Source: an uncultured Roseovarius sp.
GTDB lineage: Bacteria; Pseudomonadota; Alphaproteobacteria; Rhodobacterales; Rhodobacteraceae
Assembly: GCA_951812895.1 (NCBI GenBank)
Contig: OX638333.1
Span: 112,366 to 176,365 of the forward strand
Reading direction: 5' to 3'
Length of the DNA stretch: 64,000 bases
Positions 1 through 64,000 of this stretch are shown here, in pieces. The position numbers were made by a program, and so were the translations under genes. The notes under the pieces are model-generated. The model was given only the letters and a program-made list of their open reading frames with translations. It was not told where the DNA came from and made no database searches. How positions within the stretch are numbered: position 1 is the stretch's first letter; every line of letters begins with the position of its first letter.

Positions 1-1
1 C

Positions 2-115
2 GGACTGGACGCTCAGACCACCTTTATGGATCTGTTGGATGACCAGCCGCCAGAAGACGGCGGTGGTGGCAAGGTCATGCCATTCAAACCGATGGCGAAA
101 AAGGGTCGCGCCTGA
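2..115 (+). CDS. C-terminal fragment of probable terminase small subunit (partial)
   Basis: Open frame GLDAQTTFMDLLDDQPPEDGGGGKVMPFKPMAKKGRA* ending 3 nt before terL; assignment by position only. Confidence 0.5.
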   Translation, partial: GLDAQTTFMDLLDDQPPEDGGGGKVMPFKPMAKKGRA

Positions 116-118
116 TCA

Positions 119-1897
119 GTGTTGGACGCATCTGTCGAAACACCCATTACGCTACGCGCGTTGGATTGGGTGGATGACATTCTGTCGAACAAGCTGCCCA
201 GCTGCAAAAGGATCAGGCAGGCGTGCAAGCGGTTCAAGGCGGATCTGAAACGCGCGGGCACTGATGACTTTCCGTATGTCTTCGACATGGAGGCATCGGA
301 ACACATGTGCGGGTTCATGGAGGGGTTGCCGCACATCAAAGGAAAGTGGGCTGCGCGCGGTGAGGCTATCAAGCTGATGGGCTGGCAGGCGTTCCTGATC
401 GGGCAAATTGGCGGTTGGCTTCACAAAGATGACGGCAGGCGTCGTTTCCGCACCGCCTACATTGAAGTGCCAAGGAAGAACGGTAAGTCGACGCTTCTGT
501 CGGGGGTCGGTTTGTATTTTCTGAGTGTCGATGGTGAGCCGGGGGCAGAGGTTTATTCGGCGGCAGCATCGACCCATCAGGCACGCATTGTCTTTGATGC
601 GGCGCGTGTGATGGCATTGAACGGCAGGATCGAAGGCAGGACGTTTTCAAACGCACTGAACCTGCAGATCGAACAACATCGCATCAAGACAGGTGATGAA
701 GCGGCGGTGTTCCAGCCGGTCGCGAGTCAAACAAAATCGAAGGATGGCAAGAACCCGCATTGCGCGATCATTGATGAACTACACGAACACGACAAACGAG
801 ATGTTTGGGATTCAATGGAAAATGGCATGGGGTCACGCGATCAGCCCTTGCTGATTGCGATCACGACCGCAGGCTACAACACCGCTGGGATCTGCTACGA
901 ACAACGGAAGTATCTGCAGCGAATTCTGGACGGTGTTTTTCAAGACGAAAACTACTTTGGTCTGATCTTTGAAGCGGATGAAGGGGACGAACCGGGTGAT
1001 CCTGCCACATGGGCAAAAGCGAACCCATGTCTTCATGAAGCGAAAACACTGCAGTCCATGGAAGACAACTGGCGCAAGGCATCGGCCAGCCCTGCGGCAA
1101 TGGGTGAGTTCCTTCGTAAACACTTGGACATCTGGACCAGTGTGGGCGCATCCGCCATTGACATGGAGGGTTGGCGCGCTGGCGAAGATGCGACGCTGAA
1201 GATCGAAGATTTCGCCGGGCGGCGGTGTTTCATCGGCGTCGACCTTGCCACCCGACATGACCCGTCAAGCGTCGTGGTGGTGTTCCCGGATGAAGCTGAT
1301 CCGGCGAAAGGTCCGTTTACAGCGTTCAGTTGGCATTGTCTGCCACAGAAGGTGGTTGATGCAGACGGAAATGAACATCTTTGGGGTTGGGCCAAAGAAC
1401 AGTTGATTACTACGACACCGGGTGCGGAACTGGATCTGCGTCTTGTCGAAGCATTGATCATGCAGTTGGCGGGCCGTGGTGAAGACCATGACCCGGAAAA
1501 CGAATGGGGTTGGGGTGATCTTCCGGTCCTTGATGTGGAAATGGTCATCTATGATGCGCAGTTCGCACAGCAGATGGCCGCAACTTGGGATGCCGCCGGT
1601 ATTCAGGCGGTTGAGCTTCGCAAGCGTGCTGCAAACACGAATGAGCCGTTCAACAAGCTGATCGCCGCTGTTGATGATCATCGCCTGTTGCATGACGGAA
1701 ATCCTGTTTTGATGTGGATGGCTGGGAACACGCTGCTGAAACAGGTGCCGGGCGGGGATTACATCTTCCCGACCAAATTGGCACCTGAAGACAAGATTGA
1801 TGGGATTGACGCCTTGATCAACGCGCTTTGGCCGCTGAGCCAAGTCGTGGAAGAGGACAACAAGGGCGTAGTGACGCAAGGATTTGTTGATGTTTGA
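119..1897 (+). CDS. terL: Terminase large subunit
   Basis: Walker A EVPRKNGKST, Walker B IIDELHEH, nuclease motifs GVDLA and KIDGIDALINA. Confidence 0.95.
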   Translation: MLDASVETPITLRALDWVDDILSNKLPSCKRIRQACKRFKADLKRAGTDDFPYVFDMEASEHMCGFMEGLPHIKGKWAARGEAIKLMGWQAFLIGQIGGWLHKDDGRRRFRTAYIEVPRKNGKSTLLSGVGLYFLSVDGEPGAEVYSAAASTHQARIVFDAARVMALNGRIEGRTFSNALNLQIEQHRIKTGDEAAVFQPVASQTKSKDGKNPHCAIIDELHEHDKRDVWDSMENGMGSRDQPLLIAITTAGYNTAGICYEQRKYLQRILDGVFQDENYFGLIFEADEGDEPGDPATWAKANPCLHEAKTLQSMEDNWRKASASPAAMGEFLRKHLDIWTSVGASAIDMEGWRAGEDATLKIEDFAGRRCFIGVDLATRHDPSSVVVVFPDEADPAKGPFTAFSWHCLPQKVVDADGNEHLWGWAKEQLITTTPGAELDLRLVEALIMQLAGRGEDHDPENEWGWGDLPVLDVEMVIYDAQFAQQMAATWDAAGIQAVELRKRAANTNEPFNKLIAAVDDHRLLHDGNPVLMWMAGNTLLKQVPGGDYIFPTKLAPEDKIDGIDALINALWPLSQVVEEDNKGVVTQGFVDV

Positions 1898-3230
1898 ACG
1901 GATATTCGGATCACAGTCAAAGGCAGTGGACGCCCCTCGCGTCGAACCTGTTGTTGCTGCCCCGGCAGCGCCAGAACGCCTGCCGATGAACCTGCAATCT
2001 TCGGCCAGTGTCGAGGAATGGCAAGAGTTCTTTGGCTTTCTGGGCAATGACACGGTGACGCGGGAATCTGCGATGAAGCTGACCGCCGTTTTTGGTTGCG
2101 TCTCACTTCTGGCGGGCACCATCGGAACCATGCCCGTGCGGGTTGTCAGGAAAGGCGAAAACGGCGGATCTGAAGAACATTCAGGACATGATGTGAATTG
2201 GCTTGTGCGTCACGAGCCGCATGAAGATTACACACCGGAAGTGTTCTTTGAGGGCATTGGGGTGCTGGCCTTTCTGGACGGCAACGGAGCGGCAGAAATT
2301 GTTCGCAATCGGCGCGGTGATGCACTTGGATTAAGGCCGATCCTAGAAGGCACGGTCAAACCATTTGAGCGCAAAGGTGGTCGCCTTGCCTACCGGATTT
2401 CCGAGAATGGCGACACCTACGGTCGGGATAAAGACGACATTTTGCATTTTCGCGGATCTGCAACCATGAGCCGGTTCGAAGCGCTTTCACCCTTGAAGTG
2501 TTTTGGCCGGACCATCGGCATTGGGCTTGATGCGGATGAATACGCGCGCCTCTTCTACAAACAGGGAGGCACCCCCAGCGGTTACATTACCTATGAAGGT
2601 AAAGTTGACGAGAACATGGCTGATGAGGTTCGGCAATACTGGATGCGGAAAATGGCAGGGGTGCAAAATTCGCACTTGCCCGCCGTTTTGGCTGAAGGGG
2701 GTAAATTTGTCAGCCTTATGCAAGATCCCGAAACTGCCCAGCTTATGCAGTCCCGGTCTTTTCAGGTGTCTGATGTTGCCAGAGCGTTTGGTGTCCCGCC
2801 GCATCTGATCGGAGAGACAGAGAAGTCAACCAGCTGGGGCACGGGCATCAACGCGCAGACGGCCCAGTTTTACATTCTTGGATTGCGGAAACATGTGAAG
2901 CGGTTTGAAGGGGAGCTGACCAGAAAGTTGCTAACGCGCAAAGAGCGTGAGGGCGGCATGGAGATCAAGTTTAACCTTGATACATTACTGCGCGCTGATC
3001 TGGCGGCGCGGTACGACGCTCATAAAATTGCACTGGGTGGTACACAGCATCCGGGCTGGCGAACCGTCAATGAAACCCGCGAAATGGATGGTTTGCCCAA
3101 ATCTGATGACCCCGCAGCGGATACGTTGTTTCGCCCTGTTCCTAAAGCGGGTGCTGAAAACGGGGATGGTGAGAATGGCGACGGGTCACAGGCACCGAAA
3201 TTTCAGACAACGCGAGAGGAAGTACAATGA
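1890..3230 (+). CDS. Portal protein (HK97 family)
   Basis: AVFGCVSLLAGTIGTMP, DILHFRG, VARAFGVPPHLIG, TVNETREMDGLP; follows terL. Confidence 0.93.
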   Translation: MFERIFGSQSKAVDAPRVEPVVAAPAAPERLPMNLQSSASVEEWQEFFGFLGNDTVTRESAMKLTAVFGCVSLLAGTIGTMPVRVVRKGENGGSEEHSGHDVNWLVRHEPHEDYTPEVFFEGIGVLAFLDGNGAAEIVRNRRGDALGLRPILEGTVKPFERKGGRLAYRISENGDTYGRDKDDILHFRGSATMSRFEALSPLKCFGRTIGIGLDADEYARLFYKQGGTPSGYITYEGKVDENMADEVRQYWMRKMAGVQNSHLPAVLAEGGKFVSLMQDPETAQLMQSRSFQVSDVARAFGVPPHLIGETEKSTSWGTGINAQTAQFYILGLRKHVKRFEGELTRKLLTRKEREGGMEIKFNLDTLLRADLAARYDAHKIALGGTQHPGWRTVNETREMDGLPKSDDPAADTLFRPVPKAGAENGDGENGDGSQAPKFQTTREEVQ

Positions 3231-3949
3231 AGTTCAAAGAGATTTTAGCCCGTGCGCTGCGCCCGCAAGATGGCAAACCTGTCGCTTTGCAGGTGCGTGC
3301 GATGGATGCGGATGGTGAAGTTGAAGTGCTGATTTATGACCAGATTGGCTTTTGGGGCATTAGCGCCGAAGAGTTTGTGCGAGAGATCAAGCAAATCGAC
3401 GCCGAAACCATTCATCTTCGGATCGACTGCCCCGGTGGTGATGTGTTCATGGCCCGTGCCATGAAGACGGTGCTGGAGCAACATTCGGCACGGGTCATTG
3501 TCCATGTTGACGGGCTGGCTGCGTCAGCGGCGTCCTATCTTATGCTGGCTGGTGATGAAATCGAAATTGCCAAAGGTGCTTTCGTGATGATCCACAATGC
3601 TTGGATGATCACACTGGGTGATACTGGTGACCACACCCAGTCTGCTGGCATGCTGGAAAAGATCGACGGATCGATCCGGGCTGACTATGCGTCGAAGTCG
3701 GGCAAGGATGCTGAAGATTTCCGGCAACTGATGAATGACGAAACATGGCTGGAAGCAGACGAAGCGCTGGCCATGGGTTTGGTTGACCGTGTGTATGAGA
3801 AGGACGGTGGTGCTGAAAACCGCTTCGATCTGACCATTTTCGATAACACCCCGGATGCGCTGACACAGCCGGATGGGGAAAAGACTGCAGCAGCGCATCG
3901 CGCGGCTCAGATGCGCAAGCTGGAATACTTCGAACGGGTTGCGCCCTAA
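3227..3949 (+). CDS. ClpP-type (S14) head maturation protease
   Basis: IDCPGGDVF, GLAASAAS, MIHNAW, ETWLEADEALAMGLVD. Confidence 0.92.
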   Translation: MKFKEILARALRPQDGKPVALQVRAMDADGEVEVLIYDQIGFWGISAEEFVREIKQIDAETIHLRIDCPGGDVFMARAMKTVLEQHSARVIVHVDGLAASAASYLMLAGDEIEIAKGAFVMIHNAWMITLGDTGDHTQSAGMLEKIDGSIRADYASKSGKDAEDFRQLMNDETWLEADEALAMGLVDRVYEKDGGAENRFDLTIFDNTPDALTQPDGEKTAAAHRAAQMRKLEYFERVAP

Positions 3950-3973
3950 GTTGCGGCGCGTCCGCAAAGACTG

Positions 3974-4001
3974 AAACCGCCCGGCTTTGGCCGGGTTTTT
4001 T
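3974..4001 (+). terminator. Intrinsic terminator-like hairpin between protease and capsid genes
   Basis: CCCGGC-TTTG-GCCGGG followed by T6. Confidence 0.6.
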
Positions 4002-4016
4002 AATGGAGGATTGGGT

Positions 4017-5264
4017 ATGCCCAAGACCATTGCCGAACTGCGTAAGCAGCGTGACGCGCTGGCGAAAAAAGCGCGGAATAATCTGGACGAAAACACTGGT
4101 GATTTCGATCCAAAACTGAACGACGAAATCTACGCAGAAATTGATCGCATTGACGGGCAGATCAAAGCAGAACAGCAGCAGCTGGATCTGGAAGCGCGGC
4201 TGCAGTCTGAAGCGTCTGACCCGGACACGCCTACGGGTGGTCAGAATTCCGGTGGCCAACAACCTTCGCGCCCCGGCGACGAGGTGCGGGCCGTTGTGTT
4301 CGACGCCTATCTGCGTGGTGGCGATGCAGCAGTGAACCGCCTGCCCGAAAATGTTCTGAGTGATTACAACCGTCAGGTTCAGGCGGCGCAATCGACCGGT
4401 GTGGAGAGCGAAGGCGGCGCGCTGGTGCCCACGACCTTTAGCGGCACCCTGTTGCAAGCTATGCAGGACTACGGTGGTGTGCGATCTGTCGGAACAGTTC
4501 AGCAGACAGCAAGTGGTGAGCCTATCCAATGGCCCACAGTTGATGAAACAGCTGTTATTGGCGAATGGCTGGCGGAAAATGATACTGTCACCGACCAAGA
4601 TGTCGCATTTGGAACAACTTCAATCGGCGCTCACCTTGCCAGCTCCAAAGGCGTGGCGGTCCCGTTTGCGTTGCTGCAGGATGCAGGTATTACCAATATC
4701 GAAGGCATGTTGAACGGTCTGCTTGCCGCGCGTCTGGCGCGTCTGACCAATGCGGCTTACACCACAGGCGATGGTGCTGGTAAACCAACAGGCATCGTAA
4801 ATGGCGCTGGACAGGGTCACACGACTGCTGCTGGGCTGGTCGACTCCTTCACCTATGACGATTTTGTCGAGTTGGAACATTCGGTCGATCCGATCTATCG
4901 CCGTGATGGATCATGGATGTTCCACGATACGTCTCTGAAGGTCGCCAAGAAGATGAAGGATGGCGACGGTCGCCCGATCTGGGTGCCCGGCATTTCCAGT
5001 GAGGCACCAGCCGAAATCCTGAACTACGGCTACACCGTCAATCAGGACATGGCAGAGCCTGCTGCAAACGCAGACTCCACGCTTTTTGGTGACATGTCGA
5101 AATACATGATCAGGGATGTCATGAACGTCACTTTGTTCCGTTTCACGGACTCGGCGTACACCCGCAAAGGTCAAGTCGGTTTCCTTGCGATGCTGCGTAC
5201 CGATGGCAAAACCATCGCGGCGAACAACGCAGCCATCAAGAAGATGACCCACGCCGCCGCCTGA
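4017..5264 (+). CDS. Major capsid protein (HK97 fold)
   Basis: N-terminal coiled-coil delta domain, EGGALVPT, GDGAGKPTGI, GRPIW, LFGDMSKY, QVGFLAMLRTDG. Confidence 0.93.
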   Translation: MPKTIAELRKQRDALAKKARNNLDENTGDFDPKLNDEIYAEIDRIDGQIKAEQQQLDLEARLQSEASDPDTPTGGQNSGGQQPSRPGDEVRAVVFDAYLRGGDAAVNRLPENVLSDYNRQVQAAQSTGVESEGGALVPTTFSGTLLQAMQDYGGVRSVGTVQQTASGEPIQWPTVDETAVIGEWLAENDTVTDQDVAFGTTSIGAHLASSKGVAVPFALLQDAGITNIEGMLNGLLAARLARLTNAAYTTGDGAGKPTGIVNGAGQGHTTAAGLVDSFTYDDFVELEHSVDPIYRRDGSWMFHDTSLKVAKKMKDGDGRPIWVPGISSEAPAEILNYGYTVNQDMAEPAANADSTLFGDMSKYMIRDVMNVTLFRFTDSAYTRKGQVGFLAMLRTDGKTIAANNAAIKKMTHAAA

Positions 5265-5337
5265 TCGGCAAATGCCTGACCATCTGCCGCCCGTATAGTC
5301 GGGCGGCGGTTCTCTTCTGACAGAAAGGGTGCTGACA

Positions 5338-5964
5338 ATGGCATCGAAGAAAAAGACAACATCCGATAAGGATACGAACGCGGTAATCGTGGCCTTCGCA
5401 CTACGTGATTTTGTGGCCGGTGAAGGTAAGGACGCCTTTACGCTGTCCGAAGGGCAGCGCATTGAGCTGAGCGCAGACCAGTTCGCGGAAGGCGAAAAAG
5501 AGGGCATCGTTGCCAAGGGCGTGTTCGTCAAGATGAAAACGGCTGTCGAAGGCGGGCGCTATAGCCTGAAGCCCCACGACACAACATGGCTTCCCCCGCA
5601 CGTCTATGAGGCGTGGAAAGCGGCAGGTTATTGTGAGCCAACCCAAGACGACCCGGAAGTCGGGGCAGTTCTGAAGGCGCGCGACGAAGCAACGCGCGCG
5701 GCGGCTTCAGAACGTGACCGCGCGTTGCTTCGCTGTTCGGATCTGGAAGAACAGCTTCAGGAAGCTGGGCTGCTGTTGCAGGCGGTGCGCGTGCAGTCGG
5801 AAAAACTGCGTGGCTTGATTGAACCAGCACCTGATAGCGGTGATGTTCTGGATGATGAAGCCACGGCTCTTCTGGGTGAAGTCGTTGTTCTGATCGGCAT
5901 GTTTCCCGAACATATCGAAACGAATGACGAAGGTTCCACAGAACCTGAACTGAAACTGGACTGA
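5338..5964 (+). CDS. Hypothetical head-associated protein
   Basis: 208-aa ORF with RBS between capsid and connector genes. Confidence 0.6.
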   Translation: MASKKKTTSDKDTNAVIVAFALRDFVAGEGKDAFTLSEGQRIELSADQFAEGEKEGIVAKGVFVKMKTAVEGGRYSLKPHDTTWLPPHVYEAWKAAGYCEPTQDDPEVGAVLKARDEATRAAASERDRALLRCSDLEEQLQEAGLLLQAVRVQSEKLRGLIEPAPDSGDVLDDEATALLGEVVVLIGMFPEHIETNDEGSTEPELKLD

Positions 5965-5974
5965 GGCGCAGCCA

Positions 5975-6565
5975 ATGTGGTTAGAGCGGATTTCAGGCGG
6001 TGGTGACGATCTGATCGAACTTGACGTTGCGAAAGATCACCTGCGCATCCTGAGTGATGAAACGAACGGTGAAGTCGAAGCCGCCATTGCTACGGCTTCC
6101 GCATTTTTGGATGTGGATGAAGATGGCTTTGGTGGCCTTGGTTTCCCAATTTTGTCGCAGCAATGGGCGTTGAAGGGTTCGTCATTTGGACAGCAGGTTC
6201 TGCGTCTGCCATTTTCGCGGATTGCCTCTGTCGATGAAATCCGCTTCACATCACCGGATGAACAGGCTGGCACCGTCGATGCGCAGAGCTATCAGCTGGT
6301 GAAGCGTGGCCGGGAATGGCGGATTGTCCTTTTGCCCGGCGCACAATGGCCGGGGCATATTGATCGACAGGATGCGGTCGAAGTGCGCTTCACTGCGGGC
6401 TGGGCTGACGCAGCATCTGTACCGGGTGATATCATCGACGCCGCGAAGGTTCTGACCGCTCATTTCTTCCATTTTCGGGGTGCGAATGCGGAAGAGGGTG
6501 TCGCGGATGATGTTATGCGTGGCGTCGACCGCCTGACGGCCCGTTACCGGCGATTTGCGATGTAG
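5975..6565 (+). CDS. Head-tail connector (gp6-like)
   Basis: AKDHLRI, VEVRFTAGW, VPGDIIDAAKVLTAHFF; position. Confidence 0.85.
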   Translation: MWLERISGGGDDLIELDVAKDHLRILSDETNGEVEAAIATASAFLDVDEDGFGGLGFPILSQQWALKGSSFGQQVLRLPFSRIASVDEIRFTSPDEQAGTVDAQSYQLVKRGREWRIVLLPGAQWPGHIDRQDAVEVRFTAGWADAASVPGDIIDAAKVLTAHFFHFRGANAEEGVADDVMRGVDRLTARYRRFAM

Positions 6566-6572
6566 GTGCGGC

Positions 6573-6908
6573 ATGAAAGTAACCGATCTGGATCATGTCT
6601 GCAGCCTGCAAGAGCGCATCGAGTCTGAAGATGGCTATGGCAACAAACGGGGTGACTTTCAGGAAGTTTTCAGGGAATGGGGCAGCTTTTTGTACCTGCG
6701 CGGTGGCGAAGGGGTCACAGAATCCCGTCTGGCATCAAAGCAGCCTGCAATCCTGACGTTGCGCAGTACGGCACAAGCCAAGACAATCGCGCCACACTGG
6801 CGGGTTGTGGCGGGTGGCCGGGAATATGAAGTCCAAGAACATCCGCGGTTGACCGAAGATCGGATGTATTTGGAAATTCTGGTCGAGTCAGTGCCAGCCG
6901 GTGGTTAA
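6573..6908 (+). CDS. Head closure / head-tail adaptor
   Basis: DGYGN, EGVTESRL, WRVV..GREYEV; position. Confidence 0.8.
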   Translation: MKVTDLDHVCSLQERIESEDGYGNKRGDFQEVFREWGSFLYLRGGEGVTESRLASKQPAILTLRSTAQAKTIAPHWRVVAGGREYEVQEHPRLTEDRMYLEILVESVPAGG

Positions 6909-7314
6909 AGGTTTGGATGCCTTGCGCCGGAAGTTTACGCAAACAGTTCCGGCAGAGGTCAGAAAAGCCGCGACGGCTGCGCTGGAAAAAGGCGCGCAGG
7001 AAATTGTCGACATGGCGCGCTCTTTGGTGCGGGTCGACAGCGGCGAATTGCGCGACAGCATTGACTGGACATGGGGCGATGCGCCTGCCGGATCGCTTGT
7101 TCTGGGCACAGTTGGCGGTCAGGAATACGGAACATTGCGCATCACCATTTATGCCGGGAACGATGATGCATTCTATGCCGCTTGGCAGGAATTCGGGACG
7201 CAGAACCAGCGGGCGAATCCATACTTCTTTCCGGCCTATCGCAGCTTGCGCAGGCGTGTGCGCAGTCGGATCACGCGCGACATCAACAAAGCAATCAAAA
7301 AGGGAATGCAATGA
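6901..7314 (+). CDS. HK97 gp10-like neck protein
   Basis: VDSGELRDSI, EFGTQNQRANPYFFPA. Confidence 0.85.
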   Translation: MVKGLDALRRKFTQTVPAEVRKAATAALEKGAQEIVDMARSLVRVDSGELRDSIDWTWGDAPAGSLVLGTVGGQEYGTLRITIYAGNDDAFYAAWQEFGTQNQRANPYFFPAYRSLRRRVRSRITRDINKAIKKGMQ

Positions 7315-7724
7315 CCGCACCTGACGTTGAATTGCAAGGAGCTATCTTCGCAGCGGTCGAGGCGAATGCAGAGCTGATGGCGCTGATCGGCGGGATCTAT
7401 GACAGTGTCCCGGAAGACCCCTACGGGGCAGCGACGGCTTATGTAAGTTTTGGGCCATCTACGTTCAATCTTGGTGAATTTGAATGTCTGCGTGCTGAAG
7501 AGCATGTGGTTCAGTTGGATGTCTGGTCGAAGGCTGTTGGCCGGGTGGAGTGCAAGGACATTTGTCACCGCCTGAAGCGCCTGTTGGGTGAAGTGGATTT
7601 GCCGCTTTCAGAAAACGCATTTGTCCGGGGTCGGTTGGTCCTGGGGCGAATACTGCCGGACCCGGCAGATGGCGTCAGCCACGGTGTCCTGCAGTTCAAC
7701 TACGATCTGGAGGATCTGACGTGA
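7311..7724 (+). CDS. Tail terminator (DUF3168-like)
   Basis: LQGAIFAA, IYDSVP, QLDVWS, HGVLQF. Confidence 0.8.
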   Translation: MTAPDVELQGAIFAAVEANAELMALIGGIYDSVPEDPYGAATAYVSFGPSTFNLGEFECLRAEEHVVQLDVWSKAVGRVECKDICHRLKRLLGEVDLPLSENAFVRGRLVLGRILPDPADGVSHGVLQFNYDLEDLT

Positions 7725-7903
7725 AGACCATCAAAGTTGGCCCGAAAGGGGCCGATGTTCGGTTGAGTTCAGGCGTGTCACAGCGCTTTCAACCGAACGC
7801 AGAATGCCAAGTCACCGAAGCGGTGGCGAAAGCTATGGAGGAACAGAACTGCGATTTTTCGGTTCTTCCTGAAAAAGCAGAGCCGAAGAAACGAAAGGAC
7901 TGA
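7721..7903 (+). CDS. Hypothetical protein
   Basis: 60-aa ORF coupled between terminator and tube genes. Confidence 0.55.
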   Translation: MKTIKVGPKGADVRLSSGVSQRFQPNAECQVTEAVAKAMEEQNCDFSVLPEKAEPKKRKD

Positions 7904-7906
7904 TTC

Positions 7907-8353
7907 ATGGGCACTGGAACACAAACACATCGCTTCGTCATCCAATTGGGTGATGGCGGAACACCAACTGAAATCTTCGCGTTCACCTGCGGGGCAAATT
8001 CGCGCAATGTGACGCTGACCAACAATCTGGGTGAAACCACCGTTCTGGATTGCGACAATCCTCTGGACGTGGTGCCGACGATCATCCGCTTTCTGGAAAG
8101 TCAGGACACTTCTGCGACCATTGCCGGAACTGTTGCCATGGAGGCGTGGCCGACATGGCGTGCTTGGGCGGATGACGGCACTGTCAAAAACGTCAAGCTG
8201 TTCATTGATGAAAGTGCCGCAAACAACGGCGGTCACTGGATCGTGCCGATGATGTTGCAGCAACTGGAATTTGGCAATGAAGGTCACGGCGTCGTGAACT
8301 TCACTGCGAACCTGCAGGGCGCTGGCAAGCGTGAATGGACTGCCGCTGTCTGA
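7907..8353 (+). CDS. Tail tube protein
   Basis: IQLGDGGTPTEIFAFTCG, TVLDCDNP; GTA-like tube signature. Confidence 0.85.
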   Translation: MGTGTQTHRFVIQLGDGGTPTEIFAFTCGANSRNVTLTNNLGETTVLDCDNPLDVVPTIIRFLESQDTSATIAGTVAMEAWPTWRAWADDGTVKNVKLFIDESAANNGGHWIVPMMLQQLEFGNEGHGVVNFTANLQGAGKREWTAAV

Positions 8354-8895
8354 TGGGCGGTGAAGTTGTTCGTTATTGGGCGGGAAAGGAACGACTTTTC
8401 CGCCTGAGAACCGGTGCGGTCATGGACTTGGAAGAGGCTCTTTCGGGTCAAGCCATCGGCGTCACGTTCCAAAAACTCGCAAGTGGTCAGTTTGGGGTCA
8501 TGGATGTGCATGAAACGCTGCGCATTGGTTTGATTGATGCGGGCGAAAGCGTTGTGGATGCCAAACGACTGTTGGGTAACCATTTCGACAGGGTCGGACT
8601 TTCGGACAACGCAGGCATTGCCAGCGAACTTGTCGCGAGCCTGATGACTGGTGTTGAAGATCGGGGAAAAGACAATGAATCCGATGATCCAGAGCCGATT
8701 AAGTTCAGTGAGATTTCGCAAATCAGCCGCGTGTTCCACATGTCACCGCAGGACGTTCGGGAACTTCGTTATTCCGATTATGTCAACATGATGCGTGGTT
8801 ACAACGCATCCCGCCCGGATGCTCCGATTGATCATCTGAGCGAAGATGAATTCCTATCCATCTTGGACAAGTATGAGCCGAAGGAAGAAACATGA
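8353..8895 (+). CDS. Tail assembly chaperone (GTA gp10-like), G and T parts in one frame
   Basis: WAGKERLFRL, DVHETLRIGLI; C-terminal MSPQDVREL..DYVNMMRGY typical of G-T extensions. Confidence 0.8.
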   Translation: MGGEVVRYWAGKERLFRLRTGAVMDLEEALSGQAIGVTFQKLASGQFGVMDVHETLRIGLIDAGESVVDAKRLLGNHFDRVGLSDNAGIASELVASLMTGVEDRGKDNESDDPEPIKFSEISQISRVFHMSPQDVRELRYSDYVNMMRGYNASRPDAPIDHLSEDEFLSILDKYEPKEET

Positions 8896-11800
8896 CCGAA
8901 GGTGAAGCCCAGCTTCTCGCTGTCCGGCTGGAAGCGTCTCTGGCCAAGTTTGAAAAGCAATTGAAACGTGGGTTCGATGTCGCGAAGAAGATGTCGACCG
9001 ACACGGAACAGCGTTTTGCGAATATGGAGCGCAAGACGCAGAAATCTGCAAAGGCATCAGGCGCGGTTATTGAGCGTGAACTGAACAAACGTCGCAAGGG
9101 TTACGAAAACCTGATGGCGTCTATTGATCCGGTGTTTGCTGCAACAAAGCGTTTCAAAGACGGTGAAAAGAAGCTGGCAGATGCCCTGAAAGTTGGCGAG
9201 ATTACGGCCAAAGAACATGCCCGTGCTCTGCGGTTGCTGAAAGCGCAATATGATACGATAAAAGTGAGCGCGACGACAACGGGCACTGCTGTTCGCCGTA
9301 GTGCGATGAATTTCCGGGGTTTTGGTGGCATCGCACAGCAGGCAGGGTATCAGGTGGGTGACTTTGCCGTTCAGGTTGGCAACGGCACATCGGCTGTCAC
9401 GGCCTTCGCGCAACAGGGATCGCAGCTTTTGGGTGTGTTCGGCCCGTGGGGGGCCGTGGGGGGTGCGGCACTTGCCATTCTTGCGCCGCTGACCGCGTCT
9501 ATTCTTGATCTGGGTGACGGATCGGAAGAGTCAGGGAAGAAAGTAAAGACATTTGCGGATGCGATGGATGTGGCATCCATGGCAATGTCTGATGTTGACT
9601 CGGCAACAGACCTGATTGCTGACCTTGAGGCTATAGAAGAGGCTTACGGATCGGTTACGGAAGAAGTCCTTGATCTGGTTCGTGCGCTGGCTTTGGTCGC
9701 GCGTGAGCGTGCGACAGAGAAAGTTACGGCTGCGCTCGAAAAATTCTCTGCGGAAAACAGCAGCATAGCCTCTCTGGAATTCATTTTGGAACGCCAGAAA
9801 GACAGCCTGTCAAAGCTGAGTGAAGAAGTGTCAGCATATCAGGCTTTAATTGATAAGGGCATTGAGCCTCGACTTAACTCACAGTTGCTTGAGGCGGCGC
9901 AGCAACGTCTTCGTGATGTAGCGGCGCGCAACGTGGTGGAAATCCAGACAGAGTTCAAAATTGACCCGGATCAGGCCAGCAGGCTTTCCGAATTATTTGG
10001 GACTTTGAATTTGGGTATTGAGACGCAGGATATATCGCAACAGCTGGTTGCTATTGATGAACTGGTCGAACTGATCCGGGGCTTGCCATCAGAAAGTCCA
10101 TTGCAGGTCTTGTATCGTCCAATACTTGAAGCAGAATCTGGATTGCGGCAAGCGCGTGCCCAACACGAGCGCTTGAACAAAGTCTTGGGTGAAACTGGCA
10201 GTATTGCAACTGTTGCAGAAAGAGAGTTCGCCAAGCTGGTTGAAAGTTATGACCGTGACACCATCCGGCTGAAAGAACTGGCTGATGAGCGTGAGCAAGT
10301 CCTTCGGGCCAAAGATGTCGCGATGTCTGAGGGTGATTTAGAAGGTGTCCGGCAATCAGAGCGGATGCTTCGGGCGATTGATGAAGAAATCGACCGGCTG
10401 GACGACGCCACTGAACGTGTCGAGGTTATGCAGTCTCAGATAGCCAAACTGCAGGAACTTCTGGGCTATCTTCGAATTGATGAATCCGGTGAACTTGCTG
10501 ACGATCTGGAATTGATGACTGGCCAGTTGGAAGGCGCTGCAACGCTTGGCGAACAGCTTGATCAGGTCACGTTGCATGCGTTGGAAGGTCAGTTTGACAG
10601 GGTCATCAGCGCGGCGGAACGGTTGCTGCGTAAAGTTGGTCTGATCAAGGATGATCTGAGTGAGTTAAAACTGCCGGGTGCGAGTGACTTTGAAGCTGAA
10701 TATGTTGCACGTTCGGTATCTGGTGTTGGCAAAAACGACGAAGAGTTGGTCCGCGCTGTCCTTCAGGTGTCTGAAAAACTGGGTATTGCCGCAAAGGATC
10801 TGCTGACGGCGATGTCCTTTGAAACCGGGGGGACTTTTGACCCTTGGGAGGCGGGGCCAACTACGCAGCACGGCCAACACCGTGGCTTGATCCAGTGGGG
10901 TGAGCCGCAAAGGGAAAGATATGGAGTTACGTCCGGTTCAACCATCACAGAACAGGTTGAGGCGGCAGGGCGCTACTTGCAGGATTCTGGCGTTAAGGCT
11001 GGCGATGGGTTGTTGCGGATTTATGCGGCCATAAATGCAGGCCACGCTGATCGCATCAATGCCTCTGACGCCGGGAATGGTGGCACCCCCGGTACTGTGT
11101 TGGACAAAGTCAATGATCAGATGGGCGGGCATCGCGCGCGTGCTGAAGGCTTGCTGCGGGCCTATGCAGGGGTCAGTGAAGAATTCCGTCAGGCGCTGTC
11201 AGAAGAGCGCAAGGCCGAACAGGAACGCGAACGCGAAGTTGAACGGTCGGTTAAGCTTCGGAAACGCGAATTAGAACTGCGGCGCGGGCTGATAGAAGCG
11301 TCTCAACAGCAGCTGACCGATGCTGAATTCGAGTCGACACTTATTGGTAAGAGCGCGGCAGAACAGGCCAAGCTTCGGGCTGAATACATGCTGACGCAGG
11401 ATGCCAAGCGCCGGGGCATTGATCTGAATGAAAAACTGGCTGGTCAGGAAAAAACCTATGCTGATTTGATCCGCGAACAGGCGGAAGCCATCGGCCAAGT
11501 GGTTGCGGCAAAAGAAGAGCAAATCCGAAAAAATGATGACCTTGCGCAACAGGAAGCGGCTCTGCGGCAATTGGGCGATTCCATTAAGGACAGCCTTTTG
11601 GATGCTGTGGTGGCGGCGGATAGCTTTGAAGATGCATTGGCCGGCGTTGTAAAGATGCTGGCGCGCGCGGCGATTGAAGCGGCGTTGTTCAACACCGGGC
11701 CGTTTGCCTCTGGTAGTGGCGGCGGCGGTCTTTTGGGTGGAATTTTCTCCAGCATTTTCGGCAGTGCAAAGGGGAACGTATTTTCCGGTGGTGGGCACGT

Positions 11801-12113
11801 TGCGGCCTACGCGAATGGTGGTGTTGTCGGTGGGCCAACTTACTTCCCGATGAAGGGCGGAAAAACCGGCCTGATGGGCGAAGCCGGGCCGGAAGCCATC
11901 ATGCCGTTGACGCGAATGTCGAGTGGCAAGCTGGGTGTGGCATCCTCTGGTCAGTCGAGTACCGCTATCACCTTCGCGCCGGTCATTGACGCCCGTGGCG
12001 CGGATGCAGGCGCGGTTGCGCGCATGGAAACAGCTATCAAACGCGCGCAAGCCGAATTCACCCCGAACGTGATCAAAACCGTGCGTGAAGCGAAAAAGAA
12101 GAGGCACCTTTAA
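8892..12113 (+). CDS. Tape measure protein with internal lytic-transglycosylase-like domain
   Basis: 1073 aa helical; QQAGYQVGDFAVQV; MSFETGGTFDP..RGLIQW; C-terminal MGEAGPEAIMPL. Confidence 0.92.
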   Translation: MTEGEAQLLAVRLEASLAKFEKQLKRGFDVAKKMSTDTEQRFANMERKTQKSAKASGAVIERELNKRRKGYENLMASIDPVFAATKRFKDGEKKLADALKVGEITAKEHARALRLLKAQYDTIKVSATTTGTAVRRSAMNFRGFGGIAQQAGYQVGDFAVQVGNGTSAVTAFAQQGSQLLGVFGPWGAVGGAALAILAPLTASILDLGDGSEESGKKVKTFADAMDVASMAMSDVDSATDLIADLEAIEEAYGSVTEEVLDLVRALALVARERATEKVTAALEKFSAENSSIASLEFILERQKDSLSKLSEEVSAYQALIDKGIEPRLNSQLLEAAQQRLRDVAARNVVEIQTEFKIDPDQASRLSELFGTLNLGIETQDISQQLVAIDELVELIRGLPSESPLQVLYRPILEAESGLRQARAQHERLNKVLGETGSIATVAEREFAKLVESYDRDTIRLKELADEREQVLRAKDVAMSEGDLEGVRQSERMLRAIDEEIDRLDDATERVEVMQSQIAKLQELLGYLRIDESGELADDLELMTGQLEGAATLGEQLDQVTLHALEGQFDRVISAAERLLRKVGLIKDDLSELKLPGASDFEAEYVARSVSGVGKNDEELVRAVLQVSEKLGIAAKDLLTAMSFETGGTFDPWEAGPTTQHGQHRGLIQWGEPQRERYGVTSGSTITEQVEAAGRYLQDSGVKAGDGLLRIYAAINAGHADRINASDAGNGGTPGTVLDKVNDQMGGHRARAEGLLRAYAGVSEEFRQALSEERKAEQEREREVERSVKLRKRELELRRGLIEASQQQLTDAEFESTLIGKSAAEQAKLRAEYMLTQDAKRRGIDLNEKLAGQEKTYADLIREQAEAIGQVVAAKEEQIRKNDDLAQQEAALRQLGDSIKDSLLDAVVAADSFEDALAGVVKMLARAAIEAALFNTGPFASGSGGGGLLGGIFSSIFGSAKGNVFSGGGHVAAYANGGVVGGPTYFPMKGGKTGLMGEAGPEAIMPLTRMSSGKLGVASSGQSSTAITFAPVIDARGADAGAVARMETAIKRAQAEFTPNVIKTVREAKKKRHL

Positions 12114-12742
12114 TGCCACTCATATTCCCCAAAACTGATCTGATCCCGCCGCTGGCCTTGCATGATGGACGGATTTATCCGCGCTGGCGGCAAGAGCATT
12201 CAACCACAACCGGCGGCGAAACTCTGCTGAAGGATTTGGGGCCGATGCTGTGGGGCGCTTCATATCAAACAATCCCGCTTTTGGAGCATGATGCACTGGA
12301 TCTGGAAACCGATCTGTTGACCCTTCAGGGTGGCATCAACCTGTTTCGCGGATACGATCCACGCCGGGCGGTTCCGTTAGGTGACAATCAGTCGTTACTG
12401 ACGGGTGTCACGGTGCATTCAATACGGGCAGATCGCCTTGCTTTGCGTCTCACCGGGCTTCCGGCGGACTTTGTCACCAGCAAAAGCGACTACCTGTCGA
12501 TAGATGATGGCATAAATCTGCATCTGTTGCGGACCGCAACCGGTTCTGTTGCTGATGGGGCAGGGCTGTCTCAGGAATTCGAGGTGCGTCCGTTTGTTCA
12601 CCCGTCAATTTTGGTGGGTCAGCCGGTTACACTGCGTTATCCATGCGCAAATTTCATGTTGGAAAAAGACAGTGTTTCCGTTGACCGTTCTGGATCGTCG
12701 CGACGCGCTGTCTCATTCACTGCCATTCAGGTGCTGACATGA
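12113..12742 (+). CDS. Distal-tail-like protein
   Basis: Position directly after tape measure; 209 aa. Confidence 0.65.
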   Translation: MPLIFPKTDLIPPLALHDGRIYPRWRQEHSTTTGGETLLKDLGPMLWGASYQTIPLLEHDALDLETDLLTLQGGINLFRGYDPRRAVPLGDNQSLLTGVTVHSIRADRLALRLTGLPADFVTSKSDYLSIDDGINLHLLRTATGSVADGAGLSQEFEVRPFVHPSILVGQPVTLRYPCANFMLEKDSVSVDRSGSSRRAVSFTAIQVLT

Positions 12743-13353
12743 GATTTACGGACGCGCCGACCCAAGTGGCTCTTGAAAACCGGGCCGTCAAAGTCCGAGA
12801 TTTTATCTGGTTCGTGGTCCGCGACCGTGACACTGGCGAGGACGTTGAGGCCGGATATTGGTCTGATGTCGGCACCGTTGATATGCAGGTGATCGATCCG
12901 CGCACGCAGTTGGTACAAACCCGGCAGTTTGAAGGCGCGGGATCTTTGATATCAATCGGCCCTATTCCACTGGTGTCCAACCTGTCAGTGCAGTCGGTTT
13001 CAGTCGAGCTTAGCCAAGTGTCCGATGCGAACGCGCTTATCCGCACCTACGATGCCCGACAGGGCCGGGTTGAAATCTTCCGGGGATTGTTTGAGTTAGA
13101 GTCTCTGGTTCAGATTGCCCCTGCCTATAATCGGTTTTCCGGCTTTATAGATGACCCGGAAATCGTGACGCCTGTCGAGAATGAAGACGGCAAGATCGAA
13201 CTGAATTGTGTGTCGCATACTCAGGAATTGAACAGGTTCAATCCGGCTACCCGGTCAGATGTTTATCAGCGGCTACGCGATCCAAATGACAGCTTTCGCC
13301 GTCATGCGGCCACGGTCGGCACGTGGGAAATCAAGTGGGGCACGGCGTCCTGA
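12739..13353 (+). CDS. Minor tail / hub protein
   Basis: F.GAGSLISI, RFSGFIDDP, SDVYQRLRDPND.F; tail position. Confidence 0.7.
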   Translation: MRFTDAPTQVALENRAVKVRDFIWFVVRDRDTGEDVEAGYWSDVGTVDMQVIDPRTQLVQTRQFEGAGSLISIGPIPLVSNLSVQSVSVELSQVSDANALIRTYDARQGRVEIFRGLFELESLVQIAPAYNRFSGFIDDPEIVTPVENEDGKIELNCVSHTQELNRFNPATRSDVYQRLRDPNDSFRRHAATVGTWEIKWGTAS

Positions 13354-13354
13354 T

Positions 13355-13789
13355 ATGATCAGACATGCGTTGAGCGCCGACCGTCCGCATATGGTTCGGA
13401 TGGGCGAAGAGTTTTTGCGTGTTTCGGGCTTGCCGATGACGTTTGATGCCGGGTGGGCTGCGCATTCTTTGGCGGTCCATATGTCGGATCAAGAGCGCCT
13501 GAGCTTGGTGCTGGACCTGCCTGCGGGCGTGTCAGGTATGTTGTGTGCCGGTTGCGTAATGTCGCCACTTGTGCCGAAGAAAGTAGCCACTGAGCTGGTG
13601 TTCTGGATCGACGCAGACGCGCGCGGCCCTTGGGCGCAGAAGATGATCGCTGCTTATGAAGATTGGGCAAAGCGTCAAGGTTGCCAATTCGTCAGTCTGG
13701 CAGCGATTGGTGAACGTGGCGCTGACATTCTCTATCGTCGCTGCGGATACGTCGCCGCAGAACGTCACTATATGAAAGAGTTGTGTTAA
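13355..13789 (+). CDS. GNAT-family acetyltransferase in tail operon
   Basis: ELVFWIDADARG, YEDWAKRQG, LYRRCGYVAAE. Confidence 0.75.
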   Translation: MIRHALSADRPHMVRMGEEFLRVSGLPMTFDAGWAAHSLAVHMSDQERLSLVLDLPAGVSGMLCAGCVMSPLVPKKVATELVFWIDADARGPWAQKMIAAYEDWAKRQGCQFVSLAAIGERGADILYRRCGYVAAERHYMKELC

Positions 13790-16700
13790 ATGGCTGTGTT
13801 CACAGCACTTACGGCGGCAATTGGTGGAACGTTTATCGGTTCCCTTGTCGTTGGTGGGTTGAAAATTCTTGTCGGTATCGGTTTGAACAAGCTGGCGATG
13901 AAGCTGGCAGGGAAAAAGCCGAAAGGACCGCAATTTTCCGTAAAGGGTGAGCTTCAGCGCGGCGCGGATTTGTCGCAAACGTTTCTGCTGGGGCGCGCGG
14001 GCACTGCGGGATCTCTGATCTATGCAAATACATGGGGTGCCTATGGGGGCACGCCCAATGCGTATCTGACAATGGTCATTGCCCTGAGTGATTTACCCGT
14101 GCAGTCGTTGGACAAGCTATGGGTGAACGGTGAGCAACAGGTTTTGCTTCATGAGCATACGCATGCTGACTATGGGGTTCCGGTTGACGATTTCACCACC
14201 GTTTCAGAGCGCCCTGTTTATGAGCGCCAAGGTGTGAGTGACAATGCAACGATGGTGCAGGTCGGGACCGAAACGGTTGTCGATTCTCACCTTTGGGTGA
14301 AGTTTTACGATGGTTCGCAAACTGCCGCCGATCAGTTCCTGATTGACAATGTTTCGACCGTTGAGCGTCCTTGGGATGCAACTGCAATTGGTGATGGTCT
14401 TGCATATGTGGTGATGACAGCGCGTCTTAATCGCAACTTGTTTTCCGGCTTTCCAGACTACTTTTTCGAACTGACAGGAATACCGCTTTACGATCCTTCG
14501 CAAGATACCAGTGTGGGCGGTGTCGGACTGCAGCGCTATGATGATCCGACCACGTGGGGGGGTGACGGTGACCATTTGCCAGCGGTGCAGCTCTACAATC
14601 TGTTTAGGGGTTTGTGGGTCGATGATGATTGGTTTTATGGCATGCAGGCCACATCAGAAGCCCAAGTGCCGGTTGATCACTGGATTGCGCAAATCGAAAA
14701 GTGCCGCACCCTGATTAATTCTCAGGCGGGTCAGGAACCGCGATACAGGTCCGGCGGTGAAATCGCGGTCAATTCCCCAATTGTTGATGCGATGGACGCA
14801 CTTTTGGATGCATGTCAGGGGCGGCTGGCAGAGTCCGGCGGGATCTACAAATTGTTTGTGGGAGAGCCGGACCCAGCCGTGGTGTCGTTTACTGACGGCA
14901 ATATTCTGTCCAGTGAAGAACAATCCTTCACGCCGTTTTTTGGTCTGGCCGACACGGTCAACGGTATCAGTGCGAAGTTTCCTGATCCGGATCAAAACTG
15001 GCAAACAGAAACCGCGCCGCCGCTCTACAATTCGGAATTTGAAGTAGAGGACGGCAATCGTCGGCTGATGGTCGACGTGAATTTTGATTTGGTGCCCTAT
15101 GCGGAACAGGTGCAGCGGTTGATGCATGGTGCACTGAAGGAAGCGCGGCGCGCGCGTCGGCATACGTTTACATTACCGCCATCTTACTGGCCGTTGGAAC
15201 CCGGCGATGTTATCTCATGGGCGTCCGCGCGAAATGGTTATGTGGATAAGCTCTTTCGTGTTGATGGTGTTGCCGATCAGCCGAACGCCGATGTGACGGT
15301 TGACCTTACTGAAATCGACCCAACCGACTATGATTTTGATACGGTTGCTGACTATGTCGCGGTTGTCATCGGGGGCACGCAGCCGCAACCTGTTCCCGCG
15401 CAATCTGTCTCAGGTTGGGCAGTATCGCCGGTTTCTATAACTGATGAGTCAGGCACTGGCCGCAGACCAGCAATTGAGGTGATGTGGAACCGGGACGTGG
15501 AAGACGTGACTGCAGTCCGCGTTCGTGTGCGTCTCAAATCTACGCAAGCCATGGTCACGAATGGTGAGCATCGGGATTTTGCTGCCGGTTTCTCGTACAT
15601 TACTGAAGGAATATTGCCGGGCGCAGAATATCAGGTATCCGGTGCATTTGTGCCCGGGACGCCGCGCGCGGTTGAGTGGTCGGTTTGGCTTGATGTAACT
15701 GCACCTGATATTCGGCTTGATCCGGCTGATCTTTCTGCGGATGTCTGGACCACTGTTAATGCTGACGCCACGGCGCGTGCGGGCGAAGTTCTTCAGACAT
15801 TCAAAGACAACGAATTTGCCGATCTTCAGACGGATATGACCGTTCTGAGCGATGCAACCGATCAGTCCATCAACACACTGACGGAACATAGCGAACAGGC
15901 CGCGCGAGAAATCGCCCAATCCAGAGACGATCTGGAAACACTTACGGAAAATGCAACAGCGGCACTGGTGAAGCTCGGTAACGCTGAAACCCGTATGTAC
16001 GACGCAGGCGTGCGCGTTGATCCTGATACCGGTGAGGTCACCATTGAGGGTGTTGCTCGGCACGATGCGCAGTTGATCACCGTCGAACAGCGTCTGGAGG
16101 CCGCAGAAGGGCTGCTTGTTCTTCGGGCCACGATGGTAGAGGTCAATCAGGCCATTGCCGCCGCACAGCTGACCCCCACAGAGCTGGCCGCACTCGATGA
16201 TGTCTGGACCCAGATCAACGCGGTCGAGGCCAGCATCGATGCCATCAACGCCACGCTGGAGCTGACCGCGACTACGGCGACAACGGACACGCTGAACCAG
16301 CAGATCACGCAGGCGCAGATCCAACTGGATGCGTTGGCGGGCGAAGTTGAAACACTTGTCACCACTACCGAATTCACGGCTCTCGAAACCGAACTCACAT
16401 CTGTGCAGGAAACCCTGAGCGTTCTGGATGTGCCCGGCATCACCCGCACGGTGCTTGATGTGCAGCTCCAGAACGATCATCTTGAAAAACTGGCCGAACA
16501 GGGCATTGAAGCCATGTTGGTGGACTACAACGCCAATCTGGCAGGTCAACAGCGTCTTGCCGTTGCCAAAGATGAGTTGAACGCTGGAATTACAGAAGCA
16601 AATGAGGCCATCGCACTCGCCCGGACAGAGTTAGGGGTTGGGATCGGCGGTGCGGTTGCTCAGATAGTCGAGGAGAGCACGGCGCGCACAGATGGCGATA

Positions 16701-17512
16701 CCGCCAATGCCCAGAGCATCACCGCTCTGACAGCAACTGTGGACGGCCACACGAGCACAATCACCCAGCAGGCCACCACCATCGCCGGATTGGGTGGATC
16801 GATCCAGTATTCCATCAATGTCGACGGGCATATCTCCGGCTGGGCGTTGTCCAGTGAGGTTGCACAGGGCGGCGATCCCTATGCGGCCTTCACCTTTCTG
16901 ACAGATGCGTTTCAGATCAGCAGCGTGGGTGGCGGCGCGGTCAGCCCGTTCATTGTCTACACCGTTCCAACCGATGTTGGCGGCGTCATCGTGCCCGCTG
17001 GCGTCTATATTCAGGATGCCTTTATCCGCAACGGCGTCATCGCATCAGCCCATATCGGAGAGCTGCAGGTCGATGAAATTCACCTGAATAACGGTGCTGT
17101 TTCAAACTGGGATTTTAACAGCGATGAAACCCAGTTTGAAATCACGCAGGAAGAACAGTGGGTCGACCTGATCAGCGTCGCAACCACGTCGGTTGGAGGC
17201 AATCATCTGATCTTCATTGAGGTCGATACCAGCGACAGCCTGTTGCTCTATGCCGGTCAGATCAACGATCCCGGCACACAGGGCACAAAACCCCATACTT
17301 ATGAGGCCACGCTGAAGTTTCGGCTAACGCGGGACACGGTGCCGGTGGGCGGCGTCTTTTTTGGCGATACCACCCGGCACGATGCACCCCCGGCAGGTAC
17401 GTACACTTACACCCTTCAGGGGTGGTTCGAGGGCTTCACCAGTTACGACACCACGCAAGCACAGGCATTGATCGGACGGCGGGCGCTGTCGGTTCAGGAA
17501 ATCAAGAAGTAG
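13790..17512 (+). CDS. Tail tip / host-specificity (J-like) protein
   Basis: 1240 aa; LEPGDVI, fibronectin-like middle, coiled coil, AAFTFLTDAFQI and VYIQDAFIRNG motifs. Confidence 0.88.
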   Translation: MAVFTALTAAIGGTFIGSLVVGGLKILVGIGLNKLAMKLAGKKPKGPQFSVKGELQRGADLSQTFLLGRAGTAGSLIYANTWGAYGGTPNAYLTMVIALSDLPVQSLDKLWVNGEQQVLLHEHTHADYGVPVDDFTTVSERPVYERQGVSDNATMVQVGTETVVDSHLWVKFYDGSQTAADQFLIDNVSTVERPWDATAIGDGLAYVVMTARLNRNLFSGFPDYFFELTGIPLYDPSQDTSVGGVGLQRYDDPTTWGGDGDHLPAVQLYNLFRGLWVDDDWFYGMQATSEAQVPVDHWIAQIEKCRTLINSQAGQEPRYRSGGEIAVNSPIVDAMDALLDACQGRLAESGGIYKLFVGEPDPAVVSFTDGNILSSEEQSFTPFFGLADTVNGISAKFPDPDQNWQTETAPPLYNSEFEVEDGNRRLMVDVNFDLVPYAEQVQRLMHGALKEARRARRHTFTLPPSYWPLEPGDVISWASARNGYVDKLFRVDGVADQPNADVTVDLTEIDPTDYDFDTVADYVAVVIGGTQPQPVPAQSVSGWAVSPVSITDESGTGRRPAIEVMWNRDVEDVTAVRVRVRLKSTQAMVTNGEHRDFAAGFSYITEGILPGAEYQVSGAFVPGTPRAVEWSVWLDVTAPDIRLDPADLSADVWTTVNADATARAGEVLQTFKDNEFADLQTDMTVLSDATDQSINTLTEHSEQAAREIAQSRDDLETLTENATAALVKLGNAETRMYDAGVRVDPDTGEVTIEGVARHDAQLITVEQRLEAAEGLLVLRATMVEVNQAIAAAQLTPTELAALDDVWTQINAVEASIDAINATLELTATTATTDTLNQQITQAQIQLDALAGEVETLVTTTEFTALETELTSVQETLSVLDVPGITRTVLDVQLQNDHLEKLAEQGIEAMLVDYNANLAGQQRLAVAKDELNAGITEANEAIALARTELGVGIGGAVAQIVEESTARTDGDTANAQSITALTATVDGHTSTITQQATTIAGLGGSIQYSINVDGHISGWALSSEVAQGGDPYAAFTFLTDAFQISSVGGGAVSPFIVYTVPTDVGGVIVPAGVYIQDAFIRNGVIASAHIGELQVDEIHLNNGAVSNWDFNSDETQFEITQEEQWVDLISVATTSVGGNHLIFIEVDTSDSLLLYAGQINDPGTQGTKPHTYEATLKFRLTRDTVPVGGVFFGDTTRHDAPPAGTYTYTLQGWFEGFTSYDTTQAQALIGRRALSVQEIKK

Positions 17513-17522
17513 GAGAAAAGAT

Positions 17523-18566
17523 ATGGCTTGGGAAAGAACGGGCACGGTGACGGTCACCAACGGCTCTGCAACAGTGACAGGCGCGGGCACCACATGGGCC
17601 GCTCCGGCGGTGAAGCCGGGTTACGCCTTCTTGGGGCCGGATGGGGTGATCTACGAAATCTCGGCGCTCAATACGGCGACAGAAATCACGCTGGCAAAAG
17701 CCTATGGCGGATCAAATGGCAGCGGTCAATCCTACGACATCCAGCCGACCCCCCAGCCCTTGGTTGAGCTGCACGACGGGGTGAAGGACCTGATTGACAC
17801 CGCGAACGCAAAGATCGATCCGCTGGAGGCTTGGAAAACCCAGACTGAGGCGGATTTTCAGGCATTGCTTGCTACCGAACAGGCAGGATTTGCGACGCTG
17901 GCAAGCGATCTGAAGGGTGTCGTCAATGGCCAGATGTACTTTACGGCAACTGTTGATCCCGACGATCCCGCGCCGACAAACGTGGACGGGGGAACCTTCA
18001 ACACAATTTTCGACGTTACGAATGCCGCCCCTGCGGGGGCGTTTGTGGATTGCTCTCTTATCGCGGGAAAATCGCACGATTTTGGAAATCACATCAATAC
18101 ATTCGGTCGGAAAATGCGATTTAAGAAATCGGGCGCGGGCAATGATCCAGCGGTTAACGTCTTGTCCTACGCGAACGCCACGCACAATTACAATTACGGG
18201 TTCACCCCACATCTTGGAGGAGTGGTTCGTTTTGAACATTGCGATATTTTGTTCGGAGACAAAACCGACGTAGGTCTGCCATGGGCCTCGACCCGCAATC
18301 TCATAAGTTATACTCACGGTGGCCACGCGCGACTGGAAATCTATGGCGGGTCAGTGACGGGCTTCACTAGCCAATCTTTGATGACGGCGAACGCTGGCTC
18401 TATTGCCCAGTTATCGCTCTACAGCACCACTTTGGATGGCCCGATTACGGGTGTTCAATACAATACAAATGGCGTTGCACTCATCTCTCATCAAGCTGTG
18501 ACACTTCTGAACGGCGCTACGCTGACTGAAAGTGGAACATTGGGCACCCACTTCCTGAGCAATTGA
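17523..18566 (+). CDS. Tail fibre / receptor-binding protein
   Basis: N-terminal anchor TGTVTVTNGSATVTGAGTTW; divergent C-terminus. Confidence 0.8.
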   Translation: MAWERTGTVTVTNGSATVTGAGTTWAAPAVKPGYAFLGPDGVIYEISALNTATEITLAKAYGGSNGSGQSYDIQPTPQPLVELHDGVKDLIDTANAKIDPLEAWKTQTEADFQALLATEQAGFATLASDLKGVVNGQMYFTATVDPDDPAPTNVDGGTFNTIFDVTNAAPAGAFVDCSLIAGKSHDFGNHINTFGRKMRFKKSGAGNDPAVNVLSYANATHNYNYGFTPHLGGVVRFEHCDILFGDKTDVGLPWASTRNLISYTHGGHARLEIYGGSVTGFTSQSLMTANAGSIAQLSLYSTTLDGPITGVQYNTNGVALISHQAVTLLNGATLTESGTLGTHFLSN

Positions 18567-18574
18567 GGTAAAAC

Positions 18575-18976
18575 ATGAACTTTGACATCACACACGAGGG
18601 CCGCACCACATTGGCGGTCGACCGCGCAGGGGCTGAAGCTCTGGGCTATCCGGAAGCAGCTATTGCGGCAGCTGAGAGCGTTGCGAACAACGCGGTAATC
18701 AGCGCCGAGTGCAGGTTGCGTATCTACGCCGTTGCATCGCAAGAAACTCAAATGAATTGGGCCGCCAAAGTGGCTGTCATTTCTGCCAAAACCGCTGCGT
18801 CACGCACGAATGATGAGGCGGCAATTCTTGCCGGTCTAGAAAACGCAATCGGCTGGGTTGAGGCCATGCGCGCGAACATCGCAACATTGGCGGCAGACCC
18901 GGAAATCGACATCAGCGATGACGCCAACTGGCCGGACATTCCGGCTGATGTGGCCGCGCTGGTTGCGCAGTTCTGA
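18575..18976 (+). CDS. Tail fibre assembly chaperone-like protein
   Basis: Follows fibre; WVEAMRA..DDANWPD.P. Confidence 0.7.
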   Translation: MNFDITHEGRTTLAVDRAGAEALGYPEAAIAAAESVANNAVISAECRLRIYAVASQETQMNWAAKVAVISAKTAASRTNDEAAILAGLENAIGWVEAMRANIATLAADPEIDISDDANWPDIPADVAALVAQF

Positions 18977-18985
18977 GGGCGGGGA

Positions 18986-19345
18986 ATGCCTGACACATCA
19001 TGGTGCAGAAAAGGCGGAGCGCGGGGGTATGTGACCACCGCGCCTGTCTATTGGCATCTGATGTGGAAAGGCTCACCTTACGTGCTTGATATCCCGGTGG
19101 GGCGGGAGTTCGAAAGCTCTGTTCCCCGCACATTGCAAAAGGTCTGGTCACCCGACGATCCTAAGTATCTCAAGGCCGCGCTGATCCACGATGTTCTGCT
19201 GGAGCGGGGGTCACGCCCATTTGAGGCCGACAGCCAATGGCGCGCCGCCGCCCTCAGCGAACGCGCACCACCCTTCAGGACCGGTGTCGCCTACGCCGGG
19301 ATGGTCCTGCGCCGGTATCTGCAATGGATGTTCCGAAGGCAGTGA
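18986..19345 (+). CDS. DUF1353-family protein
   Basis: IPVGREFESSVP, YLKAALIHD.LL. Confidence 0.75.
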   Translation: MPDTSWCRKGGARGYVTTAPVYWHLMWKGSPYVLDIPVGREFESSVPRTLQKVWSPDDPKYLKAALIHDVLLERGSRPFEADSQWRAAALSERAPPFRTGVAYAGMVLRRYLQWMFRRQ

Positions 19346-19370
19346 CGTTGAAACCAAAGTGGAGATTGAG

Positions 19371-19589
19371 GTGAGCAAAGAGAACTATACGGTGCGAAAA
19401 ACGCCACCAGAAACAGCCGAGGAATATCAGTACATCTGGGAGGGTGTACAACGTGCCCACGATGGCTGGCCTGTCATGCGGGTTCTCTTGGCAATTTTCC
19501 TGAATTGGAAAGTCATTTTGTTGGGTGTGGTTGCCGGTCTTGTGTTGGGTGGTCAGGAAGTCTTGCAAGCATGGGGGGTCTGGAAATGA
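19371..19589 (+). CDS. Small membrane protein (holin-like candidate)
   Basis: GTG start with GGAG RBS; hydrophobic VLLAIFLNWKVILLGVVAGLVLGG. Confidence 0.55.
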   Translation: MSKENYTVRKTPPETAEEYQYIWEGVQRAHDGWPVMRVLLAIFLNWKVILLGVVAGLVLGGQEVLQAWGVWK

Positions 19590-19993
19590 GCTTTGGTTTT
19601 CATGAACTAATTGCAGCGTCGGTGGTTGCGGGCACGATATGGGGTGCAGGAAATGTTATCGGTCATGCAACGTCCGTCGAGCCGATGGGCATGCGGCTGG
19701 TCTATCTGGGCTTTGAGAACGGGAAGTTTGTGCAGGAACACGCGATCTATGGTGCGCCCGGTTTGGGTGCACATTGGGTGTCACAGATTTCTCGGAATGG
19801 AGAGCCGCTTTGCGAGGGTGGTGGAGAAGCGCCCTACGCCAGCGGAGACCGCAAGATAATGTCCCCGAACTATTGGACTGATGACAATTGCCCGGAAATC
19901 CTGCCCGGCGATGTCGGCTTTGCGACTTGGGAATGGGTGGATGAACACGGTGTCCATCACGTCATCTCAGGACGCATAGAAATCCCCGATTAG
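19586..19993 (+). CDS. Membrane-anchored hypothetical protein
   Basis: ATGA-coupled; N-terminal hydrophobic segment then Cys-containing soluble domain. Confidence 0.6.
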   Translation: MSFGFHELIAASVVAGTIWGAGNVIGHATSVEPMGMRLVYLGFENGKFVQEHAIYGAPGLGAHWVSQISRNGEPLCEGGGEAPYASGDRKIMSPNYWTDDNCPEILPGDVGFATWEWVDEHGVHHVISGRIEIPD

Positions 19994-20012
19994 AGTTGTC
20001 GAATACGAGGTG

Positions 20013-20040
20013 AAGCCGCTCCCAACTGGGGGCTTTTTTA
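20013..20040 (+). terminator. Intrinsic terminator-like hairpin
   Basis: GCTCCC-AACT-GGGGGC followed by T6. Confidence 0.55.
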
Positions 20041-20050
20041 TGGAGAAATC

Positions 20051-20302
20051 ATGTACGAACAGCCCGACAAGATCGAAGGGGAGTTTTTTTCCCTATGCCC
20101 TACGTGTCGTGAAGGGTGTAGTGGTCCTACAGAAATTCAGCGGTCAGATTCCTTCCCGTTATACGCATGTAGCGGCTGTGGTTATATCTACGCATATAGT
20201 GTTTCGGCTCTGGAAAACTCTTCAACTCACGTTTTCGACCCGCAGAGCATCGGCAATCGCATTAAGCGCGTTTTCAATATCTTGTGCGGCCGGGCTGTCT
20301 GA
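20051..20302 (+). CDS. Hypothetical Zn-ribbon protein
   Basis: CPTC...CSGC; GGAG RBS. Confidence 0.5.
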   Translation: MYEQPDKIEGEFFSLCPTCREGCSGPTEIQRSDSFPLYACSGCGYIYAYSVSALENSSTHVFDPQSIGNRIKRVFNILCGRAV

Positions 20303-20515
20303 TCCAACCGCCTCATGGTTCATAAGGCGGTGAAATACCCTGCTATACTCGACGGTACGCCAGTCTTCCGCACCCAAGGCTGTATCAAGGCGGTGGGCAA
20401 CATAAGAAATTGCCAGTGCCATTGAGCCGACACCAAGGTTTTGCAGGGGCTGTGCGCGAATTCGGTTTTCCAGCTCTTCGGGTCTGACTCGCATCGGTTT
20501 ATCTGGATCGATCAT
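20222..20515 (-). CDS. Hypothetical protein (convergent, overlapping)
   Basis: 97-aa ORF with protein-like composition. Confidence 0.45.
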   Translation of the reverse strand: MIDPDKPMRVRPEELENRIRAQPLQNLGVGSMALAISYVAHRLDTALGAEDWRTVEYSRVFHRLMNHEAVGSDSPAAQDIENALNAIADALRVENVS

Positions 20516-20573
20516 CTGAAATCCTTACTGGCTAAATGTGCAGGGAAGCTACTGCATCCTCAGCCGATTCACC

Positions 20574-20600
20574 AAGCCCGCCAGTGCGCGGGCTTTTTTT
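20574..20600 (+). terminator. Intrinsic terminator-like hairpin upstream of endolysin
   Basis: AGCCCGC-CAGTGC-GCGGGCT followed by a T run. Confidence 0.6.
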
Positions 20601-20613
20601 ATGGAGAATAACA

Positions 20614-21375
20614 ATGTTTGACCAAAACAAGCGATCTATCGTCCTGCGTACATACACTGCTTGGGCTTTCTACACCCTTGCTGCGATCACGCTGGCCCCG
20701 GACATCATCTATCTGGTGAGCGAACGTGACACCAACCCGGTCGTTTGGTCGGCCCTGCAAATATGGGTGATTGTGCTGGGCATTTTGGGGCGATTGATCC
20801 TGCAGCCGCGTGAAGGAGCCATCAAGCGCCGTCTTATTTTGGGGCTGATCATTCTCGGCACTGTCCTTGCTGCAGCACAGGCGATGGCACAGACCACCGA
20901 ACGCGCCACCATGCGCGTTTTGATGCCTCTGGTCATCAAATGGGAAGGTGAACACCGATGCGCGGATGCGCGGCATCTGCATTGTGCTTATCTTGATATC
21001 GTGGGTGTTCCGACGCTTTGTTTTGGCGAAACGCTTGGGGTGCGCTTGGGGGATCGGGCCACCGATGCAGAATGCCGCCAGAAGTTGGAACATCGCCTGA
21101 CTGATGATTTCCGCGACGGCCTGCATCGGTATTTCACGGACACCACCCGCGCCAATCGCCTGACGCCCTACCGGGACGCGGCCTATGTTTCGCTGGCCTA
21201 CAATGTGGGAATTCGCGGCGCTGGCCGGTCGACCGCCACACGTCGCCTGAATGCCGGTGACATCAAAGGTGGCTGTACTGCCCTGACGTGGTGGAACAAG
21301 GCCGGTGGCCGCGTGGTGCGCGGTCTGGTCAACCGTCGGGCAGAAGAAAAGGCGCTGTGCCTCCGGGGATTGTGA
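20614..21375 (+). CDS. GH24 lysozyme endolysin with N-terminal multi-TM segment
   Basis: KWEG..AYLDIVGVPTLCFGET, AYVSLAYNVG, WNKAGGRVVRGLVNRR; about three hydrophobic segments in first 90 aa. Confidence 0.9.
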   Translation: MFDQNKRSIVLRTYTAWAFYTLAAITLAPDIIYLVSERDTNPVVWSALQIWVIVLGILGRLILQPREGAIKRRLILGLIILGTVLAAAQAMAQTTERATMRVLMPLVIKWEGEHRCADARHLHCAYLDIVGVPTLCFGETLGVRLGDRATDAECRQKLEHRLTDDFRDGLHRYFTDTTRANRLTPYRDAAYVSLAYNVGIRGAGRSTATRRLNAGDIKGGCTALTWWNKAGGRVVRGLVNRRAEEKALCLRGL

Positions 21376-21785
21376 TGCATGCCGCATTCGGATGGCGGCT
21401 GAGGTCTATTTGTACGAAAGTGTGTTCGCTGATTTTTTTGTGCCTGCTGATGGCGTCTTGTTCTGGCCCTCTGAAGTTTCTGACGGGCGGCGGTCCAAAT
21501 GTCGCGGCAAACGTTCAAGCGGGCAAGACGAATGCGCAGACCATCGGGCAGACCACGGTGACGGAACAGAACCTTGTGCGCCCCACTGCGCGAAGGATCA
21601 GCCAATCCGCCGATTCAAACGATGTAAGGGCCGAACGGGTTGAAACAGTGGTGGTGCAGGAACAGGTGCCTGCATGGATCTGGATAACTTGGGCGTTGCT
21701 TTTGATGCTGGACAGTCCCGTTCGTTGGCCGGGTCAGATCATCGCTGGATTTCGCCGTCAGTCGGCCAAGGTGAAGGGGACGTAA
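21375..21785 (+). CDS. Candidate unimolecular spanin
   Basis: Lipobox LMASC plus C-terminal TM AWIWITWALLLML; TGATG-coupled to endolysin. Confidence 0.65.
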   Translation: MHAAFGWRLRSICTKVCSLIFLCLLMASCSGPLKFLTGGGPNVAANVQAGKTNAQTIGQTTVTEQNLVRPTARRISQSADSNDVRAERVETVVVQEQVPAWIWITWALLLMLDSPVRWPGQIIAGFRRQSAKVKGT

Positions 21786-21804
21786 ACGTCCCCTTATGAT
21801 TATC

Positions 21805-22191
21805 TCATTCCCAGTAGATCACGGTGCCCTCAAAGGGCAGGCCATGAACATCATCAAACCAATCGCGCATCTGCATAAAGCCATCTTCAAACCCATCAGC
21901 TTGAGCAAATTCATTGTCGGTCTGCTCGCAGTCGCGGTCGTAGATCGCAGAGGGAAGCCGATGCCCATTGATGAACATTTCTGTCGCTGCAATGCGTACC
22001 TTGGCGGTGTGCGTCACCACAGCAGTCTTCAATAGGCGACAGCCTTTAGTTCGCATGCCGGTGTAGAGCTTGATCGTGTCGCCAGCTTTGCAATGCGGGC
22101 GACCGTCTTTGCGCGGTGCGCGTACAGTTTGGCACTTGTGGCCATACGTTACATCATCGGCAAATTCAGCTTTGAAATTTAGTGCGGGCAT
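21805..22191 (-). CDS. ASCH-domain protein
   Basis: GHKCQTVR, GDTIKLYTGMRTK, FAQADGF. Confidence 0.8.
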   Translation of the reverse strand: MPALNFKAEFADDVTYGHKCQTVRAPRKDGRPHCKAGDTIKLYTGMRTKGCRLLKTAVVTHTAKVRIAATEMFINGHRLPSAIYDRDCEQTDNEFAQADGFEDGFMQMRDWFDDVHGLPFEGTVIYWE

Positions 22192-22208
22192 CGGTCTACC
22201 GGTCCTTT

Positions 22209-22412
22209 TTAATCAGTTATCTGCTCGAGACGTTGAGCGCCGCATGTCAGGGCGAAAAACACCTCATCGCCAGCGCTATTCTTCGCATACAATTTGTTCT
22301 GACCGTTGCACTGCGTGACCGTCACGGTGTTGCCCAACTCAGCGAAACCCGGTGCGCCCATGCCCGTTATTCTTAGTTTGTCACCGGGCTTTGTGGTGGC
22401 GTAGTCAATCAT
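22209..22412 (-). CDS. Hypothetical protein
   Basis: MIDYATTKPGDKLRITG..., 67 aa. Confidence 0.55.
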   Translation of the reverse strand: MIDYATTKPGDKLRITGMGAPGFAELGNTVTVTQCNGQNKLYAKNSAGDEVFFALTCGAQRLEQITD

Positions 22413-22429
22413 CGTGGGCGTCCCTTTCG

Positions 22430-22699
22430 TCAGGTTGATTTCCGCTCTGCAATGAGAGCCTGAATTTCGGTAATTGCATCCTCGGGTGTCCGCGATTTTC
22501 TGGCCTTTTCGCCCATTGCCCAGCCGATCAGAGTCATGAACCAAAACACTGCCATCACCCATTGCATCGCTGTTGATTGCAGCCAAACAGCCAGTGCAAT
22601 TCCGGCAGTCAATGCGGCTATCCATGCGAGAGAATGCAGATACCCCGACCAGTAATTCTTGATCAGCACAATCGTGATGGTTTTGTCTTGATCAGCCAT
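22430..22699 (-). CDS. Hypothetical two-TM membrane protein
   Basis: MADQDKT... two hydrophobic helices. Confidence 0.55.
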   Translation of the reverse strand: MADQDKTITIVLIKNYWSGYLHSLAWIAALTAGIALAVWLQSTAMQWVMAVFWFMTLIGWAMGEKARKSRTPEDAITEIQALIAERKST

Positions 22700-22730
22700 A
22701 GGCGCGGTCCTTCCTGATGGTGGGCGGGGC

Positions 22731-22916
22731 TTACGCCGCCCGAATTTCATCCATGACGGCGTGCGTGCGCGAAACTGCCTCTTGGCCATAAGCAAAGTTG
22801 ACCTCGGATACGTCGCCGTCTTCCTTTGCGGTTTCCAGATCCTCAATCACAGCCTCGATGTCTGAGATTGACCCTTTGAGGTTATTTATAAGGCGGTCGA
22901 TTTCTTGCGTGGTCAT
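22731..22916 (-). CDS. Hypothetical protein
   Basis: 61-aa acidic helical ORF with GAAGGA RBS. Confidence 0.55.
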   Translation of the reverse strand: MTTQEIDRLINNLKGSISDIEAVIEDLETAKEDGDVSEVNFAYGQEAVSRTHAVMDEIRAA

Positions 22917-23039
22917 GGTTTTGGTCCTTCTTCACTTTTGTAATCTTCAATCTACGGTTTCGGCCCTGTTACGCTTCAATCTTCGGTTCTGGTAAATTCT
23001 GTAGATTGAAACGGTGGGTGAAGATTGAAGTGCTCCAAA

Positions 23040-23110
23040 TTCTGTTTTCGATAATCAATATATAATATACTTGCATATTCATGTCAATACTTGTATATAC
23101 ACAAACATAC
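23040..23110. promoter_or_regulatory. Divergent AT-rich promoter region with two ATACTTGYATAT direct repeats
   Basis: Repeats at 23067-23078 and 23087-23098 (20-bp spacing); TTGACA on - strand. Confidence 0.55.
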
Positions 23111-23141
23111 GATTGAATACGATGAGAAGGGCCGTTATCCA

Positions 23142-23339
23142 ATGGACATGGCGCGAAACAAAAAACAAATCGGCTTGGCCTTAGACCCTGAATTGCTTGC
23201 GCGTTTCGATGCGTGGAGAGATCGGCAACGGTTTAGCCCGTCGCGCACGGAAGTTATTGAGGAACTTCTTAGCACCTTTCTAGATGCAGAAGACAAGCGC
23301 ACAGGCGGCAAAACTGTAGATAACAGTGATGCGGATTAA
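23142..23339 (+). CDS. Ribbon-helix-helix (CopG/Arc-like) regulator
   Basis: KKQIGLALDPELLARFDAW..SRTEVIEELL. Confidence 0.75.
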   Translation: MDMARNKKQIGLALDPELLARFDAWRDRQRFSPSRTEVIEELLSTFLDAEDKRTGGKTVDNSDAD

Positions 23340-23350
23340 GGAGGCTGACA

Positions 23351-23632
23351 GTGGGGCATAGCGGCACACTGCGGATTTATAGGCCAAGCAATGGCACCGA
23401 AGGCGATATCTTTATGGGTGAATGGTGCGCCAATTGTGCTTTGGCCAACTTTGACGATCCAGATCGCGCTTGCATGATAAATCTCAGAGCCTTGGCGCAC
23501 CACATCGATGAGCCAGAATACCCGGCAGAATGGAATTATTCAGATGGAGGTGTACCACAATGTACGGCCTTCACAATCGACGAAGCTATCGATCAGCGTT
23601 GCGACCAGACGATTGATATGTTCGACAAATAG
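23351..23632 (+). CDS. Hypothetical Cys-rich phage protein
   Basis: YRPSNGTEGDIFMGEWCANC..C..CTAF. Confidence 0.65.
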   Translation: MGHSGTLRIYRPSNGTEGDIFMGEWCANCALANFDDPDRACMINLRALAHHIDEPEYPAEWNYSDGGVPQCTAFTIDEAIDQRCDQTIDMFDK

Positions 23633-23643
23633 GAGCGAATTTA

Positions 23644-24051
23644 GTGTCTGATCTGTTGCCGTATCAACTTGCCGCTAAAAAGAAGCGCGCCGACATTGAG
23701 GCGGCTCTATCAAAGGCATTGCCTGACACTGACGGAATTGTACATTCCGAAGTGTTTGATCCGTGGGCCGATGTTATTTCGGGCATACATGGATCATATT
23801 CAAGTGAAAGCGATGAACTGATGATTGCCGCTCTTGAGGCCGTGCGGGATCGAAAGACATTTGAATTCATCGATGAGCGCGGGTTTGTTGCGGAATTTGC
23901 TCTGTATGTCTTATCGGGCCAGAATTTGATTGAATATGGCAGCTCCCCGCGCGGTGGATGGCCGGAACATGAGTTGGAAGATCATTGGCAGGCGCTGATC
24001 GACAAATGGAAAGCCTATGTTGAAATTGTTTGGAACGAAGATCATCAGTAA
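23644..24051 (+). CDS. Hypothetical protein
   Basis: 135-aa ORF with GGAG RBS. Confidence 0.6.
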   Translation: MSDLLPYQLAAKKKRADIEAALSKALPDTDGIVHSEVFDPWADVISGIHGSYSSESDELMIAALEAVRDRKTFEFIDERGFVAEFALYVLSGQNLIEYGSSPRGGWPEHELEDHWQALIDKWKAYVEIVWNEDHQ

Positions 24052-24060
24052 GGAGACGAT

Positions 24061-24267
24061 TTGATGGCAGTGAGTGGCGATTGGTTCTCGTATCCGGGCG
24101 ATGGTGGCGACGTAAAGGTTATGGCTGTATCTGACGGTTATTGCATGTGTCGCAGGCCGGGAAAGCTGCCTTTCGTTTTCAAGGAGAGGGATGTTGATCC
24201 TTTGGTCTTTGACCGCAAAATTGAAAACCAAAATCGTGTGATCCGGGATCGCGCGAACTCACGATAA
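24061..24267 (+). CDS. Hypothetical protein
   Basis: 68-aa ORF with AAGGAG RBS. Confidence 0.5.
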   Translation: MMAVSGDWFSYPGDGGDVKVMAVSDGYCMCRRPGKLPFVFKERDVDPLVFDRKIENQNRVIRDRANSR

Positions 24268-24282
24268 AGGAGCGTTTATCAT

Positions 24283-24297
24283 GTTCGCGCGTTGTTC
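24283..24297. promoter_or_regulatory. Alphaproteobacterial LexA box-like motif
   Basis: GTTC-GCGCGTT-GTTC (GTTC-N7-GTTC). Confidence 0.4.
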
Positions 24298-24387
24298 GGG
24301 GTTTGTCCTGATTAACCAATCACCCTAAGTGACTGTTTTAATTTGTATTGTGTATGGATTTGCAATCCGCTGAAATGCGTTTTCAGG

Positions 24388-24589
24388 CGTGGTCCACTCT
24401 CATTGTAAGCTATTGATTTATTTAGGGGCTTATAGCCTGTTTTCGTGGTCCACATGATCTTTTTTTATATGGCTAAAATAGCGATATTTGTTGACCGTGT
24501 GGGGGCACCATTTCAACCGATTGATATTAAATGACAAAGTGAGCGCTCAGCCGTTCGCATTAGTGTGTATTTTCAAACGTTTTTCAAAC
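24388..24589. other. att-like junction: tRNA 3' fragment, IHF sites, arm-like repeats
   Basis: CCGTGTGGGGGCACCA at 24495-24510; WATCAANNNNTTR matches on - strand at 24406-24418 and 24514-24526; CGTGGTCCAC x2 (24388, 24444); TTTTCAAAC x2 (24570, 24581). Confidence 0.65.
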
Positions 24590-24757
24590 ACACCGAAGAA
24601 TCGAATAATGGTACCATGTTTAGCGATATTCCGCATCGTTCAAAGGAATGGCCACTAAATATGGTTGGTGAATTGGGTTGGTTTGCGCTAAAACGCAGAT
24701 AGTTCACCACTAACAAACTTGGGAACGTAATAAGAAGACGAAACAGAGGCGGGTATA

Positions 24758-26347
24758 ATGAACTTCATCGCGTTAGAATCAGAACAGAAGCTACGCGGTG
24801 GATACTACACGCCTGCCGACCTCGCTAATTTCTTAACCCGATGGATAGCTCCGAGCGCCGGAACCCGCGTGCTTGAACCAAGCTGCGGAGATGGCGCATT
24901 TTTCCCAACGCTTGATGGATCTGACGCAACAGTTACGGCATTCGAACTATCGCCAGAAGAAGCTGCAAAGGCTTCGGCGCGTGGTCTGCCGGATTGTACC
25001 GTTCACAATCGAGATTTCTTAAGTTGGGCGCTGGCAGCGGAACGCGGCCAGTTCGATGCGGTCATCGGCAACCCACCGTTTGTCAAGTACCAGTATCTCC
25101 CGGCGGACTTCCAAGCCAACGCTGAACGTGTGTTTGCGCGTCTCGGCTGCAAATTCACGAAACACACTAATGCATGGGTTCCTTTCATTCTCGCGTCGAT
25201 GGACCTGCTGCGCCCCGGTGGGCGGCTAGCGATGGTGGTTCCGTCCGAGATCGTGCACGTTATGCACGCGCAATCCTTGCGAACCTATCTCGGACAGCAA
25301 TGTCGCCGCATAGTGATCGTAGACCCTCAAGAAATCTGGTTCGAAGGCACCTTGCAGGGCGCGGTCCTGCTGATGGCCGAGAAGAAGGCTGCGCCTGATG
25401 TCCACGGCGAAGGGCTAGGCATTCACCGCGTAGCCGGTCGCGACTTCCTACGCGAAGACCCAGAAGCAGTTTTCAACACACCCCGAGCGATCAACGGAAA
25501 GACTGTTCAAGGCAAGTGGACACGCGCACTGGTGCCCACCGCGACTCTATCCACCCTCGAAGCCTTAGAAGAAGATTCCAGATTCTGCCGCTTCGACGAT
25601 GCCGCTAAAGTGGACGTGGGCATAGTCACGGGTGCCAACAAGTTTTTCCTCGTCACAGACGACGTTGTGCGACAGAACGGACTGGAAAAGTGGGCGCATC
25701 CAATGTTTGGGCGCAGCGACCATTGCCCCGGAGTGATCTATGATAACGCGCAGCACGCCCGCAATGCGGCTACAGGCAAGCCTACGAACTTCCTGTGGCT
25801 CGACAGTTCGGTTATGGATAGTGCCAAAGGTCGCGCTTACATCGCTTCGGGCGAACACGAAAAGCTCCACGAGCGATATAAATGCCGTATCCGAAAGCCG
25901 TGGTACACGGTGCCTTCGGTGCACGCTACCGAGGTTGGAATGCTCAAGCGCAGCCACAACACGCCCCGCCTAATTCATAATCGTGTCGGGGCCTACACAA
26001 CCGATACCGCCTATCGCATTCGTGCCCTTCGCGGTACAGCGGATGCTTTGGTTTATGGCTTCTACAACAGCCTGACCGCCCTCAGCGCGGAACTGGAAGG
26101 GCGTCACTATGGCGGTGGTGTTTTAGAGCTGGTGCCCAGCGAAATTGAGAAGCTGCTGTTACCTGCACCCGAAGGCATCTCCCCAAATGTTGAGAAATTG
26201 GACCGTATGGTGCGCGAAGATTCTGTGGCGGACACGCTGGAAGTGCAATCAGAAGATGTGCTTGGTGCTCTGACTAAGGCTGAACAGATGGACCTGCTTG
26301 CCGCTTGGGCTACTCTACGCGACCGCCGCCACCGAATTCCTTCTTAG
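24758..26347 (+). CDS. Type II-like amino DNA methyltransferase (gamma class)
   Basis: KLRGGYYTP, VLEPSCGDGAF, IGNPPF, GRHYGGGVLELVPSE. Confidence 0.9.
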   Translation: MNFIALESEQKLRGGYYTPADLANFLTRWIAPSAGTRVLEPSCGDGAFFPTLDGSDATVTAFELSPEEAAKASARGLPDCTVHNRDFLSWALAAERGQFDAVIGNPPFVKYQYLPADFQANAERVFARLGCKFTKHTNAWVPFILASMDLLRPGGRLAMVVPSEIVHVMHAQSLRTYLGQQCRRIVIVDPQEIWFEGTLQGAVLLMAEKKAAPDVHGEGLGIHRVAGRDFLREDPEAVFNTPRAINGKTVQGKWTRALVPTATLSTLEALEEDSRFCRFDDAAKVDVGIVTGANKFFLVTDDVVRQNGLEKWAHPMFGRSDHCPGVIYDNAQHARNAATGKPTNFLWLDSSVMDSAKGRAYIASGEHEKLHERYKCRIRKPWYTVPSVHATEVGMLKRSHNTPRLIHNRVGAYTTDTAYRIRALRGTADALVYGFYNSLTALSAELEGRHYGGGVLELVPSEIEKLLLPAPEGISPNVEKLDRMVREDSVADTLEVQSEDVLGALTKAEQMDLLAAWATLRDRRHRIPS

Positions 26348-26760
26348 TCGATTTCCAAAGTGAAGCGCGAAGGATCTTCGTTTTCGCGGAACAGTTTCAG
26401 CACGCGATCCAGCAAATCCTCTTTAGCAACGAGCGGTTTGGCATCGCCCCAGTGTAAGCCGGTCATGCTGTTGCGCTGCCGGTAGGAAGCTGTGTCAGTC
26501 CGCGTATTGTGCGAGAGGTGCATAGTGTGGACTCCGTAATCCACGTCTTTCACGATTAGTCGAATCTGCGCCTCTGCCCGTTCAATGTGGGCCCGTGCGG
26601 GAGCAGCGTCAGGTTCCCAGTCCAACGCCGCAAACACTTCGTCTCGGAAATAGTGTCGTTGGTCGATACCTTCCATTGCGCCAACACCTAGAAGCATAGA
26701 GCCAGTGGGGCTGGTGTTCGCGCCAGTGGGAATGTTCAAGTGGCGACGGGTCAGACCATT
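26344..26760 (-). pseudogene. C-terminal remnant of a restriction endonuclease (PLD-family-like)
   Basis: Convergent to MTase with 4-nt overlap; LTRRHLNIPTG..RHYFRDEVF..FTLEID resembles recalled C-termini of PLD-family REases; no HKD domain; 5' end abuts phage gene. Confidence 0.55.
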
Positions 26761-26788
26761 GCTTAGTATCGCAGAAATCGCGACATAG

Positions 26789-27085
26789 TTACATTTCCTC
26801 ACCGGGCGCAAGCACTTCACCGACATTCTCAAAATCGTCGCCACTGGCAACCATGCATGTTATCCCATTGTCCAACGTCATAATAATTGTCCACGTGCCG
26901 GTTTCCGCAGAGGCAAACAACTCCATTAAAGCTCCATCTGAATCAAGACCGATTGATTGCTGTGTTTCACCGAATTTATTTTCGAACCAGTAGAGTGCCA
27001 CTTCTCGTGGGGCGCAGTTCTGTGCCTGTGCCAAAGTCCCAAAGAAGATCAGAGCAAGTGTCAGTAGCGCGCGCATCACCGACAC
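26789..27085 (-). CDS. Conserved exported hypothetical protein
   Basis: Signal peptide; NCAPRE..ELFASAETGTWTII..TCMVASG. Confidence 0.7.
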   Translation of the reverse strand: MSVMRALLTLALIFFGTLAQAQNCAPREVALYWFENKFGETQQSIGLDSDGALMELFASAETGTWTIIMTLDNGITCMVASGDDFENVGEVLAPGEEM

Positions 27086-27279
27086 CCGGCGTCATGCCCG
27101 GCCACCACGTCGGCAACCGCCCCACCCGTCACGTCATTGATACCGGGATCGGCCAGCGCAGCATCAGCCAGATTGTCAATTGCCCGGCTGTACGTTGGAC
27201 CGCAGAACGCCGCGTCACTTGTCGCGCTGCTGCAACCTGTCACGCCAACCAAGATTAGAACTGTCACCATGAATCGCAT
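27076..27279 (-). CDS. o-spanin-like lipoprotein
   Basis: Lipobox VTGC; overlaps i-spanin end. Confidence 0.65.
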   Translation of the reverse strand: MRFMVTVLILVGVTGCSSATSDAAFCGPTYSRAIDNLADAALADPGINDVTGGAVADVVAGHDAGCR

Positions 27280-27439
27280 CGTCGATCCTTTCGGTTGTTT
27301 CTAGTTTTTCGCGGGTCTGTTTTGTGCGTTCGGACTTCTTGCCGGAACTGCGGGCGCTGAACCACGTAGCCGCCAAGGCGATTGCCCCGGCGATGTACGG
27401 CCAGAACTCGGCAATCAGTGAGGAAATCAAGCCGGTCAT
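27215..27439 (-). CDS. i-spanin-like protein
   Basis: N-terminal TM plus charged helix; coupled to endolysin. Confidence 0.65.
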   Translation of the reverse strand: MTGLISSLIAEFWPYIAGAIALAATWFSARSSGKKSERTKQTREKLETTERIDDAIHGDSSNLGWRDRLQQRDK

Positions 27440-28143
27440 CAACGTCTCCCCCGCTTCCAGTCCTTCCAACGGGACAGCATGACCAGACTGACGCCTATCA
27501 GTGTAAGGGCCACGAAGGCCCACTGGATTGCCTCTGCATGCTGTATGAGGGGTTGAAGCTTGCTAGCGGCCCCTTGGGCATCAGCTCCCAGCTTTGCCAG
27601 CTCTCCAGCGGCGACAGAGCCCGTGGTGCCGATAGCGGCACCTGTGCCCCCTGTCATTGTCTTGGATTGGGACAAGCCGCGAGGAGCCTTGCGATTGAGC
27701 CACGGTCCGACCTTGAAGCCAGGGCAGGCTTTGGCGGCGACCTCGTTGTGACCAATCACTTTTTTGATGGAAGGGAATTTTCGACGCAATTCAGCAATTC
27801 GTTTGCGAAGCGCGACCGCTTGTTCATGTGTGAAATGATCCTCGAACTGGTCATTTTCCGAGGAAGCCGCCCCGCCAATCAGACAGAGGTGAATCGTCCG
27901 TTTGTTGTGGCCTCTTGCTCCCGCTGTGACATGTTCCCAAGGGTCCCCGTCGTTATCCAGATCGCGCCCGATAGCCTCATCGCCATTGCGGCCAATGATC
28001 CAAGCGTAGCCGTTCCCCAGCCAGCCACGATCCTCGACGTGCCAGCGTGTGATTTCGTCGCGCTGTTCCTCAACCGATGCATCAGCCATCCAGCCCGTAT
28101 GTGTGGCCGAACAATGCACCATGATCGTGTCAACGTGTCTCAT
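27439..28143 (-). CDS. N-acetylmuramoyl-L-alanine amidase endolysin with C-terminal membrane segments
   Basis: IMVHCSAT, GAHARGHN-like GARGHN, GHNEVAAKACPGF; hydrophobic C-terminus. Confidence 0.9.
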   Translation of the reverse strand: MRHVDTIMVHCSATHTGWMADASVEEQRDEITRWHVEDRGWLGNGYAWIIGRNGDEAIGRDLDNDGDPWEHVTAGARGHNKRTIHLCLIGGAASSENDQFEDHFTHEQAVALRKRIAELRRKFPSIKKVIGHNEVAAKACPGFKVGPWLNRKAPRGLSQSKTMTGGTGAAIGTTGSVAAGELAKLGADAQGAASKLQPLIQHAEAIQWAFVALTLIGVSLVMLSRWKDWKRGRR

Positions 28144-28661
28144 ATTCCGTCCTCCAGGATAAACGCTTCGGACAGGAAGCTCCCCGCGATCACGCGGTCC
28201 CCATCGAAGAAGCGATAGTCAGTTTTCAGGTTGTGAGCGCCAACCGGCAGGTTGGGTTGCTCTTGATGCCCGATCCACCACCAAAGAGGGTGATAAGTGC
28301 AGTATTTGGTTTCTGTGGAATATGGGATTTCCGTTGACCATTCCCGGTCGTCGTAATGGTTACGATCTTCGGTCAGGTTACGCATGGACGTTCGATACTG
28401 GCCCGGGCTATTCGTCAGAAGCACAACATCCGCCGCCACAAACAGATCATCGCCCGGAGCGATGCTGTCGGCCTCGACCCCGCTTTGAATGCAGGTATCG
28501 GAATCGCCCCCAATCTCACTGAGTGCAACCACTCGAATAGAGCGCACTTCGATGTACGAACTGATATCCGGTTTGGTTTGGATGCTAAAAATGATGTACC
28601 CAAGACCGATCAAAAGGACGCCCGGCATTATCTTCAGGCGAATTCGTTGCACTCTATCCAT
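28140..28661 (-). CDS. Membrane-anchored hypothetical protein
   Basis: N-terminal TM then soluble domain with two Cys. Confidence 0.6.
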   Translation of the reverse strand: MDRVQRIRLKIMPGVLLIGLGYIIFSIQTKPDISSYIEVRSIRVVALSEIGGDSDTCIQSGVEADSIAPGDDLFVAADVVLLTNSPGQYRTSMRNLTEDRNHYDDREWSTEIPYSTETKYCTYHPLWWWIGHQEQPNLPVGAHNLKTDYRFFDGDRVIAGSFLSEAFILEDGI

Positions 28662-29044
28662 TACGAACGTCCTCGAATGATTAACAGGAAACTTCGCAGT
28701 CGGACCGGGTCGGTGATGATTTTGCCGATCAACTCACCGAAAGCTGCCCAAAACCCGGCAACGGGTATCAGGTAGATTTCTCTGGGCCACCCCGCCATAT
28801 CCAGAGTGGCTTCGGTCAAGAGCCAGGACCAAACCAACCCAACCGCGATCCCACGAAGCGTCAGTCTTGCGCCCTCGCGGCCCTCAACTGGTCGACGTAT
28901 GAAAACAGCACCGGCTGCGGCGGCTACCCAGAACACACCCGGATATCCGGTCCAATGTTCCACCATCAGGCCAAACGACCCGAAGCCGCTGACTTTTGCC
29001 GCAAAGGTCGCAGCATCGATTGCCGCTTGTGATTTGATTGTCAT
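28661..29044 (-). CDS. Holin-like multi-TM protein
   Basis: Three to four hydrophobic segments; upstream of endolysin. Confidence 0.55.
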   Translation of the reverse strand: MTIKSQAAIDAATFAAKVSGFGSFGLMVEHWTGYPGVFWVAAAAGAVFIRRPVEGREGARLTLRGIAVGLVWSWLLTEATLDMAGWPREIYLIPVAGFWAAFGELIGKIITDPVRLRSFLLIIRGRS

Positions 29045-29130
29045 GTCTACTCACTCAGTTGATCGTTTCAGATCACCGGGGATTTTTGTTATTCGCCGCC
29101 CGGTACGGGTTTGCTCACCCCTTTGAAGGG

Positions 29131-29481
29131 CTATCGCCATTTCCAGATGATCACTGCGGCCACCATCAAAAAGCGGCGCCAGCTTGGAACACCCCCAGCC
29201 ACCAATGCATCCGCGAAGGGGCCGGCAGCCGCGGTGCGCGACCATCCTTGGGTCAATGCGTAGTCATGCAGGCAGGCGGCCTTCAGATATCGCGGATCAT
29301 GTGGGTTAAAGAGCCACCCAAAGCCCCGAACAGACACGTCGAAACCGAACCCCTCTGGCACGGTCAGAAACGCGCCGGACCCGATCACGCCAATCTCCCA
29401 AGTCACGTCTTTGGTAGTGCGATAAAATCGTGTGTTTGAGACTGGTGCGTACCAGTCTTGCAGGTCAGTAAAAGCTGACAT
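29131..29481 (-). CDS. DUF1353-family protein
   Basis: TVPEGFGFDVSV, YLKAACLHDYAL. Confidence 0.78.
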   Translation of the reverse strand: MSAFTDLQDWYAPVSNTRFYRTTKDVTWEIGVIGSGAFLTVPEGFGFDVSVRGFGWLFNPHDPRYLKAACLHDYALTQGWSRTAAAGPFADALVAGGVPSWRRFLMVAAVIIWKWR

Positions 29482-29484
29482 CGA

Positions 29485-30498
29485 TCACAGAACGACGACG
29501 ATACATTTACCCGATCCACCGGCGGCACCAAACCCTCCACCACCGCTGGGGGTAGACCCCGCGGATGATGAAGCACCACCATTCCCCGCATAAAGCGAAG
29601 CGCCACCGGAACGGTACCCACCACCGCCACCGCCATAGATCGCAGCGCCACCGCTATAGCTCGCAATGCCACCAAATCTGGTGGCCCCACCCCCACCAGC
29701 AGCGCCACCAAAGATGCTGGACGCATCCGCACCAGGGCTGGAACCACCCCCAATGCTGCCCCCGGCGTTGCTCGCTCCGGCCGCGAGTTCTCCGCCCCCA
29801 CCGCCAAAGGAACTGCGGAACCCCCGTCCACCGCCATAGGCCGTGACCAAAGCTCCGAATGTCGTGTTGCCACCCGCAACACCAGCAGCACCCCCCGCAC
29901 CGATTGTTACGGAGTACGAACTCGACAGATCGCCTGCCCGTGCCAGATATTCGCTGAATGCGCCGCCACCGCCACCGGAACGGTACCCACCACCGCCACC
30001 GCCACCCCAACACTGGATGAGAACGGCTCTGTCGGCGTTTAGACCGACCGGTTTGTTCCAGGTTCCGCTTTCGGTAAACACCTGATGATCGAAGACTGTC
30101 GAGTTGCTGTTGCCTCCGCCTGATAAGACGTAGAATTTGTTCGAGTGGTAGAGAAGTAAATCGTAGCCGTCCTGAACCAGGTCCCCGGATGCAAGCGCCG
30201 ATCCATCGTTCTTTACGATGGATTTAGCCCCTACGCTGTCGATATTGAGCGTTTCAGATGAGCCCGTGTTCGCGTTCGGCCATTTGATCGTGAAGTGCAT
30301 CCCGTCAACGAGATTGTCAGCATCGAAATCCGGGTCTACATCCGCGGTGTAAGTATCGGTTCCGGCCGCACTGGTCAGATGCAGCGTTGAGGCGTCAAAG
30401 AGGATCTTCAACAGATCATCGTACTGGCCCATGAAATCATCGCCTGCGACGGATGTGGAAGTCTCGTTGTATCGGGTACGTGTTGCCATCAGGTCCAA
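29485..30498 (-). CDS. Tail fibre with glycine-rich C-terminal domain
   Basis: ANTGSSETLNIDSVGAKSI; WGGGGGGG and poly-Gly repeats. Confidence 0.8.
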   Translation of the reverse strand: MDLMATRTRYNETSTSVAGDDFMGQYDDLLKILFDASTLHLTSAAGTDTYTADVDPDFDADNLVDGMHFTIKWPNANTGSSETLNIDSVGAKSIVKNDGSALASGDLVQDGYDLLLYHSNKFYVLSGGGNSNSTVFDHQVFTESGTWNKPVGLNADRAVLIQCWGGGGGGGYRSGGGGGAFSEYLARAGDLSSSYSVTIGAGGAAGVAGGNTTFGALVTAYGGGRGFRSSFGGGGGELAAGASNAGGSIGGGSSPGADASSIFGGAAGGGGATRFGGIASYSGGAAIYGGGGGGYRSGGASLYAGNGGASSSAGSTPSGGGGFGAAGGSGKCIVVVL

Positions 30499-33164
30499 AG
30501 CTCCGGTGCTTCATCGACACAAGTCAGGGTGAACTGCAGATCGGAACGCGACTGCATCCCCACCACGATCATGCGTCGGGTTTCTTCATTCAAAGGGCCA
30601 ACCGCTGCGAGAATTCCTTCGTCGAGCCCGGTTGCAGAAACGGGTGCGGCAAACTCAAGCCAATCGGTCTCGCCGGTCGTTCCGGTCAAAGTGTGCGTGG
30701 TGCGGGTGTTGTTCGTGCGGTTCAAAATAACGCCGGTCTTGGCTCCGATGAGAGCCACGTCAGTTTCGGTTTCCAGATTGGTCACATCTTCGAAGTAGTC
30801 CTCGAAATACACCTTCACCTTGTCGTCCAGACGGATGCGCGTCACGTCTCCGTCGTTGTCTGTTTCAAAGTCCACAATTCGGCCCTGGCCCATACGGCCT
30901 GTCATCATGTCATGCGTGAGCCCGATCAATGAACCCCTGCGGCAGACAATTGCTGAAGATGGGGCTTCAAAAGACCAGAACGCACCACGCAACTTGGCGC
31001 TTTCAAGATCGTAAGCCACACGCTCTTCTACTTCGGCCACAGTGACCAGAGGGTCGAATGTGACCTGCTCCACCCGTGCCGATCCCTCGTTTTTTGGGTC
31101 CGGCCAGACGGTGATTTGTCTGCGTTCGTAACTTCGGTCTCGGTCCTCGAATGTGGCTCGCATCCCGTGTGGCAGCATTGGGAAGGCCTTTTCCCATCGC
31201 ACATCCGCGGCGTTTCTTGGCGTAAACAACTGCACAGGTGTTTCGGCGGACCGGTCATAGTCCCGAATTACGCCCCAGATTTCACTTTCATAGGGTCGGG
31301 CATACCCCGCGGATGCAATGACGCGCGTCACGTCTTTGACAGACTCACCCTCGAAAATCGCGTTGGCCTCATAGCCCGCCGATGCACAAGCGGTGCGCCA
31401 TGACACCAAACCGTCATCATCGACAATGGCTTCGGGCACAGGGTCGGCGTTCAACATACCCGCAATCACATCGCGGTAATGTGGGGCCGGATTCGACGAA
31501 GTCACCCAATCGACCCAACCCGATCCGTCCCAATCCTGTGTGTAGCCGGACGCAACAACGCTTAAGTTCTCAACCGACTTGTTGCGAGCCCGGATCGCAA
31601 TGAGGGCCAAACCGTCCCGGGCAACCGGTGCTTCGTTACGAATGCTGACACCGCGGGCTAAGATCACGTTGTTGGCGATCCCGTCCTGATCTTCCTGTAT
31701 CTCAGGTCCCACACCAGTCTGATACCAGAATGGATCCTTAACAGCGCCACCGATGGTGTAATTCGTGTCTGAATATTGTGCTGATCGGATTGCGTATCCG
31801 CGCTTAATCTCTATCTCATAGCGACCCTTTGGGAATGTAGCCGTGTCGAGGTAAATCTTGGCCTCGTAGCGATCCATGCGAACGTTCTGGATTTTGGTCG
31901 ATCCGAGATTGTCCTTGTCCATCCAGTCATCGGAACCGCTGCCCTTGTCGAAGTCACCATGTGAGGTGTATGCGACAGACGAGGGTGCCGCCGTCTGTTC
32001 CTTGGTGGCGATACGCGCCTCGACCCACCCCTTCGCCTCTGACGCCGCTTCTGTTACCGACGGGCTGTCCTGCCAGATAAGCTGGATCGTCGCACGCTGT
32101 TCCGAGATATCGGCAGCTTCGTAGTGCAGTTCCGGCAAGTTGGTCCAAGTGGTTTCACCTGCAGGGCGAATGCGGAGCCGAAACGGGATACGCATCAACT
32201 CTGTATCGGATGCCTTGCGGTGCAAGCCTTGCGGCATAACGATCTGCAACCATGCTTCGTCGGGGGATTCCCTGGTGGCGTATTGCAGAGGTTGGGGAAG
32301 CGCGTCGTCGAAGCTGCCCGTCGCACTCTCAAGAACCGTACCGTCGTCGCCGCTGACCGTGTGCCCGACCAACTCGGAGCGCAGGGGTTCCGCGCGTGTC
32401 TGACGGGTAACCAATGTAAGTTTTGGGTCACCGGCCCAACCTTCGCGCGTCTCAAATTCAACACCGGACATATCGCCGATGGCCGCATCTTTGATCTTAA
32501 TGTCCGCCAGTTGGTGCGGGCCTGCCAGACCGACCACGACTTCAACCACCTCGTCGAAGCCGGAGAAATAAGTGAATGGCTCGGCCAGAAACGGCGGGTA
32601 GACTTTACGAGTTCCCACAACGCGCGGGATCGAACCGTTTTGGCTCAGAACGTTCCCCTGGGCCGCTGCGGAACCGCGTTGTTCGGGCTTCGGGCCTTCT
32701 GGCGCCGGATCGAGTGTTGGGGTGCCAACAAGTGCACTGATCAGCGTTGCACCGGAAAAACCAACAACGCCGGCCAAGACATTTGCGAAAACAACGTTTC
32801 CCGCCGTAAGGCCACCCAGAATAGTACCGGAAGCGATACCACCTGTGACGGCCGTAAGTGCAATCGCCGCCACAATGGCGAGCGGGTTCTTTTCGCCGCC
32901 ACCACCCATAGGGGGCGCGTGGAACGTCACCTCAACCCTTGTGCCGTTGGCTAACTTGGCTTTCGGTGTCACGAGATGCCAGGCACCGCGCGGAACGACC
33001 TCGTTTTGTACGCATATCACATCATGCTCATGCCGGGGCCAGCCCTTGGGCAGGCTTTTGACCAGGGCCACCATTTCGGCCAATGTGGTGCGTTCCGATA
33101 GATAATAGGTATGCGGCGCGAGCGACAACATCGGCTCGCGGTGGACCGCCATGATCTTAGACAT
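30489..33164 (-). CDS. Tail tip / host-specificity protein
   Basis: IPRVVGTRKVYPP, TSSNPAPHY; follows NlpC/P60. Confidence 0.85.
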   Translation of the reverse strand: MSKIMAVHREPMLSLAPHTYYLSERTTLAEMVALVKSLPKGWPRHEHDVICVQNEVVPRGAWHLVTPKAKLANGTRVEVTFHAPPMGGGGEKNPLAIVAAIALTAVTGGIASGTILGGLTAGNVVFANVLAGVVGFSGATLISALVGTPTLDPAPEGPKPEQRGSAAAQGNVLSQNGSIPRVVGTRKVYPPFLAEPFTYFSGFDEVVEVVVGLAGPHQLADIKIKDAAIGDMSGVEFETREGWAGDPKLTLVTRQTRAEPLRSELVGHTVSGDDGTVLESATGSFDDALPQPLQYATRESPDEAWLQIVMPQGLHRKASDTELMRIPFRLRIRPAGETTWTNLPELHYEAADISEQRATIQLIWQDSPSVTEAASEAKGWVEARIATKEQTAAPSSVAYTSHGDFDKGSGSDDWMDKDNLGSTKIQNVRMDRYEAKIYLDTATFPKGRYEIEIKRGYAIRSAQYSDTNYTIGGAVKDPFWYQTGVGPEIQEDQDGIANNVILARGVSIRNEAPVARDGLALIAIRARNKSVENLSVVASGYTQDWDGSGWVDWVTSSNPAPHYRDVIAGMLNADPVPEAIVDDDGLVSWRTACASAGYEANAIFEGESVKDVTRVIASAGYARPYESEIWGVIRDYDRSAETPVQLFTPRNAADVRWEKAFPMLPHGMRATFEDRDRSYERRQITVWPDPKNEGSARVEQVTFDPLVTVAEVEERVAYDLESAKLRGAFWSFEAPSSAIVCRRGSLIGLTHDMMTGRMGQGRIVDFETDNDGDVTRIRLDDKVKVYFEDYFEDVTNLETETDVALIGAKTGVILNRTNNTRTTHTLTGTTGETDWLEFAAPVSATGLDEGILAAVGPLNEETRRMIVVGMQSRSDLQFTLTCVDEAPELWT

Positions 33165-33165
33165 T

Positions 33166-33570
33166 TTAGGTCAGATATCTCCGATAACCGCAAATGCGGT
33201 GTGCGATTGAGTAATGCGTTGCGGGCACAAGACAGGACGCGGTCGCTGTTTCCGTGTGCAACACCTTGCCGCCGCCGGCGAAGATCCCGACATGTGACGC
33301 AACCCGCCCCATTGTGCTGAGCATCAAAACCGCATCGAACGGTTGAGGTTCTGATACGCCCACCCAGGGATCAGCATTTTCGCCGCGCTTGATCGCCCGA
33401 ACGATCCGCATGGTCTGCGTGGCGCTCACCTCCCCGTAAGCGGGTAGTTCGACCCCAAGTTCCCGAGCGTAGATCAGCCGAAGCAACCCCCAGCAATCAA
33501 CACCCGACATGTCCCGACCGCCGTCAACGAAAGGCAGGCCGACATAGGCAGCGATGTGGGGGCTTACCAC
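33166..33570 (-). CDS. NlpC/P60 tail protein
   Basis: YVGLPFVDGGRDMSGVDCWGL, HVGI, VLHT. Confidence 0.9.
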   Translation of the reverse strand: MVSPHIAAYVGLPFVDGGRDMSGVDCWGLLRLIYARELGVELPAYGEVSATQTMRIVRAIKRGENADPWVGVSEPQPFDAVLMLSTMGRVASHVGIFAGGGKVLHTETATASCLVPATHYSIAHRICGYRRYLT

Positions 33571-34076
33571 CAAAGACCCGGGCAAATGTCTTCGGTCGCG
33601 CGAATGTAGGGCCACGGTTCGGTCGCGTAGTCGCGAAGGGCTGCACGGGCTTTCACCTGCAGCACATCAACCGAAACACTGCGAAGCGAGAATTCCTGCA
33701 GCGCATAAATCGGTGATGGCGTGACGCTTTCGACGCGAGGACCTACGGAGATGTCAAAATCCGCCGTGCTGATCAGGTAAAGCGCGATCTTCGCCGGGGT
33801 TATCGCCTTTTCAAGCGCCCGGCCGATTTCCCGGTCAATGTTCTGCACGGTGATTTCTGTAAATGTGGCGTTCTCGTCATCCGTTGCGGGTTTGGCGTCA
33901 AATACGATCCCCTTCCATGTCTCGCCGCCCCAGATGTAATCCACATTGTCGGCAACCACGCGAATTGGTGTGGACAGGTTGTCGTGTTCGACCTTCAGAA
34001 AGGCTACCAGAGCATGCGGCGAGTGCGCCGCGTCCAGATCGGCCCGTTGCGTTGTGGTGACAGTGCGTTCGCTCAC
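33564..34076 (-). CDS. Minor tail protein (DUF1833-like)
   Basis: LKVEHDNL..PIRVV, ITVQNIDREI. Confidence 0.8.
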   Translation of the reverse strand: MSERTVTTTQRADLDAAHSPHALVAFLKVEHDNLSTPIRVVADNVDYIWGGETWKGIVFDAKPATDDENATFTEITVQNIDREIGRALEKAITPAKIALYLISTADFDISVGPRVESVTPSPIYALQEFSLRSVSVDVLQVKARAALRDYATEPWPYIRATEDICPGLWW

Positions 34077-34483
34077 CCCATGACCCCAAAGCGATCTGGT
34101 GGTGCTAGTTGAACCGTCCCGCCGTTTCCATCGTCAACGTCACGTGGCGTGCGATCATAGACAGCATCGTAAAGCGTGACGGCATCGCTATCGTCAAAAA
34201 GTGCCGTGTACACAGCATTCGCGGAAGTGGCGGGATCACCAGCGAACGTAACTTCAGCCAGAATGGTAACCCCCGGTGCGGCAGCACGGTATAGTGCTGC
34301 GTCTTCGACCGTGATGCGAATATAAGTTAGAGCCGCGATACCGTTCATGACCATTGGCGTGCCATCAAAACCGGCCAACCCCGTTCCTTGATCGTTTACC
34401 CGACCGGGATCATTTTGAGCAAAGAACCCCACCAGCGCCGGAACATCTGAAATGTGTATGATCGCATCAATGTAATCGGTCAT
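34073..34483 (-). CDS. Hypothetical protein, possible fibre chaperone
   Basis: 136 aa directly downstream of fibre-like gene. Confidence 0.6.
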   Translation of the reverse strand: MTDYIDAIIHISDVPALVGFFAQNDPGRVNDQGTGLAGFDGTPMVMNGIAALTYIRITVEDAALYRAAAPGVTILAEVTFAGDPATSANAVYTALFDDSDAVTLYDAVYDRTPRDVDDGNGGTVQLAPPDRFGVMG

Positions 34484-34492
34484 GGTCGCCTC

Positions 34493-35710
34493 CTATGTGC
34501 CGGACAGGGCTTCAAGGTCGGTGTTCGACAGGCGTGTGGGGTAAAAGACAATGTTTTTGATCCACATGCCGGCGTTCCCACCTGCCGAGTTTGGAACCGT
34601 CGCTCCAATGCGACCTGCGGAGATGGTGGGGGGTACGGTGCCGGAAGTATCCGTGGCCACAATATTGCCGTCGCTGGTGATCGCGTAATCGTTGGCTTTA
34701 TAGGCCATTGCAGTTTTTTTGAACTGTCCCGTATCCGAAACCCCTGTAGATATTCGCGCCTGCGCCACGCCGCCAACCGCTGAAAACAGAAAGAGGTTTT
34801 CGCCGCTTCCATTGTACAACAGCATGCGATTGCTGCCGTCGGCGCCAATGGCGAGAGCGCCGCGGGCTCCGGAGGCCTGGCCGCTATCTCCGGCGAATTT
34901 CACTTCTGTTGCGATAGCCCCTTCTGTTGCCGGAATTGCAGCAAGGGCCGTGGCCGAAAGCACAGCTCGATCTGCGGCACGCGTCACCGCGGACGTTGTG
35001 GTAACGATTGGCGACGATACAAACGCTGCTTTCTCGTGCTGGGCATGGTGAACCACAACGGTCTCGCCGTTTTGTGACGTGCCGCTCGGATATATGTAAA
35101 CACTGCGACGATTGCCGGAATTCACCGGTGTACCGGTTACCGTGAGGCGTACCAACTGACCCCCATTTGGCCCAGTGCCCCAATCTTCTACCGTAACACT
35201 GGTGCTAGTGCCTTGTTGAGAGAAGGAGACAACAGCTCCCAAGCCGGACCAGGTCAATTCACCGAACACAACCCAACCGGAAGGAGCACCCAGATCGTAG
35301 AACCCGATACCGCTCTTTACCGCGTCGACATTTTCCAGAATTACGGAATATGTTTCCGCCGAGGCGGTTAGCGTGCCTGCAGATTCAATGCGGCTGCGCG
35401 CTACTGATAGGTTCTTATTTTCCAGAGAATATGCGGTTTCACCAGAAAAGATTGATGTTGCTGTGGTGATTGTGAAATCCCTGTCACCGCTCCAATCCGA
35501 ACTGGCTGAAAAGTCGTTTGAATCTGTAAGCTCATTGGTGCGCGCTTCCTCGACAAGGATACCCCGGGCCGTGCCTGTGTCGGGATCATGGTCGAACCGC
35601 ACCGCGTCAACCGCAGCCGATTGAACGACCCCGCTCGCATCGAAGTAATAGCCTGTCGAGGCACGGGTAAATGTAACCAAATTTGCAAAGCTGTCTTTTT
35701 GCAGCGTCAT
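34493..35710 (-). CDS. Head-spike-fibre-like / lectin (LamG-like) protein
   Basis: TFTRASTGYYFD, RFDHDP..RGILVEEARTN, VTRAADRA. Confidence 0.8.
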   Translation of the reverse strand: MTLQKDSFANLVTFTRASTGYYFDASGVVQSAAVDAVRFDHDPDTGTARGILVEEARTNELTDSNDFSASSDWSGDRDFTITTATSIFSGETAYSLENKNLSVARSRIESAGTLTASAETYSVILENVDAVKSGIGFYDLGAPSGWVVFGELTWSGLGAVVSFSQQGTSTSVTVEDWGTGPNGGQLVRLTVTGTPVNSGNRRSVYIYPSGTSQNGETVVVHHAQHEKAAFVSSPIVTTTSAVTRAADRAVLSATALAAIPATEGAIATEVKFAGDSGQASGARGALAIGADGSNRMLLYNGSGENLFLFSAVGGVAQARISTGVSDTGQFKKTAMAYKANDYAITSDGNIVATDTSGTVPPTISAGRIGATVPNSAGGNAGMWIKNIVFYPTRLSNTDLEALSGT

Positions 35711-36171
35711 TTATCTACTCCGAAGTTTTGATTGGCAAAGTCGAGTACAAGATCGGGGACGGCGGCCGAGGTGCCCGGAACATAGGAAGCGAACCATGGA
35801 TCGATTGCGGATCGCATGACCTGCATGGAAAGCTGAACGAAATCACCGCCCGACGCCGCCGTCATCTGGTAGGGCGGGTTGTTCTTAACGATCCGAAACC
35901 ATGCGGGATCATCTGTAAGAGGATCGCGCCAGATGAACCGGTTTGAGCCGTTTGCCAAATCATCCCTGAAAAACGCCTTGAACACCGCAAAATCCGTGAC
36001 GGACAGGTCTTCAAACGCGACCTCGAAAAGCTCAGGGTTGGCCGTAGTACGGGGCCGTTCGACAGGTTCCCCGATTTCCGGCTGAAACGACCCGCGATTG
36101 TCCATTGGACCACCGCTGTAGCGAACCGATGGGCGCAACTGGATACTTGAAGGCCAGTAGAGTGTTGTCAT
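35707..36171 (-). CDS. Distal-tail-like protein with C-terminal LVLDF extension
   Basis: After tape measure; FKAFFRDDLANGSNRFIWRDP. Confidence 0.75.
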   Translation of the reverse strand: MTTLYWPSSIQLRPSVRYSGGPMDNRGSFQPEIGEPVERPRTTANPELFEVAFEDLSVTDFAVFKAFFRDDLANGSNRFIWRDPLTDDPAWFRIVKNNPPYQMTAASGGDFVQLSMQVMRSAIDPWFASYVPGTSAAVPDLVLDFANQNFGVDK

Positions 36172-38393
36172 CAGCGCGCTACCTTGCTGGATTTCAGGCC
36201 GTACCGCGATTCAAATCCGGACATTTCACCCCGTGTTGCAGCCTTGTTGATTTCAGCGACCAGGACTTTCCGACCATCCGGGCCAGTTTGTCTGCGTTCC
36301 CGCACCTCAACACCCGGAGCGTTATTGATGATTTGAACGACAGTTCCACCGTTGGGGCTGTTCGTGTTTGCGGGTGCTGTGATGATCATTGGCTGAATAG
36401 GGGGAAACTGACCTTTCTCATGATCGAACACGGTCTCGTTTGGGTGAACAATTGATAGGATACCGCCCTTACCATCGACTCCGCCCGAACGAGGACCGGC
36501 GCCGGTAAACCCGCCACCGTCGAAGGATAGTAATCTTCCAAGACCCGGAAACGCCCCCTTTAGACCCTGAAACAGGGCCATCTTGAGGAATTGAGCCGCA
36601 AGGTTCTCCAAGATATCGACTGCATCGCCACCCTTACCGATGATGATGTCAAACAAGCCATCTATTGCGCTTCTGGTCTCCCCGGCTATGTCGCCGAGTT
36701 TGCCAGATGCGTTTTGTGCGCTTTCAATTGTTTTGTCGTATTGCTCACGGGCCAACTCGTGTGCTCTGGCGGCTTCTTCGGGATCTAGCCCAGCTGCCAT
36801 TGCATCGTTGATGGTTTTCTGTGCCACCTCCAGATTTTGCATCGCTCTAATTGTTGGATCGAGGGAGGCCATCAAGCGATCATACGCTTGTGCTGTCTTA
36901 TCGATGTCCGCAGCACTACCACGGGAACCGCCGGTTGTGGTGCGACGTAACGCAGCCAGAGCCTCTTGATTCCGTGCAAAGGCCTCACCACGTTCGCGCG
37001 CGGCTTCGACCAAAGCGTCTTTGATGACGCCGGAGAAACCGGTATCGCGGACGGTGCCCAATCTGTTTCTTTCACGCTCCGCCGCAAGCTCCCCGGCGAT
37101 TTGGACTTTGGAAGCTCCGCTGCGCAACCCCTTTAATTCGATTTCCTGCAATCGAATTCTCTGTTCTTCGGTTTCGGCTCGGGAACCAGCGGCGCCCACT
37201 TCGGCGGCGAGGGCGCGGAATGTCGCAAACGCGGTTGAAAACTTCCTGATCAGTGTGTCCGCCTGTCCCAGAACACCACTGAGATCGATGTTGGATGTGG
37301 ATAGAGCCAACGCGTCGGACTGGTCCACGGCTCCGCCTAACTTACTGACAACATCATCCATAGCATCCTGCTGGCCCTGTATCGCGGCCTCTATGTCCTG
37401 GAATATCTGAACCGATTGTTCCTGTAGGTTTAGGAATTGTTCGGTAGCACTTTGGGCTTTGTAAATATTATCAACGAATTGCAGTTCTTCATCCGAGAGG
37501 TTTTCAACACCGCCTCGAATTTCGGTGAATACGTTGGCCAGAGTTTGAAGCGCTGCAGCGGATTCCTCGGTTCCCTCGACGGTATCTAGATTGTCCAAAG
37601 CAGACTTAAGCTGTTCCGCCTCTTGTCGTGAAAGCCCCAGCTCACGTGAGAGCTGTGCGAGCCGCGCAACTTCGCCCTGACCAAAAAGCTTAAATACAAG
37701 ACCGGATATAAGGCCGCCGTCTAGTGATTCCGCGAGCGCTTCCCGAGCGTCCCGTAATTCTCGTGCAGCCTTTTCAAGCGCGATTTCGCTTTGGGCTTGC
37801 ACGAGTTCCAAAACAGAAACTCGCATGCGGCCAAACTTCTCGATCAGGCGATCAACGTTTTCGCCAGAAGCATTGGCCAGAGCGGTTTCAACGTTCTGAA
37901 GGCTTTCTTCAAGTTCATCGAGTTGTTTAGCCATGGCCTCTGAATCGGCCCCGGCGCTCAAGAGAGCGGCCCCAAGGGGGATCGCAATTGCCACGACGGC
38001 CCCCATTAACGCACCGACCGTACCGAAACCCTGGATTAATTGCGGTAGCTGCTGACCCATTGCGACGGAAGCCGCAGTTCCGGCGCCGATCTGAGTGGCC
38101 ATGTCTCCGACTTGGAAACCGAGGTTTTGTGCGGCGCCAGCACCGAGATTGAGGCGCGCCGTCGTGCTCCGCATCGCGCGCCGAAGGCCACCCATAGACG
38201 TCTGTGCGTTACGCCCGGCCCGTTGAGCCGCGCTCCCCATTCGGTCGAGCGCCTGCCCCCCGTCTCGCCCCAAACGCTCTACTGCGCTTTCGGTCTTATG
38301 AGCTTTGCGGGCCACGCCGTCCATCGCATTTTCAGCGCGTTCGGCCCCCGTTTCCATCTGCCGGGGATCAAGTGCGAGGCTTAGTTTTGCCAT
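36171..38393 (-). CDS. Tape measure protein
   Basis: 740 aa; QNLGFQVGDMATQI..GQQLPQL; FDGGGFTG..VHPNETV. Confidence 0.9.
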   Translation of the reverse strand: MAKLSLALDPRQMETGAERAENAMDGVARKAHKTESAVERLGRDGGQALDRMGSAAQRAGRNAQTSMGGLRRAMRSTTARLNLGAGAAQNLGFQVGDMATQIGAGTAASVAMGQQLPQLIQGFGTVGALMGAVVAIAIPLGAALLSAGADSEAMAKQLDELEESLQNVETALANASGENVDRLIEKFGRMRVSVLELVQAQSEIALEKAARELRDAREALAESLDGGLISGLVFKLFGQGEVARLAQLSRELGLSRQEAEQLKSALDNLDTVEGTEESAAALQTLANVFTEIRGGVENLSDEELQFVDNIYKAQSATEQFLNLQEQSVQIFQDIEAAIQGQQDAMDDVVSKLGGAVDQSDALALSTSNIDLSGVLGQADTLIRKFSTAFATFRALAAEVGAAGSRAETEEQRIRLQEIELKGLRSGASKVQIAGELAAERERNRLGTVRDTGFSGVIKDALVEAARERGEAFARNQEALAALRRTTTGGSRGSAADIDKTAQAYDRLMASLDPTIRAMQNLEVAQKTINDAMAAGLDPEEAARAHELAREQYDKTIESAQNASGKLGDIAGETRSAIDGLFDIIIGKGGDAVDILENLAAQFLKMALFQGLKGAFPGLGRLLSFDGGGFTGAGPRSGGVDGKGGILSIVHPNETVFDHEKGQFPPIQPMIITAPANTNSPNGGTVVQIINNAPGVEVRERRQTGPDGRKVLVAEINKAATRGEMSGFESRYGLKSSKVAR

Positions 38394-38679
38394 GTTCTTT
38401 TAACTCCGCCTGGTCCATTGCCTGCATCACACGCAGGAAACATTCACGCTGAACCGGCCCTGTGATCCCGTTGAAATCCGCATAGGCCTTGATTTCAGAT
38501 ATTGGGATGCCACCCACTCCGAACCCGACCTGTCGTGAGGATCGAAGTGCAATGTAGCTTCGCCAATAATAGGGGTGTTCCGGCTGAGGAAGGTTTGTGA
38601 CTTCCGGCGCGCCCTTGCGTGTCAGATACCGGAGCTCGTCATCCGAATATCTAAGCCGCCAGGACAGCGCCTCTGTTAG
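38368..38679 (-). CDS. Tail chaperone G-T extension reached by -1 frameshift
   Basis: -1 frame after A-AAA-AAC reads KLTEALSWRLRY..RSSRQVGFGVGGIPISEIKAYADF..MD to TGA. Confidence 0.75.
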   Translation of the reverse strand, partial: LTEALSWRLRYSDDELRYLTRKGAPEVTNLPQPEHPYYWRSYIALRSSRQVGFGVGGIPISEIKAYADFNGITGPVQRECFLRVMQAMDQAELKEHGKTKPRT

Positions 38680-39143
38680 TTTTTTATCGTGTTTTCGGTC
38701 TCGGTCAGAAGGTGTTCACCGGCCTTGCGACACTGTAGTTCGAGATCCGTGATCGCTTTGGCAATTTCAGGGATCACGCTGTCCCCAAGGGCTAAGAAAT
38801 GCTCGCGGTCGCACGTGATGGCCTTACCGCCGTTCAGGATGTTGGATTCCCACGTGAGGATACACGCATCGTAGAACAATCCAATTCGCTCGGAACCAAG
38901 AGACTTGGTTTTTTCATGCCGCTTTCGTGCGCGCGTTTCAGGGTCTTCCGTGGATGCGATCACTTCGGCGGCGATCCCGTGAGATAGGGAAAGTTGGTCC
39001 AAACCCATCGAATATGCGGCATTCAACGGGCCTGCTACGCGAGCGTCCACCTTAAGATAGCAGGGCTTTCCGCCTGCCAAGAAATCCGGCAGATCAGCCT
39101 TGAACTTAACAACCGGGATTTCACGATTTGGCAGGTTCAGCAT
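38676..39143 (-). CDS. Tail assembly chaperone
   Basis: Between tube and tape measure; ends ATA AAA AAC TAA. Confidence 0.8.
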   Translation of the reverse strand: MLNLPNREIPVVKFKADLPDFLAGGKPCYLKVDARVAGPLNAAYSMGLDQLSLSHGIAAEVIASTEDPETRARKRHEKTKSLGSERIGLFYDACILTWESNILNGGKAITCDREHFLALGDSVIPEIAKAITDLELQCRKAGEHLLTETENTIKN

Positions 39144-39284
39144 CTTGCTTCTTATCCTTGGCTACAAGTTGCGGTTTGCCGGAAAGGCCTAGCTCATTGG
39201 CTTCCGAATTGGAAATGGGGTCGCCCAGGCGGAACAGTTTTTCCTTGCCCTTAACGACCCCTGTGAATTGAATAGCGGCCTTCA

Positions 39285-40226
39285 TTACGACACCGCCCGG
39301 GTGATCTTGATCACCGCCTTTTCCTTCGAACTGTCGTAGTGCGGCATGATCTCGACCTTTTGCATGGCATCGCCTGCACTTAGGTCCAGCTCGGTTGATC
39401 CGAAATGACAGACCGGGAACAGAACAGTGTATTTTTCACCCGTAACCGATCCGATTGGTACGGTCACAGCAAACGAATTGTGCCGTTTGCGGGCCGCGTT
39501 GTAGATATTGAGGAAATTGGTCTCGATATAGATGTTCGCCGTAAGCTTAGGCAGGAAATTGCCCCGGCGAATGCCGCAGATTTTTTTACTGGAAAGCTTG
39601 GGTTGCCGGTCTCGCTGTTCGAAGTCGAATGCGATCTCAAGAGATTGCATGCAGTCGAGCGCGTAGCCCGCGAACTTGATGGTTCCTACGTCTTGACCCG
39701 ATACCAAAGGATCAACCACGGATGGGTCAGTGTACGTGGCACCGGTAATGGCAGACGTGGTTGCATTATCAGACCCTCTGCCCATGAGGTTCAGAGAGAT
39801 TTGCGCCTCGCGTTCGGCCTGAAGGTTGATTGACCCACTAATGGCTTCAACACCCCGGAACCGCGTCATGGTCGCCGTTCCACCAACACCGGCATTGACA
39901 GTGTTTTCGACCGTGACGGATTGTTCCTTTTTGGCGTCTTTGAGGACGTTGGTCGCCCAATCGGCTTGCAACAGTGTCGACAGCAGTTCGTCGGCCGCAC
40001 CGTAGTAGAGCGGTCCCTCGTAAGTGCCTTCGACCATGTCGATACCGTAGCCTTGACCGGTTCGGGCGCCCTTACCGGTCAAAGACTGACCGTAGAACAC
40101 ATCGGGTTTGGAACTCATACGAACGAGGTCGTGCATCGTCGAAAAGCCCGGTGTCGAGGGGGTGGTCCCGACAGTGGTTTCCGCAACAATCGCGGAACGA
40201 GTTTCAGAAGTGGCGAAGCCTGTCAT
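39285..40226 (-). CDS. Tail tube protein
   Basis: AETTVGTTPSTP, VEGTYEGPL, TGEKYTVLFP. Confidence 0.82.
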   Translation of the reverse strand: MTGFATSETRSAIVAETTVGTTPSTPGFSTMHDLVRMSSKPDVFYGQSLTGKGARTGQGYGIDMVEGTYEGPLYYGAADELLSTLLQADWATNVLKDAKKEQSVTVENTVNAGVGGTATMTRFRGVEAISGSINLQAEREAQISLNLMGRGSDNATTSAITGATYTDPSVVDPLVSGQDVGTIKFAGYALDCMQSLEIAFDFEQRDRQPKLSSKKICGIRRGNFLPKLTANIYIETNFLNIYNAARKRHNSFAVTVPIGSVTGEKYTVLFPVCHFGSTELDLSAGDAMQKVEIMPHYDSSKEKAVIKITRAVS

Positions 40227-40238
40227 GTTTGCCTCCTA

Positions 40239-40697
40239 TCAGGCCAGAGAGTAGCGCGTGAAAGGCGCGGTGATATTGGTGATCGTGAATGGTGCATCCT
40301 TGAACGACGCGGACACATACGGGTGTTGCGGCGATCCGCCGTTGATTCCGGTTGGTGAGAACCGCAGAAATGCGTCTTCGTGGCTGGTGATCGCTACGCC
40401 TTGGCTGTCCAGCGTGACGCCGTGCAGAAAGTTGATGATCGTTTCGGCGTGTTTCCGCCAAGCGGATGAGCCCTTTGCACCATCGGTGTAAATCGCCACG
40501 ACCAGAGTGCCGATATTGTCGATGCGGTTCCTCGTTCGCCCCATAGTTCCCTGCAGTCTGGCGCCCGGATTGATGGTCAACTGAACACTGTCCGCTTCAG
40601 GCGTGAATGTTTGAGCATCAAAGCCGATCTTCGTGGTCGTACCCCATTGGGAACGGAAGAAGGTCTCAACAACCTTGCGCTCTGCGTCGAGTGTCAT
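40239..40697 (-). CDS. Tail terminator-like protein
   Basis: Position; GTLVVAIYTDGAKG. Confidence 0.7.
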   Translation of the reverse strand: MTLDAERKVVETFFRSQWGTTTKIGFDAQTFTPEADSVQLTINPGARLQGTMGRTRNRIDNIGTLVVAIYTDGAKGSSAWRKHAETIINFLHGVTLDSQGVAITSHEDAFLRFSPTGINGGSPQHPYVSASFKDAPFTITNITAPFTRYSLA

Positions 40698-40710
40698 ATA
40701 GTTTCAACCT

Positions 40711-40992
40711 ATGAGATATTTACTTTTTCTTGCGCTATTGGCGCCCATTCCAGCGCGAGCCGATTTGACACACAAACAGTGTATTCGGGAGTTGCTCGAA
40801 ATAGACCTTATGCGGTCCGCAATTGTTTTACCTTTACTAGATCAACAGGGTCGTATCTTTGAAACCAAACCAAAGGGCGACGAAGCGGCGCTGTCATTCC
40901 TTCAGTCTTCATTGGACTTCAGCAACGATTTCCAAGCGCTCTACGAAGATTACTACAACTCTGTCGCCGATATCTGCGAAACGCTCCGCTAA
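40711..40992 (+). CDS. Small exported protein inserted antisense in tail operon (moron)
   Basis: Signal peptide MRYLLFLALLAPIPARA-D, two Cys; opposite strand to neighbours. Confidence 0.6.
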   Translation: MRYLLFLALLAPIPARADLTHKQCIRELLEIDLMRSAIVLPLLDQQGRIFETKPKGDEAALSFLQSSLDFSNDFQALYEDYYNSVADICETLR

Positions 40993-41393
40993 ATCTCCGC
41001 CCCATCAAACGCGGCTTGTATTTCCGCTACCGTCAAGCCCACCATGCCACTTGGGGCCTGCCCTGAATATCCGTCTTCCAAGCGCCCCGCGTAAGGCAGG
41101 TTGTTCGTAAGATAAACAACCGGAAACCCCTCAGACGCCGCATATGCAGACAAGGCCCCTTCAGCGCGCGCTATCGTTGTCTGACCACCTTTGTCGAATG
41201 TTTCCGACGTTGATAAATCCTCTGAACCAATTGACAGGTTCCAGTTTCCTTTGAACCGACCCTCCTTCACGGGTGATTTGAGGACCACGCTGCGAACTGC
41301 GTGAAGTCCAATCAGTTGTACAAACTCGTGAACATCATCGATCTTTGCGGCCAATTCGGCCTTTAACTGGATCTCGAACTGACGTGCTCTCAC
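40989..41393 (-). CDS. HK97 gp10-like neck protein
   Basis: SPVKEGRFKGNWNLS, NNLPYAGRLEDG.S.QAP.GMV. Confidence 0.85.
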   Translation of the reverse strand: MRARQFEIQLKAELAAKIDDVHEFVQLIGLHAVRSVVLKSPVKEGRFKGNWNLSIGSEDLSTSETFDKGGQTTIARAEGALSAYAASEGFPVVYLTNNLPYAGRLEDGYSGQAPSGMVGLTVAEIQAAFDGAEI

Positions 41394-41965
41394 GACAACC
41401 GTTCCCGACCGACCGCGTAGAACAACGACCCCGCCCCAAGAACGTCCTGTGTGAGCCGGATATCGAACACCCGGGTGCCAATCGTGAGCTTCCAACCTTC
41501 CTTGCAGGACGTGAACCCCTCCAACATGACTAGCGTATCGCCGGGACCAACCACATAATCGGGAAAGATATCCTGAACCGGTTTGGTTGTCTCAATCACG
41601 GCCCGGCCAGTGTTGGTCGTCGTAGTGGTGCCGTAAGGCGCTCCGGTTTCGGTGCTATAGGTTTCAGTATCAAGGACTTGCGCCGACCCAATACTTGCGC
41701 CGTAAATTTGTGTCGCAAAATCCAGGGTTACACCCGGCGCATTTGCGTTCGAATAGTAGGGCAAAGCCCAAGCCTCAATATCCGCCCCAAAAACAACGTT
41801 CTCGAAGTCCAACACCAGCGACGGGAGCGTTTCACTTACCTTGTAGGTTTCGAACCACGTCAACGGTGTCTCATATGACACGCTTGCCACGTGGATCGCA
41901 TCGGGAATAGCTTTATCAACCGCACCAAATGCTTTGGCCGCGATTTGTGCGACTGTTAGGGCCAT
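41390..41965 (-). CDS. Head-closure-like protein with internal duplicated-motif insertion
   Basis: MALTVAQIAAKAF start with GGAGG RBS; PGDTLVMLEG C-terminal part; insert with two LDF repeats. Confidence 0.7.
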   Translation of the reverse strand: MALTVAQIAAKAFGAVDKAIPDAIHVASVSYETPLTWFETYKVSETLPSLVLDFENVVFGADIEAWALPYYSNANAPGVTLDFATQIYGASIGSAQVLDTETYSTETGAPYGTTTTTNTGRAVIETTKPVQDIFPDYVVGPGDTLVMLEGFTSCKEGWKLTIGTRVFDIRLTQDVLGAGSLFYAVGRERLS

Positions 41966-42185
41966 AACGCCTCCAATTACTGAAATTCCAGCCCCAGAGA
42001 ACCCGCTGACAGTCAAAGCATCTGATCTGCTTTTGACCGGCTGAAACTTTGCCATTTTTGACCGTGCGACCCAGTCTGACTTCTATAGACGCCCGGCTTC
42101 CACATTCGCATTCCAACGGTTCGCCCGCGTATGTGCGTTGCGGCCTAACCGGTTTGTCTGAAACTAGGGGAAGGCCTTTTCCCAT
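41916..42185 (-). CDS. Hypothetical Cys-motif protein
   Basis: CECG..CFDC; overlaps neighbours, C-terminus uncertain. Confidence 0.4.
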   Translation of the reverse strand: MGKGLPLVSDKPVRPQRTYAGEPLECECGSRASIEVRLGRTVKNGKVSAGQKQIRCFDCQRVLWGWNFSNWRRYGPNSRTNRGQSIWCG

Positions 42186-43204
42186 GCGTCTGCTTCATGG
42201 CGGCGTAGTTCGTCGAGAGTGAGTTCGTTTCCCCTTCTGTCAACAAACCGGTCCAGAGACAATTTCCCCTTCCGAAACAGGGTCGCTTTCTTCGTCCCCA
42301 TCACGTCGTTCTGAAACTCAACGGGCTGCTTACGCAACCAATCGCTATAGGTCAGATCAGCCGCCACCTGTCCGTTCATGCTGGACCGTGTGCTGTCCGG
42401 CAGCCCCTGCAAGCCCATTTGCCTCCACGACTTCAGCACCGGTGCCGTGGAACTTCGGCAATTCATATGTGCCGGGGGTCTCGGCCCTTTGTCCACTTCG
42501 TAGACAAGACCGTCTCTGGCGCGGCAAATAGGACTCGTGCGTCCGTCCAGTGTCGAAAGCCACTGGACGCCCTTGATCAAGCTCTTGTTGCGTTCGTAGA
42601 GCCTTGATCGGGCCGCGTTGGCAGTATGGTTTATCGCGGTTCGAACGGTCGTTTCCGCCGACTTTCTACTGACCTCGGCAACGCCTCGTGTTGACCGTGT
42701 CCCTCGTATCACACGCACGATTTCGTCGTTTGTCTGACCCTCGATAATCCCCATCCGGATAGCGCCTCTGAGACGTCGGAACGCGGCTTCCGAAAGCTCC
42801 TTGTACCAATCCTTCAGCAATCGTCCCTGAAAGGGGCGTGAAGTTACGGCAGCAACGATTTGGTCATCGGCAGGTCGAACCATCTCAAAATTGATCGGGA
42901 CAACACGATTGAACATGTCGATCTGAAAATCAACTTCATAACTTGCCAGCGCGCCTATATCGATATGCAACTGCCCCGTCGCATCCGCATAAACGCTGTC
43001 GATGATCCGACGCAGTTCCCGAAGTAGCTTTGACTGCCTCTGCTTGCTCAGGCCGGTTAAATCGTCCCGAAGAATACGCTCCAACACTCTTGCATCAGAT
43101 TGTTTCAACGCCGCAAGGATCTTACGGACCGTTGCGTTCGAAAGTCTGTGCAACCCGATCTGATGCCTTGTCAGTGCATTTGCGATTTCGTCGTTTACTG
43201 GCAT
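42164..43204 (-). CDS. Minor capsid / head morphogenesis protein (Mu gpF-like)
   Basis: WLSTLDGRTSPICRARDG, PPAHMNCRS, TYSDWLRKQ. Confidence 0.9.
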   Translation of the reverse strand: MPVNDEIANALTRHQIGLHRLSNATVRKILAALKQSDARVLERILRDDLTGLSKQRQSKLLRELRRIIDSVYADATGQLHIDIGALASYEVDFQIDMFNRVVPINFEMVRPADDQIVAAVTSRPFQGRLLKDWYKELSEAAFRRLRGAIRMGIIEGQTNDEIVRVIRGTRSTRGVAEVSRKSAETTVRTAINHTANAARSRLYERNKSLIKGVQWLSTLDGRTSPICRARDGLVYEVDKGPRPPAHMNCRSSTAPVLKSWRQMGLQGLPDSTRSSMNGQVAADLTYSDWLRKQPVEFQNDVMGTKKATLFRKGKLSLDRFVDRRGNELTLDELRRHEADAWEKAFP

Positions 43205-43731
43205 CAGACCCGTGCTACGCCACCAGATACTCGCGACCCGGCGGTACTATCCGTAAGTCCCGATACCATGTCTCGCACGATCAGAAGGATCGGTCGGGAC
43301 GCCTCTGCATCCGTGCGATAGTTCGCAAATTCAACGTCCGCAGGTCCGGCCTTCGCCCGCTTCACGGCCTCTGAGGGGGTCACATCGGGTGTCATCGTGC
43401 CCGGTGTGGTCAACTCCCGCAACGCGACTTCAGCCGTAGCGTTTTTGATCTCAATGGGCACCTCGTCCGATGCGACGCTGTATCCGTTGCGGTCAACTAC
43501 GTCATGTCGCGGCCAAGACATTGCCTGGGTGCGTCCATTGATCGGGTATCCCTTCCAGGAAAACGACGTGTTCAGGAAGTTACTGGCGCGCCTGATCGCC
43601 TCTTCCTTGATGGCATCTGTCCCGGTCCATGCAGCACTGCCAAGTGCAGTGTGGTACGCATCCACCGTGGCCAGATCGACCAGCGCGTCTGCGTTAGCCA
43701 GACCGGTGCCATCTTCAGGCGTAAGGGCCAT
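43204..43731 (-). CDS. Head-tail adaptor (DnaT-like annotation family)
   Basis: PEDGTGLANADA, QAMSWPR, IKNATAEVALR. Confidence 0.8.
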   Translation of the reverse strand: MALTPEDGTGLANADALVDLATVDAYHTALGSAAWTGTDAIKEEAIRRASNFLNTSFSWKGYPINGRTQAMSWPRHDVVDRNGYSVASDEVPIEIKNATAEVALRELTTPGTMTPDVTPSEAVKRAKAGPADVEFANYRTDAEASRPILLIVRDMVSGLTDSTAGSRVSGGVARV

Positions 43732-44009
43732 TACTCGCCACCGATATCAACAAAGATAACGCTCGCGGCCAGATCGCGCAATTCAGCAACCACGGCAGCC
43801 TTATCGAAGACAGCGTCATGCGCTTCAAGCAGATCAATCACATCCGCCTTTTTCATCTTCGCAAGAACTTCACGGGTCAACGGTTCTTCCAAATTGACCG
43901 CAGTTCCGGCCTCGAAAAGCTCGTGCTTATCAGGGTCGAAATCCGCCTCGTTGATGACGCAGTACCCGTCTCCGCCGTCTTGCTTGATACTTATGGTAGG
44001 GGTTTGCAT
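43731..44009 (-). CDS. Small head-associated protein (HeH/LEM-like)
   Basis: INEADFDPDKHELF, KKADVIDLL. Confidence 0.65.
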   Translation of the reverse strand: MQTPTISIKQDGGDGYCVINEADFDPDKHELFEAGTAVNLEEPLTREVLAKMKKADVIDLLEAHDAVFDKAAVVAELRDLAASVIFVDIGGE

Positions 44010-44081
44010 GTCTTTCGCCTCTTTACGGTCTGATCTTAAGAAAGGGGCCACCATCGCAGCCCCTCAAAAAGACCAAATGGT

Positions 44082-45224
44082 TTAACCCATCAATGTCGCG
44101 ATGTGGGCAGGCTTGATAGCCTTTTGACCCCAAGCCAAACGAACATGGATGACGTTCTGCAAGAACTGCTTGTACAGCGCCAGCTCGAACGCGAGACCGG
44201 AACGTTCATCCACAATCGTGGTTACATCAACCGCCATGTCGCCGCCGTCCGGCATCGCAGGCGCCCGAGTTGCCAGCACGATTGCTGAACGTGCGAAGGC
44301 CACGTTCGGCGTGTAGCTGTTGCCTACCGTAATCGTAGCGTTGTTGGCCGGAGCGGCCTGAAGACCTGGCTTGCCAATATTGATCGGCGTGGTCGACAGA
44401 TCGGCATTGACGACATATTTGCGAGTGTCACCCGCAAAGGTAACAATGTCGCCCGCCAGAACAGTGCCCGAACCAGTGTCGACCGGGACAGCGGTAGTAC
44501 CCACCGCGGGCGTACCATTCACCAGATAACCGGTGCCAGTACCCTTGGTGTGGACCGTGATCGGATCGGAATGGCGAACGGCCATTTTCATGATGCGATC
44601 CGTCATGCCGTTGCGAAGCATGTCGTCAGAACCGGCCTCGTTTACCTTGAACAATCCCGATTGCTTGCCGCGCAAGTTGCCGATGGCAGCGTGACCGAGA
44701 ACAATTTGGAGATCGTTGGTGGGCGCACCATTTTCTTCCAGCACACCCAGGACATTCGCGAAGTCGGTCATGTCTGCGGCGGTGCCAAACGGTGTACTAC
44801 CGGCCGTACCTACAGCACGAGAAGCGCTGTTATAGGCTTCGGTGTGCAGATCGCTTTCGATCTCATTCACCAAAGACCGCATGCCCTGAAACGCACGATC
44901 CGCCATGATGGTCGAGAAGGTGCCGGCATTGGAAAGGCCGCGCGTTTCTTCACCACTGAAACGGATCGGAACGTGTTTGGATTTTGTGATAGCAACCGGG
45001 ATACCCTCGGTCGTATTGTCGCCGGTATCCGGTGCGTTCACCGCAGCCGTGTTATTGGCCGATGTTTCGGCGGATGTTTCCGGCACATAGACCGTTTGAC
45101 CGATGGCCGCACGCGCAACGTCAGAGTCGCGGTTCACCGCCGGGATGTAGCCCGTCAGTTCACGAGAAACCACATCAAGGGCCTCGTAGAAATCCGGAAG
45201 CAGATTTGTAAGTGTGTTAGCCAT
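44082..45224 (-). CDS. Major capsid protein (P22 coat-like)
   Basis: MANTLTNLLPDFYEALDVVSREL; Ig-like insertion; ARSAIVLATRAP. Confidence 0.9.
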   Translation of the reverse strand: MANTLTNLLPDFYEALDVVSRELTGYIPAVNRDSDVARAAIGQTVYVPETSAETSANNTAAVNAPDTGDNTTEGIPVAITKSKHVPIRFSGEETRGLSNAGTFSTIMADRAFQGMRSLVNEIESDLHTEAYNSASRAVGTAGSTPFGTAADMTDFANVLGVLEENGAPTNDLQIVLGHAAIGNLRGKQSGLFKVNEAGSDDMLRNGMTDRIMKMAVRHSDPITVHTKGTGTGYLVNGTPAVGTTAVPVDTGSGTVLAGDIVTFAGDTRKYVVNADLSTTPINIGKPGLQAAPANNATITVGNSYTPNVAFARSAIVLATRAPAMPDGGDMAVDVTTIVDERSGLAFELALYKQFLQNVIHVRLAWGQKAIKPAHIATLMG

Positions 45225-45324
45225 GATGATTTCTCCTTGTCACAGCGTTTAATTGATGGACCAGAAGTCCTGCTCTTTGGGCCATCCAGCCCCAACGTCG
45301 TCAGCATCCACTGAGTGACAAATT

Positions 45325-46089
45325 TTATTGGTCGACGACTTTCACGCCGTCAGCCATCGCCTTCCGACGCTCGCCGTGCGACAATGCATCGTATTCGCTT
45401 CGCGTGATGTTCTTTGCTCCACCGCCATCACCGCCACCCCCCTGAGCGCCGCTGCCCGATTGGCTGCGACCCTTGAGAATGTTGTCTTTGAACGGTGAAG
45501 ATTCGACGATGATTTCGAGCGCTTCATCAAAATCCGCAGGCTCACCCGGGTTGGCCTTCGAGTAGACTTGGTTGCCGCTCGCATCTTTGGCGATGATCTT
45601 GCCGTTTTCGATAGTGAAGTGTCTGCCAAATGTCGCCTCGACCATCGGAATCGGAACAGCCATCTTTTCCGCGATGAATTCGGATCGGGCGAAACTGCCG
45701 CCGATCTTCTCTTGGTGTAACGATGACTTGAGAGTTTTGTTTTCCTCAACGACCGGCGCGTATTTTTCTTCGACGGCCTTGATCGCTTCGTTCTTAATCT
45801 TGTCGACCTCGCCCGCTTCGACCAAGTCCTTGTCCTTGAAGTTCTTGACCTGTTTAACGGCCTCGATAGCCGCCGCCGGATCTTCAATCCCATCGAAAGT
45901 CTTGAGGGCCGCCTCGGCCGCCTCCTTCGCCTCGCGATGGCCTTTAGCCTCACCGTTGAGCCGTGAGATCGTGGCAACCGTTCCGGGCGCGTCGAACACG
46001 ATTTCTTTTTCTCCGTCGATGTAGATCGGCTTTCCGTCACTCACCTCGGCGTATGTTTTTCCGTCGACCTCGATTGTTTTAAGCTTCAC
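45325..46089 (-). CDS. Scaffolding protein
   Basis: MKLKTIEVDGKTYAEV, RLNGEAKGHRE, PADFDEALE, SGSGAQGG. Confidence 0.85.
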   Translation of the reverse strand: MKLKTIEVDGKTYAEVSDGKPIYIDGEKEIVFDAPGTVATISRLNGEAKGHREAKEAAEAALKTFDGIEDPAAAIEAVKQVKNFKDKDLVEAGEVDKIKNEAIKAVEEKYAPVVEENKTLKSSLHQEKIGGSFARSEFIAEKMAVPIPMVEATFGRHFTIENGKIIAKDASGNQVYSKANPGEPADFDEALEIIVESSPFKDNILKGRSQSGSGAQGGGGDGGGAKNITRSEYDALSHGERRKAMADGVKVVDQ

Positions 46090-46167
46090 GACTCTCTCCT
46101 TCGGGCGTCCGCCCGTTGCTATGGATCATCCGATCCGGTGCGCCGTTACACGTCCGTGCAGACGGCT

Positions 46168-47625
46168 CTAAATTTGGTCTGAAATCCCGCTGGACATCAT
46201 GTCAGCTTCGATAAATTCTTGATCCGCTTCGTGATCGTAGTCAGCGGATAGGACACTGCGCCGTTTGGCCTCCCGAATCGTTGCCCTATGGCTGATCACA
46301 CCGTTGTTGTTCAAGGTCAGAACATGCTTGAAACTATCGTCATCACTCCAACCCAGATCAAAATCAGTGTCGATGTTGACGGTCACCGCGTCGTCAGTCT
46401 GGAACCACATCGCTGTGAGCTCAAACGCGCGCTCCAATGCATCTTTGAGGTTCAGCGCCCACGCTTGAATCGCTGAATTCCCCTTTTGAGCCGCGACGGC
46501 TGTCGTTACGACCGTCAGGTTGCCTGACTGCGCCGTGAGCGGCTGCCTACCCAGCTCTCGCAACTCACGAGCGGTTTCTTTGATGTCATCGGCCAAGAAC
46601 CTTAGCGATTCCGCGCCGGGTTCAATGAAGTCCCATGCGCCGTGACTTCCGCTTTGACCGGGTGGAGCGTAAAGTACGCTGTGCGGCCCAACCGGCACTT
46701 TTTCAGGTTTGCCGCTGGTGTCGAGTGGTGGATCCACACCGTTGCCCGCCAGCATCGGGAACGCCGTCAGTTCCTTGATGTGTTTCAGCCCGCTTTCTTG
46801 TTGGTACAGCTCGATTTGCAGCTCAGCCGCATCCCTCATTGGGGGGTGCAACCGCCAAGAGTTTTCAATGCGTCGACCAGTCAGAAACGGAACTATCGGA
46901 ATCACACCAATCGTAACTGGCAAAGGCCCTTCGACCAAAACCCAGCTATCTTTAGCCTTGGTTTCCGTCTTTCGGTTTTCGTAGACCGAATATGTAGCAC
47001 CTGCATAACTTCCATCGGCCTGCAGCTCGCGGTCAAAGACACGCACCCGGTCGGCGGTCTCTTCGGTAAAACCAGTACGGGATCTAGCTTTCTCTTGCAG
47101 CCGGACATGGACAAACTGCTCAACACCGTCAACCACATCGGTATAAGCTGCCAGTACCGTTTTTGCAGGATATCTTACCCAGAACGGTCGTGCGCCCAAT
47201 TCGGCTTCCTGTGCCCGTGTGGCATCAATCGGAACGTCTTTGGTGTAATCCACCAATATCCAATCCACAGCCGCGTTGATGCCCGCAAAGAACACTTCGC
47301 TGGCGAAGACATGCAGATTGTTGCTACGACCATCCACATCATCGACGAAATCGATCATGTCTTCTGATATGTCTTCGTCTTTGACGGTGACTTGCTTTGC
47401 AAAAGGCCGCTGCGCGAGATTTTCAGCGATATCACGGTAAACGTTAGTGAACTTAGCGTTTTTCCGACGGAAGTCGTAACGATCTTCGGGTTCGTCGGGA
47501 AATTGCGGCAAATATTCCTTTTTGGATCGCATAGTAACCGCGCCACCAAGAATGCTTTCGATCATAGACCAAAACGCGCTCATTGCCAGATGGTCGGAAG
47601 ATGGGGTGTTCGGTTGGTCGTCCAC
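46168..47625 (-). CDS. Portal protein (DUF4055-like)
   Basis: YLPQFPDE..YDFR, PPMRDAAELQI. Confidence 0.85.
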   Translation of the reverse strand: MDDQPNTPSSDHLAMSAFWSMIESILGGAVTMRSKKEYLPQFPDEPEDRYDFRRKNAKFTNVYRDIAENLAQRPFAKQVTVKDEDISEDMIDFVDDVDGRSNNLHVFASEVFFAGINAAVDWILVDYTKDVPIDATRAQEAELGARPFWVRYPAKTVLAAYTDVVDGVEQFVHVRLQEKARSRTGFTEETADRVRVFDRELQADGSYAGATYSVYENRKTETKAKDSWVLVEGPLPVTIGVIPIVPFLTGRRIENSWRLHPPMRDAAELQIELYQQESGLKHIKELTAFPMLAGNGVDPPLDTSGKPEKVPVGPHSVLYAPPGQSGSHGAWDFIEPGAESLRFLADDIKETARELRELGRQPLTAQSGNLTVVTTAVAAQKGNSAIQAWALNLKDALERAFELTAMWFQTDDAVTVNIDTDFDLGWSDDDSFKHVLTLNNNGVISHRATIREAKRRSVLSADYDHEADQEFIEADMMSSGISDQI

Positions 47626-47628
47626 TCG

Positions 47629-49050
47629 TCACCCCTGCTTTCCGAATATAGCGGTTCGGTTGCCCTGAAAAAGGGTGTTAAACGCCCGGCTCGCCGCATC
47701 TACCTGATCCATAAATTCTCCAAACGGGAATGCGCAGATTTCATCCAAGAACTCAGCATTCCAGTCACCTTTCAAGATATCCACGTTTCCGGCTTCGCAT
47801 TGTGCGGCCAACGGTTCAGCGCGTGTTGCCTTGTCGCCGCTCTCCGGGGAGAAGCTGAACGAAAACCCGACCAGATCCTTTGCCATCGATGCGGCTTGGT
47901 CTTTACCTGCTTGGCCCGGGTCTTGCGGGTACGAGATAAACACGCTTTGCCCGTCTTCTGTCGCGGTGTTCTTCACCATCTTACGCGGCGTATTCACGCG
48001 TTCGCGACGGGCATCGGCTATTAGAATCCTGCCTTCTGGGGTCTGACCAATCTTTACGCTTGCGGTGAATGGACTGTCAGCCTTGGTGCTGGCGGCGAAA
48101 TCCCAACCGCGGACGAACCGCGTCCCGACCGGAACGGCGCCAACCGGATTGAACCAGTGACGCTTGAACATCCCTCCTTCGCGGGGAACGGGCCTTTGTT
48201 GGAACTGCCCCGCAACCGCAAAGCTGCCCATAACGCTCTTGTCGCGTGCAACAACCTCGGCTGAGAACCGATCCTCGAACAGCAACTCCCCATCGGTCTT
48301 ACGTGGGTCGGTGAACCCTATCGATGTCGAGCACTGACGGTCGGCCTCAAACTCCATCGGCAAACAGAGATGCTCGTAGCCGAGATCACGAGCAAGGATG
48401 TACCCACTCACATCGTTTTCGTGCAGTCTCTGCATGATCACGATGATCACGGACTTTTCGGGGTTGTTGAGGCGAGTGGGCAACGTTTCCGCAAACACCC
48501 GGTTGGCCGTGTCTCGTTCTGTTTCAGAGTAAGCTTTTTCCGGGGATAGCGGATCATCCCAAACGACAAAATCACCGCGCTTCCCGGTCATTGATTTCAC
48601 CGCACAGGATTGGCGAAAGCCCTGGTGCGTATTCTCAAACCCCGTCTTCTCGTTCTGATCGCTGGTCAGCTTGACCGGCCAGTGCCTTTGGTACCACTCG
48701 CTTTCGATCAGCAGCCTTGTTTTGCGGTTATCCCGGGTCGCAAGGGATTGCTCGTATGAGGCCCCTATGAAGCGTGCACCGGGCCAACCGAACGGTCCCC
48801 ATAACCAAGCCGGGAAGAAAACGCTGGTTGCCGTCGATTTTGACGTCCCCGGCGGGATATTGACCAACAGTCTTGGAATGTCACCCTTTGCTGTGGCTTC
48901 CAGATGCTCCGACAAGGCGTCCATGTGCCAACCGTGCACGTAGGGTTGTGGGTCGATCTGGGGCCATGCTCGCTTGATAAAACTCGAAAGCGACCGACTG
49001 CAGTACTCCTTTTCGATTGCGACTAAGTCAGTCGCTGTTATCTGCCGCAT
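47629..49050 (-). CDS. terL: Terminase large subunit
   Basis: LLVNIPPGTSKST, VVWDDP, MQRLHENDVSG, RGWDFAAS, DQVDAASRAF. Confidence 0.93.
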   Translation of the reverse strand: MRQITATDLVAIEKEYCSRSLSSFIKRAWPQIDPQPYVHGWHMDALSEHLEATAKGDIPRLLVNIPPGTSKSTATSVFFPAWLWGPFGWPGARFIGASYEQSLATRDNRKTRLLIESEWYQRHWPVKLTSDQNEKTGFENTHQGFRQSCAVKSMTGKRGDFVVWDDPLSPEKAYSETERDTANRVFAETLPTRLNNPEKSVIIVIMQRLHENDVSGYILARDLGYEHLCLPMEFEADRQCSTSIGFTDPRKTDGELLFEDRFSAEVVARDKSVMGSFAVAGQFQQRPVPREGGMFKRHWFNPVGAVPVGTRFVRGWDFAASTKADSPFTASVKIGQTPEGRILIADARRERVNTPRKMVKNTATEDGQSVFISYPQDPGQAGKDQAASMAKDLVGFSFSFSPESGDKATRAEPLAAQCEAGNVDILKGDWNAEFLDEICAFPFGEFMDQVDAASRAFNTLFQGNRTAIFGKQG

Positions 49051-49531
49051 TCAAAAGCTCTGCCATCGCGGATTCAGATAGCTTTGAAACGTCGATTGCT
49101 GGTTTGGGCGTCATGGTGCCGTCACTCGAACTGTGGTCTTTCTTGTCAGCCAATCCTAAATCCCGTGCAATTATGCTGGCATTTAACAAATCAGCAGAAG
49201 CACCTTCGAATTTCTGCTGCCTGATAATTTGTTCCATTCGCAAGCAGACTTCCGAAAAATTATCACGCTTTCGATAGTCGTCCCAAGTTGAAACACCAAT
49301 ATCCAAGAAATTACACAGACCATCTATGGTCATTGCTCGCATCTTGGAGACACTTACGGACTTCGCATCACCTTGGAATTTTACGAGCTCTGATTCCTGA
49401 AGCGGGTTGTCATCAACCCAATGAAAATACTCCAGGCAAGCACTCTCCACTTCTTCAGGGACGCTGAAGATCGGGTTGCGCCCGTGTGAACTTCGAGCCT
49501 CCCAAAATCTATTCCCCATAGGAGCTGTCAT
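49028..49531 (-). CDS. terS: Terminase small subunit (P22 gp3-like)
   Basis: APMGNRFWEARSSHGRNPIF, RAMTIDGLCNFLDI, NASIIARDLGLADK. Confidence 0.9.
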   Translation of the reverse strand: MTAPMGNRFWEARSSHGRNPIFSVPEEVESACLEYFHWVDDNPLQESELVKFQGDAKSVSVSKMRAMTIDGLCNFLDIGVSTWDDYRKRDNFSEVCLRMEQIIRQQKFEGASADLLNASIIARDLGLADKKDHSSSDGTMTPKPAIDVSKLSESAMAELLNAADNSD

Positions 49532-49570
49532 ATGTGTTCACCCCGCCATTAGCGGTCAGTGCCCCTTGGT

Positions 49571-49862
49571 TTAAGTTTTCAGATCAGTTGCGATTGAAGT
49601 CATCAGTTGTGGATTGTCTTTGATGACCTGCGAAAAGCTGTTTGCAAGAGCTTCCACTATGCGTTCTTCATTGTCCTCATCGGACAGAACCATCTCTTTC
49701 CACATTGCGTACAGAAGCTCATGGATCAGCGTGTTTGCGCGCTTCGGCCCCGGTAGATCACCATCAACAAAAATCGTTGCGGTAACGTTTATTGCTCTCA
49801 GTTTCTACGCTATCCCAATAACGGACGCAGTAATTCCTGTAGCCAATGCGAATTGTGTGAGC
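49571..49862 (-). pseudogene. Frameshifted small phage gene (HExxH-like family)
   Basis: TIRIGYRNYCVRYWDSVETESNKRY continues in another frame as IFVDGDLPGPKRANTLIHELLYAMW. Confidence 0.5.
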
Positions 49863-50250
49863 GATGCACCTACAACTCCGTTAGGAGGACGACATAACCG
49901 CGATGCATTGCAGTAGTGACGCCATAGACCGGCTCTGTGGTCCGGCATTGCACAAAGGGTCCTTGCGAGTTCTTTCGCTGTAAAAGGCCAACCCTTGTGC
50001 ATCTGGCAACAGAGGGGAAGGCCGGGTTGTTAGAACGCGTACCCGTCATTTTTGGGTCCAGGCCCCTCGGGTTGGGGGATGCACATCTTTCCCAGACTGC
50101 CGCGCTCAGAAGGTGTGTCCCTAAAGCTATCCCGAAGAGTTAAAGCCACTCCAAGGGAAAGCCGACGTTTAAGTCAGAGGTTCGCTGTTACCGACACACC
50201 ATCAAAACACGTTAGCCGCCGTATCCTTCTTTCACGCTACCCCCTGAATC

Positions 50251-50276
50251 AAAAAACCCAGCCTTTCGACTGAGCC
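50251..50276 (-). terminator. tR'-like intrinsic terminator
   Basis: GGCTCAGTC-GAAA-GGCTGGG then T6 on - strand. Confidence 0.7.
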
Positions 50277-50300
50277 TTATACATCACTGCGTTTCGCAGA

Positions 50301-50329
50301 ATACTAATCTTGCATTCTGAGTTTGTCAA
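50301..50329 (-). promoter_or_regulatory. pR'-like sigma70 late promoter
   Basis: TTGACA-17 bp-TAGTAT. Confidence 0.75.
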
Positions 50330-50979
50330 CATGCAGATGCATCCAAAAGACCAGCGACCGCAAGCAATGCCTCTCGGCCTTTGTGCGAGGGCTTGGGTTT
50401 CAATGTCTGACCGCAGTTTGAGCATTCTTTGCCGGTTGATATCCAAAGCTCTGCCTTATCAAGTCTGGCATGGTGGATCAATGAAACCTTGCGTGCGTCC
50501 AATTTCCCCATGAAGCCCTGCCAGCGCATCCAGTTGTTGGCCGCGTCACGTGCCTTGTCTTCCTCTGTTCGCAAATCAGATGCATATGCATTCATAATTT
50601 CCTGATATTCTTGGGTGTGCATGATGTTCATGCAGGCTGGCTCTGATTTGATACCCAAGTAATGGCGCTGATACATGCCGTAGGCGATTGAGAGGTTAAG
50701 CAGTGTTTGCCAGAGACGATCAATCTTTTCGCGCCCTCCGGGTTCTTCCCCCAAGACATGCTCCATGACCATTCCGATTTGGCAGCACATATGCGGCGCT
50801 CTGAGGCGCTTTCGGTTGGTTAGGCTATCCTCTACCCCGAATATGCGGCAACGGGCGCTGAGGCCGTTTTTCTGCGGGTCTTTCATGCCCTTTCGGCGTG
50901 ATCGGGCCTGCCCGTTGGGCTGACGCTTGGGGATATCCTCCAAAATCGGCAGTTTTTTCTTTCTGTCGCCCTTACCCAT
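50326..50979 (-). CDS. Probable late-gene regulator (Q-position protein)
   Basis: Immediately upstream of pR'/tR' pair; assignment by position only. Confidence 0.5.
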   Translation of the reverse strand: MGKGDRKKKLPILEDIPKRQPNGQARSRRKGMKDPQKNGLSARCRIFGVEDSLTNRKRLRAPHMCCQIGMVMEHVLGEEPGGREKIDRLWQTLLNLSIAYGMYQRHYLGIKSEPACMNIMHTQEYQEIMNAYASDLRTEEDKARDAANNWMRWQGFMGKLDARKVSLIHHARLDKAELWISTGKECSNCGQTLKPKPSHKGREALLAVAGLLDASAC

Positions 50980-51172
50980 CTTTGAACACCTGTTCTGCTA
51001 GGGATACGTTCTTGCGCTTTAGCTGTGCTTGAAGTTTACCTATGTGGCACTGAGCGCTGGTGTGCATGCGTATCAGATCCCCGTTCTGCTTTTTCAGCCT
51101 GAGATTTTCAGCCACCAGCTCTGCGTTTTTCTTTTGCAAGCGCAGAAGGGTCATTTCTTCTTGGTCAGTCAC
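50972..51172 (-). CDS. Hypothetical coiled-coil protein
   Basis: Coupled 66-aa ORF. Confidence 0.55.
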   Translation of the reverse strand: MTDQEEMTLLRLQKKNAELVAENLRLKKQNGDLIRMHTSAQCHIGKLQAQLKRKNVSLAEQVFKDG

Positions 51173-51351
51173 CCCACCTCCCCCTTTATCGGAATTGTCC
51201 GGTCCGGTCTGTTCGCCGGGTTCTTGTTTGTCCGCCGTTCATAGGCTTCCCGGAGGGCGTGATTGATAGAAGCTGCGGGGTATCCCTCTGCGTCCATTTT
51301 TGAGACTACCCGGTTGATCTCGTCTCTTGCCTGCTTTGCGAAGTTCATCAT
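51169..51351 (-). CDS. Hypothetical protein
   Basis: Coupled 60-aa ORF. Confidence 0.55.
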   Translation of the reverse strand: MMNFAKQARDEINRVVSKMDAEGYPAASINHALREAYERRTNKNPANRPDRTIPIKGEVG

Positions 51352-51548
51352 GTGAGTCCTCCACCACCTGTTATTTTGGCCGTTACTTCGATGTGATCCT
51401 GATCACAGTTTGTTAGTTTGAAATCGAAAATGAATGACCATTCCTCATGACCTATCGGGTCAGGTGCATCTTCCGCCGAAAGTGAGTGATCACCTTCTGG
51501 GAAGGTTGGCTTTTTACTTGGCTGAGAAGCTGCTTCATCGCCATTCAT
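51348..51548 (-). CDS. Hypothetical protein
   Basis: Coupled 66-aa ORF. Confidence 0.45.
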   Translation of the reverse strand: MNGDEAASQPSKKPTFPEGDHSLSAEDAPDPIGHEEWSFIFDFKLTNCDQDHIEVTAKITGGGGLT

Positions 51549-51588
51549 CGGCCGGCGCGCTGTTGTTCTAAAATCGGCCCAAGGTCCA

Positions 51589-51831
51589 TCACCTTACCTC
51601 CGTCCAAATTGGGGGCTGCATGCCTGCTTTGCTCCAGCCTGTTTTTGTGAGCGTGTATTGCGGAGCATCTGGTCTGTTGGTCGGCTCCCTCAAAACAAGC
51701 CCCTGCTCTACCGCGTCCAGAAGTCTTTCCCTTGTGACCTCCCGCGTCATTTTCGCCCGGATCATAATCGCCTGTAGCGTTGTCTCTGCGCTGCTGTGCT
51801 GGGCTTTAGCTATGTGTGTGAGGATGGTCAT
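51589..51831 (-). CDS. Hypothetical winged-helix-like protein
   Basis: 80 aa; AVEQGLVLRE..YTLTKTG. Confidence 0.55.
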   Translation of the reverse strand: MTILTHIAKAQHSSAETTLQAIMIRAKMTREVTRERLLDAVEQGLVLREPTNRPDAPQYTLTKTGWSKAGMQPPIWTEVR

Positions 51832-52565
51832 TTTCCGGCCAACTTTCTAAATCTCGCAACGTTTGAATCCTCAGAACCGCCAGAGAATTCGTCCTTCCAC
51901 CTCTCCCCGTTGAGGTAGCTTGACGGATGAATATCGTTCGCCCCCGGGTTAGAGGCACGCCATTGCCTTCCCCAACCTACGACACCGTCAATAGCTGCAC
52001 GCTTGTTTTGCTGAGAAAGCCTGCGAAACGCCTGCTCCGCTTTCTTCTTTCCCTGCTTTCTCAAAGGCCAGATTTCCCAAAATTCAGGGAAGGTTGGATC
52101 ATCCAAAGGGTGATCTTTATTTCTTATCTGGCTTCTAGCCTCTGGCTTCTGGGGTTTATCCTGTGCCTTATGTGGGGGGTTATCCAACGTTGATTTTTCT
52201 GTTTCTTTTCTGAGCTTTGGATTGCCACCCTTACGGCCATTATTGCGCGCCGTTGCCGCCTTTTTGATCATACGGGTCATTTTCCGCGAGTAGATCACGC
52301 CAGAGCGGGTCCGGGAGAATACGCCCGCCATATCCAGTTCACCAAGCATTGCTGTGATCTGGCTGGGGGGCGCTCCTACCAAGACGCCGATTTGCGCGTC
52401 AGTCGGGGAATGGCCGTTGACTAAAAGATGGCCGTAAGGGTGGGCTTCATGCATTACACACAGCATTTCGACCCAAAGGCCGCGTGCTGCGAGGCTGCAC
52501 ATTCTAAGGGCGGGATCAGACCGCCAATCTGTTGGGTAAAACTTAAACCAAGGGTCAGCCATCAA
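51828..52565 (-). CDS. Replication initiator protein
   Basis: PWFKFYPTDWRSDPALRMCSLAARGLW; C-terminal FWEIWP..HPSSYLNGERWKD; adjacent to helicase. Confidence 0.8.
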   Translation of the reverse strand: MMADPWFKFYPTDWRSDPALRMCSLAARGLWVEMLCVMHEAHPYGHLLVNGHSPTDAQIGVLVGAPPSQITAMLGELDMAGVFSRTRSGVIYSRKMTRMIKKAATARNNGRKGGNPKLRKETEKSTLDNPPHKAQDKPQKPEARSQIRNKDHPLDDPTFPEFWEIWPLRKQGKKKAEQAFRRLSQQNKRAAIDGVVGWGRQWRASNPGANDIHPSSYLNGERWKDEFSGGSEDSNVARFRKLAGK

Positions 52566-53965
52566 TACCCCTCCCAGATCAAGTTCAGGGCTGGGTTGAA
52601 CCGCACGTGCGCGGTCCCGATGGCTCCCTGTCTTTGCTTGGCGACGATCAGCTCAAGCTTGTTGCGCTGTGCTGACATGGCGTCACGCCAAGCCTGATGG
52701 GCCTCGCAATCACCAACGTCAGGTTCTTCGCGTTCCAGATAGTATTGCTCTCTGAAACAGAAGATCACCCCATCTGCGTCTTGCTCTAGCTGACCTGACT
52801 CCCGAAGGTCCGAAAGCATCGGCCTTTTATCCTCGCGCTGCTCAACTGCTCTGGAAAGTTGGGAGAGTGGAATCACAGGGCACTCCAAACTCATAGCCAT
52901 GGACTTCAAAGCAATGCTTACGTCTGTGATCTGCTCAACGCGGCTTCTCGCCTTTGACTTTAGAAGTTGGGCATAATCCACAATGACCAAGGGTAGTTTT
53001 TCGGCTTTAGAGCGGCGTAATACTTGCTTGACGCCAACCTGCAATAAATCTGTGTCTTGGAATTCTCTGGGCAGGAAGGTGATAGGCAGGTTCGCAACCT
53101 CAATGGCCGCCCGCTTGAGCGCTTCACCCTGTTTTTCTGTGAAATCTCCGCGTCTCAGGTTGGTGTAGTTTGTTGCGGCATGCTCTCTTGAGGTGCCTTC
53201 TGATAGAGCGCGCATCGCCATGGCCTGAGGCGTCATTTCTAGGCTAACGATGATTACCGGGTGCCCTGCCCTTGCGGCGTTCAATCCCATGCTAAGGGCC
53301 ACAGCCGTTTTGCCCATGCTTGGCCTGCCGCCGATCAACCACATTTCGCCGGGAGAAAACCCCGGCACAAACTTATCCAGTGCACCAATTCCCGAGTAAA
53401 CCGCACGGCGTTCCTCGCCACTGTAAGCGGCATAGATTTCCTGCATCGCATCCGTGACGGCCTTGGTCATGGAAACCGGCTTGGCGCGTGTTTCTGTGGG
53501 TTCTAACGCTTGAAGGCAAACCTCCATTTGCGCGGCTACGTCGGAGGCAGTCATTTCACCCCCGGAAAGCCCTTGCTGTGCATTTCGCATAATCTCGATG
53601 ACGCGGCGCTTTGACTTCGCCTCTGCGATTACCCCGGCATAATCCTTGATGAGGCTTGGTGTTATTGATGCCCCCGCAAGTGTAACCAAATACCCCTTAC
53701 CGCCAAGGCTGGACAGCGCTGCTGACAAGTCAGGCGTGAGCATAGCCGCGACCGTTATGGGTGTTACGGTTTTGTCGTTGACCTCAAGATTTCGGCAAAT
53801 ACTGTAGATCCCGGCGTGTACCGGATCATAGAATATATCCTTACCCCCAACTGCCTGCACCTCTGCTGTTGATTGACCAAGAAGCAACGCGCCCAAAAGC
53901 TGCTGCTCCGCCTCAACAGAATGCGGCTCATGCGCTTCCTGATTTATGGAGGCGATTTGATTCAA
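52562..53965 (-). CDS. dnaB: DnaB-like replicative helicase
   Basis: GGRPSMGKT, SLEM, VDYAQL, LSQLSRAVEQR, SDLRESGQLEQDAD, AKQRQG. Confidence 0.95.
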   Translation of the reverse strand: MNQIASINQEAHEPHSVEAEQQLLGALLLGQSTAEVQAVGGKDIFYDPVHAGIYSICRNLEVNDKTVTPITVAAMLTPDLSAALSSLGGKGYLVTLAGASITPSLIKDYAGVIAEAKSKRRVIEIMRNAQQGLSGGEMTASDVAAQMEVCLQALEPTETRAKPVSMTKAVTDAMQEIYAAYSGEERRAVYSGIGALDKFVPGFSPGEMWLIGGRPSMGKTAVALSMGLNAARAGHPVIIVSLEMTPQAMAMRALSEGTSREHAATNYTNLRRGDFTEKQGEALKRAAIEVANLPITFLPREFQDTDLLQVGVKQVLRRSKAEKLPLVIVDYAQLLKSKARSRVEQITDVSIALKSMAMSLECPVIPLSQLSRAVEQREDKRPMLSDLRESGQLEQDADGVIFCFREQYYLEREEPDVGDCEAHQAWRDAMSAQRNKLELIVAKQRQGAIGTAHVRFNPALNLIWEGY

Positions 53966-54411
53966 GTCACCACTCCCCGCACCATTTTCTCGGCAAGCGA
54001 TCCTATGGGTTGCCAGTTATCGACTTCCTCTTGCCCCCTGACATGGACCAGAACGCCACCGCCTTTGATTTTTTCTTTGAATTCTTCCGGCCAAATGACC
54101 TTAAACTGGTGGTCATCGGTGCCCATTGAATCGGCCAAACCGTCGATACCCGCTTTCATTGTCTCGGGCATGTTGTGCAGATCGCGGTGACGGTAGCATG
54201 GCGGGTAGAATTCGAATGTCAGAACCGCCTTGGGATCTTTATCTTTGTGCAGGCCGTGTTCAAGCCCCTTGTCGCGCGCAAGAGTGCGGTATGCCTTGAT
54301 TTGGGGTTGGTATCGGCTCCAATGCTTACTGCGCTTGAAATTGGGCGTCAGCTCCTTTGGTGGCCACGGTAGGCGTATGAGATATTCACGCTGCATGCTT
54401 GAGCCTCCCAA
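53962..54411 (-). CDS. rusA: RusA-like Holliday junction resolvase
   Basis: LPWPPKELTPN, RDLHNM..KAGIDGLADSMGTDD. Confidence 0.75.
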   Translation of the reverse strand: MGGSSMQREYLIRLPWPPKELTPNFKRSKHWSRYQPQIKAYRTLARDKGLEHGLHKDKDPKAVLTFEFYPPCYRHRDLHNMPETMKAGIDGLADSMGTDDHQFKVIWPEEFKEKIKGGGVLVHVRGQEEVDNWQPIGSLAEKMVRGVVT

Positions 54412-54453
54412 CGAATTCTGTAGGGGCTTCCCGGCTCTGATCGAACAGATACA

Positions 54454-54975
54454 TCATGCCCAACTCCGCCCAGTGGAAATTGCACTGACGGTGCTACGGG
54501 CTATGCCAAAATGTGACGCGATATCCCGCTGACGCACACCAAGGCGGAGAAGGTCTTTAATATGAGAAACGCTTGCATTAGTTAGCCGCGCTCCAGGGTG
54601 CTGCGCATGACGGCGGCAGGTGCCGTGCTTTATTTTGTCCTGCTGATTTTCCTTTGGTGTTGCATATCTTAGATTTTCCAACCGGTTGTTGTTGGGGTTG
54701 CCATCACTATGCGCGACCTCCTTACCAACCGGCCTTTTCCCAATGAACCCCAAGGCAACCAGTGAGTGAATGTAGAGAAGCTTTACTTTGCCGCAATCCA
54801 TTCGAACGGGAACCTTGTGATGTCCGTATTGGTTTGTGGTCCAGCGAAGGAGTTTGCCTGAATATCGTCGGCATTGACCATTCGAGGTTTGGATTGTCCT
54901 ATCAAGACTTCGAACTCGACCGTCATTTGAAACTTCATAATTTTTTGCGCCAGATATCGGCCTCCATTCGGTCAT
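54454..54975 (-). CDS. NUMOD4-HNH homing endonuclease
   Basis: EWRPI..YEVSNDGRVRS; HSLVA..VAHSDGNPNNNRLENL. Confidence 0.9.
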   Translation of the reverse strand: MTEWRPISGAKNYEVSNDGRVRSLDRTIQTSNGQCRRYSGKLLRWTTNQYGHHKVPVRMDCGKVKLLYIHSLVALGFIGKRPVGKEVAHSDGNPNNNRLENLRYATPKENQQDKIKHGTCRRHAQHPGARLTNASVSHIKDLLRLGVRQRDIASHFGIARSTVSAISTGRSWA

Positions 54976-55532
54976 GTCTGCCTCCCGATAAACTCTGTTG
55001 GCCCTTCTCTGCCTTGATCAAACAGGTGCCATTGAACGTTGTCTTTACCCGTATGAGGACTGTCGGGAATCCATTTGACCCGGCCAACTGACACGATCTT
55101 ATGGCACCATTTCATGTACGGTTCTGATTGCTTGGTGTGCATCCAATCTGCATCGAATAAGAGCCATGTGGGCAGCAATGCACTAAAGTGCTCAATCATC
55201 GGGTGAAGGATTTCACGGGTCCAAGGCGGGTTGGTGATGATGTAGTCTGCGCCCGCTGTTTTGAGGGCGGATTCACTCACGCTCAATGCGTCACAGGTTT
55301 GGACCCAAGGAAATTTATCCGGGTCCACACGAGGTGAAATATCACTCGCTGCTACACACCCAAACGGAAGTGCATCTATTAGGTCGCCACGGCCCGCACA
55401 GGGTTCCCAATAATGAAGGATGTGGGGGAGATGTGGCAACAACGGCAACACGGCCTCTCTGGGCGTGTCATAGGCGTCCTGGGGTCTGCGTTTGAAGTTG
55501 CTGCGCTTACCCATTAGGCCAACTCCAACCAC
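54972..55532 (-). CDS. Phage amino DNA methyltransferase
   Basis: DAYDTP, WEPCAGRGDL, ITNPPW. Confidence 0.85.
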   Translation of the reverse strand: MVGVGLMGKRSNFKRRPQDAYDTPREAVLPLLPHLPHILHYWEPCAGRGDLIDALPFGCVAASDISPRVDPDKFPWVQTCDALSVSESALKTAGADYIITNPPWTREILHPMIEHFSALLPTWLLFDADWMHTKQSEPYMKWCHKIVSVGRVKWIPDSPHTGKDNVQWHLFDQGREGPTEFIGRQT

Positions 55533-55825
55533 ATAAGTTTGTGTGTCGCCTCTCTCAGGTCCGTGTAAGCGCGTTTTTCGTCTCTGGTGTCGCCTCGGTC
55601 CTTAGCGTCTGCGTAGGCTTGCTGTGCGGCTTGTCTGGCGTATTTGAGGCGTGCGGGGGCCGTGCGGGCGTAATACTTGTTTGGGAAGCCACGTCGGGCC
55701 GCTGCTCGCGAGACAGACGCTATGGATACACCGATCTCACCAGCAATTTCCGAAAGGGGCTTTTCAGAGAACCAGTAAGCTTTAAACTGGTCTGTCTCGT
55801 AAAACGCATTGCGAGGCTTAAGCAT
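55514..55825 (-). CDS. HTH DNA-binding protein
   Basis: LSEIAGEIGVSIASVSRAAARRG. Confidence 0.65.
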   Translation of the reverse strand: MLKPRNAFYETDQFKAYWFSEKPLSEIAGEIGVSIASVSRAAARRGFPNKYYARTAPARLKYARQAAQQAYADAKDRGDTRDEKRAYTDLREATHKLMWLELA

Positions 55826-55826
55826 G

Positions 55827-56000
55827 TCAGCCCTCCAGTTTGTGTGTGAAATTGAGTTGGCGGGCGCGGTTCAATAGTGCTGCACGCTCGCCGTAGAATT
55901 CTTGACGGTGCTTGCCTAATGATCCCCACCAGCCTTGTAGTTCTTCGCGGGGAAGGCATCGAATGTGGGTTAGCTTTTGTTCGCGTTCTTCGGGGGTCAT
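55827..56000 (-). CDS. Hypothetical 57-aa protein
   Basis: MTPEERERKLTHIRCLP...; ATGA-coupled to MTase stop. Confidence 0.55.
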   Translation of the reverse strand: MTPEEREQKLTHIRCLPREELQGWWGSLGKHRQEFYGERAALLNRARQLNFTHKLEG

Positions 56001-56983
56001 GCTGCCCTCTCTGCTTCGAGAATGGCGTGACCGATCATTTCAGGTATTTGGGGAACTACTGCGTTTCCACATCCTTTAAGTCTGTCCACCCTATCGGGAA
56101 CCCCATGAGCCACTCGACCCACGTTGGGTTCAGTGAGCCAGATTCTCCCTGGGTGCTTATCCGCATCGCGTCTGGAAGAGAATTCATCCACCCACGGCCA
56201 GCTTCGTTCTGTGCTTTGAGCGTTCGTGCTCCCCTGTGCATTGACGCTGTCGGTGTCGGCCACATTTGCGGATGCAATACTTGAGCCGGCAAGCCGCTTC
56301 GATCGTCTGGTGCTAAACGTCCCCGTTTCTGACTGTCGTTCGCTCGAGGTGTGTGCCAAAACCGATGCGCTTGAGCCAGGTTCAGTCCGAACCCGTTTCC
56401 CGTATGGTGCTTGCCCTTCCGGATCGTCTCGGCCTTCACTTCCGCTTGACGTTCTGCAATTTGTTCGGGTGTCCAGTTTTCGCGGCTGTAGAACGTCACC
56501 GGAGTGGGCAACAGTCCAACATCTGTCACGCCTGTGGTGCGCGCCAACGGCGCAAGCTGGAATAACAAACGTCCGGCAGGCGTAACCTTGTCCCTCCAAG
56601 TCAGAAAGCACGTCATCGAGGCCCATGCTGATGTGCCCAGCAACGTTTTCTCCAATGACCCAAGAGGGCCTGAGTTCAGCCACGAGCCTATTAAATTCTG
56701 GCCAGAGGTGGCGGTCATCTTTCTCGCCGCGTCGCTTCCCGGCTGTGGAAAAGGGCTGGCATGGGTATCCTCCACAAATAAGGTCAACTGCTCCAACATC
56801 AGATCCTTTCAACTTGCGCACATCTTCAAAGCACCGAATTTCCGGCCAATGTTTTTTCAAAACCTTTCGGGGGAATTCTTCGATTTCGCAAAACGCTACG
56901 GTTTCAAAGCCCCCTGTGCGTTCAAGGCCAAGGCTGAAACCTCCAATTCCTGAGAATAAATCGAGAACCTTTAGCTTGGTCAC
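55997..56983 (-). CDS. dcm: C5-cytosine DNA methyltransferase, alpha polypeptide
   Basis: FSGIGG, GGYPCQPFS, ENV, HRRDRCW, GNAVVP; motif IX not seen. Confidence 0.9.
   Translation of the reverse strand: MTKLKVLDLFSGIGGFSLGLERTGGFETVAFCEIEEFPRKVLKKHWPEIRCFEDVRKLKGSDVGAVDLICGGYPCQPFSTAGKRRGEKDDRHLWPEFNRLVAELRPSWVIGENVAGHISMGLDDVLSDLEGQGYACRTFVIPACAVGAHHRRDRCWTVAHSGDVLQPRKLDTRTNCRTSSGSEGRDDPEGQAPYGKRVRTEPGSSASVLAHTSSERQSETGTFSTRRSKRLAGSSIASANVADTDSVNAQGSTNAQSTERSWPWVDEFSSRRDADKHPGRIWLTEPNVGRVAHGVPDRVDRLKGCGNAVVPQIPEMIGHAILEAERAA
56056..56799 (-). CDS. Nested alternate-frame beta polypeptide of the C5 methyltransferase
   Basis: 247-aa same-strand ORF in another frame with AAGGA RBS; ends LNPTWVEWLMGFPIGWTD (motif IX-like); xPTP repeats. 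Confidence 0.75.
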   Translation of the reverse strand: MLEQLTLFVEDTHASPFPQPGSDAARKMTATSGQNLIGSWLNSGPLGSLEKTLLGTSAWASMTCFLTWRDKVTPAGRLLFQLAPLARTTGVTDVGLLPTPVTFYSRENWTPEQIAERQAEVKAETIRKGKHHTGNGFGLNLAQAHRFWHTPRANDSQKRGRLAPDDRSGLPAQVLHPQMWPTPTASMHRGARTLKAQNEAGRGWMNSLPDAMRISTQGESGSLNPTWVEWLMGFPIGWTDLKDVETQ

Positions 56984-57157
56984 ACCCCTACCTCCCGAAA
57001 AGACCGACGCCACAAAGGACGCCGGTGAGTTTCAGGGAGGGACAGAAATTTACCCACTCACCCAAGCCTCCCGCCTGAATGTGTGAGGACTCTCCTTTTG
57101 ATGAGTTGACATGGTCTCGCTCATTTACCCCTGAGCGAATGGGGATTGCGGGTGTCA

Positions 57158-57394
57158 TCACTCACCCCCTTGTGCTGTGGGGTAGTCAAGTTCGATTAGG
57201 TATTGTTTGCCCTTGGCCGTTGCCCTGTAGGAAGGGCCGGGAGTGACAAGTCCGTTTGCTTTGAGAGTGCTGAGGCATTCAGAAACGCATGCGCCCCATG
57301 TGAATCCGGGTACGTTTTGGCCCGCCGCAACACGCAGCGTCTCAATCTCGTACATATTGAGGATTGGTGTGCGTGCTTCGGGGTGGCGGCTCAT
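57158..57394 (-). CDS. Hypothetical protein
   Basis: 78-aa coupled ORF. Confidence 0.55.
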   Translation of the reverse strand: MSRHPEARTPILNMYEIETLRVAAGQNVPGFTWGACVSECLSTLKANGLVTPGPSYRATAKGKQYLIELDYPTAQGGE

Positions 57395-57479
57395 AGGTGC
57401 GCTCCCTCTTGTGCTGCAGGGTGGGAGGGGTCTTGAATAAGATTGAAAGAGTTCCTAAATCCTCTAATTGAGGTGGAAG

Positions 57480-57590
57480 TCATTGTTTTTGCAATTTTTT
57501 GCAAATTTTGGAAACGCGAACGCCAATGGCTTTGAGAAGCCGAAAAAACGTGAACACAAACAGCTTTCCAAGCAGAACCAGCCATTTCAT
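57480..57590 (-). CDS. 36-aa hydrophobic/basic peptide
   Basis: MKWLVLLGKLFVFTFFRLLKAIGVRVSKICKKLQKQ; ATGA overlap with upstream gene. Confidence 0.45.
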   Translation of the reverse strand: MKWLVLLGKLFVFTFFRLLKAIGVRVSKICKKLQKQ

Positions 57591-57961
57591 CTATATCCCT
57601 CAATCCTGCGGGCAAACCGTTCGACACCGGCGAGATAAAGACCCACCGCTTTAACCGCCCATGAGGGCATGTCGCTTTCAAGCTGCATCCAGTTGATAAT
57701 TGTGCGCGGGCTGACACCTAAAGCACGACTGCCCTTCTTGGCGATTTCGTCTTGTGTGCGCCCATCAAACGCCCTGCGAAGCTTCTCAGCATCTTCCCTT
57801 CGGGACTTGAGCCGAAAATCCACGTTCGATTTTGCAAGATTTTGCAAGCCTTTCCTCCTATATTCATCACGTGGTTTACGAGTTGAATGGTTTGGAGAAA
57901 GGGCGCGGGCCGGGGCTGGATAAGCTCCGGTCCTTGCGTGTGGGTCAGGAGCCATTGTCAT
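57587..57961 (-). CDS. CII-position HTH regulator
   Basis: RTQDEIAKKGSRALGVSPRTIINWM; follows cro. Confidence 0.65.
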   Translation of the reverse strand: MTMAPDPHARTGAYPAPARALSPNHSTRKPRDEYRRKGLQNLAKSNVDFRLKSRREDAEKLRRAFDGRTQDEIAKKGSRALGVSPRTIINWMQLESDMPSWAVKAVGLYLAGVERFARRIEGYR

Positions 57962-58170
57962 TGAAACGACCCTGCGTTTTCCGATTTGGCCCCTTCGAGT
58001 GAGATGTAACTCAAAACCCTTTCACCAACAGCGAAGGTGCAACTTTGTCCGGCTTTGAGCCTCGAATAGAGTCGACTGTTCCCAACGGCCCGGCCCGTTA
58101 CCGTAGCTGGCGCGATGCCTCGCTCAGTAGCAAAGCTTTCGATTTTCTCTACAAGTTCGTCTTGGGTCAT
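57958..58170 (-). CDS. cro: Cro-like regulator
   Basis: 70-aa HTH (IAPATVTGRAVGNSRLYSRL) divergent from repressor. Confidence 0.75.
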   Translation of the reverse strand: MTQDELVEKIESFATERGIAPATVTGRAVGNSRLYSRLKAGQSCTFAVGERVLSYISLEGAKSENAGSFQ

Positions 58171-58181
58171 GCACCTATTAG

Positions 58182-58217
58182 GGACTTTTGTCCATATTTG
58201 TCAAGGGACTTTTGTCA
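58182..58217. promoter_or_regulatory. OR-like operators GGAC-N4-GTCC
   Basis: GGACTTTTGTCC at 58182-58193 and GGACTTTTGTCA at 58206-58217; TTGACA copies on - strand. Confidence 0.75.
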
Positions 58218-58255
58218 ACTTTCGCAAACCGAGCCACATGGGTAAAAATGTCCCC

Positions 58256-58597
58256 ATGTCAAAATCGTTTCGCGAAGCCTATTTAGCCGCAAAAGCCGCC
58301 TCGGGGTTTTCCGCCGCAAAAATTGCGAAGGGCGCGGGCGTTTCTGAGGAACAGCTAAAAAAACTAGCGCAAAGGGAGACCGCTTCTACAAATGTAGATG
58401 ATGCTGTGAAAATAGCGGTGTTCTTTGGAGTGATTGTCGAGGAATTCATTGACGGTCGGAAAGTGACAGCCCCCGGTCGAATAGCTGAGATTTCAACAAG
58501 GCTGTCACCTGAGGGCCGTGCGCTCTTAGAAAGAGTTGCAGAAGCTCAACTTGTCTCTGAGGAGAATCAATCTCAGAAATCTCCCTCAGCCGATTAA
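58256..58597 (+). CDS. cI: CI-like XRE repressor without S24 peptidase domain
   Basis: SAAKIAKGAGVSEEQLKKL..STNVDDAVKIA; about 113 aa; alternative ATG at 58238. Confidence 0.8.
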   Translation: MSKSFREAYLAAKAASGFSAAKIAKGAGVSEEQLKKLAQRETASTNVDDAVKIAVFFGVIVEEFIDGRKVTAPGRIAEISTRLSPEGRALLERVAEAQLVSEENQSQKSPSAD

Positions 58598-58616
58598 TTA
58601 TTTCACTATCCGTCAT
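58446..58616 (-). CDS. Unannotated 56-aa ORF antisense to cI 3' end (candidate antirepressor)
   Basis: GAGGGG-N7-ATG; MTDSEIINRLREISEIDSPQRQVELLQLFLRAHGPQVTALLKSQLFDRGLSLSDRQ; downstream of LexA-box promoter. Confidence 0.45.
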   Translation of the reverse strand: MTDSEIINRLREISEIDSPQRQVELLQLFLRAHGPQVTALLKSQLFDRGLSLSDRQ

Positions 58617-58723
58617 TCATCATCCCCTCGAAAAATTCAGCAGTGCAGCCGCATTAAGCGGAATTTTTCGTGAGACAGCTCAAGGTAAGAAACCGAACAA
58701 TTTTGGCCTCACATGGCATAAAA

Positions 58724-58752
58724 ACCATATAGGAACATAACAAGAACATCAA
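58724..58752 (-). promoter_or_regulatory. sigma70-like promoter with LexA box in spacer
   Basis: TTGATG-17-TATGGT; GAAC-ATAACAA-GAAC at 58733-58747. Confidence 0.65.
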
Positions 58753-58779
58753 CACCGCTACATGTGGTAGAGGTTCGCG

Positions 58780-58795
58780 CTAACCCTTTGTTAAC
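58780..58795. promoter_or_regulatory. CtrA box-like motif
   Basis: CTAA-CCCTTTG-TTAAC, one mismatch to TTAA-N7-TTAAC. Confidence 0.5.
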
Positions 58796-58968
58796 CACCT
58801 CCAACGGAGCCAAATGTGGTAGAATCACGTTCATATTGAGGCGACAGCATAAAAGGTAGTTTTAAAGCTTATACGCTCGCCTTTAAAGGAATCTACGCCC
58901 TAAGACTCTGCTTTAAAGCTAAATTTTGTTTGTGCGCTCACATTTTCGTGAGTGATTTGCAATAAAGT

Positions 58969-59019
58969 GGACATTAGTCCCTTTTTTATCTTGACGTGGA
59001 CTATTGTCCCTTTTATATT
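58969..59019 (+). promoter_or_regulatory. PL-like promoter with two OL operators
   Basis: GGACATTAGTCC at 58969-58980, GGACTATTGTCC at 58998-59009; TTGACG-17-TATATT. Confidence 0.8.
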
Positions 59020-59044
59020 ACTCCCAACACACGGGAGAAACACC

Positions 59045-59293
59045 ATGCACCTTGCGCCTCAGAAACTCCACGCAACCAGTGACCAAATCGCAGCGCTTTT
59101 GCGCCACGCCAGAAACACAAGCGAAGGCTCACACCCGACATTCGGAAACCACGTTGCTGACGTGCTTGATTGCCTCGTTGCTGTGATCTGGAGCGATGAC
59201 GAGGAAGACAAAGCCTCTGCCGCAGAAGACCTTGTGGACGCAGCAAGTGCCCTGCGTGACCGTGCTGATATCGAAATGCAGGAGGCCGCGTAA
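59045..59293 (+). CDS. Hypothetical early protein
   Basis: First ORF after PL with GGGAG RBS. Confidence 0.6.
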   Translation: MHLAPQKLHATSDQIAALLRHARNTSEGSHPTFGNHVADVLDCLVAVIWSDDEEDKASAAEDLVDAASALRDRADIEMQEAA

Positions 59294-60021
59294 TGTCCAA
59301 GTTTGACGTTCTCAAAAGATTTACTGGCGAAGTTCTTTTCACGGCTGAGTTGGACTGTGACGACGATACACCAAGTTCCATAAGGCTAGGCCTTGCCGTT
59401 AAGTGGGGTGTTAAGAACAGAGCGAACCTCAACGGAGCGAACCTCGACGGAGCGAGCCTCTACAGAGCGAACCTCAACGGAGCGAACCTCGACGGAGCGA
59501 ACCTCAACGGAGCGAACCTCGACGGAGCGAACCTCAACGGAGCGAACCTCGACGGAGCGAACCTCAACGGAGCGAACCTCGACGGAGCGAACCTCAACGG
59601 AGCGAGCCTCTACAGAGCGAACCTCGACGGAGCGAGCCTCTACAGAGCGAACCTCAACGGAGCGAGCCTCTACAGAGCGAACCTCGACGGAGCGAGCCTC
59701 TACAGAGCGAACCTCAACGGAGCGAACCTCGACGGAGCGAGCCTCTACAGAGCGAGCCTCTACAGAGCGAGCGGAATCAACGAATACATCAAATGCATTC
59801 AGATAGATCAGTACCCGATCACCTACACCTCAGAGGTGATGCAGATCGGATGCCAAAGACATTTGATCGCGGAATGGCGTGGCTTTGACGATGAACGCAT
59901 TGCGGGAATGGATGGCAAAAAAGCCCTGCGGTTCTGGCGCAAGTACAAAGATTGGATATTTCAAACGATTGATCTTTGCCCCGCGACACCCACGAAAAAA
60001 AACGAAGCGGACGCAGCATGA
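59293..60021 (+). CDS. Pentapeptide-repeat protein
   Basis: 23 repeats of [15 protein letters not shown]; C-terminal [13 protein letters not shown]. Confidence 0.9.
59422..59766 (+). repeat. 23 x 15-nt coding tandem repeat
   Basis: Three exact units: GCGAACCTCAACGGA, GCGAACCTCGACGGA, GCGAGCCTCTACAGA. Confidence 0.95.
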
Positions 60022-60287
60022 CCCCTCCCCTCCCCCCTCAAGTGTCGTCTGGTCCCTCTGATGGCACAAAGTCCTCGGCTGGTAATTCTCCCCAGACTGG
60101 CCGGGGCACCTTCAACATGCCTCGCTACGCAAACTTGCGCGATGGTGATCTGGTCAAACGCAAATCAAACGGGTGTCAGAACATTGTCGGCACACTCGTG
60201 TTTGTCGTCACTCTTATTCTGCTTGGCTGCGCCATAGCTCAGGCAGCGGGGCCGCACCCTGATTGCATGGGAATACCGGCATGCTGA
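60018..60287 (+). CDS. Hypothetical protein with TM segment
   Basis: IVGTLVFVVTLILLGCAIAQAA. Confidence 0.5.
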   Translation: MTPPLPPQVSSGPSDGTKSSAGNSPQTGRGTFNMPRYANLRDGDLVKRKSNGCQNIVGTLVFVVTLILLGCAIAQAAGPHPDCMGIPAC

Positions 60288-60592
60288 ACCGTTACGCCAC
60301 CTCACTGAAACACAAGAAAAACGTGTCCCTGTTTGAGCGGATTTTAGACAGGTATTCATGGCTAGAACTACACCAGCCAAACCCCGAAAAAGCGCCATGG
60401 CACGAGCGGGCGATACTGACTGATGAATTCGGCGGAACAATCGTTTTGAACTTCTGGCCATGCTCTCTCACCGCACAGCGTGAAGGGTGCAAGTCAGTCA
60501 AGGGAGTGGATGAAATTCGCCTCATGATTTCTGAGGCAATAGACGATTGCCAAGCCGCAGAAGCCTTTGACGTTCTGGAGGCCGGCCAATGA
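60281..60592 (+). CDS. Hypothetical protein
   Basis: Coupled ORF; QPNPEKAPWH..LNFWP. Confidence 0.6.
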   Translation: MLNRYATSLKHKKNVSLFERILDRYSWLELHQPNPEKAPWHERAILTDEFGGTIVLNFWPCSLTAQREGCKSVKGVDEIRLMISEAIDDCQAAEAFDVLEAGQ

Positions 60593-60669
60593 CCCACCCC
60601 CTATTCATAGCCCTACAAGGCACAATTCTGGCCTGCTTGTACGCAATCGCTCTTACGGGGGCTTGGTGA
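60589..60669 (+). CDS. 26-aa single-TM peptide
   Basis: MTHPLFIALQGTILACLYAIALTGAW; ATGA and TGATG overlaps on both sides. Confidence 0.5.
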   Translation: MTHPLFIALQGTILACLYAIALTGAW

Positions 60670-60896
60670 TGAAACATAACCTACCTCAATTCTTCTCTGA
60701 TTCCTATGAAATCGGTCAGAAGAAAGTAGCCCAAATCCACTTTGATCTTGCTTCGGAGCAAATGGCGGAAGCCGCGCCAGAGGCGTTTTCAACCGGATAC
60801 GAAAACCCTGACTGGCGTGCCATGCGCCGCCGCCAGTTTCAACGGGGTTGGTCTGAATATCAAAGAGCTAAATCAATACTGGAGGCCCTCACATGA
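60669..60896 (+). CDS. Hypothetical protein
   Basis: Coupled 75-aa ORF. Confidence 0.55.
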   Translation: MKHNLPQFFSDSYEIGQKKVAQIHFDLASEQMAEAAPEAFSTGYENPDWRAMRRRQFQRGWSEYQRAKSILEALT

Positions 60897-61390
60897 ATGT
60901 ACGCGCTGACATACCACTCATTTCTAGAATCTCCGAAGAACTACGGGATATGCTGGGTGACGAATTTGATCCTGAGACCTTTTGGGATAGCCTTGATGGC
61001 GAAACCGATGCAGTAGACATTGCGGATCGGTTGATTTCTTCGATGCAGGATGATGCCACGCTTGCAGATGCGGCCAAGGAATATGCTGCTGAAATATCTA
61101 GCCGCGCAAAACGTATTTCAGAGCGCGCAGGCGCAAAGAAGAAAGCTCTACTGCAAATTCTGGATGCGACTGGCGAGAAAAAACTAGAGCGCCCACTTGC
61201 CACCATTAGCCGACGCGCTGGAAGTATATCGGTGAGCATCACAGAAGAATCTGTGATCCCCTCGCAGTTGATGAAAACAACCGTCTTCCCCGATAAATCG
61301 GAGATCAAAAAGCAATTGCAGGCAGGAGAGGTCGTTCCGGGCGCAGAACTGGTACGCGGTCCGGACACGGTTTCAGTGAGGGTTAAGTGA
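60893..61390 (+). CDS. Siphovirus Gp157-like protein
   Basis: FWDSLDGETDA, PDKSEIKKQLQAGEVVPGAEL. Confidence 0.85.
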   Translation: MNVRADIPLISRISEELRDMLGDEFDPETFWDSLDGETDAVDIADRLISSMQDDATLADAAKEYAAEISSRAKRISERAGAKKKALLQILDATGEKKLERPLATISRRAGSISVSITEESVIPSQLMKTTVFPDKSEIKKQLQAGEVVPGAELVRGPDTVSVRVK

Positions 61391-62088
61391 TGCGCCTCCC
61401 TGATCTTGCTAAAGAATTCCCCCGTGACGCTATTCACTGGCGTGCGCAAACCCTCACCAGAGATGGTGATAAAGCCTTAGCCCTTGCCTATCTGGATGCA
61501 CGGGACGTTATGGATCGGCTGGACGAAGTATGTGGTCCTGAAAATTGGCAGACCAAATATTTAGAGACCCCCACGGGGCGCGTCCTGTGTAACATCGGCA
61601 TTAAGATTGGTGATGAGTGGGTATGGAAGTCTGACGGGGCTGGGGCCACCGATATAGAGGGCGAAAAGGGTGGGATCAGCGACAGCCTAAAGCGTGCGGC
61701 GGTGCTTTGGGGCATTGGCCGTTATCTCTACCGCCTAGATGCCGTTTGGGCACCTTGTGAAACATATCAAAAGGGTGATCGAAAATACTTTTCCAAGTGG
61801 AGGGGTTCGCCTTGGGACCATGTGCGCAACGCGCCTCCGAAAGCCCGAGAGCCTGAAAAAGAGCAGCCCAGAAACCCCAAAGATATCGCAGACTCGTTGA
61901 TTGCCGTTATAGGAAAGCCAGAAAATCGCGACGAACTAAACCTCGCCGTAACGGGTGAAAAATTTGCCACGGCCTCGGCATGGCTGAAAGAAACCAACAC
62001 CGCCGAAAGTGAGCGGGTAACAACCGCCTTAGATGCGCGCCGCAAAGAACTTGACCAGCCCACCCCCGAAGAACTGATGAGGGCATAA
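61390..62088 (+). CDS. Rad52/Sak-like single-strand annealing protein
   Basis: LAYLDARDVMDRLDEVCG..W, KGGISDSLKRAAVLWGIGRYLY. Confidence 0.9.
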   Translation: MRLPDLAKEFPRDAIHWRAQTLTRDGDKALALAYLDARDVMDRLDEVCGPENWQTKYLETPTGRVLCNIGIKIGDEWVWKSDGAGATDIEGEKGGISDSLKRAAVLWGIGRYLYRLDAVWAPCETYQKGDRKYFSKWRGSPWDHVRNAPPKAREPEKEQPRNPKDIADSLIAVIGKPENRDELNLAVTGEKFATASAWLKETNTAESERVTTALDARRKELDQPTPEELMRA

Positions 62089-62090
62089 AA

Positions 62091-62558
62091 GTGCCTGACC
62101 GCATTCTCAGAACACAACACGACATAGTTAGCTTCGCCACCTTCCTTGAAGGTTTAAAGCTTCCGTTGACCGTTGAATGGCAGGCAGGAAAGCACCGCAG
62201 CCAAGAGCAAAACCGCCTTCAATGGCTTTGGTCAAAAGAAGTGGCAGAACAACTTGGCGACCGCGATCAATCTGACGTGCAGGCAGAATTCAAGCTTGAA
62301 ATCGGCATACCCATTTTGCGCGAAGAACCAACGTTCCGCGAAAAGTATGACCGCATTCTTCGCAATCATACCTATGAGGAAAAAATCATTATCATGCGTG
62401 ATTTTGATTTCCCCGTTACCCGTCTGATGAAAACACCCCAGATGGTGCGGTTCCTAGACACCATTCAGAACCGATATTTGGAGCGCGGCTTTCAATTGAC
62501 CGATCCCGATCCCGACATGGCAAAGCACATGGATCGATACAGGGACAAAGCAGCATGA
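62091..62558 (+). CDS. NinB-like recombination protein
   Basis: RSQEQNRLQWLW, VTRLMKT.QM..FLD. Confidence 0.7.
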   Translation: MPDRILRTQHDIVSFATFLEGLKLPLTVEWQAGKHRSQEQNRLQWLWSKEVAEQLGDRDQSDVQAEFKLEIGIPILREEPTFREKYDRILRNHTYEEKIIIMRDFDFPVTRLMKTPQMVRFLDTIQNRYLERGFQLTDPDPDMAKHMDRYRDKAA

Positions 62559-62896
62559 CAGACCGCATGGAATTCCCTGTAAAGGTCCGTAAGGCCGCTT
62601 ATGACCGCTCAGGTGGGATTTGTGAGTGCGGGTGCGGCGTGCCTTTTGGCAAAGAGCGTGTCGAGTATGACCATGACATACCGGCCTATCACGGCGGCAA
62701 GCCCACATTGGAAAACTGCCGCGCGCTTCGCTGGTCCTGCCACAAGGTGAAAACCGCTCAGGACATGCAGGCAATCAAGAAAACCCGCCGGATCATTAAA
62801 AAGCAACGCGGCCTGACAGCGCAGAAAGCCACGATACCCGGATCAAAGAATAGCCACTTCAAAAAGAAGCTGGACGGAACGGTGATCAAGCGATGA
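62555..62896 (+). CDS. HNH endonuclease
   Basis: CECGCG, EYDHDIP..GG..TLENCRAL..CHKVKT. Confidence 0.85.
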   Translation: MTDRMEFPVKVRKAAYDRSGGICECGCGVPFGKERVEYDHDIPAYHGGKPTLENCRALRWSCHKVKTAQDMQAIKKTRRIIKKQRGLTAQKATIPGSKNSHFKKKLDGTVIKR

Positions 62897-62921
62897 CCCA
62901 CCAAAAACTAGGAGCGAAAAC

Positions 62922-63179
62922 ATGAAACTAACGTCACTCATTATCAGCCCGAAACATTCATGGGACAAGCCGGGTCGTGAAAACCCCTTGCGTGCTGTCG
63001 TGAAGCTGAACTCAGAGCAATCCACTATTGAGTGCGTTCTTAGCGAAGAAACCGTTCGGAAAATGCTTGATCTTTGTGCGGATGAAATTGCCAGCGATGC
63101 AAAGAAGAACGTTGATGATTTTGCTCAAGCTGTCTCTGCAATCGACGTCGATAAGAGCAAGGCGCTCTTGGCTGGATAG
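62922..63179 (+). CDS. Hypothetical protein
   Basis: 85-aa ORF with GGAG RBS. Confidence 0.6.
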   Translation: MKLTSLIISPKHSWDKPGRENPLRAVVKLNSEQSTIECVLSEETVRKMLDLCADEIASDAKKNVDDFAQAVSAIDVDKSKALLAG

Positions 63180-63209
63180 AAGTAACGCAGGATAAACTAG
63201 GAGAGCAGT

Positions 63210-64000
63210 ATGACCAAAGAGCGAATTGAAGAACTAACCCCTGAGCAAGAGAAATATCTCCCGGTCTTTCGCGAGGAGTGGCTTCGAATTGGTCTGTCCA
63301 CCAAGAACGTGGATAAAGACGCCTCAACTCACGCGGTTAAGCGGCTATACCAAGCAGGCGGGCTTGATGAGCCGCTGGTAATGCACTTCGACAGTCCGAT
63401 GCAGTGCATTCTGGCAATTCATGTAATGCGCAGCCTTGGCGAAATTTCTGAGGCCAACCTCAGGGACAACCTCGGGGCCAACCTCGGGGCCAACCTCTGG
63501 GACAACCTCTGGGACAACCTCTGGGACAACCTCTGGGACAACCTCGGGGCCAACCTCTGGGACAACCTCAGGGACAACCTCTGGGACAACTTCGGGGACA
63601 ACCTCAGGGCCAACCTCGGGGCCAACCTCTGGGCCAACCTCTGGGACAACCTCTGGGACAACCTCTGGGCCAACCTCAGGGACAACCTCAGGGCCAACCT
63701 CTGGGACAACCTCGGGGACAGGGATTTGTATGTTCCCACGTACTTCTGGGGCAACTTAGATGCCTACTGGATGGCATGGGCAGAGTTCGCGGAAAAGATT
63801 GGTGTTCCAATTGATAAAAAGGAACACTTTCACGCCTACATCGAATTTTCGAAGACCTCAGGCGTCAGTTATTTTTATCCGGGATTCGCGTTTGTCTCAG
63901 ATAGACCAGACTTCATCGGCAAGGACGACCTGACCAGACTCCACTGTGAAACCGGGCCAGCGCTTTCGTTCCGCGACGGATATTCTGTTCACGCATGGCA
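63210..64000 (+). CDS. DUF6745-like protein with tetrapeptide repeats (partial, runs off window)
   Basis: MTKERIEELTPEQEKYLPVFREEW..FDSPMQC; repeats (A/D)NL(W/R/G); RLHCETGPALSFRDGYSVHAW; missing from ORF track. Confidence 0.85.
   Translation, partial: MTKERIEELTPEQEKYLPVFREEWLRIGLSTKNVDKDASTHAVKRLYQAGGLDEPLVMHFDSPMQCILAIHVMRSLGEISEANLRDNLGANLGANLWDNLWDNLWDNLWDNLGANLWDNLRDNLWDNFGDNLRANLGANLWANLWDNLWDNLWANLRDNLRANLWDNLGDRDLYVPTYFWGNLDAYWMAWAEFAEKIGVPIDKKEHFHAYIEFSKTSGVSYFYPGFAFVSDRPDFIGKDDLTRLHCETGPALSFRDGYSVHAW
63453..63716 (+). repeat. 22 x 12-nt coding tandem repeat
   Basis: G(C/A)C-AACCTC-(A/G/T)GG units with one CTC>TTC variant. Confidence 0.95.

Follow-up and report, generated by a model that had tools for sequence, protein, structure and literature searches.

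In the 64 kb stretch of DNA analysed here (referred to as the window), a module of ~27 residues occurs three times, once in the C-terminal tail of a gpM-like distal tail protein (Dit) and twice within an insertion in a head-closure protein (Hc1), and the lectin encoded immediately behind Dit bears none. Given the recurrence of this pairing in the unrelated phage L179, and the small multi-module proteins encoded upstream of module-less lectins elsewhere, we propose as the best reading, and with modest confidence, that the free lectin docks in trans onto the module copies on Dit and Hc1. The tail-tip features concerned are:

30489–33164, minus strand: J-like central fibre
33166–33615, minus strand: NlpC/P60 protein
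33564–34076, minus strand: DUF1833 gpL-like protein
34073–34483, minus strand: 136-aa protein to which profiles assign no function, forming a two-gene cassette with the lectin
34493–35710, minus strand: concanavalin-A-like lectin with two LamG domains (405 aa), without module or N-terminal anchor
35707–35721, minus strand: fission junction, read directly from the sequence GGAGUAGAUAAAUGA
35707–36171, minus strand: gpM-like Dit (154 aa), consisting of a core (residues ~1–120) and the C-terminal module
35719–35799, minus strand: module copy 1, PWFASYVPGTSAAVPDLVLDFANQNFG (Dit residues 125–151; HMM score 54.6 bits)
36171–38393, minus strand: tape-measure protein (phrog_1538)

The module follows the pattern PWFxxY…PxLVLDFxxxx[F/Y]G, and translating the window in all six frames gave exactly three instances of it; likewise, LDFx4[FY]G had three instances across all six frames, each at a module site, compared to 17 for plain LDF. 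An HMM made from 17 module instances matched these three sites and no others in the window, in agreement with the coordinates and peptides given in a preliminary description of this DNA. In the consensus proposed there, the Y-to-P spacing of 5–7 needs correcting, as the Dit copy has 8 residues. Independently, phmmer matched Dit residues 124–153 with the two Hc1 copies as well as with the N-terminal ends of lectin homologues (P0086, P0107, P0009, P0054 and P0116); the window copies are homologous to the module that full-length lectins carry in cis. The W, Y, P, LDF and [F/Y]G positions are kept in all three copies despite a DNA identity of 47–53%. A pattern-scan match reading PPRLVLDFSEVDFG was dropped as chance or an unrelated gene; it belongs to a conserved ~425-aa bacterial protein that we take to be the AMIN domain of an amidase. 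Reverse-frame artefacts among the pattern-scan matches were dropped as well. In L101, a T4-like protein scored 17 bits at its C-terminus with the module HMM, probably by chance.

The Dit gene directly follows the tape-measure gene and precedes the gpL/K/J-like genes, matching the order in phage RC1, from which the lectin cassette is missing. The ORF ends in DPWFASYVPGTSAAVPDLVLDFANQNFGVDK followed by its stop codon, and residues 1–96 of the protein match phrog_384 (E=6.8e-11, profile search). With the AF2 model of Dit (pLDDT 95.9, pTM 0.87), Foldseek retrieved lambda gpM (8iyk_E, TMt 0.75), the Sf11 tail (9occ_C, TM 0.60) and the T1 tip (9l9p_H); the predicted fold is tail-tube-like and resembles these solved gpM/Dit structures, which share the fold of the Dit core and its position. 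Lambda gpM, at 109 aa, is without a C-terminal module or appendage. An exhaustive phmmer search yielded 296 Dit homologues. A word-indexed search with Dit returned nothing beyond Dit itself, tblastn of phage records gave weak matches only with Dit and none with Hc1, megablast against phage records gave no match, and IMG/VR searched with single Hc1 proteins gave no relatives. Pfam had no match for Dit, lectin, Hc1 or the 136-aa protein, and PDB sequence searches returned nothing useful.

Among the best 150 cluster representatives of the Dit family, a ~56-aa domain follows the module in 28, and large C-terminal domains, lectins included, are present in at least 21. In the gpM-like family, the module thus natively joins the Dit core to C-terminal appendages, and since the most frequent class carries the non-lectin ~56-aa domain, it is not lectin-specific. 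The earlier proposal that the motif was grafted onto two virion proteins therefore fails for Dit, and it stands for Hc1, as detailed below. Fusions of Dit, module and lectin are common (P0129, P0135, P0145, P0146, P0176, P0133 and others), with the same gpM-like core, module and lectin in a single polypeptide (360 aa for P0133 in L021, ~540 aa for P0129, P0145 and P0176). The fusion phages also share the tail-tip order of tape-measure protein, Dit, DUF1833, NlpC/P60, J and a Gly-rich protein; the two with a readable neck have no module on Hc1, whereas the window has two polypeptides plus the Hc1 copies. The end of Dit and the start of the lectin (AVPDLVLDFANQNFGVDK|MTLQKDSFANLVTFTRASTG) are colinear with AVPSLDLDFANNKSLTDRVTSQNLVTFTRASTG in P0009, and also align with VPDLVLDFASQVYGAGGVRKTFADLVTFARAG, which L021 encodes within one ORF of 360 aa. 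Because the module is the native junction of the Dit family and many relatives are fused, the window holds a rare gene fission, in which a Dit-lectin fusion gene was split just after the module.

In the window, the Dit stop codon lies 3 residues past the module, so that the carbohydrate-binding domain is not on the Dit polypeptide, and it overlaps the lectin start codon as ATGA (35707–35710, lectin in the –1 frame). A GGAG Shine-Dalgarno sequence (35718–35721) is situated within the Dit Phe-Gly-Val codons, 7 nt upstream of the lectin ATG. The split form recurs with differing junctions, namely an in-frame TAG with a 60-nt spacer in L024 and a 36-nt spacer in L179, and in these two phages as in the window the break point is 1–4 residues past the [F/Y]G. 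The Dit proteins sharing this split form are only 34–37% identical. A second module class was found to be split likewise in L176.

The neck features of the window are:

39285–40226, minus strand: tail tube protein
40239–40697, minus strand: tail terminator
40989–41393, minus strand: Ne1
41390–41965, minus strand: Hc1 (191 aa), with an internal insertion
41666–41866, minus strand: Hc1 insertion of ~66 residues (about residues 34–100), compared to homologues of 120–125 aa
41699–41773, minus strand: module copy 3, AWALPYYSNANAPGVTLDFATQIYG, in the Hc1 insertion (HMM score 40.6 bits)
41786–41860, minus strand: module copy 2, TWFETYKVSETLPSLVLDFENVVFG, in the Hc1 insertion (HMM score 46.3 bits)

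The gene order runs Ad1, MuF, Hc1, Ne1, tail terminator and tube, with the MuF-like gene between Ad1 and Hc1, and the last three assignments follow from matches to phrog_169, phrog_179 and PF18906. Within the ORF at 41390–42055 (minus strand), which contains both module copies, the likely Hc1 start is the ATG at 41965, preceded by GGAGG and agreeing with the gene call, and not position 42055. The window Hc1 itself had no Pfam or PHROG match and its PDB profile search was empty, although its insert-less homologues P0124 and P0123 (56–58% identical) match phrog_161 "head closure Hc1" (1.5e-5 and 2.8e-3, respectively). Owing to the ~66-residue insertion, its 191 aa exceed the usual Hc1 size of ~105–125 aa for a single small beta-barrel domain; outside the insert, the alignment shows 48–62% identity. 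Since its closest homologues have 120–125 aa without the insert, the insertion is lineage-specific, and the two tandem module copies in it are a true graft. In the related phage L014, Hc1 is devoid of the insert, and neither module nor lectin was found in 13.5 kb. The arrangement of the window is present in independent contigs of one long-read assembly (at least six contigs), and is therefore no sequencing error.

The pairing of neck and baseplate described for the window recurred independently in phage L179, in which Dit and lectin are split as well. The Hc1 of L179 is from another family (phrog_7787, Phage_attach), and its module takes the form of a C-terminal extension of 35 residues. In an ungapped alignment of this extension with the L179 Dit tail, 12 of 30 residues match (E=3e-8), and both L179 copies have a His where Tyr is nearly invariant elsewhere; the copy on Hc1 has diverged (LVFGF, VHG), scoring only 12.4 bits with the module HMM. 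The fused-lectin phages L147 and L183 have an Hc1 homologous to that of L179 without the module extension. The co-occurrence of a split lectin with a module on Hc1 thus comes from two phages with a readable neck. No second module copy was detected at E≤0.1 in ~9 loci with a covalent Dit appendage. Moreover, L078 and L023 encode small proteins with 2–3 tandem modules, ending right past the [F/Y]G, immediately upstream of module-less lectins; in L073, the contig ends at the lectin position after such a multi-module small protein.

The lectin itself matches phrog_5939 (E=1.8e-52) over residues 8–404 and model positions 367–762 of 801, has 131 homologues, and carries the hallmarks of its family (TFTRAS, FDHDP, GLLxEExRTN and a C-terminal YYPxRLS; alignment consensus). 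AF2 modelling of its homologue P0009 (33% identical to the window lectin, pLDDT 93.8) followed by Foldseek revealed CBM40 and laminin LG pairs, as well as ConA-like lectins in BFVD (TM 0.80). The protein had previously been called a fibre; this model of the homologue instead predicts a globular two-domain lectin with a tandem beta-sandwich fold (LamG/CBM40-like). E217 gp45 and Pa193, the top Foldseek matches (TM ~0.4), were set aside as sharing common LamG domains and no specific relationship. The window lectin reads MTLQKDSFANLVTFTRAS at its N-terminus and begins 13 residues ahead of TFTRAS, without the LDF-type cis module that most homologues have at this place, 10–22 residues before TFTRAS. 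This absence and the overlap with the Dit stop codon had both been noted before and were read again in the sequence; the earlier statement that proteins of this type often have an LDF segment before TRAS was borne out by S-CAM4, by many metagenomic homologues and by Rhodobacteraceae head-fibre-like genes of GTA head-spike loci. The upstream protein is also without the module in the case of three module-less lectins (P0050 in L013, P0068 in L177 and P0073 in L010), so a neighbouring handle is not obligatory. P0043 was discarded as a short-form lectin, since its start had been mis-called and the longer ORF has the motif. The 136-aa protein had no PHROG match either; in L023 and at the head-spike-like locus L037, a homologue of it is encoded behind the lectin, and the gene is absent from L024, L179 and L021.

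On the AF2 model of Dit, the module forms a helix (128–130) and a hairpin of two strands (141–144 and 149–152) at pLDDT 95–97, and it is predicted to be a small ordered element even when the lectin is left out, which speaks against its earlier portrayal as a naked docking strand. In a full-length lectin model, the module region (residues 20–45) reached pLDDT 91–97 and would thus be fixed against the lectin body. In many related siphophages, the lectin makes up the C-terminal part of a gpM-like Dit, linked by the ~27-residue module; in this prophage, the fusion gene broke 1–4 residues past the module, with Dit retaining the latter as its tail. The lectin is made as a separate protein with a Shine-Dalgarno sequence of its own and translational coupling to Dit via the ATGA overlap, and two further module copies entered a loop of the head-closure protein in tandem. 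We propose that the module acts as a small folded handle that grips the free lectin non-covalently, the simplest contact being a pairing of its hairpin edge with the N-terminal strand of the lectin (NLVTFTRAS). One lectin could in this way be displayed on the neck as well as on the Dit ring of the tail tip, resulting in multivalent binding to host surface polysaccharide. We infer the physical docking, its stoichiometry and the sugar ligand from these sequence comparisons.

Other explanations have to be weighed against docking in trans. If some ribosomes frameshifted or read through at the junction, a covalent Dit-lectin would still be produced and the split would be merely apparent, as in lambda G/GT and in C-terminally extended capsid and tail proteins. 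The fused forms being the common state, and the ORF pairs of L024 and L078 sharing one frame with a single stop codon between them, would fit such recoding. In the window, however, a –1 shift would be needed at GAU AAA UGA, where the junction offers no slippery heptamer of the type X XXY YYZ, and an in-frame TAA (35711–35713) stands directly upstream of the lectin ATG in the lectin frame. The good Shine-Dalgarno sequence and ATGA coupling indicate independent initiation of the lectin, the junction geometry varies among the window, L023, L024 and L179, and the internal Hc1 copies would be left unaccounted for, so that we regard recoding as improbable. Even less credible is that both sites are functionless debris, with the Dit tail as a recent fission or recombination leftover and the Hc1 insert as a neutral duplication. 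Lectin and 136-aa gene do behave as a mobile cassette, absent in RC1 and present in other contexts, but the copies have kept their signature residues in spite of their DNA divergence, the split form is conserved across distant Dit proteins, and the independent gain of the module on a second Hc1 family argues for selection.

It is unlikely, though deserving of more weight, that the module is a structural mini-domain, serving as stabiliser or spacer of the Dit and neck rings without binding the lectin, which would then attach elsewhere via its own N-terminus or be a non-virion protein. Since AF2 orders the Dit tail without the lectin at very high confidence (pLDDT 95–97, pTM 0.87), the module may indeed be structurally part of Dit and offer no free socket; it also precedes non-lectin C-terminal domains in the 28 representatives mentioned above, and some module-less lectins have no module nearby. 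Such a mini-domain would nevertheless leave open why the module is found on two unrelated head-closure families, only in free-lectin phages, and why adaptors of 2–3 copies are encoded directly upstream of module-less lectins; moreover, AF2 packed the module confidently on the lectin in stand-alone, Dit-less lectins. The copies might finally bind a partner other than the lectin, such as the 136-aa cassette protein, an assembly chaperone or a host envelope component. That the 136-aa protein, of no known function, co-travels with the lectin in three contexts would suit this idea, yet L024 and L179 have a split Dit and lectin, and L179 its Hc1 handle, without the 136-aa gene, and we give it little chance.

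Docking of a free lectin in trans can be compared with several known systems. Cohesin-dockerin pairs and the branched receptor-binding-protein adaptors of Klebsiella and CBA120-type phages use repeated scaffold sites to recruit separately encoded binding or enzymatic subunits. The window differs in having a ~27-residue repeat on neck and tail-tip ring proteins, with no homology to these systems and a putative interaction. In RcGTA, the head-spike fibre Rcc01080 (GhsB) sits on the pentameric base Rcc01079; this fibre is monomeric, flexible, beta-rich and lectin-like with two domains, and a short peptide holds it on the particle (PMC7296036, PMC10218006). Its binding of capsular polysaccharide has been demonstrated (PMC10218006), and the window lectin is of the same type, with sugar binding predicted by likeness. 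The RcGTA anchor is the extreme N-terminus of the lectin itself, held in a dedicated base protein on the capsid pentons, and the module is in cis, whereas in the window both anchor and module are missing from the lectin, and Dit and Hc1 bear the module instead. The start of P0005 (MRIGLGLSLG) resembles this RcGTA anchor (IALGLGLGL). Rhodobacteraceae loci of RcGTA-like layout consist of a ~100-aa gene followed by a 355-aa lectin with a cis module, which starts MKVV.DLSVTS...PWF.PW...P.LVLDF....YG and overlaps the ~100-aa gene by stop and start codon (read in L069); by their layout, they probably correspond to ghsA/ghsB.

In lactococcal and streptococcal siphophages, "evolved" Dit proteins and carbohydrate-binding modules are found on the neck passage structure, tail tube and baseplate (PMC6669499, PMC7533335, PMC10688798). 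The likeness to the window is one of concept, in that sugar-binding modules on Dit and neck aid adsorption. However, these phages have Gram-positive hosts, each of their sites has its own covalently embedded module or dedicated protein, and they bear no sequence relationship to the window; a shared detachable lectin or portable docking peptide is not described for them in these three reports. An evolved Dit in the sense of a carbohydrate-binding module on the Dit polypeptide is found in L021, P0129 and others and not in the window.

That phages can carry sugar-binding modules on neck, tube and baseplate, each site with its own covalent module, is thus already known, and the window adds a clear case of fusion and fission tying together Dit, lectin and head-closure protein. 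More tentatively, and with doubt still prevailing, the module might be a portable plug-and-socket element in wide use among marine phages as well as alphaproteobacterial phages and GTAs. Gaining one or more copies, be it in a Dit tail, in a loop or at the C-terminus of a head-closure protein, or in small capsid-side adaptors of 2–3 repeats, would then turn any virion protein into a dock for a lectin set free by Dit-lectin fission, and adhesin valency and location would be re-wired by moving a peptide and not a domain. If true, this would provide a compact, sequence-predictable rule for the evolution of adhesin placement and valency, and would account for the N-terminal segment that is conserved in phrog_5939 (GhsB-like), a very large and so far unannotated lectin family of phages and GTAs. 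The module would moreover constitute a small tag, from which cargo display on virions might follow.

All three genes linked to the module, a segment of ~27 residues (PWFxxY…PxLVLDFxxxx[F/Y]G), were located in a siphophage-type prophage structural operon that runs on the minus strand from ~49 kb down to 29.4 kb of the window, in the following order of transcription:

minus strand, first: terminase and portal, then scaffold and major capsid protein
43204-43731, minus: adaptor Ad1 (phrog_477, PF20557)
42164-43204, minus: MuF-like protein (PF04233), between Ad1 and Hc1
41390-41965, minus: 191-aa protein with two internal module copies (Hc1)
40989-41393, minus: Ne1 (phrog_169)
40239-40697, minus: tail terminator (phrog_179)
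minus strand: tube protein and chaperones, then tape measure (36171-38393)
35707-36171, minus: 154-aa protein with a terminal module copy (Dit)
34493-35710, minus: 405-aa lectin, initially called a fibre
34073-34483, minus: 136-aa protein, directly after the lectin
minus strand, end of operon: DUF1833 (gpL-like), NlpC/P60, J-like central fibre and glycine-rich protein

The identical arrangement was present in independent contigs of one long-read assembly (six contigs shown), so that the junctions in the window are not sequencing errors. The place of the MuF-like minor head gene is unusual, such a gene following Hc1 in the relatives L017-L019 and lying upstream of the capsid genes in L014. A 93-aa ORF (40711-40992, plus) runs against the direction of the operon between Ne1 and the tail terminator; it is annotated in the source assembly, starts with the signal-peptide-like MRYLLFLALLAPIPARADL, and resembles a moron that has entered the neck module. 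The window holds two complete, convergent phage structural modules (119-18566, plus, and 29485-49050, minus). The plus-strand one encodes TerL (phrog_9), portal, major head protein, a 1073-aa tape measure, a phrog_1302 distal tail protein, a 1240-aa phrog_5616 tail fibre and a 347-aa fibre. The PWF…LDF module is absent from it. It may be either a GTA-like cluster or another prophage, placed tail to tail with the one on the minus strand. Three genes lie in between (24758-26347, plus; 27439-28143, minus; 20536-21375, plus), namely an Eco57I-type methyltransferase/restriction-like gene (Pfam), an Amidase_2 endolysin and a second putative lysozyme-like ORF.

The preliminary description had reported the motif at three sites, once at the C-terminus of Dit and twice within Hc1, and each was confirmed. 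LDFx4[FY]G matched only there in the six-frame translation of the 64 kb (three matches, against 17 for plain LDF), and a profile built from 17 module instances returned exactly three window matches, at 54.6, 46.3 and 40.6 bits. With phmmer, the Dit tail matched both internal Hc1 copies, and full-length lectin homologues at their N-termini. Because DNA identity among the three copies is only 47-53%, they are no recent duplicates.

The 154-aa protein is a gpM-like distal tail protein: its residues 1-96 match phrog_384, and its AF2 model (104-sequence alignment, pLDDT 95.9) retrieved lambda gpM (8iyk_E, TMt 0.75), the Sf11 tail and the T1 tip in Foldseek. An exhaustive search with Dit yielded 296 homologues, of which the best 150 cluster representatives were sorted by C-terminal form. 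Some 73 consist of the core only, ending …LMRLPG; 28 continue from the core through the module (P.FVADY….YG) into a ~56-aa domain; in at least 21 the module leads from the core to a large C-terminal domain, in many cases a fused lectin (e.g. P0129, …PWFASYLQADSNKPPPLVLDFENGKYGLSGDRKSLNRLITTERAS…); and three, the window protein, P0132 (L024) and P0134 (L179), end a few residues past the module. Rather than having been grafted onto Dit, as initially proposed, the module thus is the native junction between core and appendage (28 and at least 21 of these 150). The commonest extended form, of ~205 aa (P0126, P0130, P0131, P0138 and others; loci L185, L188, L190 and L198), has a conserved ~56-aa domain (…VAASAL..IAGTY.V….GDIPATAP.G…I.GF).

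The tail tips of loci L021 and L147 have all their genes in the same order as in the window, the one difference being that a single 360-aa ORF comprises Dit, module and lectin. Because the Dit C-terminus followed by the lectin N-terminus is colinear with such fusions, the window arrangement is a gene fission of the common Dit-lectin fusion. In every case the split lies 1-4 residues past [F/Y]G and ~12 residues before TFTRAS, the hallmark near the lectin N-terminus, and the junction differs by lineage: in the window the Dit stop overlaps the lectin ATG (35710) as ATGA, in L024 the two ORFs are parted by an in-frame TAG and 60 nt, and in L179 by 36 nt of spacer. In the window, a TAA in the lectin frame directly adjoins the lectin ATG upstream, and GGAG stands 7 nt upstream of the ATG, within the Phe-Gly-Val codons. 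The fused proteins of L021 and L183 (360 aa) are without the first LamG domain, and their N-terminal strands (TFARAG…FDHDP…GLLMDD) lead directly into the second, an arrangement suggesting that they are structurally part of the C-terminal domain.

By synteny and closest homologues (P0123-P0125; 120-125 aa, 48-62% identical), of which P0124 and P0123 match phrog_161 'head closure Hc1', the 191-aa protein is judged to be the head-closure protein Hc1. Compared with these homologues it has one insertion of ~66 residues, corresponding to the two module copies; the internal insert described earlier was borne out, and it is a genuine graft. A module on a head-closure protein recurs independently in L179, which with L180 represents a different phage lineage with a lambda-like head module. 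There, Dit ends in …PPWFAAHVPVSPITVPSLVLDFVAPGYGVDLD and is followed by a module-less 387-aa lectin (MALEQKSLTDIVNFSRSTTG…), while the head-closure protein (135 aa, Phage_attach, phrog_7787), of another family than the window Hc1, has a 35-residue C-terminal extension ending in …QPWYGAHVAGDNLERPSLVFGFAADVHGLESLT that aligned ungapped with the phage's own Dit tail (12/30 residues, E=3e-8). Both L179 copies (within 3637-4044 and 9001-9474) carry His (WFAAHV, WYGAHV) at a position that is Tyr in nearly all other Dit. Either the neck copy arose by duplication of the phage's own Dit tail, or the two copies became adapted to a shared partner. The homologous Hc1 of the fused-lectin phages L147 (104 aa) and L183 end before this extension, and no second module copy was detectable in ~9 IMG/VR loci in which Dit has a covalent appendage.

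The 405-aa protein is not what is usually called a fibre. Its match to phrog_5939 (E=1.8e-52) covers model positions 367-762 of 801 only, and its homologue P0009 was predicted to form two beta-sandwich domains (pLDDT 93.8, pTM 0.89) resembling CBM40 and laminin LG pairs, with viral 'Concanavalin A-like lectin' models at TM 0.80. The earlier statement that such proteins often have an LxLDF-type segment just before TRAS proved right: full-length homologues have it immediately ahead of TFTRAS, as in cyanophage S-CAM4 (YPTIEPSLKLDFANARALDPRITFTRAS), in many metagenomic proteins (…PWVRNPLWRNARAVPSLDLDFANNKSLTDRVTSQNLVTFTRAS) and in 355-aa genes of Rhodobacteraceae (MKVVSDLSVTS…PWFTPWN…PGLVLDFSDNSYGVGG…ISRAS). 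Module-less lectins whose neighbouring proteins have no handle also exist, as tandem paralogues and in a T4-like baseplate context. As a further context for short-form lectins, a 1236-aa gp7-like baseplate wedge protein of a T4-like contig (L010, 2291-6001) has a C-terminal LamG-like segment (…YVWGAQLEAASSPNGYIPT…), and its gene overlaps, stop to start, that of the module-less lectin P0073. Homologues of the 136-aa protein (window 34073-34483, minus), which has no family match, lie directly behind lectin genes in an unrelated phage contig (L023, 4893-5390) and in a head-spike-like locus of Acidimangrovimonas (L037, 4355-4756). L024 and L179, both of the split type, have none. The protein may serve the lectin as an accessory or chaperone.

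In other phages, small proteins with 2-3 tandem modules end right after [F/Y]G, directly upstream of module-less lectins:

L078, 1626-1925: 99 aa, two copies, just after the capsid gene and followed by a 480-aa lectin
L073, 85-468: 127-aa homologue, three copies, at the end of the contig
L023, 6520-6702: two copies, ATGA overlap with a lectin, then the 136-aa protein homologue

These carriers near capsid genes have no PHROG or Pfam match and may be capsid-side adaptors for head lectins; their modules follow a ~45-residue N-terminal domain (NIP.HRWY.KR.H..L.K.D.SR). The same kind of split was seen for a second class of N-terminal segment (LDLxF…Y.VWE) in L176 and probably in L178.

The best-supported reading, to which we give somewhat better than even chances, is that the lectin docks in trans via the module. 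The module would then be an attachment handle for the lectin, a view supported by the fusion-and-fission pattern, the independent recurrence, and the confident placement of the module in cis on the full-length lectin (residues 20-45, pLDDT 91-97 in the model). Fission made a free lectin subunit of what had been covalently attached to Dit, and handles installed on the neck would capture this subunit as well. The main caveat is that in Dit modelled alone, a test chosen to discriminate, the tail is likewise predicted to be ordered without the lectin (helix 128-130 and hairpin 141-144/149-152, pLDDT 95-97). Many Dit, moreover, carry the module ahead of non-lectin domains. It is therefore a small folded unit seated on its carrier rather than a naked strand. 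Such a unit could be purely structural, and these same two observations favour that alternative, which we nevertheless consider unlikely.

The remaining explanations carry far less weight. Recoding at the Dit/lectin junction would require a -1 shift for fusion, and the absence of any slippery heptamer at the overlap in the window makes it improbable. We regard binding of another ligand by the module as just as improbable, and the notion that the copies are debris as a shade more so.

The closest known systems are the head-spike fibre of the gene transfer agent RcGTA, Dit proteins that are fused to lectins or 'evolved', and lactococcal phages with CBM on neck and baseplate (PMC6669499). In RcGTA, residues 2-10 of a single head-spike fibre subunit anchor it to a pentameric base, and the subunit binds capsule (PMC7296036, PMC10218006). 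The 355-aa lectin gene of Rhodobacteraceae loci, which overlaps the stop of a ~100-aa gene in L069 and closely follows such a gene in others, reproduces the layout of this base/fibre pair, and from that layout the two genes are presumably ghsA/ghsB. In the literature searched, we found no description of a single detachable lectin, nor of a short portable module on Dit, two head-closure families and small multi-copy adaptors. The arrangement is specific, recurrent and cheap to test.

Follow-up and report, generated by a model that had tools for sequence, protein, structure and literature searches.

A prophage immunity region occupies positions 57958-59293 of the window, by which we mean the whole stretch of 64,000 nucleotides from an uncultured Roseovarius sp. 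that was analysed. Its sequence has the layout of a region in which one repressor controls two early promoters. The prophage is of the lambdoid type, and its host is Rhodobacteraceae-like. The features of the region are collected in Table 1.

The repressor gene, on the plus strand, sits between the leftward and the rightward early genes. The leftward operon on the minus strand begins with a 70-aa gene, whose product is Cro/Apl-like by position. It continues with genes for a C5 DNA methylase, an HNH endonuclease and a DnaB-type helicase, which are followed by structural genes. The rightward genes on the plus strand encode, among others, a pentapeptide-repeat protein, a Gam/Gp157-like protein and a Rad52-like recombinase. 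The gene for the C5 cytosine methylase (55997-57013, minus strand, 338 aa) gives a full-length Pfam match, and the 247-aa ORF that lies within it on the same strand in another frame (56056-56799) probably results from composition. The pentapeptide-repeat protein is the product of the second rightward gene (59293-60021, plus strand); it has 242 aa (Pfam E = 1e-33) and consists of tandem ANL(N/D)G(A)(N/S)L units that are nearly perfect. The position of this gene suggests an early role in host takeover or anti-defence.

The perfect palindrome GGAC-N4-GTCC occurs three times in the 64 kb (58182, 58969 and 58998), each time within the immunity region, and a copy with one mismatch is found at 58206. 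Equivalents of the left operator sites are present in related loci. The rightward early promoter, TTGACG-17-TATATT at 58991-59019, is the only strong sigma-70-type promoter found by the scan, and the same arrangement of right operators and promoter is seen in the relatives L001, L005, L007 and L011. The 240 bp between the antisense promoter described below and the right operators contain, at 58760-58950, a repeated ATGTGGTAGA (58764-58773 and 58815-58824) together with two palindromes, CCTTTAAAGG (58881-58890) and GCTTTAAAGC (58908-58917). The matching region of L013, L015 and L016 has TGGTAG-like motifs too. These repeats and palindromes may be sites for another regulator. A blastn search of 57500-59400 against 50,697 phage records gave no match, Rfam at the gathering threshold found no RNA family in the whole window, and neither the window nor four relatives contain a tRNA or tmRNA according to ARAGORN.

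Table 1. Features of the immunity region, with positions counted from the first letter of the window
Feature	Position	Strand	Description
70-aa gene, first of the leftward early operon	57958..58170	-	conserved partner of cI; co-oriented with the small ORF
Left operator pair GGACTTTTGTCC, GGACTTTTGTCA	58182..58217	.	divergent promoter region of cI and the leftward 70-aa gene
cI-like repressor gene	58256..58597	+	113 aa; HTH domain and two-helix tail
Small protein gene, candidate antirepressor	58446..58616	-	56 aa; overlaps the cI 3' end by 152 nt
Shine-Dalgarno-like GAGGGG	58624..58629	-	followed after 7 nt by the small-ORF ATG at 58616
Inverted repeat GAAAAATTC...GAATTTTTC	58629..58670	.	10-bp stem; 58670-58661 pairs with 58638-58629
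Antisense promoter	58724..58752	-	-35 TTGATG (58752-58747), 17-nt spacer, -10 TATGGT (58729-58724)
Candidate LexA operator GTTCTTGTTATGTTC	58733..58747	-	GTTC-N7-GTTC direct repeat within the antisense promoter
Right operator pair GGACATTAGTCC, GGACTATTGTCC	58969..59019	+	overlaps the rightward early promoter

Two forms of one repressor family

In a domain search, the cI-like protein gave sub-threshold matches to HTH_3 and HTH_26 only, and no match to the S24 autopeptidase domain was found in its 113 aa. In the AF2 model, a five-helix HTH domain precedes two C-terminal helices (72-82 and 85-107). The initial annotation had described a cI with an HTH, a helical tail and no S24 domain, and both the domain search and the model bear this out. 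An exact look-up of the 113-aa form found no record in the public protein collection. The collection holds the protein as a 142-aa product (P0001) with a start 87 nt upstream, at 58172, inside the operator region. Comparison with the homologs, whose invariant M1 matches position 58256, shows that the latter is the true start of cI.

Relatives were gathered by pattern scans of genomes, viral contigs and metagenomes, which gave about 90 loci with 65 distinct repressors. Few of the relatives are annotated, and the named hosts are all Rhodobacteraceae (Roseovarius, Tritonibacter, Paracoccus and a Rhodobacteraceae bacterium). The repressors come in two forms. Long forms account for 24 of the 65; they are 191-218 aa in length, and nearly all have a clear S24 domain with the GDSMEP motif. 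The 41 short forms, including that of the window, have 99-122 aa and a short helical tail. The HTH domain is common to the long and short forms, and so is the layout of operators and promoters in the immunity region. The N-terminal HTH of the window's repressor is 59-61% identical to those of the S24-bearing repressors of L002 and L003. With respect to the S24 (LexA/lambda CI-type) repressors, the window's protein thus has a homologous HTH within the same layout, and two helices instead of the peptidase. Because the short helical tail replaces the S24 domain, RecA cannot directly inactivate this repressor, judged from its sequence.

A candidate LexA box in a predicted antisense promoter

Downstream of cI, a predicted promoter on the minus strand points back into the repressor gene, and its transcript is expected to start near 58717. 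The TTGATG-17-TATGGT hexamers and the perfect GTTC-N7-GTTC box between them, both named in the initial annotation, are present. The promoter scores 8 of 12, which is under the threshold of the scanner. GTTCTTGTTATGTTC overlaps the last base of the -35 and fills most of the spacer. The same exact box sequence and layout are also found in L013. GTTC-N7-GTTC is a documented LexA site of Alphaproteobacteria (PMC9578287, PMC3323433), as the annotation had correctly held, and the relatives of the locus are from Rhodobacteraceae. In the 64-kb window, three perfect boxes are observed and 2.76 are expected, and the box alone is not significant. The other two copies, with which the total count matches chance, are an intergenic one at 24283-24297 (plus strand), upstream of an M.Eco57I-like methyltransferase gene (24758-26347), and one inside the structural-gene region at 44459-44473 (minus strand).

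The related loci give a different measure. When counted from 30 nt before to 400 nt after the cI stop, a perfect box is found in 22 of the 41 short-form loci and in none of the 24 long, S24 forms (Fisher p = 2e-6). Its density is 0.80 per kb past the cI stop and 0.046 per kb elsewhere in the loci, a 17-fold difference, and in most loci the box is the sole perfect copy in about 5 kb. In 21 of 40 loci, a perfect box lies no more than 200 nt upstream of the start of the small ORF. The box always overlaps a promoter-like site antisense to cI, and this occurs in two architectures. The first, to which the window belongs, is seen in 15 loci; the repeat is oriented with transcription, and a TAT-type -10 comes 3 nt after it. 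A T precedes the box in 12 of the 15, and the first GTTC is often overlapped by a TTG-type -35. In the second (six loci), TTGAC(G/C) and a -10 are separated by 17 or 18 nt, and GAAC-N7-GAAC follows directly. The letters of the box spacer vary among loci, and the tetranucleotides and the geometry are constant. The distance from the box to the start of the small ORF is either 11-39 nt or 104-151 nt, with the window in the long-leader minority. The box at orthologous positions is therefore non-random by this comparison of sequences. The recurrence, the density and the fixed promoter geometry strengthen the reading of the box as a LexA site, and we infer that LexA binds the antisense promoter and that the promoter is SOS-induced.

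A perfect box is absent from 19 of the 41 short-form loci. Boxes with one mismatch are not enriched there (0.93 versus 0.77 per kb), so the box-less loci are not simply degenerate, and on these counts LexA control is not universal among short-form loci. L030, L075/L032, L058, L066, L085, L090 and others have no LexA box and retain the small ORF. In several box-less loci, the small ORF is close to the rightward operators and has a different promoter. A TTGACA-type promoter stands just before the ATG in L030 and L075, which suggests that the predicted mRNA is near-leaderless in these two. In the box-less phages, the small protein may be linked to some signal different from LexA.

The leader between the antisense promoter and the small ORF contains the inverted repeat and the Shine-Dalgarno-like motif of Table 1; the 10-bp stem and the GAGGGG-N7-ATG arrangement were both located where the initial annotation had placed them. 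The stem encloses a small hairpin, CCGC-N5-GCGG, that is followed on the plus strand by AATTTTT. This inner hairpin with its AATTTTT is likely the terminator of cI, and the terminator scan made no call at 58629..58670. On the minus strand, the stem is part of the small ORF's leader, where the pairing in the MFE fold reaches into part of the Shine-Dalgarno-like motif. Compared with shuffled sequences, the energy of the stem is not significant (z-scores -0.75 and -1.8). The stem is better read as the cI terminator region plus leader structure than as a conserved regulatory element. A small GC hairpin is likewise present in the leaders of the long-leader loci L013, L031 and L091. In L021, the leader between the LexA box and the small ORF (about 2900-3040) has a tRNA T-arm-like GGTTCGATTCC, and ARAGORN finds no tRNA there. 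An upstream ORF of 21-24 aa that had also been proposed for the window (58654-58755) is not supported; the letters for it are present, and its ATGs lie in the -10 hexamer or approximately at the predicted transcription start. The closest relative, L013, has an unrelated 9-codon ORF in its place, and the upstream ORF was rejected as a conserved feature.

The small antisense ORF

The small ORF runs opposite the 3' end of cI in the frame in which its codon position 1 faces codon position 1 of cI. The 56-aa helical ORF with a 152-nt overlap that the initial annotation had pointed out is present at 58616..58446. When folded from the single sequence, the AF2 model is a helical hairpin with helices 3-14 and 19-47 (pLDDT 88.8). 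The modelled protein is helical, soluble-looking and without a hydrophobic membrane segment. For the window alone, the antisense frame stays open in 41% of synonymous resamplings of the cI tail. Box, promoter and frame exceed chance only when related loci are compared.

The annotation had called for the conservation and dN/dS of the antisense frame to be examined and had named a broken frame in close homologs as a refuting result; its proposal withstood this test. Over the last 35 codons of cI, the frame is open in all 41 short-form loci, compared with 22.7 expected from synonymous resampling (P of all 41 being open = 5e-13). The other two antisense frames over the same stretch are open in 0 and 10 loci, and opposite the N-terminal half of cI the same frame is open in no more than 9-10 of the 41. 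Of the 41 loci, 38 have a start codon with Shine-Dalgarno-like purines past the cI stop. Among the exceptions, the ATG of L013 overlaps the cI stop, L014 has no convincing start, and L030 and L032 lack the purines. The starts align, 9-10 residues before a Leu that is conserved in 95% of the sequences. This Leu is encoded by all six of its codons (CTG, CTT, TTG, CTC, CTA and TTA). It lies outside cI in most loci; its codon position 2 is invariant and the mean pairwise difference at position 3 is 0.63.

Selection on the protein is specific to the frame. For the part of the ORF outside cI, the in-frame dN/dS is 0.33, and the shifted frames give 0.87 and 1.62, as measured from 12 disjoint sequence pairs with an alignment built in the tested frame, which somewhat favours that frame. 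Within the overlap, columns 100, 103 and 107 of the cI alignment, which face the core of the small protein, have d3 values of 0.18, 0.05 and 0.26 against d2 values of 0.68, 0.27 and 0.71, while d3 is never below 0.38 in non-overlapped cI. This abnormal conservation of cI third positions extends over the small-protein residues up to about 28. By this substitution pattern, selection opposite the core acts on the antisense frame. Past the core, the cI frame dominates and the residues of the small protein drift (pN/pS 1.19). Because constraint at the protein level is seen only in the N-terminal ~30 residues, the functional core of the predicted protein is located there. The two genes are complementary in this respect: the variable C-terminal tail of cI overlies the core of the small protein, and the C-terminal tail of the small protein overlies the conserved helices of cI. 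An HMM of the family finds the small protein at the expected site in 55 of 55 short-cI loci, in 0 of 29 S24 loci and nowhere else, an association that is partly built in because the small ORF overlaps the short cI tail. The comparative evidence identifies the antisense ORF as a real protein gene.

These statistics also decide against mere coincidence. That a box, promoter-like hexamers and an open frame fell together by chance in moderately GC-rich sequence would agree with the window's own box count, frame statistics and sub-threshold promoter, but it is very hard to credit, since the comparison of loci excludes coincidence for the family and since the window and L013 have exact box and layout in common.

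Proposed role of the small protein

Pfam and PHROG contain no family for the small protein. A profile built from 38 members had no match among 5.8 billion proteins, and the window's 56-aa protein gave one marginal, unaligned match among 1.84 billion representatives. Foldseek searches of PDB and BFVD returned insignificant helical matches only. Gene callers miss the small ORF as a result of its overlap with the repressor gene on the other strand. In the literature, no phage antirepressor was found described for Rhodobacteraceae or other Alphaproteobacteria, and no antirepressor gene was found that overlaps its repressor gene.

Temperate phages that pair non-cleavable repressors with LexA-controlled antirepressors, a precedent to which the initial annotation had appealed, are established for 186, N15 and the Gifsy phages (PMC3121763). 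Known examples of these antirepressors are Tum of 186, AntC of N15, GfoA, GfhA and GftA of the Gifsy phages and FsoA of Fels-1 (PMC3121763). Like those phages, the window's prophage has a repressor without an autocleavage domain (113 aa, no S24) and a small phage gene behind a promoter with a box for the host LexA, here a candidate box. The logic proposed for the window is also the same, namely that LexA cleavage leads to an antirepressor, which inactivates the repressor without proteolysis. The antirepressor genes of 186, N15 and the Gifsy phages, however, sit outside the respective immunity regions (PMC3121763), whereas the small ORF overlaps the repressor gene. Their hosts are gammaproteobacterial with a CTGT-N8-ACAG box, in contrast to the alphaproteobacterial GTTC-N7-GTTC. 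No similarity of sequence, family or fold between the small protein and known antirepressors, including those of 186, N15 and the Gifsy phages, was detected in the databases searched. We infer its activity as an antirepressor. The logic of LexA and antirepressor is thus known, and the protein family, the operator class used for this logic and the overlapping architecture are new.

Qtip-type proteins of the TF-smORF modules in Vibrio and Aeromonas phages offer another comparison (PMC10432266). They resemble the small protein in having ~55-80 residues without a recognisable domain. They inactivate their cognate cI without proteolysis (PMC10432266), an activity that is proposed here. The modules differ in that a phage transcription factor activates them independently of SOS in the presence of a cleavable cI, whereas the window has a LexA box and a non-cleavable cI. 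The divergent transcription factor gene of such modules is also missing from the window, where non-coding DNA and the rightward promoter lie upstream of the small ORF.

Our favoured reading is that the small protein is probably a LexA-controlled antirepressor of a new family, which is convergently embedded in the gene of its target. Since the same HTH is found with either an S24 domain or a LexA-gated small gene and never with both, the small protein would replace self-cleavage as the link to SOS, and the sensing of DNA damage would be delegated to the host LexA. The promoter with the candidate LexA operator, between the repressor gene and the rightward early promoter, points into cI. After DNA damage, LexA would be cleaved and this promoter would fire. 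The mRNA would encode the 56-residue two-helix protein, whose core is predicted to consist of an amphipathic helix, a turn and the start of helix 2. The protein would bind the repressor without cleaving it, and both early promoters would be freed. The transcript would also be antisense to the last 152 nt of cI and converge on cI transcription, which would probably lower cI expression; such interference is likely a side effect. Runs labelled as RNA under the same species label, when checked for the window's locus, do not contain it, and one RNA run for the relative L017 has a single 175-nt contig, over the 5' end of cI only.

If the antirepressor reading is correct, it explains how widespread prophages of marine Rhodobacteraceae with non-cleavable repressors sense DNA damage. 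It would also extend the strategy of LexA and antirepressor from enterobacterial phages to Alphaproteobacteria, with another operator and an unrelated protein. The family of about 40 members, none of which is in the 5.8-billion-protein collection, is in addition a clear, statistically supported case of a functional antisense-overlapping gene. The occurrence of the same DNA-binding domain with either S24 or a small-ORF module forms a natural contrast, by which the hypothesis is directly testable. The overlap suggests a way in which the immunity specificity of repressor and antirepressor is kept genetically linked.

A broader version of this reading, to which we give a minor share of the probability, is an SOS switch that arose in evolution as a substitute for self-cleavage and that combines three actions of one LexA-gated transcript: production of the new antirepressor, silencing of cI and read-through into the leftward lytic operon. 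In such a switch, pairing of the antisense transcript with cI mRNA and head-on transcription would silence cI. Through the overlap, repressor and antirepressor would be locked into one cassette, so that recombination could not part pairs of matching specificity. The idea of an inseparable cassette fits the cassette swap seen in the same strain, which is described at the end of this section.

It is rather unlikely that the RNA itself is the effector, as a LexA-controlled cis-antisense RNA that acts with convergent interference against cI, with the ORF being secondary. The promoter does converge on cI, its transcript would be complementary to at least 152 nt of cI mRNA, and the convergent antisense geometry is found in every short-form locus. 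There is a precedent in lambda, where a LexA site is present in the oop promoter and the OOP RNA lies antisense to a regulator gene's 3' end (PMC5869508, PMC2327240). As in the window, that promoter is within the immunity/early region and converges on a regulator that promotes lysogeny (PMC5869508, PMC2327240). However, OOP is a short non-coding RNA directed against cII, while the transcript proposed here has a conserved protein frame and targets cI. A short non-coding transcript with its own terminator was not found in the window: no terminator-like site that would define a short RNA is present on the minus strand within 57900-59100, and there is no Rfam match. The frame-specific selection, the aligned starts with Shine-Dalgarno-like motifs and the six-codon Leu show that a protein is selected. 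An RNA effect can coexist with the protein, but it cannot explain these signals.

Still less probable is a bypass promoter, from which the LexA-controlled transcript reads through cI into the leftward operon with the 70-aa gene and the replication genes. Lytic genes would then be expressed directly in spite of the repressor on the left operators. The leftward operon shares its strand with the small ORF, no terminator-like site was found between them, and the gene order is the same in the related loci inspected. This explanation leaves the conserved protein unaccounted for, however. The repressor at two operators and an active cI promoter would oppose read-through, and only one of the two early operons would be derepressed.

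LexA-regulated small proteins with other roles, such as SulA, SidA and TisB, are common. The small protein, which has no recognisable domain, could accordingly be SOS-induced as a division inhibitor, a toxin, an exclusion factor or a factor for the maintenance of lysogeny, and we regard such a role as improbable too. The small protein is found only with repressors that lack S24 and never with S24, and this distribution fits a replacement of self-cleavage. Its soluble-looking helical model, in which no membrane segment is predicted, also argues against these roles.

The genome run of the strain itself contains a second immunity cassette. A 1039-nt contig (depth 124) joins 57909-57963 to 59017-59046, and in it 954 different letters replace the 1053 of the window (57964-59016, depth 199). 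Since the flanks have a depth of ~395 and the joining contig carries other letters, the flanking phage DNA is present a second time in the strain or culture, there with a different immunity cassette. The exchanged cassette is bordered by the stop of the 70-aa gene on one side and by the -10 of the rightward promoter on the other.
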